Of a stretch of DNA of 64,000 bases, positions 1 through 64,000 are shown piece by piece. The position numbers and the translations under genes are program-made. The stretch's first letter is position 1. Each line of letters begins with the position of its first letter. The notes beneath the pieces were generated by a model that was not told the origin of the DNA, made no database searches, and worked only from the letters and a program-made list of their open reading frames with translations. The DNA is from an uncultured Acidobacteriota bacterium (GTDB lineage Bacteria > Acidobacteriota > Thermoanaerobaculia > Multivoradales > UBA5704), in assembly GCA_963770895.1 (NCBI GenBank), contig CAVYRF010000001.1:896001-960000 (forward strand), given 5' to 3'.

Positions 1-22665
<22,665 letters not shown>

Positions 22666-22746
22666 CGGCGAGGGCATAGAATGGGCGGAAGTTTTGCTCC
22701 GACCCTGCTCGCGAGGGGCCGCATTTGGCAAGGAAAGGATTTGACC

Positions 22747-23364
22747 ATGCGTCGGATCTATCTCGCGTGGGCAGGCTGCGTCGGGCTCATGGTTTCACTG
22801 GCAGGCTGTGCCAGCGCCGGCCCTCCAGACCTACCAGCCGCCGCCGCAACCGGAGCGGCGGCGCAGCCGCTCATCACCTACTGCGATCTCATCGCCTCAC
22901 CGCGCAAGTACCTCGGCAAGGAAGTGCGCGTTGTGGGCATCTATCGGGTTGGCTTCGAGTGGCAACAGATGTACTCGACCCGCTGCCTGGATGGCTACAC
23001 CACGTGGGTCGAATGGCACGGCGGCACCTGCGCCGATCTCCTTCCGCCGGAGAAGCCGGCAACCGGACCCTCCAAGGCGGCTTCCAAGCAAACAGACGGC
23101 GACTTGCCCGCTCTTTCGGAGAGCACCATGGGCATGATCGCCCGCGGCATCCTCACCGGCGGCGACGGTTTCGGGTACGGACACCTCAACAGCTATACCT
23201 TTCAGTTCGACCTGAGCTGCGTCGAACACCTCGAGGTGCTCGACGATCGCTCCTACCATCCCTCCTCTCTCACGGGAGGAATGAAGCGCAAATATGAAAA
23301 ATTCCTGGCAAGAACAGACCCGGCCAAGGTAAAGCCACCCCAGGCCAATCCGCCGCCGCCCTGA
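22747..23364 (+). CDS. Hypothetical lipoprotein, possibly with an OB-fold-like domain
   Basis: ATG 22747 follows AAGGAAAGGA. Signal MRRIYLAWAGCVGLMVS then lipobox LAG-C (Cys at 22807). CDLIASPRKYLGKEVRVVG resembles OB-fold lipoprotein starts. Confidence 0.75.
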   Translation: MRRIYLAWAGCVGLMVSLAGCASAGPPDLPAAAATGAAAQPLITYCDLIASPRKYLGKEVRVVGIYRVGFEWQQMYSTRCLDGYTTWVEWHGGTCADLLPPEKPATGPSKAASKQTDGDLPALSESTMGMIARGILTGGDGFGYGHLNSYTFQFDLSCVEHLEVLDDRSYHPSSLTGGMKRKYEKFLARTDPAKVKPPQANPPPP

Positions 23365-23469
23365 ACATGGAGCAGCCATGAGACAGGACGCCGCGGGCCG
23401 CCAACCTCAACGATGCGGAACTGCTGAAGTGATCCGTGCGGCCATCCGACGCGGCGCGCGGCGGGGCGG

Positions 23470-25038
23470 TCAACGGGTGTCGAAGTGCAGCGGCGCCGGA
23501 TGCTGCGCGCAGGCGGTGTTCAGGCCCTGGGCAGTGCCGCGGGCGATGAAGTCGGCGATGAGCCGCTGGGTGCAGGTGGAGTCGGAGGCGTGGGCGCCGC
23601 TTGGAATGATGACCAGCTGGCCGCGGGTGAAGTTCGCGGCCACGGCGGCGGCGTCGGTCGGCGGCGTGACCGGGTCGCGCTCGCCGGCGATCAGCAGGGC
23701 GGGCACGGTGGAGGAGGGCAGGGTGGCCGGCCCCGCGGGTTTGGGGGCGTGCGGCCAGACGGCGCAGACGGCCAGCTGTTCGCGGACGCGATCGTCGCCG
23801 TAGAAGGTGCCGGCGGTCAGCTGCGGGATGGTGGCGGGATCGATGCGCGACAGGTCTTCGGCGCAGGTGACCGAGAACAGGAGGCCCAGCGCCAACTCCT
23901 GCTGCAGCGCCATGCGCACCTCGACCGCCGCCAGCGCCAGATGGCGCAGGTCGCCACCGGCGGCCCGGTGCACCCATAGCGGCAGGTGCGCCGCTTCCGA
24001 CGAGTAGAGCGAAAAGCGCATGGCATCGGCGGCGGCCGAACGGGTGAGGGTCACGGTCACCGGCTTGGGCCGGTCGGGAATGGCGATGGTGACGTGCGCC
24101 GGTTGCTGCGCCAGGCGAGCCAGAACCTGTGCCGCCTCGTCGGCGAAGTGCGGAAAGGCGGCGTGGCAGGCGCCGTCGTGCGCGCAGTCGCGGGCCAGCA
24201 GCTCCAGGCCCTGTTGCGCGTTGCGCGCGTGGTAGAGCGGCGACGGGTCGGCATAGCGGGCGACGCTTTCGAGCACCACGCTGCGCACGCTCTCCGGGTG
24301 GCGCGCGATGAAGACCTGCGACGCCAGGGTGCCGTAGGAGGTGCCGATCAGGTTCACCTGACCGTAGCCGAGGTAGCGGCGGACGTCTTCCAGGTCGTCC
24401 ATCGCCGCGGCCGTGGTGTAGAGGGCAAGGTCCGCATGCTGGCGCAGCTGGTCGCGGCAGGTCTCCACCGCGTCGAGCGGAAAGATGTGGTCGAGGCGGG
24501 TGCCGTCTCCCCATATCTTGCATGTCAGCGGATTGGAGCCGCCGGTGCCGCGGGTGTCGACCAGGACGATGTCGCGCCGCCGCCGTAGCGGGTCGCGCGC
24601 CGGGTCCGGCGCCGAGTCGACCGCGCCCTCGCCGGGGCCGCCGTTGATGATGAAGACCGGGTCCGGCTCGGGCCGGGCGGCCAGCGCCGGCAGCACGGCG
24701 ATACGCAGCGCGATCTTGCGCCCCGCTTGCGCGTCGCGGTTTTCGTAGACCTCGAACGAGCCGCAGAAGGCGCCCCCCTTGACGTCCGGCAGGGTGCAGG
24801 GCTGCAGCTTGCCCTGCCAGGGCGCGTGGGCGCGCGCGGGTGCCGCGGCCGGCGTGGCCGCCGCGGTCGCGGCGGTGGACACAACCGCGGCGCCGATGGT
24901 AAGGGCCGCCGCGGTCGCCAGGGTCATCGCGCCCGCCCGGCGCCCGCGCCGACCGCGCACGCTTGCACCGGTACCGGCACGCCTGGTCCCGATGGCGTCG
25001 GCGGCGTCGGCGGCGAGGATCGGCGTGTGGGCTCGCAT
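23470..25038 (-). CDS. Secreted alpha/beta hydrolase, tripeptidyl-aminopeptidase (TAP)-like peptidase; start may be ATG 24927
   Basis: INGGPGEG, VDTRGTGGS, nucleophile GTSYG, C-terminal GERDPVTP (Asp) and GAH (His), paired Cys; Ala-rich signal peptide. Confidence 0.88.
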   Translation of the reverse strand: MRAHTPILAADAADAIGTRRAGTGASVRGRRGRRAGAMTLATAAALTIGAAVVSTAATAAATPAAAPARAHAPWQGKLQPCTLPDVKGGAFCGSFEVYENRDAQAGRKIALRIAVLPALAARPEPDPVFIINGGPGEGAVDSAPDPARDPLRRRRDIVLVDTRGTGGSNPLTCKIWGDGTRLDHIFPLDAVETCRDQLRQHADLALYTTAAAMDDLEDVRRYLGYGQVNLIGTSYGTLASQVFIARHPESVRSVVLESVARYADPSPLYHARNAQQGLELLARDCAHDGACHAAFPHFADEAAQVLARLAQQPAHVTIAIPDRPKPVTVTLTRSAAADAMRFSLYSSEAAHLPLWVHRAAGGDLRHLALAAVEVRMALQQELALGLLFSVTCAEDLSRIDPATIPQLTAGTFYGDDRVREQLAVCAVWPHAPKPAGPATLPSSTVPALLIAGERDPVTPPTDAAAVAANFTRGQLVIIPSGAHASDSTCTQRLIADFIARGTAQGLNTACAQHPAPLHFDTR

Positions 25039-25117
25039 GATCGTGCTCAGCTCATCGTACGTACCATCTGCGCGAAGGTTTCTTCGGCCCCGAGCCGGGT
25101 GTTTCAGCCCGGCGCCG

Positions 25118-26098
25118 TCAGCTTGCTGCCGGGCTGAGCTTGAGGAGGGGCCGGGTGAGCTCGGTGCGCCAGGCCGCCGGATCGGGGTCGCTGTGCGGGT
25201 CGATCGTGTAAACCTCCCAGAGGTCGGGCGCCGGCGCGTGCGCCGCCGCCGCGACCCAGGCGTCGAAAGCGCCCCAGGCTGCGCCCAGCCCTTCGTAGGA
25301 GCCGCAATAGACCGTCCGCGCGGCGAGCCCGGCCGGCCACTCGCCCGGCTGGACGCGCCCGGTGGGGGCGATGGGGGCGGCGACCGGGACGCCGATCTGG
25401 AAGTCGAAGATGCCGGGTTCCATGCGCAGGTGGTGGGAGAACCAGGGGCCGGTGGCGGCGACGCCCTGTGCGGCGATCGCCTGGCGCAACTCGCTCAGGC
25501 CCGGCCCCATCACCGTCTGGATCTCGCTGCGCGGTATGGTGAGGTGGAGGACGGCGATGGTCCGCGGCGTCATTTGCACGATCTGCGGCTCGGTGAGGCC
25601 GGCTGCGTCGACACCGGCCTGGGACGCCAGCAGCTCGGCCAGCAGGTTGTAGCTGGCCGCCACGCCCTGCTCCATGCCGGTGCGCAGGGCGGCGTCGCGC
25701 GCCTCGCCCGACTCGTACAGGACGGTGAGGGTAAGCGTGGTGACGCCGTCGCGCTCGGCCAGCTCCAGGGTGCGCAGCGCCTGCCCCGGATACCACGCCT
25801 GGTCGAACCGCTCCGTCGACACGATGCGCTCGGGGGGGACGATCTGACGAAATTCACCGCTGACGCCCATCTCGGTGCCCTCGGCGTTGCGCCAGACCAT
25901 GCGGTAGCTGCCGCCGACCCGCGCGTCCACCTGGCACACCGGCATCGTCCATCCCGGCGGCCCGAGCAGCCAGCGCTGCAGCAGATCGGGTCGGGTCTGG
26001 GCGGCAAACACGTGCACGCGCGGCGCGTCGAAGGCGCGCGTGATGACGATCTCGCGCTCGCCGTGCGCTGTCAGGGTCAGCTCTCGAGGGGTCTTCAT
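25118..26098 (-). CDS. SRPBCC/AHSA1 domain fused to a GyrI-like small-molecule-binding domain
   Basis: Start MKTPRELT (ATG 26098, GGAG upstream) overlaps the ArsR stop. EIVITRAFDAPR...RWLLGPPGWTMPVC...PPERIVSTERF is AHSA1-like; the C-terminal half (GSYEGLGAAW, WEVYTIDP...WRTEL) is GyrI-like. Confidence 0.88.
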   Translation of the reverse strand: MKTPRELTLTAHGEREIVITRAFDAPRVHVFAAQTRPDLLQRWLLGPPGWTMPVCQVDARVGGSYRMVWRNAEGTEMGVSGEFRQIVPPERIVSTERFDQAWYPGQALRTLELAERDGVTTLTLTVLYESGEARDAALRTGMEQGVAASYNLLAELLASQAGVDAAGLTEPQIVQMTPRTIAVLHLTIPRSEIQTVMGPGLSELRQAIAAQGVAATGPWFSHHLRMEPGIFDFQIGVPVAAPIAPTGRVQPGEWPAGLAARTVYCGSYEGLGAAWGAFDAWVAAAAHAPAPDLWEVYTIDPHSDPDPAAWRTELTRPLLKLSPAAS

Positions 26099-26595
26099 CG
26101 GTGGTCTCTCCTGGAGCGCCGGGTGCGCTCCCCTGGGTGGATTGAGGTCGGGACCGGCCCTGAGCCGGGGGCCGCGCTTGCGGCCGGGCTCGGCGCCGGA
26201 CTTGCGGATGGGCCGGGGTTTGAGCTGGCAGGCGGAGCTTCGCGCTGGATCTCTTCGAGCAGCGCATCGAGGCGCTGGAAGCTGGCGTCCCAGAACTGCC
26301 GGTAGCGCTCCAGCCACTCGCTCGCGGCGGCCAGCGGCTGCGCTTCGAGCCGCCGCGGCCGGCGCTGCGCGTCGCGCCCGCGCGAGATCAGGCCGGCGCG
26401 CTCCAGCACCTTGAGGTGCTTGGAGATCGCCGGCTGAGTCAGGTCGAACGGCGCCGCCAGCTCGGTCACCGACGCCGCGCCCGCGGCGAGGCGCGCCAGG
26501 ATCGCCCGCCGCGTGGGATCGGCCAGCGCGGCGAACGTGGCATCCAGGTGCCGGTCGAGTGGCGGGGGTGACGTTCCATAACCATACAGTTCCAT
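26095..26595 (-). CDS. ArsR/SmtB-family transcriptional regulator; start uncertain
   Basis: LDATFAALADPTRRAILARL...SVTELAAPFDLTQPAISKHLKVLERAGLI is the classic winged HTH of ArsR-SRPBCC pairs; Pro/Ala-rich tail. Confidence 0.92.
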   Translation of the reverse strand: MELYGYGTSPPPLDRHLDATFAALADPTRRAILARLAAGAASVTELAAPFDLTQPAISKHLKVLERAGLISRGRDAQRRPRRLEAQPLAAASEWLERYRQFWDASFQRLDALLEEIQREAPPASSNPGPSASPAPSPAASAAPGSGPVPTSIHPGERTRRSRRDHR

Positions 26596-26636
26596 AACCG
26601 TATGGTGATATAGAGGCGACGCCTTGTCAAGGCGCC
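26573..26636 (-). promoter_or_regulatory. Putative ArsR operator and promoter
   Basis: GTTCCATAACC direct repeat (26573-26583, 26589-26599), imperfect palindrome ATAACC-GTAT-GGTGAT (26594-26609), and a minus-strand TTGACA (26630-26625) inside the palindrome CGCCTTG-T-CAAGGCG. AT-rich island in GC-rich DNA. Confidence 0.55.
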
Positions 26637-26658
26637 GCCGGCAAACGCGGCGAACGCC

Positions 26659-28743
26659 TCAACTTGCGGGCTGCGGTGCCAGTGCGAACAGACCGCCGCC
26701 GCCCTCGACACCGGCGTAGACCGTGCCGGTCGTCGCGTCGACGGCCAGGGTCAGCGCCGCGGCCGCGGGAAGGCCGGTGCCAAGCGGCGCCCAGGTGGCG
26801 CCGCGGTCGTACGCAGCGAACACGCCCTGCGCCGTGGCGGCATACAGGGGCGGCGCCTGACCGCCGCTGCCGGGCACCGGGCCGGCGACGATGCGGTTGA
26901 CGCCGGCGGGGAGGCCGGTACCCAGCGGCGACTGCCAGGTCTGGCCGCCGTCGGCGCTCGCGGTGGTGGTGCCGTCCTGGAGCACGCCGTACAGGCGCGA
27001 GGGCTGCTGCGGATCGATGGCGAGATCCAGGAAGCTGGCGGCGCTGTCCAGCAGGCTCCAGGTCTGATTGCCGTCGGTCGACTTCATCAGAGAGCCCGCC
27101 TCGCCGACATAGATCGTCCGCGCGTCGCCCGGATCGAGGCGCACGAACCAGCCGGCGGGGCCGGGGTAGCCGAAGGGGAACACGAACGTCGGCAGGTTGA
27201 AGTTGTAAACCCAGGTGACGCCGCCGTCGGTGCTGGTGGCAACGTACGGGGAGCAGCTGTAGGGGCACGGCCGGATGTCCGGCTCGATTGCGTAACCGGC
27301 CGCGTACAGCGTCAGCGGCGCCGACGGCACCTGTGCGACGTCCAGGGCATAGCCCTGCAGCGTCGCCAGCGTCGGCCACGTGGCCCCCGCATCCGCGGTG
27401 TGCAGCAGCGGTGTCGCCGCAAAGAAGAAACCGTCGATCACGGGACCCTGCTGCCCGGCCAGTGCATAGGCGGCGCCGGCGGCGGCGGCGTCGGCCAGGA
27501 GGCGCACCACACCCTGCTGCGGCAGGCCGCCGGCGGCGCGCCAGCTGGCGCCGGCGTCGGCGCTCACCCGCAGTGTCGTGGCCGGCAGGTCGACCGGGAG
27601 GCCCCCAGCTTGCAACGCCGCCTGCGGGGCGAGCAGCGCGTCAGCGTAGATCGCGCCGGCGCCATGGGCATCGACCGCCAGCGCCGTGGTCGCGGTGGCA
27701 GCGATGGCGCCGAGCTGCGGCGGCGCGGCGCCCGCCGCGAAGGTGCCGTGCCACACACCACCGTCCGGCGTGGACGCGACATAGGCGCGCTGTGGGCGGA
27801 GCGGGTCGCCGGTGACGGCGGTCAACAGCGAGCCGGCGAAAGTGAAGGTCCATGTCGCGCCGCCGTCGGCGCTCTTCCACAGCCGTCCGCGCGCCTTGTC
27901 GGTCGCCGCCCAGACGGTGCCGGGAGCCCCCGCGGCGAAACCGACTGCGGTGTAGGTGCCGCGAGGCAAACCGGCCACCGGCGCCCAGGTGCCGCCGCCG
28001 TTGCGGCTGACGAACACCGCGGCGTCGGTGGCGGCGTAGACGGTGCCCGGATGCGTGGGATCGGCGGCCAGGTTCAGCAGGTGCGTCACGCCGGGGAGCG
28101 TGCCCCGGCGCCACTGCCTGCCGCCGGTGCGGCTGACCAGGATCAGCCCTCCAAGGTCGCTGCCGCCGGTGCCGTAATAGACGTGCAGCGGTGAGCCGGC
28201 ATCCACCGCCAGGGCGGCCGGAGCCGGTAAGCTGTAGGGGAGCACCTCCACCACGGTCCACGAATCGCCGCCGTCGTCGCTGCGATACACGCTGGCGCTG
28301 TCGGCCGCGTACAGCGTCGCCGGCGCTCCCGGCGCCAGCGCCAGCGCCGTCGGCACGTCGGGGAAGCCGGTCGCACGCCAGGTCGCCGCGCCGTCGTCCG
28401 AGCGGAACAGGCCGCGTTCGCTGCCGGCATAGAGCGTCGTGTCCCCCGGCGCCACCGCCAGCAGCGCGACGTCGAGCCCCAGCAGCCCGTCGTTGGCCGC
28501 CTGCCAGCTGGCGCCGCGGTCGACGGTGCGGAACACGCCGCCATACGCGGTGCCGGCGTAGACGGTCGGCGAGCCGCTGGCCGCCGCCAGCACCTGCACG
28601 CGGCTGCCGCCGGGCGAGAGCGGCGTCCACACCCCCGCAGCGCCGGCGGCGCTCACGCCCTGGAATGAACCTGCAAGGATCGCCGCGCCAATCAGCAGCG
28701 GAAGCGAACCGCGTCGTACGTGAAGTCCGATCGTTCTGGCCAT
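26659..28743 (-). CDS. Secreted BNR/Asp-box (YCF48/VPS10-like) beta-propeller repeat protein
   Basis: Signal peptide plus many S/T-x-D-G-G-x-T/S-W Asp-boxes (TVDRGASW, SDDGAATW, SDDGGDSW, SRNGGGTW, SADGGATW, STDGGVTW, SADGGQTW). Confidence 0.88.
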   Translation of the reverse strand: MARTIGLHVRRGSLPLLIGAAILAGSFQGVSAAGAAGVWTPLSPGGSRVQVLAAASGSPTVYAGTAYGGVFRTVDRGASWQAANDGLLGLDVALLAVAPGDTTLYAGSERGLFRSDDGAATWRATGFPDVPTALALAPGAPATLYAADSASVYRSDDGGDSWTVVEVLPYSLPAPAALAVDAGSPLHVYYGTGGSDLGGLILVSRTGGRQWRRGTLPGVTHLLNLAADPTHPGTVYAATDAAVFVSRNGGGTWAPVAGLPRGTYTAVGFAAGAPGTVWAATDKARGRLWKSADGGATWTFTFAGSLLTAVTGDPLRPQRAYVASTPDGGVWHGTFAAGAAPPQLGAIAATATTALAVDAHGAGAIYADALLAPQAALQAGGLPVDLPATTLRVSADAGASWRAAGGLPQQGVVRLLADAAAAGAAYALAGQQGPVIDGFFFAATPLLHTADAGATWPTLATLQGYALDVAQVPSAPLTLYAAGYAIEPDIRPCPYSCSPYVATSTDGGVTWVYNFNLPTFVFPFGYPGPAGWFVRLDPGDARTIYVGEAGSLMKSTDGNQTWSLLDSAASFLDLAIDPQQPSRLYGVLQDGTTTASADGGQTWQSPLGTGLPAGVNRIVAGPVPGSGGQAPPLYAATAQGVFAAYDRGATWAPLGTGLPAAAALTLAVDATTGTVYAGVEGGGGLFALAPQPAS

Positions 28744-29344
28744 GATGCCCCCATGAGCGACCCCGCCGTCATCCGGCAATGTCGCCGAAGCTCAAGTGCT
28801 GCCCTTTGTCCAGGTCTACGCACCGCCGCCGGCCGGTGTCCAAAGCGGCCAGGCCGGGTTGGCGTGAGCCCTCAGCACGCCAGGTAGACCCAAGCGCGGC
28901 GGAATCTCCAGCCAGGGCCGTCCGCAAAGCCAGCTCCCAAGCCAGCTCCGTGACATGCAATCAAGGTTGTGTCTGCAATCACTGCACACTTCGAATCCGA
29001 TCTCAGCGGGGGCACTGGCACTCGGTTCGATAGGGCTGTCCCTCTGGTGTAGCGGCAAGCTGAGCTAGCTGCCAGAGCTTGAAGATGGGAGCCTTTTGCG
29101 CAACCTTGTAGCTGGCGGCACTCATGGTTGCAGCCGGCAGTGCCTCTTCGAGCTGCTGCCACCGACATCCCGGGTCCGCTTGATCTGCGAGCCAGGACAC
29201 CGGAGGTCTCACGCTCGGGGATGAACCTGCGTGAGCCTCCCGTGTTGGCGGGCGCCAGGCGAGGCGCGCGAGCTGGTCCAGCACCGCCGGCGACGCCGCG
29301 AACGCCGCCTACCGGCGGTCTGCTGTTAAGCGCGGATCATTCTG

Positions 29345-29509
29345 TTATTCGCAGATCACTTTGCAGCTGCCGCAGATCGTCACCGTACAGTGCACCGAAC
29401 ATGGATCGCCAGTGATGAGCGCGCCGCCGGCGCGACCCAGATCGGTCCTCTCAAGACCTGCCAGCGTCTCCCGATGGAGCGTCAGTCGCGTGGTCGAGGA
29501 CTTTTTCAT
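29345..29509 (-). CDS. 54-aa RiPP precursor-like peptide (lanthipeptide-type): MKKSSTTRLTLHRETLAGLERTDLGRAGG-ALITGDPCSVHCTVTICGSCKVICE
   Basis: ATG 29509 with strong RBS AAGGAGAGGAG. Leader has MKK...LxLHRETL and a GG; the core has 5 Cys and 5 Ser/Thr. Confidence 0.78.
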   Translation of the reverse strand: MKKSSTTRLTLHRETLAGLERTDLGRAGGALITGDPCSVHCTVTICGSCKVICE

Positions 29510-29544
29510 CGCTCTCCTCTCCTTTTCGAAGGTGCTGCATCCAG

Positions 29545-29572
29545 ATCCTATCTCAGCTCGCCGACGCCGCAA
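29545..29572 (-). promoter_or_regulatory. Possible sigma70-type promoter for the precursor peptide gene
   Basis: TTGCGG (29572-29567), 16 nt, TAGGAT (29550-29545), about 35 nt upstream of the ATG. Confidence 0.3.
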
Positions 29573-29647
29573 CGTTTCGTGCTCACGCGCAAAGCCCTTC
29601 TGTCAGAGGTCCTGAAGCCAGAAGTTTTGGCCTGGACACGTCGCTAT

Positions 29648-29920
29648 TCAAGCGCGGATGGAGACGGCTTGCGCGATGGTCGTGATCGGGCCGCTGGCGA
29701 TCTGGGCCGTGTCCAGGATATCGATCTCTCCGAAGTTGGCGGTGTGGGGCAGCGCGCCGGCGAGGGTCTGGCAGGGCAGCGCGCGGGTGCACGGATTGGT
29801 GTCGCTGCCCAGCCCTGACAGATAGGTGCGGGACGAAACCTGGGCCCAGGCCTGCTGGGTGCAAAGGGCGAGGCAGGAGAGACCGATCAATAGGGCGCGT
29901 TTCATGGACAGAGTGCTCAT
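29648..29920 (-). pseudogene. Truncated N-terminal fragment of a secreted parallel beta-helix (pectin-lyase-like) protein
   Basis: Signal peptide ending AWA-Q, then RTYLSGLGSDTNPCTRALPCQTLAGAL...GEIDILD, matching the RTWVSGVGDDANPCSRTAPCKT N-cap of much longer beta-helix proteins; stops after 90 aa. RBS AGGAGG upstream. Confidence 0.6.
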
Positions 29921-30111
29921 CGCGGACCTCCTGGCGCAAGAGGCGCCGAAGGTAGGGCAGAGGTGAATTCCTCGAATAGACCCACGGGCAAGGCTGGGAT
30001 TCCCAATCGGACTGTGAGATCATCATCGGACAACAATCTGCTGAGTCATGTTGCTGGATAGTGAAGCGGGGCCGTTTGCAAAACAGCAACGACTGAACAC
30101 CGGAGGCGTCC

Positions 30112-32886
30112 ATGACGCTCAAAGTCCACTTGGGTTTGGCCGGGCTCTGGGTCGTGGCTCTGCTCACCAGTGCGGCACGGCCGGCCGCAGCCGCCTGGCC
30201 GGCTGGGGTTGCGGGACCGGCTGAGGTCGCGGCGCCGATCGGGGTTGCGCGGCCGGCTGAGGCTGCGGCGGTGGGAGCGGGGGCGGGGAGGCCGCGCAGG
30301 CGGGAGGTCGCGGAAATGCCCTCTCGGCGCCGGGCGGTGGCGTCGCTGGCCGATGCGGCACCGAGCTTTGAGGAGAACGTCGGCCAGGCGGACCGCGCCG
30401 TCGACTTCCTGCGTCGCGGCGGCCCTTCGACACTGTTTCTGAGCCGCGGCGATGCGGTCGTCAGCCTGGTCGACGCCGCGCGGCGGAGTGCCTCCGCGGT
30501 GCGCATGCACCTGGTGGGCGCCGCCAACCGGCCGCGCGGCGAAGGCGCCGAGCGGCAGGCGGCGGTTTCCAACTACCTGCTGGGCGGGGATCCCGCCGGC
30601 TGGCACACCGGCATCGCCAACTACGCGCGGGTGCGCTATCCGGAGGTCTACCCGCGGGTCGATCTGATCTATCACGCCAGCCGGCTGCGGCAGGTCGAAT
30701 ACGACTTCGTCGTCGCTCCGCGGGGCGACCCCGCACGCATCCGGCTGGACTTCGAATCCGGCGATACAATGGCCGGCATCGCGGCCGGCATCGCGGCCGG
30801 CATCGCGGCCGGCAGGGCGGACGGCTCGCCGGCGACTGCCCCCGCGCCGTGCGCCGCCGCCGCCGGCCGCGACACCTCGCCCGAGATCGGCGCCCAGGGA
30901 GAGCTTGTCCTGCACACCTGCCTGGGCGACCTGATGCAGCCGGCACCCGAGGCCTACCAGCCGGCGGCCGACGGCAGCCGCCGGCCGGTGACCGTGCGCT
31001 ACGTGCTGCGGCGCCCGGCGCCGACCGGTGGCAACCACCGCGGTCGCGATGGCGTCGGCCCCGCCGAGGTGGGCTTTGCGCTGGGGCGCTACGACCGTAC
31101 TCTCCCGCTGGTGATCGATCCGGTGATGGCGGTGGTGCTCGACGCCACGTTCCTGGGCGGCGGCAACGACGACCTGGCGACGCGCATCGCGGTCGATGCC
31201 GCCGGCAACGTCTACATCACCGGCACCACCTCGTCGGCCGCCTTCCCAGGCGTGAACGGCGCCTCGATCCAGCCGGTCAGCACCGGCACCGACGTCTTTG
31301 TGACCAAGCTGGACGCCGCGGCCAGGGTCATCCTGTATTCGACCTTCCTGGGCGGTGCCGGCGGCGTCAGCACCGGTGGCGGGATCGCCGTCGACTCCCA
31401 GGGCAACGCCTATGTGACCGGCGCCACCCAGTCGGCGACGTTCACGGGAGTCGCCGCCGGAGCGATCCAGGCGACCTACGCCGGTGACGAGGATGCTTTC
31501 GTCACCAAGCTGAACGCCAGCGGTACAGCCGTTCTCTATTCGACCTTCCTGGGCGGCAGCGGCGACGACGGCGGCCAGGCCATCGCGGTCGACGGCGCGG
31601 GCAATGCCTACGTCGCCGGCACCACCAGCTCGCCCACCTTCCCCGGCGTCACCGCCGCCTCGCTGCAGCCGGCCAGCGGCGGCGGCGGCGACGATGCCTT
31701 CGTCGCCAAGCTCGACGCCGCGGGCGATGCCATCGTCTACGCCACCTTTCTGGGCGGCAGTGCCCAGGACGGCGCGGCGGACCTTGCATTGGACGCCGCC
31801 GGCAACGTCTATGTCACCGGCTACACCCAATCCCCCAACTTCACCGGCGTCACCGCCGCATCGCTGCAACCCACCGCCGCCGGCAGCGACGACGCGTTCG
31901 TCATCAAGCTCGACGCCGCCGGCACAGCCGTCGTCTACGCCACCTACCTGGGAGGCAGCGGCCTGGACCTCGCCCGCGCCATCGCCGTCGATGCCGCCGG
32001 CGACGCCTACGTCGCGGGCGTGACCTGGTCGCCCACCTTTCCCGGCGTCACCGCGGATTCCATCCAGCCAGCGCCGGGCGGCGGCTTCGCCGACGCTTTC
32101 GTGACCGAGATCGGCGCCGCGGGCGACACCATCCTGTATTCGACCTTCCTGGGCGGTACCGGCAGTGACGGCGCAACGGCCCTGGCGGTGGACGCCGCCG
32201 GCATTGCCTACGTGGTGGGCAACACCAGCTCGCCCACCTTTCCCGGCGTGACTCCGCGTTCGATCCAGGCGACCAACATGGGCAACCAGGATGTCTTCCT
32301 GGCCGAGCTCAGCCCCAGCGGGACCGCCATCCTGTATTCCACCCTGCTGGGAGGCACAAACCTCGACCAGGCCACCGGCATCGCCCTGGACGGCTACGGC
32401 AACATCTACATCACCGGCGAGACCTGGTCGGCCACCTTCCCAGGTGTCACCGCCGCCTCGCTGCAGCCCGAAAATGCCGGCGCCACCGACGCCTTCCTGG
32501 TCAAGATCGCGGCCTCCGCCAGCCGCTCGTATTACACCGTGACACCCTGCCGCGTCGTCGACACCCGCACCGCCACCCCCCTCGCCGCCGGCGAGACCCG
32601 CCAGTTCACCGTCACCGGCGCCTGCGGTATCCCCGCCACCGCCGCCGCCATCGCGGCCAACGTCACCGCCGTCCCTCTCGGCACCGCCGGCGCGCTGGTC
32701 CTCTATGCCGGCGACGCTCCCCAGCCTCCCGCCACCAACAACCTCAGCTTCCTGGCCGGCCGCCCGCTGGCCAACAACGCCGTCATCCAGCTGGCCCGCA
32801 ACGCCACCGGCACCCTGAACATCCAGGCCATCCTGCCGGCCGGCGCGACCCACGTCCTGCTGGACGTCACCGGCTACTTCCAGTAG
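30112..32886 (+). CDS. Secreted SBBP (seven-bladed beta-propeller) repeat protein with a C-terminal PCRxxDTR beta-sandwich
   Basis: RBS GGAGG. N-terminal FEENVGQ...NYLLG...VYPRVDL...EYDFVVAP...LVIDP domain, seven ~66-aa repeats (YSTFLGG..D...IAVD..GN.YV.G.T.S..FPGV), C-terminal YYTVTPCRVVDTR...HVLLDVTGYFQ. Confidence 0.92.
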   Translation: MTLKVHLGLAGLWVVALLTSAARPAAAAWPAGVAGPAEVAAPIGVARPAEAAAVGAGAGRPRRREVAEMPSRRRAVASLADAAPSFEENVGQADRAVDFLRRGGPSTLFLSRGDAVVSLVDAARRSASAVRMHLVGAANRPRGEGAERQAAVSNYLLGGDPAGWHTGIANYARVRYPEVYPRVDLIYHASRLRQVEYDFVVAPRGDPARIRLDFESGDTMAGIAAGIAAGIAAGRADGSPATAPAPCAAAAGRDTSPEIGAQGELVLHTCLGDLMQPAPEAYQPAADGSRRPVTVRYVLRRPAPTGGNHRGRDGVGPAEVGFALGRYDRTLPLVIDPVMAVVLDATFLGGGNDDLATRIAVDAAGNVYITGTTSSAAFPGVNGASIQPVSTGTDVFVTKLDAAARVILYSTFLGGAGGVSTGGGIAVDSQGNAYVTGATQSATFTGVAAGAIQATYAGDEDAFVTKLNASGTAVLYSTFLGGSGDDGGQAIAVDGAGNAYVAGTTSSPTFPGVTAASLQPASGGGGDDAFVAKLDAAGDAIVYATFLGGSAQDGAADLALDAAGNVYVTGYTQSPNFTGVTAASLQPTAAGSDDAFVIKLDAAGTAVVYATYLGGSGLDLARAIAVDAAGDAYVAGVTWSPTFPGVTADSIQPAPGGGFADAFVTEIGAAGDTILYSTFLGGTGSDGATALAVDAAGIAYVVGNTSSPTFPGVTPRSIQATNMGNQDVFLAELSPSGTAILYSTLLGGTNLDQATGIALDGYGNIYITGETWSATFPGVTAASLQPENAGATDAFLVKIAASASRSYYTVTPCRVVDTRTATPLAAGETRQFTVTGACGIPATAAAIAANVTAVPLGTAGALVLYAGDAPQPPATNNLSFLAGRPLANNAVIQLARNATGTLNIQAILPAGATHVLLDVTGYFQ
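30771..30814 (+). repeat. 12-nt tandem repeat (GGCCGGCATCGC) x3.7 encoding AGIA repeats
   Basis: Directly visible; in-frame insertion in the SBBP N-terminal domain. Confidence 0.9.
31138..32520 (+). repeat. Seven ~200-nt coding repeats (SBBP blades)
   Basis: Recurrent tattcgaccttcctgggcgg, gacgccgccggc and cccggcgtcaccgc units. Confidence 0.85.
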
Positions 32887-32926
32887 CGCGGTCCGGCCGC
32901 CGCCCAGAACGCCGAGGAGCCTCCGG

Positions 32927-33205
32927 CTAGAAGTTGCAGCAGCCCGACTCTACGGCTACGTCGTACGCGGTCTTCTCGCCGGTGCAGGTGGTGCCGCTGC
33001 AGGTCTGGACGCACTCGCCGACCTGGGTGGTGTGCTGGGCGTTGCTGTAATAGAAGGTCCTGTAGGTGGGGTAGCCGTCGGCGCAGATGAAGGCGGCGGC
33101 GGGGCGCGGCGGCACCAGGAAGACGGTCGCAATGAAGGCGGCGAGGGTGAAGGCGAGAAGGGCGACGCGGCGGCCGAGGGGGGTGGCGGTACTGGGGTGT
33201 GGCAT
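32927..33205 (-). CDS. Small secreted Cys-rich protein (92 aa), DUF6289-like
   Basis: ATG 33205 with RBS AGGAGG; signal peptide ending PAAA; mature FICADGYPTYRTFYYSNAQHTTQVGECVQTCSGTTCTGEKTAY...GCCNF with the YYS..H.T.VG motif and 6 Cys. Confidence 0.78.
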   Translation of the reverse strand: MPHPSTATPLGRRVALLAFTLAAFIATVFLVPPRPAAAFICADGYPTYRTFYYSNAQHTTQVGECVQTCSGTTCTGEKTAYDVAVESGCCNF

Positions 33206-33366
33206 GGCGGTCCTCCTGTCGTTTCTTCGACGTTGTGGATACAGAAATAGGTGTGTGTGGAGGACGGCCGGACGAGACGAGGGGCGCGGCCATGCTCCGC
33301 GGCCACGTGCGCGGCCGAGCGAGCCGCGCCCGCCTCCCCTGTCCCTCGCGCCACAGCATGTGTAGC

Positions 33367-34704
33367 ATGCAAGCGATGACACCGCTCGAACCCGTCTCGC
33401 AGGAAGAGCGCATCCGCTCCTTGGACACGCTGCGCGGGTTTGCGCTGCTGGGCATCCTGCCGGCGAACGTCCTCATCTTCGGCATGTACTTCGCGGCGGG
33501 CAACGACCCCATGGTGGCAGGCGGCGCCACTGGCCTGAACCTCGCGAGCTGGGCGGTGTTCCGCATCCTGGTCGAGGGCAGGATGCGCTGTCTGTTCTCA
33601 ATGGTCTTCGGGGCCGGCGTGATCCTGCTGACCGCGCGGGCCGAGGAGCGAGCCGGGGCCACCGCTGCCGCCGACATCTACTACCGGCGGAATCTCTGGC
33701 TGCTGGTGTTCGGCCTGGCGCACGCCTTCCTGCTGTTCTGGGGCGACATCCTCTATCCGTACGCCCTGTGCGCGCTGATCCTCTTCCCCTTCCGCAAGCT
33801 TTCGGCGAAAAAGCTCCTGATCATCGGCGGCTTGTTCATCGCGTTCAAGGCCGGGTGGGCCACCGTCGATGCATTCCGGCAGACCGAGCGGCGGAGCCTG
33901 GCTGCCGCGGCCGATGCTGCCGAGAAGGTGGGTCACCTGCCGACCGACGAGCAGGCCGCGGCGAGGCGGCAACTGGAAGCGCAGCGCCTGCAGCGCAAGC
34001 CATCGCCGGAGGCGCTGGCGAAGGACGCCGCGAAGTGGCGCGGCAATCCGCTGGAAGTGATCGGCGAACGGGCGAAATTCCTTGCGACATGGCACGGGCT
34101 GCCGTTCTACGACCCGGCGAATTGTGACATATGGAGCATGATGTTCATCGGCATGGGTCTCTTCAAACTGGGAGTCCTCAGTGCGGCGATGTCTTATCGT
34201 TTCTATATCTCGATCGCCGTCGCCGGAACCCTGATCGGAATCCCGCTGAGCTCGTGGATGGCATGGCTGGCGCTGAGGAGCCATTTCGACCGTGTGACCG
34301 TGCTGTCGACCCAGGTGGCCACCGACCTTGAGCGGCTGCCGGTCGCCCTTGCGTACATGGCGGTGCTGATGATCCTGTGCAAGGCAGGCAGGCTGCGGTG
34401 GCTGACCGGCCTCCTGGCCGCCATCGGGCAGACGGCCCTCAGCAACTACATCCTGCAATCGGTCATCTGCTCGCTCGTCTTCACCGGCTACGGCCTCGGC
34501 TTGTACGGACGGCTCGAACGGTATCAGCTCTACTTTGTAGTAGCAGGATGCTGGGCCCTGTCGCTGGCCGCAAGCCCCGTCTGGCTGCGGCACCACCGCT
34601 TCGGGCCGCTCGAATGGTGCTGGCGCTCGCTCACCTATTGGAAGCGGCAGCCGATGCGCGTGACCCGCCCACCGGCGGCCTCCCAGATCGCCGGCAGCTG
34701 CTGA
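33367..34704 (+). CDS. DUF418 (YeiB-like) integral membrane protein
   Basis: ERIRSLDTLRGFALLGIL, LFSMVFGAG, WGDILYPYA, GQTALSNYILQS, FGPLEWCWRSLTY. Confidence 0.92.
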   Translation: MQAMTPLEPVSQEERIRSLDTLRGFALLGILPANVLIFGMYFAAGNDPMVAGGATGLNLASWAVFRILVEGRMRCLFSMVFGAGVILLTARAEERAGATAAADIYYRRNLWLLVFGLAHAFLLFWGDILYPYALCALILFPFRKLSAKKLLIIGGLFIAFKAGWATVDAFRQTERRSLAAAADAAEKVGHLPTDEQAAARRQLEAQRLQRKPSPEALAKDAAKWRGNPLEVIGERAKFLATWHGLPFYDPANCDIWSMMFIGMGLFKLGVLSAAMSYRFYISIAVAGTLIGIPLSSWMAWLALRSHFDRVTVLSTQVATDLERLPVALAYMAVLMILCKAGRLRWLTGLLAAIGQTALSNYILQSVICSLVFTGYGLGLYGRLERYQLYFVVAGCWALSLAASPVWLRHHRFGPLEWCWRSLTYWKRQPMRVTRPPAASQIAGSC

Positions 34705-34716
34705 TCCTAAGCTCTG

Positions 34717-35797
34717 GTGCGCTTCGCCTGGGTGCTGGGGCTGGTTGTCGCCGCGGTGCCGGCGCGGGCGGAGCCACCGGCCGTGGCGGCGACGTTGCCG
34801 GCCAGCGGTTTCGACGATGCGGCGGCGCGGCGCCTCTTCGAATACGACGCCGCGGCGCCGCTCGACGTCCGGGAGGAGAAGACCGAAACGCGCGGTGCTG
34901 CCGAGGTGGTGGACCTCTCCTACGCCAGCCCGTTGGGACGCGTGCCGGCCTTCCTGGTGCGTCCGCGGCGCGGCGGCGCGGCGACCGCGGCAGTGGGGAA
35001 GGCCGCGGCGACCGCGCCACCCGGCGGCGGTGTTCGTGCACCTCGGCCAGGGGAACCGCGGCACTTTCCTCGACGAGGCGGTCGACCTCGGCGGGCGCGG
35101 CCTGGTGTCGTTGCTGATCGGCGCGCCGTTCACCCGCCCCGAGCACCCCAAGGCCAAGATGCCCTTCGACGGCGAGCAGGACCGCCGGGACTTCGTGCAG
35201 GCCGCGATCGACGTGCGGCGCGGTTTCGATCTCCTCGCCGCCCGCGACGACGTCGACGCGACGCACCTGGGCTACGTCGGTCACAGTTTCGGCGCGACGA
35301 TCGGCGGCCCGCTGCTCGCCACCGAACCGCGCGTGCAAGCCTGGGTGCTGATGGCGGGCTTTGCCGCCCAGACGCGCGAGCTGTCGAGCGGCGACGGCCT
35401 CGCCGGCCTGGCCTTCCGCACGCTGCTGGCCGCGGACGACCAGCAGCGTTACCTCGCCACGCTGGCGCCGATCGACAGCGTTCGCTTCCTGCCGCACGCG
35501 CCGCCGGCGCCAATCCTCTTCCAGTTCGCCCGCCGCGACGAATACGTCGCGCCCTGGGATGCGGCACTCTGGCTGCAGGCCCGTCGCGGTCCAAACGAGG
35601 TAGCGTGGTACGACACGGGCCACACTTTCGACGCCGACGCGCGCCGCGACCGCGATGCCTGGCTGCTGCGCCAGCACAACCCGGCCCGCGTCCGGGGCAG
35701 CCGGCCGGGAGATCCCAGGCCCGTCAAATGTCTTCGGGGCTCGCTGCGACTGCCTCGCTGTCCTCTCGTCCGGCCTTACGGGTGCGCCACGATGTGA
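34717..35797 (+). pseudogene. Secreted alpha/beta hydrolase (dienelactone hydrolase/acetyl-xylan-esterase-like) split by a +1 frameshift near 34995-35015
   Basis: Frame 34717 gives a signal peptide and FEYDAAAPLDVRE...LSYASP.GRVPAFLVRP. Frame 34745 continues RHPAAVFVHLGQG...GYVGHSFGA...RDEYV...WYDTGH. Real pseudogene or sequencing indel. Confidence 0.75.
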
Positions 35798-35834
35798 AGG
35801 TAGGCTTGACAGGTTGGCTTCATATATCTATCCT
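35792..35834 (+). promoter_or_regulatory. sigma70 promoter (probably leaderless) with overlapping MarR operator
   Basis: TTGACA 35806-35811, 17 nt, TATCCT 35829-35834, ATG 7 nt later with no RBS. Inverted repeat ATGTGAAG (35792-35799) / CTTCATAT (35818-35825) flanks the -35. Confidence 0.7.
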
Positions 35835-35841
35835 TCCTGGC

Positions 35842-36294
35842 ATGACGGAAGCAGCAGATGGCCCAAACACCACGCTTGCCGTAAGGCTGGCGGAAGAGCT
35901 TCGGGGCTTCGGTGGCAAGCTGAAGCGCCACCTGCTCGCCCAGGCGGACGCTGGCGATCTGACTCCCTCGCAGACGGCTGTGCTCCTGCGCCTCGAGAAA
36001 GACGGGCCGGCTACGACCTCGACGCTTGCCAGAGCTGAGGGGATGCGACCTCAGTCGATGGGATCTGTCATCGCCGCGTTGGAGGAAGCTGGGCTGGTGG
36101 CCGGCGCGTCCGATCCGGCGGACGGGCGACAGACGATCCTGTCGTTGACCGACAGGTGCCGCTCTTTGCTCGTACAGGGGCGTGCCGCGCGGCAGGACTG
36201 GCTGGCGCGCACCATCGAAGCGCGGCTCCTGCCGCATGAGCAGGACCAGCTCGCGGCAGCGATGCCGCTGCTGCGGCGCCTGGTGGGCGAATGA
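35842..36294 (+). CDS. MarR-family transcriptional regulator
   Basis: DLTPSQTAVLLRLEKDGPATTSTLARAEGMRPQSM...LEEAGLV...DPADGRQTILSLT. Confidence 0.93.
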   Translation: MTEAADGPNTTLAVRLAEELRGFGGKLKRHLLAQADAGDLTPSQTAVLLRLEKDGPATTSTLARAEGMRPQSMGSVIAALEEAGLVAGASDPADGRQTILSLTDRCRSLLVQGRAARQDWLARTIEARLLPHEQDQLAAAMPLLRRLVGE

Positions 36295-36340
36295 GCCAAG
36301 CGCGCTGTGCCGCCAATCCATTGAAGAAAGGTCCACGCCT

Positions 36341-36685
36341 GTGACGACGCCCGACATCCACCCGCTGTATCTCCTCTCGCATTTCGCAGGCGGCGCGCTG
36401 CTGGTGAACGCGATCCCACATGTCGTCAGCGGCCTGATGGGGCGGCGATTCCCCAGCCCGTTCGCCAAGCCGCCCGGCAGGGGGCTATCGTCTGCGACGG
36501 TGAACGTGCTGTGGGGCTTTGGCAACCTCGTGGCCGCCTACTTCCTGGTGTGGCGAGTGGGTGGATTCGATCTCCGGCAGACAGGCGACATCGTGGCGCT
36601 GGCGCTCGGCATGCTCCTGCTCGGCCTCTGGCTTGCTCGGGACTTCGGCCAGCTGAACGGCGGCCGCGGGCCGCGGCCGGAGTGA
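36341..36685 (+). CDS. Small membrane protein (3 TM)
   Basis: GTG 36341 after GAAAGG; hydrophobic segments with NAIPH..SG..GR.FPSPFAKPPGRGLSS..VN.LWG; GTGA overlap with the MFS gene. Confidence 0.8.
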   Translation: MTTPDIHPLYLLSHFAGGALLVNAIPHVVSGLMGRRFPSPFAKPPGRGLSSATVNVLWGFGNLVAAYFLVWRVGGFDLRQTGDIVALALGMLLLGLWLARDFGQLNGGRGPRPE

Positions 36686-37908
36686 GCACCTCGCGGCCAG
36701 GCACCTTTCGCTCACTCAGCCACCACAACTATCGCCTCTGGGCAGGCGGTGCGCTGGTTTCCAACGTCGGCACCTGGGTGCAGGCAACGGCGCAGGACTG
36801 GCTGGTGCTGACGGTGCTCACCCACCGCAGCGCCTCGGCGGTGGGCATCGTCATGGCGCTCCAGTTCGCACCCCAGCTTCTGCTGCTTCCGTGGACGGGC
36901 TCCGCCGCGGACCATGCGGACCAGCGCAAGCTCCTCATCGCCACCCAGACAGCGATGGGCGTACTGGCGCTGATGCTGGGCGTGCTCACCGTGAGCGGAG
37001 TCGTGCGCCTATGGCACGTCTACGTCTTCGCCTTCCTGTTCGGCAGTGCGGCGGCGTTCGACGCGCCGGTGCGCCAGACCTTCGTCGGGCAACTGGTCGG
37101 CGACGAGGACCTGCACAACGCGGTCGCGCTCAATTCGATGTCGTTCAACATCGGCAACCTGATCGGTCCTGCGGTGTCAGGCCTGCTGATCGCCGCGGTC
37201 GGCACCGGCTGGGCGTTCCTCACCAATGGGGCCTCGTTCCTGGCCGTGCTGGGCTCGCTTTTGCTGCTGGACAAAGGCACGCTTCATCCTGCGGTGCGTT
37301 CCAGGCGGGCACGAGGAAGCTTCGCGCAGGGCCTGCGCTACGTTTCGCAGCGAGCCGACATCATCGCGATCCTCGTCATGCTCTTTCTGATCGGCACGTT
37401 CTGCCTGAACTTTCCCATCTTCATTTCGGTCATGGCGGCAAAGGTATTTCATACCGACGCGCGCGGCTACGGCCTGCTGTCGTCCGTCATGGCGGCAGGA
37501 ACGATCGGCGGTGCGTTCCTGAGCGCCCGGCGGGACAAGCCGCGGTTCGGCACGCTCCTGTGGTCCGCCGGCCTTCTCGGGGTCGGCTTTTCCCTTGCGG
37601 GGATCGCTCCCAGCTACTGGACCTTCGCCGCCGCTCTGATCGTCGTCGGCGTCGCGTACCTGACCTTCGTCACCGCCACCAACGGCCTCATGCAGCTTTC
37701 GACCGAGCCGGCCATGCGCGGGCGCATGATGGCGCTGCGTGTCGGCGTGGCACTGGGCGGCACGCCGGTAGGCGCACCGGCCGTCGGGTGGGTCGCGGAT
37801 CGCTTCGGGCCGCGCTGGGCGCTCGCCGTCGGCGCCGCGTCGGGCTTCGCGGCCGCGGCGGTCGCCGCCTACGCTCTCATGCGGCACGTCCAGCCGATCG
37901 AGGCGTGA
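36682..37908 (+). CDS. MFS transporter (MFS_3/H+ antiporter-like)
   Basis: FRSLSHHNYRLWAGGALVSNVGTWVQ..AQDWLV, NAVALNS..FN, MRGRMMAL; about 12 TM. Confidence 0.93.
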   Translation: MSTSRPGTFRSLSHHNYRLWAGGALVSNVGTWVQATAQDWLVLTVLTHRSASAVGIVMALQFAPQLLLLPWTGSAADHADQRKLLIATQTAMGVLALMLGVLTVSGVVRLWHVYVFAFLFGSAAAFDAPVRQTFVGQLVGDEDLHNAVALNSMSFNIGNLIGPAVSGLLIAAVGTGWAFLTNGASFLAVLGSLLLLDKGTLHPAVRSRRARGSFAQGLRYVSQRADIIAILVMLFLIGTFCLNFPIFISVMAAKVFHTDARGYGLLSSVMAAGTIGGAFLSARRDKPRFGTLLWSAGLLGVGFSLAGIAPSYWTFAAALIVVGVAYLTFVTATNGLMQLSTEPAMRGRMMALRVGVALGGTPVGAPAVGWVADRFGPRWALAVGAASGFAAAAVAAYALMRHVQPIEA

Positions 37909-37947
37909 AGTTCCAGTTTCAGCGTCGGTTCACTGAGGTCAAAAACG

Positions 37948-38583
37948 ATGCGCGGGCGGCTGACACCAGGGTTTCGCATCGAACCGGCGACAGGTAGCGA
38001 CATCCCATGGATTGCCGACCTGGAGGCCACCGTCTACTCGCAATCGGACGCCGTACCTGAGCAGACGCTGCGAGAATGGTTCTCGGTGAATCCGAGCGGC
38101 TTCTCGATCGTTCGCGATCCGCACGGCAAGGCAATCGGCCACCTGGACATCCTGCCACTCCGTCCTGTCACGCTGGACGCTTTCCGCAAAGGGGATCTCG
38201 TCGAGCGCGAGATCGGGGGCGACGCGCTCTATTCACCCGCAGAGCGGGCTTCCATAACTGCACTCTATGTGGAAAGCATTATCTTGAGGCCGGACAAGGC
38301 CATATCGAAAGGGCTCGCCGTGCTCGCCGTTCTCGACAACCTCAGCTCAATTCTCGAGCGCGTCGCGGACGCAAAGACCGTCGAGCTGATCTACGCCATC
38401 GCGGCAACTGCGGCCGGCGAAAAGCTGCTACGAAAACTGAGCTTTGAACTGGAGAACGTTGCCGAACGGCGCCGGGATTCTCATAAGCTGTTCGTCGCAA
38501 GCGTCTCAGACGTTACCTCCAGGGCAGCAGCCTTCTCAGGAACGCAGTCGTCTATCTCACATTCTGTGCACCGCGGCACGTGA
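37948..38583 (+). CDS. Hypothetical protein, possibly GNAT-like fold
   Basis: 211-aa ORF with lower GC. IEPAT..DIPWIADLE, IGHLDILPL, LYVESI and YAIAATAAGEKLLRKLSF resemble GNAT elements. Confidence 0.6.
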   Translation: MRGRLTPGFRIEPATGSDIPWIADLEATVYSQSDAVPEQTLREWFSVNPSGFSIVRDPHGKAIGHLDILPLRPVTLDAFRKGDLVEREIGGDALYSPAERASITALYVESIILRPDKAISKGLAVLAVLDNLSSILERVADAKTVELIYAIAATAAGEKLLRKLSFELENVAERRRDSHKLFVASVSDVTSRAAAFSGTQSSISHSVHRGT

Positions 38584-38941
38584 TCCAGCACGGCCTGCGG
38601 CCCGACGACCGAGTGGTGCAGAACCCCGGCCGTTCTTCAGGTTCGGGCCTGCTTCCTTCCGGCCTGCTTTCTTACTCGAGCGGCTGTTTGCCCCGACCGC
38701 GGCGCGCCTGGCGGCGCGACCGCGATCGGGCCGGGGGGCGAAGAGGGAAGGTTTTGCCGCGGCGAATGCCGCCTCATCCACTGCCGCCGAAATGGAGGGC
38801 TTTGATCCACATGCCGCGTGGGAACAGCGCCCCGGCCGGGCTGGGGCTGAATGGGTCGTCCCGGCGTCCGGCGCGAGGCGTCGCCTTCAAGCCTGTGCTC
38901 TCCGCAGCGATCGCGGAGGGGCAGGCCCCTTGGCTCCTTGG

Positions 38942-40078
38942 CTACGTCCCGCCGCGAGTGGCCTGGTCCGCGGCCCTGGCGAGGCTGTGCAGGAGTTCGA
39001 AGAACTTCGCCGATTGACCGATGAAGAGACCCATGGCAGTCAAGAATTTGAGGGCGCCCATCGCGGCTCCCGCGGTGGCGGTGGGTCGGATGATCGACAC
39101 CACCGGCAGCGTCCGGCTCAGGAAAGGACACGGCTTGGGCATGATCAGGTTGGTCTGGAAGTCCGGGCCGCCAAAGGGGGGTGAATTCAGGTCCGGGAAG
39201 ACCAGCCCATTGGTGGAGTCGGTCACCGGCGGCGCATCGCCCGCGATGTCGGACCAGGTTTGAAAGTGCATCGTTTCGGTGGGGCCGATGCTGAGCAGGA
39301 TGCGCAGCACTTCCGGGCTGGTGGCGCGCTGCGCCAGCGAAGGGTACAGACTGTTGCCGCCCTGTTCGATGGTCGGCATGTGAAACGCCGCCGTATTGAC
39401 GATCGCCTGCAGGTGGTCGTCGGGAGCGAGGTCGGCATCCGTCCTGGGTATCGCGGTGAACTGCCCTGCCGCCAAGCCGGGAATGGCTTGCGGGAACTTG
39501 AAGGTCGGATCCAGGTCGGGGTTGTTGGTGCTGCTGCGATAGCGGGTATACCAACTGGTATCCAGGGTGAGCTGCATGAGATTCGTCAGCCGCAGCTGCC
39601 CGCTGGAACCGGTCGCCGTGCTGCCCGGCAGCGTGCGGAACGGTTCCAGGTCCACCGGCTCGGCGCGCTTGCTGACCAGGTACGCGTTCAGAAAGCTCTG
39701 GTGGCTGAACTCATCATGGGTGTTGTCGTGGACGTATTGCGGAAAGTCCGAATCCAGATTCATGAACTTGGCGGTGTAGGCGGGATTGCCCGTGCCGCCG
39801 GGGACCTCGCTGTCCTGCACCCCTCCCAGCTCGTTGTACTGCACCCAGAAGTCGGTTTCGAGGATTTCCGCCGCGGCTGCGAACCTGATCAGAGCCGCAT
39901 CGCCCCGGGTGATGCCGGTGTTGCTTTCTTCTCCTTCCGGTACCTCGTCTCCGAGAGCAGGTGAGCTGCCGGCGAACAGGCCGCCGCTCATGATCGCCGC
40001 ACCTGCCGCCGTCAACCCGCCCTTCATCAAAGCGCGCCGGTCGAACCCTCTCTTCACACCATCTGGTGGGCGCCGCAT
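38942..40078 (-). CDS. Tat-exported ferritin-like domain protein
   Basis: ATG 40078 after AGAAAGG; twin-arginine DRRALMK plus hydrophobic stretch; candidate di-metal ligands AAAEILE, DEFSH, IEQGG, TETMH. Confidence 0.85.
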   Translation of the reverse strand: MRRPPDGVKRGFDRRALMKGGLTAAGAAIMSGGLFAGSSPALGDEVPEGEESNTGITRGDAALIRFAAAAEILETDFWVQYNELGGVQDSEVPGGTGNPAYTAKFMNLDSDFPQYVHDNTHDEFSHQSFLNAYLVSKRAEPVDLEPFRTLPGSTATGSSGQLRLTNLMQLTLDTSWYTRYRSSTNNPDLDPTFKFPQAIPGLAAGQFTAIPRTDADLAPDDHLQAIVNTAAFHMPTIEQGGNSLYPSLAQRATSPEVLRILLSIGPTETMHFQTWSDIAGDAPPVTDSTNGLVFPDLNSPPFGGPDFQTNLIMPKPCPFLSRTLPVVSIIRPTATAGAAMGALKFLTAMGLFIGQSAKFFELLHSLARAADQATRGGT

Positions 40079-40460
40079 AGTGCACTGCCTTTCTCGCGTG
40101 GTCGTTGAACATCGTGCCGGCTCGGCCGGCGACAACAGCGTTTCGCAAACATTGATGCAACTGGCAACGCGTGGTGGATGGCGAGTCAAGCGGAGCCTGT
40201 CTCGCGTTGAGTGGGTGCCCGCGCGACGGCAGGCGGTTCAATCCGCGGTTGCCGGCAACAATAGGTGCCGCGCTGCCTGCTAGCGCACGGGGCGGCTCAG
40301 GCCTGCGAAGGCGCGCAGGCTGCGCAGCGTCTCGCGGGTCTTGTCCTCGGCTGAGAGGCCCGCTTCCGGCGCGATCAGGGTTGGAAACTGGCGGGCGTGG
40401 GCGCCGCCTGCCCGTTACTCGGCTCCTTGGGCGCCTTGAACACCATGCGAAGGCGCCGGC

Positions 40461-41996
40461 TCAGGGCGCCTGGCCGCAATTCCTGGCGCGCGTCGCCGGG
40501 CGGGGCGATGCCCGCTGGAGCAGATAGCTGAAGTCGCCAGCGCAGCCGTTGAACCCGCTCCCGAAGGAGTGGCAGACGATGCAGGACGCGGTTTCCTTCC
40601 CCAGGCTCTGGATATAGGTCTCCATGGTGGTGTTTGAGAGCACCTCGGGCGTGGGCTGAGAGTCCTTTGGCTTCTTCGCCGTCGGGTTTGCCGGCCATTG
40701 CGTGCTCACCAGCACGTAGTTCTCCCAGACGGTGCCGTGTACCAGCGCGTGCCACTGATCGTTGATGTCCTTGGGCAACAGGTGGATACCGACCGAAATC
40801 ATTCTCGCCACCTGCACCGGCTGCGTCATCGGCGCGTGACTGTCGCGCGGATTGGCATTTTCGACACATCCCACGCAGTTCGGATCGTTCCACGAATAGT
40901 GCGCTTTGGGATCCGGCGTCGCGCCCTGTATGGGAGCGTTGTCCACCTGCTCGAAGGTGGACCAGACCCACTGGGGTCGCCCGTTCACCTTGTGCGCGAT
41001 GTGGAAACCGACGAGCCCCATCTGCCGCTGGCAGCAGGGCCCCTCGCCCGGCTGATTGCAGGTCGGATACTTACCCTGCTTGTCGGGCCGGCCCGTGGCG
41101 AGATCGACCTTCGAGTCGACGATCGTCGCCAGCTCGGTGAAAAATCGGCTCGCATCGTCCTTGGCGCCGAGTACCTTCCAGGCCGCCTTGATCTCGATGG
41201 CGCCGAGCGAACCGCCGTCGGTGCCGGTGGGGAAATTGAAGGGAGCCGCGAGGGCAGCCTGGGTGTTGCCGTTGTAGAAACCGTTCCCCACGATATATTC
41301 GAAGCTGTCCTGGTCGATGCGGATCTCGTAGCGCGCCAGCTGGCCCGACTGGTCGGTGAGCCAGACGTTCGGCACCGCTTGAACGGATTCGTCAGCCACG
41401 TTGCCGACCTTCGAGGTTGCCCGCAGCGTCGGTTCGCCGCCCGGGAAGCCCTTCTGGCAGGCCGCGGGAGCCGCCGTGCTGTCGTCCTTCCAGCAGCTTT
41501 CGAGGCAGCCCGGCACCTTCGGATCGCAATGGCAAGGATTCTGCCCCTGGTCGGAGAAGATCTGGTGCGGCTCCTTGAAGGTCATCCAGACCACGCGGTC
41601 ATCGGCACGCCGTTCACCGAAATGCTTCGTTTTGTCCGGTTCGCCGTTCTGCGCGCCAGCCGGCCAGTTGAGCGCCACCAGGCTCTGCCACGAGAAGCAG
41701 TCGAAGTTCTGCTGGATCGAGGCGGTGCCAAACGCGTGCACCTCGTGGGGAGGGCTGGAGTCGAGCGTGGCGCCCAGGCACGGCCCGGGCGCGGTGCTCA
41801 CTGCGGCCTCGGTGCTCGCGGCGTCCCCAATCCTGGTGGTAGGCGCGGCGACCTTCGCCGGGAGCGGCGCGGGGGGCAACCTCTGCGGCACAGGCGGCGG
41901 CGAGCCCCAGTGGAAGGCGGCGAGGCCGCCGGAGAGCAGGGACGCCGCGAGACTTGCCGGCGCCCACCAGAACCGACGCGTTGGTTGAGGGCTCAT
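40461..41996 (-). CDS. Exported Cys-rich protein with a single C-terminal CxxCH (putative c-type cytochrome)
   Basis: RBS GAAGGAGG; N-terminal hydrophobic anchor; blocks WQSLVALNWPA, IEIKAAWK, LVGFHIAHK, WVWSTFEQVDN, LSNTTMETY, SCIVCH. Confidence 0.8.
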   Translation of the reverse strand: MSPQPTRRFWWAPASLAASLLSGGLAAFHWGSPPPVPQRLPPAPLPAKVAAPTTRIGDAASTEAAVSTAPGPCLGATLDSSPPHEVHAFGTASIQQNFDCFSWQSLVALNWPAGAQNGEPDKTKHFGERRADDRVVWMTFKEPHQIFSDQGQNPCHCDPKVPGCLESCWKDDSTAAPAACQKGFPGGEPTLRATSKVGNVADESVQAVPNVWLTDQSGQLARYEIRIDQDSFEYIVGNGFYNGNTQAALAAPFNFPTGTDGGSLGAIEIKAAWKVLGAKDDASRFFTELATIVDSKVDLATGRPDKQGKYPTCNQPGEGPCCQRQMGLVGFHIAHKVNGRPQWVWSTFEQVDNAPIQGATPDPKAHYSWNDPNCVGCVENANPRDSHAPMTQPVQVARMISVGIHLLPKDINDQWHALVHGTVWENYVLVSTQWPANPTAKKPKDSQPTPEVLSNTTMETYIQSLGKETASCIVCHSFGSGFNGCAGDFSYLLQRASPRPATRARNCGQAP

Positions 41997-42079
41997 ATCG
42001 CCTCCTTCAAAGGGCGCTCTCGAAGTGATGATTCATGGCCGCTCCGTGCAACCGGCCATCGTCCGATCGTGCAGGTCGT

Positions 42080-43075
42080 TCAGGATTCGGGGGAGCCGGC
42101 GTCCATCCAAGCCTTGAAGGTCGCGATCATCTCCTGTGTCCACGGCTGCGAAGGTGGCTTGGGCATGCGGTGGGACGAAACCTCGTCGTAGATGCGCTGG
42201 CCGTTGGCCTTGACACTCTGGTAGCTCCCCAGGTCGAGCGGCTTGCCGGACCCGCCGGGATCTCGCACCATGTGGCCCACGTCGACGGCGTTGAACAGAC
42301 CCTGGATGTAGTTCTGCCAGGTCGGCGGACGTGCGTCGGCCGATGGCGGCGGAGGTGGGGGCGGCGGTGCGACGGCCGGTGGGGACGGCGCGGCGGTCTG
42401 CGGATCGCGGGCGGCGCGGGCCGCCTTGATCGCGCTGTCGGGCCCTTGCTTCGCCTTGTCGGGCAGCTTCCCGGCGAGATAGCCGGCATGGCTCACGCCG
42501 AGGAGCCAGAGCAGATTTGGCACGACGTCGAGGTTGGGAAAGCTCGGCGACCCTTCCTTTGCCCGGTCGACAAGCAGGCAGACATAGACACCCGCGATCA
42601 CCAGGGTGAAGATGAGATTTTGGAATTTGGTCACGTCCACCACCTGATCGATCAGCGGCCCCTCCTCCTGGAGCACCACCTGCGCCAGCCGCGGGGGAAT
42701 GGTGAGCCCGCCTCCTGGATTGACGGCCGCGGCCGGCAGGATCCCTTTCGTCTGCACGGCGGCGCCCCGCACATCCTTGCCGCTCTTGATCGCGCCCGAG
42801 GTGACCGCCGATCCGGCGCTGATGCCCATCAGCACGAGCAGCGTCTGGGGAATCTGCAAAGCCGTGGCAAGCGGCGGGCGGGAGTAGAGCAGCAGGCCGA
42901 CCAGAGTGGAGAGCACGAGCAGGGTCCACAGGACGATCTGCAGATGGTTCAGACTGTACCGGCCCCGCTCGTCGATCAGGATGCCGGACCAACCCCTGCC
43001 GGCCGCCCGGCCGGCGAGGCCGGCGAGGATCAGGAGGACGAGAAGCGCAACGAGCCACAGATAGACGAAAGACAT
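42080..43075 (-). CDS. Membrane protein with an internally duplicated TM hairpin, Pro-rich linker and small C-terminal helical domain
   Basis: RBS AGAAGGAGG. SLNHLQIVLWT...IPQTLLVLMGISAG and DVTKFQNLIFT...VPNLLWLLGVSHAG repeats; tail DVGHM...LDLGSYQSVKAN...IY...RMP...W....IATFKAWMDAG. Confidence 0.8.
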   Translation of the reverse strand: MSFVYLWLVALLVLLILAGLAGRAAGRGWSGILIDERGRYSLNHLQIVLWTLLVLSTLVGLLLYSRPPLATALQIPQTLLVLMGISAGSAVTSGAIKSGKDVRGAAVQTKGILPAAAVNPGGGLTIPPRLAQVVLQEEGPLIDQVVDVTKFQNLIFTLVIAGVYVCLLVDRAKEGSPSFPNLDVVPNLLWLLGVSHAGYLAGKLPDKAKQGPDSAIKAARAARDPQTAAPSPPAVAPPPPPPPPSADARPPTWQNYIQGLFNAVDVGHMVRDPGGSGKPLDLGSYQSVKANGQRIYDEVSSHRMPKPPSQPWTQEMIATFKAWMDAGSPES

Positions 43076-43269
43076 GACACCTCCTTCTGCCGGGAGCGCC
43101 AGCGCGGATGGCGGGGACGCCGCCTGTCATCGATCTCTCTCTCAGACGGACGCGTTCGGCGCTTTCGCACGGCGGGCGGCCGGCCGCGCTGGCCCGCATA
43201 GGCGGCCCCGGAAAGCTGTGCTATCAATCCCTCCCGCATGGTCCTGTTCGACGTGTTGGGGCTCGCCAG

Positions 43270-44727
43270 ATGGCGGCTCGCGGGGCGAGGGGCGGCGTGG
43301 GGCGCCGGGTGACGGGCGGCGACCAGGCCGTGGGTGTGGAGCGGCGGGCGTTCAAGCTGGTGGCGGTGGCCGGTGAGGATGCCGCGGCGCTCGACGCGGC
43401 GGCGCGGGAGGCGGCGGCGCGGCTCCGCGCGTCGCCCGCCGCGGAGCTCGGCAGGCTGGCGGCGGCCCTGCGGCGGGACGGGCCGGCGCCCAGGCACCGG
43501 CGCATGGTGGTGTGCCGGGAGCCAGGCGCGGCGATCGCGGCGTTGACGGGTGCCGTCGGCCCTGGGGCGGCGCGGGTGTGGAGCGGGGTGGCGGGGCGGC
43601 GGGCGCCGGCGGTGTCGTTCCTGTTTTCGGGGGTCGGCGATCAGTATCCGGGGATGGCGCACGGACTCTATCGGCAGGAGCCGGTGTTCCGCGCCGCCGT
43701 GGATCGGTGCGCCGAGATCCTCGTCCCCTGGCTGGGGCGCGACGTGCGGGAGGTGCTGTTTGCGCCGGCGCCGGAGGCGGCCGCACCGCCGGGGGAAGCG
43801 GGCGCAGCCGCGGGGCACGGCGGCCCGCAGCGGCGGATGGATCTCCGCCAGATGCTGGGACGGAGCGGGGCGGCCACATGGGCGCCGGCCAACCCGCTCG
43901 ACCAGACCCTTTTCGTGCACCCGGCGCTGTTCACGGTGGAGTATGCGCTGGCGCAGCTGTGGATGTCCTGGGGCGTGGTGCCGCGGTCGCTCGCCGGCTA
44001 CAGCGTCGGCGAGTACGTGGCGGCGTGCCTGGCAGGAGTGTTCGAGCTCGCCCAGGCCTTGCGGCTGGTGGCGGTGCGGGCGCGCATCCTGGACGAGCTG
44101 CCGGCGGGCGCGATGCTGAGCATCTTCCTTCCGGAGGCGGACTGCGCGGCGCTCCTGGGAGAGGGCTTGTGGCTCGCGGCGGTGAACGGACCGAGCCTTT
44201 GCGTGGTGGCGGGGGAGAGCGCGGCGGTCGAGGCGCTGGCGTCGCGGCTCCAGGAGCGGCGCGTGCCGTGCCGCCGGTTGGCCGCCGGACACGCGTTCCA
44301 TTCGCCGCTGCTGGCGCCGGCGGTGGCGCCGCTGGTGCGCGAGGCGGCGGCGCTCGCGCTGCGGCCGCCGGCGGTGCCATTGCTGTCGAACGTCAGCGGC
44401 GGATGGATCGGCGCGGCGGAGGCGACGGACCCCGAGTATTGGGCGCGCCACATGTGCCGGCCGGTGCGCTTCGCGGCGGCGCTCGCCACGCTCGGTACGG
44501 GGGCGGCGCGGGCGCTGGTCGAGATCGGGCCGGGGAGCACGTTGTGCAGCATGGCTCTCCAGGGCGCCATGCCGGTGGCGCCGGTGGTGGCGGTGCCGTC
44601 GCTGCCGCACGCGCAGGACGCGGAGCCCGACCTCGAGGTGATGGTGTCGGCGCTCGGCAGGCTCTGGCTCGCGGGGGTCGAGCCCGACTGGCGGGCGTTC
44701 GACGGCGAGCACCTGGGCACCCGCTGA
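43270..44727 (+). CDS. Free-standing PKS acyltransferase (malonyl-CoA type) retaining cis-AT linker regions; start uncertain
   Basis: FLFSGVGDQYPGM, active site GYSVG (43996-44010), VAVRARIL, GAM, AAVNGP, HAFHS (44290), YWARH..RPVRF, VEIGPG, LGRLWLAGVEPDW. No KS or ACP. Confidence 0.9.
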   Translation: MAARGARGGVGRRVTGGDQAVGVERRAFKLVAVAGEDAAALDAAAREAAARLRASPAAELGRLAAALRRDGPAPRHRRMVVCREPGAAIAALTGAVGPGAARVWSGVAGRRAPAVSFLFSGVGDQYPGMAHGLYRQEPVFRAAVDRCAEILVPWLGRDVREVLFAPAPEAAAPPGEAGAAAGHGGPQRRMDLRQMLGRSGAATWAPANPLDQTLFVHPALFTVEYALAQLWMSWGVVPRSLAGYSVGEYVAACLAGVFELAQALRLVAVRARILDELPAGAMLSIFLPEADCAALLGEGLWLAAVNGPSLCVVAGESAAVEALASRLQERRVPCRRLAAGHAFHSPLLAPAVAPLVREAAALALRPPAVPLLSNVSGGWIGAAEATDPEYWARHMCRPVRFAAALATLGTGAARALVEIGPGSTLCSMALQGAMPVAPVVAVPSLPHAQDAEPDLEVMVSALGRLWLAGVEPDWRAFDGEHLGTR

Positions 44728-44907
44728 CCCCGCGGTGTAAAGCCGCCGGCGCGCGCGGTCCGCGGCCGGCCGGCAGGATGCCGGGACGGACCCCGATTGG
44801 GCGGCGGCCGACACTTAAGGAGAGAGGCCGCGCGGGCGAGGACAACGGTGCGGCGCCGGGTTGCGGCCGCGGGCGCCGCCGGTCGCGCAGTGGGGGATTC
44901 GAGAAGG

Positions 44908-46862
44908 ATGGATGGCCATGATGTGTTGCGAGCTTTCGCCGGCTCGGTAGCCGGGGGACCGGCGCGCATTGCTTTGCAGGCTGGGGCGCGCCGCATCTCG
45001 TATCGCGATCTCGACGAATGGACGGACGCGTTGGCCCGCGCTCTGCGGCCGGCCGGGCCGGGCGCGGTGGTCGCGGTCTGCGCCGGCGATCCGCTGGCCT
45101 GGGCGGCGGCGCTTATCGGCGTGCTCAAGGCCGGCTGTGTCTTCGCGCCGCTCGACCTGGCGCAGCCGCCGGCGCGGTTGCTGACGGTGCTGCGGCAGCT
45201 CGCGCCGCGCTGGTTCGTGGGCTCGGTGACGGAGGCGCCCGGCGGCTCCGCTGGCGGTGCAGACGATGCGGCAGAGCCGGCGGCGCTCGCGGTGCTCCAG
45301 GCTGTGGGCTGGAGCGGTGAGGTGGGGTGGTGCCGGCTCGACACGGCGCGCCTCGCGGTGACGGCGCAGCCGCCGGGCGCCGGCTCGGGCGCTGCGGCTG
45401 GGGGCGCTATCGCTCCGGGCGCTGCCGCTCAGGGCGCCGCGGCGCCGCCGCCGGCCGATCCCTGCTACGTGTTCCAAACCTCGGGGTCGACCGGCGTGCC
45501 GAAGCTGATCGCCGGGCGGTACGAGGCGATCGGGCATTTCGTGCGCTGGGAGGTGGAGCTTCTCGGACTGGGCCCCGGCGTGCGGGTGAGCCAGCTCGCG
45601 GCGCCGCACTTCGATGCCTGGCTGCGCGACGTCTTCACCCCGCTCGCCTGCGGCGGCACGGTGTGCGTGCCGCCGGCAGCCGAGGTGCGCCTGGACGCAG
45701 CGGCGCTCGCCGACTGGATCGAGCGCGAGGGCATCGAGGTGCTGCATTGCGTACCGTCGCTCTTCCACCTGGTGGCGGCGGGCGAGCTGGCGCCGGAGCG
45801 CTTCGCGCGGCTGCGCGCCGTGCTGCTCGCCGGCGAGGCGCCGGTCGCCGCGGACCTGGCGCGGTGGTTCGCCGTCTTCGGGCGGCGGGTCCGGCTGGTC
45901 AACCTCTACGGTCCGTCGGAAACCACGATGACTAAGCTGTTCCACGAGATCGTGCCGCACGACCTCGGGCGGCGCGCGATCCCGGCGGGGCGGCCGATGC
46001 CCGGCGCGGCGGTGCTGCTGGTCGACCGCCGCGGCCGCCCCGCGGCACCGGGTGCGGTGGGTGAGATCCTGCTGCGCACGCCGTACGCGGCGCTCGGCTA
46101 TCTCGGGCAGCCGGAGGCGACCGCCGCGGCGTTCGTACCCAATCCGTGGAGCGACGGCGCTGGCGACCGCGTCTACCGCACCGGCGACCTCGGCCGCCTG
46201 CTGCCGGACGGCGCGGTCGACCTGCTCGGGCGGCGGGATCAGCAGGTCAAGGTGCGCGGCCAGCGAGTCGAGATCGGCGAGATCGAAGCGGCGCTCGCCG
46301 CCCACCCCGCGGTCGCGGCGGCGGCGGTGGCGGCGCGGCGGGACGGCGAGGGTCTGCCGGCGCTCTGGGGCTTCGTGGTGACCGGCGAGGAGCTGGCGCC
46401 GCGGGCGCTGCGCGACTGGCTGCTGGCGCGCCTGCCGGCGGCGCTGATACCCGACCGCTTCGTGCGGCTGCCCGCGCTGCCGCGTCTCGGCAGCGGCAAG
46501 GTCGATCGCCGGGCGCTGGCGGCGCTCGACGTGGAACAGCCGGGCGCCGCCACGCCGCCGCTCGCGCCGCGCAATCCCACCGAGGAGCAGCTGCTGGCGA
46601 TCTGGCACGAGGTGACGGCCACCCGCGGCGCCGGCGTGCGCGACGATTTCTTTGCCGCCGGCGGCCACTCGCTCCTCGCCGCGCGCCTGCTGCTGCGGGT
46701 GCGCCACGTCTTCGGCGTCGAGGTGCCGCTGGTCGAGTTCTTCGACCACCCGACCATCGAAGATCTGGCGGCGAACGTCGAGGAGCGCATGCTGGCCCGC
46801 GCCGACCCGGCGGAGCTCGCGGCGCTGCTGGGCGAGCTCGACGGCGCCGGGGCGGCCGCGCC

Positions 46863-46866
<4 letters not shown>
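44908..46866 (+). CDS. Stand-alone NRPS starter module (A-T)
   Basis: QTSGSTGVPK, FDAWLRD, NLYGPSETT, YRTGD, GGHSLL; no C domain; acidic/helical C-terminal docking tail; GTGA overlap with the next gene. Code DARHLALMTK. Confidence 0.93.
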
Positions 46867-60180
<13,314 letters not shown>

Positions 60181-60184
<4 letters not shown>

Positions 60185-63100
60185 CCGGCGGCGCGGCAGG
60201 CGGCGGCGAGGCGATCGCGGTCGTCGGCATGAGCGGGCGCTTCCCGGGTGCCGCGAGCGTCGCCGAGTTGTGGCGCAACCTGCGCGCCGGGGTTTCCGGC
60301 GTCCGTCCCTTGACCGACCAGGAGCTGGCGGCGGCTGGGGTCGGCGCGGCGGAGCGCGACGATCCGCGCTACGTCCGCATGGCCGGGGTGTTGAGCGGCG
60401 CCGATCTGTTCGACGCCGGGCTCTTCGGCCTGACGCCGCGCGAGGCGGAGGTGATGGACCCGCAGCTGCGGGTGTTCCTCGAATGCGCCTGGGAGGCGCT
60501 GGAGGACGCCGGGCACGACCCCGAGCGCTTCCCCGGCTGGATCGGCGTCTATGCCGGTGCGGCGCTCGGCAAGTACCTGTGGCTCAACGTCGGGCGCCAC
60601 CCGGAAGCGCTGGCCGCGGTCGGCACCTTCCAGGCGATGATCACCAACGACAAGGACTTCCTCGCCACCCAGGTCAGCTATCGCCTGAACCTGCGCGGCC
60701 CGAGCCTCGGCGTGCAGAGCGCCTGCTCGACGTCGCTCGTGGCGGTGCACCTCGCCTGCCAGGCGCTGCTCTGCTTCGAGTGCGACATGGCGCTCGCCGG
60801 CGGCGTGTCGATCAGCCTGCCCGAGCAGGGCTATCTCTACCAGGACGACGGCCTGGCATCGCCCGATGGCGTCTGCCGGCCTTTCGATGCGCGGGCGGCG
60901 GGGACCATCCGCAGCAACGGCGCCGGGGTGGTGGCGCTGCGGCGGCTGGGCGACGCGCTGGCCGATGGCGACCGCGTGCTGGCCCTGGTGCGCGGCTCGG
61001 CGATCAACAACGACGGCGCGGCGAAGGTCGGCTTCACCGCCCCTTCGGTCGGCGGCCAGGCGGAGGTGATCGCCGTGGCGCAGGCGGTGGCGGGGGTGAG
61101 CGCGGAGAGCATCGGCTACGTCGAGGCGCACGGCACCGGCACGCCGCTCGGCGATCCGATCGAGGTGGCGGCGCTGACGCAGGCGTTCGGCGCGGCGGCG
61201 GCGCGCCGCGCCAGGTGCGCCCTGGGATCGATCAAGAGCAACCTCGGTCATCTCGACGCGGCGGCCGGGGTGGCCGGGTTCATCAAGACGGTCCTGGCGC
61301 TGCACCATGGAGAGCTGCCGCCGAGCCTCCACTTCGCGACCCCCAACCCGCAGATCGATTTCGCGGCCAGCCCGTTCTACGTCAACGCCGAGCTGCGCCC
61401 CTGGCCGCCGGGGGAGCCGGGGGAGACGCCGCGCCGCGCCGGCGTCAGCGCCTTCGGCATCGGCGGCACCAACGCCCACGTGGTGTTGGAAGAGGCGCCG
61501 CCCGCGGCGGCGGTTCCGGCCCCGGCGGCGGCGGAGGCAGCGCCTGAGATCCTGTTGCTCTCGGCGCAGAGCGAGACGGCGCTGCGCACCGCGGCGGCGC
61601 GGTTGGCGGCGCACGACAGTGAAGACCTGCCGGCGATCGCCTGCACGCTGCAGCTCGGACGCCGCGCCCTCGCCTGGCGCTGGTCGGCGGTGGTGCGAAG
61701 CACCGAAGAGGCGCGGCGGCGGTTGCATCAGCTGGCGCGCGGCGAGGCGGCGGCGGTGGCGGTGGCGCGCGAGCTGCCGGCGGTGGCGCTGGTGTTTCCG
61801 GGACCGGCGGCGGTGTTGGCGGGAGCGGGAGCGGGGGCGGGCGCAGGAGCGGACGCGGACGCTGGGAGAGCGGGGATGGCCGGGCTGGCGGCGGAGCTGT
61901 ACCGCACGCGGGCGGTGTTTCGCGCCGTGGTCGAGGAGGGCTGCGCGCTGCTCGCGCCAGAGCTGGGCGACGCGGTGCGGCGCGAGATCGCCGCCGGTCC
62001 GGCATCCGGCGACGTCCGGGTTACCGGTCCTGCGTCCGCCGTCGCGGCCGAAGCCGCCGCCCCGGCACTGTTCCTGTCGCAGCTGGCGCTGGCGCGGCTG
62101 TGGCTGAGCTGGGGCGTCGAGCCGGCGGCGCTCTACGGCTACGACGGTGGCGAGGAGGTGGCGGCGTGCGTGGCCGAGGTGCTGCCGCTCGCGGCGGCGC
62201 TCGAGCTCGCGGTGCTGCGCGGCCGGCTCGCGGCCGGCGGCGAGCGAGCGGCGATCCTGGCGGCGGTGCGCGGGCTGGTCGCCGTGGCGCGCCCGCAGGC
62301 GCCGCGCATCCGCATGGTGTCGAGCGTCACCGGCGACTGGGCGGGCTGGGAGGACCTGGCGGACCTGGCGTACTGGGTGGAGCTGCTGGCGGCGCCCGCC
62401 GACACCGCCGCCGGCCTGGCGCTGCTGCGCGACGAGCCGGCGCGGGTGCTGGTCGAAATCGGCCCGCGCGGCGGAGCCGTGGCGCAGCTTCTGGCGACGG
62501 CGGGCGAGCTCTGGCGAGCCGGCGTGGCGCTGCGCTGGGAGGCGGTGCACGAGCGGCGGCGTCCGCGCCGCGCGGCGCTGCCGACCTACCCCTTCGAACG
62601 CCAGCGCTACTACCTCGAACCCCAGGTGCCCGCCGGCGGGGCGGCGATGCCGCCGGCTTTGGGCAGTGGGACGGAACAGGTGGGGAGCGGCGGCGGCCGC
62701 CGGCCGCTCGCAGAGTGGTTCCACCTCGCGTCGTGGAAGCGGTCTCTGCCGCCTCCGCCCGGCGAGGAGCCGGCGGCGACGGAGCGCCGGTGTCTCGTGC
62801 TGCTGGACGACCGCGGCGTCGGCGCGGCGCTCGCCGCCGCCCTGCGGCGCGACGGCTGGCAGGTGACGGAGGCGGCGGCGGGCGCGGCCTGGCAGCAGGG
62901 GAGCGATGGGCGCTACGTGCTGCGGCCGGGGGACGAGGAAGACTTCCGGCGCCTGTGGCGCGCGCTCGCCGGCGACGTCGGTATCGGCGGCGGCGGTCTG
63001 CCGCGGCGGGTGGTCCACCTGTGGAACCTCGGCGGCGACAGCCCCGAACCGGGGCTCGACGCGGCGCTCGACCGCTCCTTCTACAGTCTGCTGCACCTGG

Positions 63101-64000
63101 CCGGGCGCTTCGCGGCGCACCCGGGGGCGGCGGTCGAGCTGACGGTGGTCTCCGACCGCCTGCACGCGGTGGACGGCGGCGACCGGCCGCACCCTGAACG
63201 GGCGGCGCTCCTGGGCACCTGCCGCGTGCTGCCGCAGGAGCTGGAGCACGTGAGCTGCCGCAGCCTCGATCTCGACGTGGCGGGTGGCGTCGAGCAGGCG
63301 GCGGCGCTCTGCCTGGCGGAGCTCGCCGCGCCGGCGGCCGAACCGGTCGTGGCGTGGCGCGGGCCGTATCGCTGGCTGCCGAGCTGGGAAGCGGTGCCGC
63401 TCGCCGACGCGGCGCCCGGCGCCGGCCTGCGGCCGGGGGGCGTCTACGTGGTGACCGGCGGCCTGGGCGGCGTCGGCCTGGAAGTGGCGGAGCTGCTCGC
63501 CGCCGGCGGCGCCCGGCTGGTGCTCGTCGGCCGCACGCCGTTGCCGCCGCGCGAGACCTGGGACGCCTGGCTCCCAGCCCATCCCGCCGGCGACGCGACG
63601 AGCGCCCGCATCCGCCGCCTGCAGGCGATCGAGGCGCGGGGCACCGCGCTCCTCCTCGCCGCCGGCGACGTCACCGACCGCGGGCAGATGGCGGCGGTGC
63701 GCGACGCGGCGCGGCAGCGCTTCGGCGCCGTGCACGGTGTTTTCCATGCCGCCGGGATCGCCGGCGGCGGGCTTCTGGCGACACGCACGCGCGAGCAGGC
63801 GGCGGCGGTCCTGGCGCCCAAGGTCGCCGGCACGCGGGTGGTGGCCGAAGTGTTCGGCGCCGTTGCCGGGGAGGCCGGGGAGGCCGGAGCCCTCGACCTC
63901 CTGGTCCTCTTCTCGTCGCTCAACGCGCTCACCGGCGGCATCGGGCAGGCCGACTACGCCGCGGCCAACGCCTTCCAGGACGCGTTTGCGGCGGCAGCCG
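60181..64000 (+). CDS. Type I PKS module KS-AT(inactive)-KR, 3'-truncated by the window; absent from the ORF track
   Basis: GTG 60181 overlaps the NRPS stop. AIAVVGMSGRFPGA, hybrid-KS signatures NDKD and VQSACSTS (Cys 60724), HGTGT, KSNLGH, FGIGGTNAH. AT with GYDGG at 62137; LPTYPFERQRY; KR TGGLGGVG, HAAG, FSS and QADYAAAN. Confidence 0.95.

Follow-up and report, generated by a model that had tools for sequence, protein, structure and literature searches.

A stand-alone acyltransferase of the cis-AT lineage that may serve a PKS module with a decayed AT in an Acidobacteriota NRPS-PKS cluster

Introduction

Here, we describe a hybrid NRPS-PKS operon headed by a stand-alone acyltransferase (AT) gene, in a 64-kb stretch of DNA from an uncultured Acidobacteriota bacterium (the window, to whose positions all coordinates refer). 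Judged by sequence and predicted fold, the product of this gene is a complete acyltransferase of cis-AT descent, folded and competent for catalysis. The AT of the PKS encoded further along on the same strand, PKS1, is catalytically dead. We lean, with modest confidence, towards a model in which the free AT loads the carrier domain of PKS1 in trans. The first-pass annotation of this DNA had read the arrangement as the recent excision of a cis-AT; our analysis bears out the anatomy and lineage that it proposed, but not the history.

Results

Anatomy of the free AT

The free AT lies on the forward strand and ends at 44727, and GC3 frame analysis together with the open reading frame listing places its start at the ATG at 43270. 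The resulting 485-aa protein is identical to a database protein of the same length (P0003). Starting from a second ATG, at 43108, the frame is open as well, but GC at third positions climbs only past about 43200, and in the alignment homologues begin no more than about 25 residues from the linker. Since the neighbouring gene on the 5' side (42080-43075) is divergent, on the reverse strand, no KS precedes the free AT, which is not covalently embedded but is a closed reading frame encoding a separate polypeptide. A promoter and terminator scan gave nothing useful.

Table 1. Positions of the free AT, its operon and the domains of PKS1 in the window
Feature	Position	Strand	Basis or remark
Stand-alone AT gene, 485 aa	43270..44727	+	linker domain, AT and post-AT linker; heads the operon
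KS-AT linker domain of free AT, residues 28-107	43351..43590	+	phmmer alignment, predicted fold, Pfam of homologues
AT catalytic core of free AT, residues ~113-445	43606..44604	+	motifs and alignment
Post-AT linker of free AT, residues 455-476, with LGRLWLAGVEPDW at 462-474	44632..44697	+	motif and alignment
A-T didomain NRPS loading protein, 689 aa	44797..46866	+	Pfam, NCBIfam, motifs
C-A part of NRPS module 2	46863..50165	+	frame breaks after A10 motif, ~49973
T domain of module 2 (other frame), then three C-A-T modules	50039..60184	+
PKS1, KS-AT°-KR-(ACP)	60181..64000	+	runs past window end
KS domain of PKS1, intact Cys-His-His set (SACSTS, EAHGTGT, SNLGHL)	60208..61335	+
KS-AT linker domain of PKS1 itself, residues 457-521	61549..61743	+	Pfam PF22621 and PF22336; model
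AT remnant of PKS1, dead	61786..62475	+	Pfam, alignment, model
Post-AT linker motif of PKS1 itself, LPTYPFERQRYYL	62578..62616	+
KR domain of PKS1 (GGLGGVG; Ser and Tyr present)	63439..64000	+	truncated by window end

The elements that the first-pass annotation had recognised in this protein, a KS-AT linker, GYSVG, the active-site Arg, HAFH and a post-AT linker, are all where it had placed them. The linker motifs LVAVAGEDAAAL and HRRMVVC occupy residues 30-41 and 76-82. In phmmer alignments, residues 31-167 pair with the linker at the N-terminus of the SpnD AT construct and residues 28-166 with the KS-AT linker of ClbI, and the AlphaFold (AF2) model, with a pLDDT of 74.7, predicts a beta-alpha-alpha-beta-alpha-beta unit at residues 29-107. 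On the window's own protein Pfam reports Acyl_transf_1 only; PF22621 is found in all nine homologues P0004-P0012, eight of which have PF22336 as well. The protein stops just short of the YPFxRxRYW motif with which embedded ATs go on, and the crystal constructs of the SpnD and ZmaA ATs (433 and 444 residues) have the same boundaries, taking in linker, AT and post-AT linker.

Within the catalytic core we find GVGDQ (residues 121-125), GYSVGEY (243-249, containing Ser245) and GHAFHS (340-345, containing His344). An hmmalign alignment equates Ser245, Arg270 and His344 with Ser92, Arg117 and His201 of E. coli FabD, and puts Val and His at the positions of FabD Gln11 and Gln63. These three catalytic residues are invariant in 10/10 family members, the homologues being 57-65% identical to the free AT. 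The HAFH motif indicates malonyl-CoA; it is present in six of the ten members of this family (A2) and replaced by HPFH in the other four, with Phe343 and His344 invariant. The unusual signatures GVGD and GYS also occur in embedded relatives that are presumably active. The DLRxMLGR insert conserved in the free ATs was considered as a mark of the group and discarded, as embedded relatives carry it too.

Lineage of the free AT

Sequence, predicted fold and phylogeny support assignment of the free AT to the cis-AT lineage, not the FabD-like one. Its top sequence matches in the PDB are the SpnD AT (240 bits), ClbI (226), the ZmaA AT (224) and the CurL KS-AT (223), against 101 bits for the acyl-hydrolase homologue PksD and 74-90 bits for the FabD-type transacylases listed, with E. 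coli FabD at 77. The NCBIfam FabD model scores 117 bits on it, where the cut-off is 260.9. The best Foldseek matches of its model are all cis-AT or KS-AT structures, with 447-471 aligned columns. In a tree of 84 rows whose FabD-side references were FabD and ZmaF only, with no canonical trans-AT sequence included, a 99%-supported branch of length 2.47 parts these two from the other 82 rows, and the free AT nests among the embedded cis-ATs. There it is one of 12 stand-alone ATs that form a clade with 100% support, and the other members are 57-67% identical to it. Phylogeny, bit scores, NCBIfam and Foldseek agree with the first-pass view of the protein as a cis-type AT.

Free cis-type ATs may have arisen once or several times: the unconstrained tree requires several changes between free and embedded forms, but an AU test of a tree that joins all 38 free ATs in one clade does not reject it (p-AU 0.346, log-likelihood difference 11.45). 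A profile search of 1.84 billion representatives cannot be used to count the family, given that 149 of the best 150 matches are multi-domain proteins of at least 2155 aa whose scores sum several ATs; the sole free AT among those 150 is P0007 (468 aa). Searches of plasmids with tblastn yielded embedded ATs or distant matches only, apart from ZmaF material. OzmC was considered a possible relative of the free ATs of actinomycetes and set aside, since a review table lists it as a 325-aa DpsC-like protein.

PKS1 and its AT remnant

Only two regions of the window are AT-like, the free AT and a remnant in PKS1. PKS1 is co-oriented with the free AT, and an identical full-length database protein (P0124) has 1506 aa, which would put the end of the gene at 64701. 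Pfam recognises its KS, the KS C-terminal extension, the KS-AT linker families and the KR, in which the motifs for NADPH binding and catalysis are retained. For the KS, the matches are peptidyl-accepting KSs from trans-AT (7zma, 4wky, 4oqj) and cis-type (ClbI, ClbC, ClbK) systems alike.

The first-pass description of this protein as one with an intact KS and KR and a destroyed AT holds. The GQGSQ loop is swapped for a GA-rich stretch (61786-61866), the serine motif reads GYDGGEE instead of GHSxGE (62137-62157) so that the serine is lost, and the small subdomain is deleted together with HAFH, with 0/58 of the corresponding alignment columns filled. What persists is the Arg, in VLRGRL, and a partial Acyl_transf_1 match (residues 567-684 against profile positions 12-120 of 319, 44.5 bits). 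The AT of PKS1 is, on these features, catalytically dead. With its intact KS and KR, PKS1 would be a partner whose carrier domain needs an external AT.

The excision that was first proposed is not borne out by PKS1 itself, which has kept linkers of its own on either side of the AT remnant, a KS-AT linker before it and a post-AT linker after it. The remnant is moreover nearer to the live ATs of two other PKSs, P0127 and P0126, with 38-39% identity and 202-285 bits; its values against the free AT are 29% and 108 bits. Pairwise scores and orthologues lead us to reject a recent fission of the free AT from PKS1.

The assembly line

From gene order and domain content we infer an assembly line made up of an A-T loading protein, four C-A-T modules and PKS1 (KS-AT°-KR-ACP), probably with a second PKS, PKS2 (KS-AT-KR-ACP-TE), as its last member. 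An apparent frameshift lies at 49973-50039, in NRPS module 2. PKS2 is the database protein P0127, which lies beyond the window; its contig has 2,243,495 bases, as does that of the window's proteins, which places it on the same contig. The first-pass annotation had raised the question of whether downstream PKS modules also lack active ATs: PKS1 does, but P0127 has an intact AT with GHSVG, Arg and HAFH. This live AT, or FabD, could load the ACP of PKS1, which complicates a trans-loading role for the free AT. We saw no cassette for an ACP-linked (aminomalonyl) extender unit in the window, nor any extender-unit cassette in the 5-10 kb upstream of three related free-AT loci (L001, L002 and L005).

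Conservation and age

The operon head of the free AT recurs in four other Acidobacteriota genomes (L001, L002, L005 and L062): the order AT, A-T, C-A-T is kept in the first three; L062, a short contig, shows it up to the A-T gene. None of the four loci has a KS upstream of the free AT, and their upstream neighbours are mutually unrelated. The free-AT reading frames of L001, L002 and L005 are closed by stop codons (570, 489 and 520 codons from stop to stop), and nine homologues of 449-509 aa share their start and stop positions. The invariance of the catalytic residues in 10/10 family members and the retention of position in four other genomes fit purifying selection.

PKS1, too, has an orthologue, P0125, with the same AT deletion (its serine motif reads GHGAGE), encoded on a contig whose 25,403 bases equal those of the contig with the free AT P0006. 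The 720,570-base contig of the free AT P0004 returned a live-AT PKS (P0126) only, and no dead-AT orthologue of PKS1 was recovered for it. No PKS was matched to the contigs of P0005, P0007-P0012 or L005, including in a longer search of 115 proteins; contig pairings were found only at 25,403, 720,570 and 2,243,495 bases. These were word-filtered searches that paired equal-sized contigs. The pairing of a free AT with a dead AT is documented in two genomes only.

More widely, among 31 loci with a free AT of this lineage, 22 encode a KS no more than 10 kb away, and at all but one of these 22 no AT stands behind the KS. Such a KS is present at 3/38 loci with embedded ATs. Many of the 31 represent one Streptomyces cluster type and are not independent. 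Read from gene order and protein sequence, the free-AT arrangement is real, conserved in related soil bacteria, and old rather than recent. The first-pass notion of a recent event is at odds with the 12-protein clade, the shared operon head in four other genomes and the AT deletion common to PKS1 and its orthologue.

Discussion

Hybrid assembly lines that combine disabled embedded ATs with separately encoded ones have precedents, and a comparison with them shows both what is familiar and what is different in the Acidobacteriota cluster. As described in PMC8402462, the hybrid NRPS-PKS system for colibactin includes cis-type modules with non-functional ATs (ClbC, ClbK and ClbO), a working cis-AT in ClbI, and a free AT, ClbG, that transfers aminomalonyl from an ACP. 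The window resembles that system in being a hybrid NRPS-PKS cluster with a dead-AT module and a free AT, and a live cis-AT PKS (P0127), probably of the same line, lies on the same contig. In sequence and in fold, the free AT has ClbI among its top matches, and the PKS1 KS likewise has ClbI, ClbC and ClbK among its own. The window differs in that ClbG, according to the same source, uses aminomalonyl-ACP, whereas the window's AT has HAFH and no aminomalonyl cassette was seen in the window. The zwittermicin cluster likewise combines a discrete AT gene, ZmaF (identified by its position in the cluster on a B. thuringiensis plasmid), with the cis-AT of ZmaA in a hybrid NRPS-PKS setting. ZmaF, whose specificity is given as aminomalonyl-ACP in a review, is annotated as an ACP S-malonyltransferase, fills 0/73 linker columns and falls outside the 99% cis-AT branch, inside which the window's AT lies.

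In trans-AT systems, reviews expect a discrete AT to load the carriers of modules that lack a working AT. Discrete ATs that serve AT-deficient modules are well known, and in the literature consulted they are either FabD-like or remote from embedded ATs in some other way. The free AT shares separate encoding with the FabD-like ATs of canonical trans-AT systems such as those of disorazole, bacillaene and kirromycin, but it is of cis lineage with a linker domain of its own; PKS1 in turn has not lost its post-AT linker or all of its AT, and no more than a single module is concerned. A discrete AT can complement an AT6-null DEBS in the laboratory, according to a review; such complementation and the engineered AT constructs are man-made, whereas the gene in the window occurs naturally and is conserved. 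Shelest et al. 2015 (PMC4661987) proposed a model of AT displacement for type I PKSs of algae and called the intermediate missing or short-lived. That model concerns eukaryotic algae, in contrast to the conserved bacterial state seen here, with its free cis-type AT, decayed remnant and live cis-AT. Similar set-ups are thus already known, colibactin showing the same logic and AT displacement having been proposed for algae, and current views are not overturned. We found no description of a natural free cis-lineage AT with retained linkers, nor of the Acidobacteriota cluster described here, in a literature search with most subscription journals outside its reach, which is weak evidence that none has been published.

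We propose that the free AT takes malonyl from malonyl-CoA onto Ser245 and that the recipient, in trans, would be the carrier domain of PKS1, whose own AT may persist only as a structural scaffold from KS to KR. The free AT would be a copy of a cis-AT that has been an independent gene since long ago and was not cut from PKS1, and the PKS1 remnant would be a decayed paralogue of the PKS2-type AT. We hold this trans-loading role to be somewhat favoured by the sequence evidence.

The most serious challenge to it is that PKS2, through its live cis-AT, or else FabD, serves the ACP of PKS1, and that the free AT supplies some carrier with another, or ACP-linked, extender or starter unit. An intact AT in P0127 on the same contig would allow this, and for the free AT P0004 a live-AT PKS is the only one on a contig of equal size (720,570 bases). 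In a Streptomyces plasmid cluster of a related actinomycete clade, moreover, the free AT adjoins a 3-hydroxyacyl-CoA dehydrogenase (HADH), an ACP and an acyl-CoA dehydrogenase (ACAD), beside a KS-linker-ACP protein. The free AT also counts among its best structural matches the ZmaA AT, an enzyme with hydroxymalonyl-ACP as its substrate. However, the window and the upstream regions of L001, L002 and L005 hold no cassette for such a unit, the specificity motif is HAFH or HPFH throughout the family, and only PKS1's carrier, of those in view, has no working loader; we regard this reading as unlikely, if far from negligible. A module that does not elongate, or is skipped, would need no substitute for its dead AT, leaving the free AT redundant or a decaying leftover, and the frequency of dead ATs (25/411 AT regions without serine, histidine or small subdomain, in a set enriched by the query and including fragments) lends this some plausibility. 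It is made improbable by the catalytic Cys and both His motifs kept in the PKS1 KS, by the NADPH-binding and catalytic motifs of the KR, and by a free AT whose catalytic residues are kept in 10/10 homologues and whose position is kept in four other genomes.

Two further readings concern the nature of the free AT. A discrete AT-fold protein within an assembly-line cluster could be a proofreading acyl hydrolase, as in trans-AT systems, and not a loader; but the free AT scores far lower against PksD than against cis-ATs, keeps the carboxylate-binding Arg270 along with HAFH, and nests among embedded cis-ATs in the tree, and we consider such a function very improbable. Kinship with canonical trans-ATs, named with it by the first-pass annotation as a possible undoing of its proposal, is opposed by the low FabD-type scores. 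The same annotation had also allowed for a fragment of a broken PKS gene, to which an assembly artefact can be added. At least one apparent frameshift does occur nearby (49973-50039), but the reading frame is closed at either end and follows a divergent gene, and nine homologues have the same ends, with stop-closed frames at L001, L002 and L005, so that we give this explanation hardly any credence.

The Streptomyces plasmid cluster also raises the possibility that the free AT lineage handles ACP-linked extender units despite its HAFH-like motif.

More speculatively, the free linker-AT proteins of the Acidobacteriota clade could make up half of a PKS module that is split in nature, docked non-covalently on PKS1 through their retained linkers, with the decayed AT serving as the scaffold. 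The arrangement would then be a stable, selected intermediate between cis-AT and trans-AT organisation, of which the actinomycete KS-linker-ACP partners, with no recognisable AT, might represent a later stage. We offer this broader proposal tentatively and think it rather unlikely as it stands.

What sets the window's case apart from those already described is an embedded-lineage free AT that keeps the linker domain and post-AT linker, as laboratory constructs also need, in a conserved clade of at least 12 proteins, paired in two genomes with a module whose dead AT may act as scaffold and accompanied on the same contig by a live-AT sister. If trans-loading is true, these bacteria would provide a natural, apparently stable example of an integrated AT replaced by a separate one, and their free AT would be a ready-made cis-type enzyme for engineering AT-null modules.

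The cluster and its surroundings

The window has a G+C content of about 75%, and third-position GC analysis defines a single co-oriented plus-strand operon that opens with a stand-alone acyltransferase (the free AT) and extends to a polyketide synthase, PKS1, at the window's end; domains across the operon were assigned with Pfam. The free AT is the first gene of its cluster, because the gene immediately upstream is divergent and the genes between 23 and 43 kb are unrelated (hydrolase, BNR/sortilin, beta-propeller, DUF418, MFS and others), in 20 kb of lower G+C (64-73%).

Genes of the free-AT operon and its upstream neighbor (window coordinates)
Feature	Position	Strand	Basis
Gene immediately upstream of free AT, divergent	42080-43075	-	ORFs
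AT (free AT)	43270-44727	+	third-position GC, Pfam
A-T didomain	44797-46866	+	third-position GC, Pfam
C-A	46863-50165	+	third-position GC, Pfam
Long NRPS reading frame, three C-A-T modules	to 60184	+	Pfam
PKS (PKS1)	60181 to window end	+	Pfam

The 23000-43000 stretch lies between the window's two NRPS clusters, and several of its ORFs (34717-35797, 37948-38583, 40461-41996 and the divergent gene itself) have no Pfam family. Within the operon the frame shifts at 49973-50039, with the module 2 A10 motif in the C-A frame and the T domain in the long NRPS frame; the matching stretch of a related locus, L002, is a single continuous ORF. Either the assembly has a frameshift here or A and T are genuinely split. 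The A-to-T spacing of module 2 is about 1.2 kb longer in relatives (L001 16348-17612, L002 11646-12907, L005 16462-17833), and Pfam finds no clear domain in this insert. Elsewhere, a stop-free plus-strand ORF of 7555 codons (1-22665, open at its 5' end) encodes NRPS modules with a mid-ORF thioesterase domain (residues 3365-3604, about nt 10093-10812) and a new in-frame A domain from residue 3651; it may represent two fused assembly lines or a lost stop codon.

Decay of the PKS1 acyltransferase

In PKS1 the KS, which has its Cys and the two His motifs, and the KR are intact and flank a destroyed AT, as the first-pass annotation described. The reduced AT is bounded by a linker domain and a post-AT motif (LPTYPFERQRYYL) that both belong to PKS1: GYDGG stands in place of GHSxG, a GA-rich low-complexity stretch (AGAGAGAGAGADADAG, window 61786-61866) occupies the GQGSQ loop site, and about 75 residues are gone, the small subdomain and HAFH among them. 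Only profile positions 12-120 of 319 are matched by Pfam. A model of the region (pLDDT 70.5) resembles cis-AT structures, with lower TM-scores (0.47-0.58), and would fit a scaffold role for the remnant.

Queried with the dead-AT region, a protein search recovered an identical full-length PKS1 (P0124, 1506 aa, KS-AT-KR-ACP with the AT dead) and also PKS2 (P0127, 2126 aa, KS-AT-KR-ACP-TE), whose GHSVG, Arg and HAFH are all intact. Their contigs are both 2,243,495 bases long, and the two genes are probably neighbors. The proteins are 83% identical in the KS and 50% in the KR-ACP parts and are therefore paralogues; this disparity suggests gene conversion between the paralogous genes. Long identical runs are seen between the PKS1 KS (60181-61500) and that of P0127. 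A PKS2-like protein on a 720,570-base contig, P0126, carries a long Pro/His-rich tandem repeat (HQAVPPE-like units) in its KS-AT linker (residues ~560-680).

Lineage and origin of the free acyltransferase

The 485-aa free AT matches a single Pfam family, Acyl_transf_1, and the motifs previously reported in it were all located at their expected positions; Ser245, Arg270 and His344 align with Ser92, Arg117 and His201 of E. coli FabD. Its top PDB sequence matches are hybrid or modular PKS ATs at 223-240 bits (SpnD AT, 4.6e-70; ClbI; ZmaA AT; CurL KS-AT), compared with 101 bits for PksD and 74-90 bits for the listed FabD-type transacylases, and the NCBIfam FabD model scores 117 bits, below its cut-off of 260.9. 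SpnD and ClbI linker regions align to its N-terminal 140 residues. An AlphaFold model built with ten family members (pLDDT 74.7, pTM 0.77) places a beta-alpha-alpha-beta-alpha-beta unit at residues 29-107, ahead of the AT, and Foldseek ranks cis-AT or KS-AT structures as its top matches (447-471 aligned columns).

A genome scan gave 74 loci, a sample biased to this AT lineage because the loci were retrieved by two peptide patterns, GVGD and GYSVGEY. In a quick IQ-TREE search on 84 rows (73/74 loci, seven family proteins, two PKS2-type ATs, ZmaA, ZmaF and FabD; L034 was excluded because of an in-frame stop, L070 and L073 because they were too short), a 99%-supported branch contains every row except FabD and ZmaF, placing the free AT with the cis-type rather than the FabD enzymes. 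Within it, 12 free ATs, this one included, make up a clade with 100% support, and the remaining ones fall into actinomycete clades that lie among embedded ATs. One common origin for all 38 free ATs was not rejected by an AU test (p 0.346).

The first-pass annotation had further proposed that the free AT was recently excised from a modular PKS, and neither part of this proposal is supported. The PKS1 remnant matches the P0127 and P0126 ATs at 202-285 bits and 38-39% identity, versus only 108 bits and 29% for the free AT. PKS1 has also lost neither of its linkers. On these grounds the remnant is what is left of a PKS2-type AT after decay, and the free AT represents another lineage, with about 40% identity to the AT of PKS2. 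A recent origin is likewise not supported. Among 340 homologues at E ≤ 0.001 (8000 candidates scored), nine proteins of 449-509 aa (P0004-P0012) share its start and stop points, all with Pfam linker families, at 57-63% identity by BLASTP and 57-65% in the family alignment. Four loci in Acidobacteriota or Thermoanaerobaculia MAGs encode ATs 58-64% identical to it, followed by A-T and then C-A-T-C-A-T in L001, L002 and L005 and by an A-T gene on the 4.2-kb contig of L062. None of the four has a KS upstream of the free AT, and the upstream neighbors of the first three are unrelated and differ from one another. In P0125, a PKS1 orthologue with 50% identity over the AT region, the motif is GHGAGE and the deletion is shared; the contig of P0125 and that of the free AT P0006 are both 25,403 bases long.

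Discussion

A proposed trans-acting role for the free AT draws support from the neighborhoods of free ATs of this lineage: a KS lies within 10 kb at 22 of 31 free-AT loci, and in 21 of these 22 no AT follows the KS, while 3 of 38 embedded-AT loci have an AT-less KS within 10 kb. The free-AT loci are not independent, because many represent one Streptomyces cluster type. The pairing of free and dead AT is seen in two genomes only, and on the P0004 contig a live-AT PKS alone was recovered; the PKS1 carrier could instead be served by the live PKS2 AT or by FabD. One annotated locus has as partner a KS-linker-(300 aa)-ACP protein with no AT match, and there the free AT adjoins a dehydrogenase/ACP/acyl-CoA dehydrogenase cassette; this lineage may thus also transfer ACP-linked units. 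The recurrent actinomycete cluster (L077, NZ_CP108735.1 365296-373670, and about 17 similar Streptomyces loci, L024-L074) encodes an AT-less KS-linker-ACP protein, an alpha/beta hydrolase, a 3-hydroxyacyl-CoA dehydrogenase, an ACP, an acyl-CoA dehydrogenase, a 399-aa protein without a Pfam family and a free cis-type AT, then NRPS genes.

Published reviews cover discrete ATs as well as AT-null modules that were complemented in the laboratory (PMC6164871, PMC11907408), and for algae a displacement of integrated ATs has been proposed (PMC4661987). In the literature searched, no natural free AT from the embedded lineage that keeps its linkers is described. The arrangement of a free AT beside a dead-AT PKS is real and conserved in related genomes, and is of moderate interest as a variant of arrangements already known.
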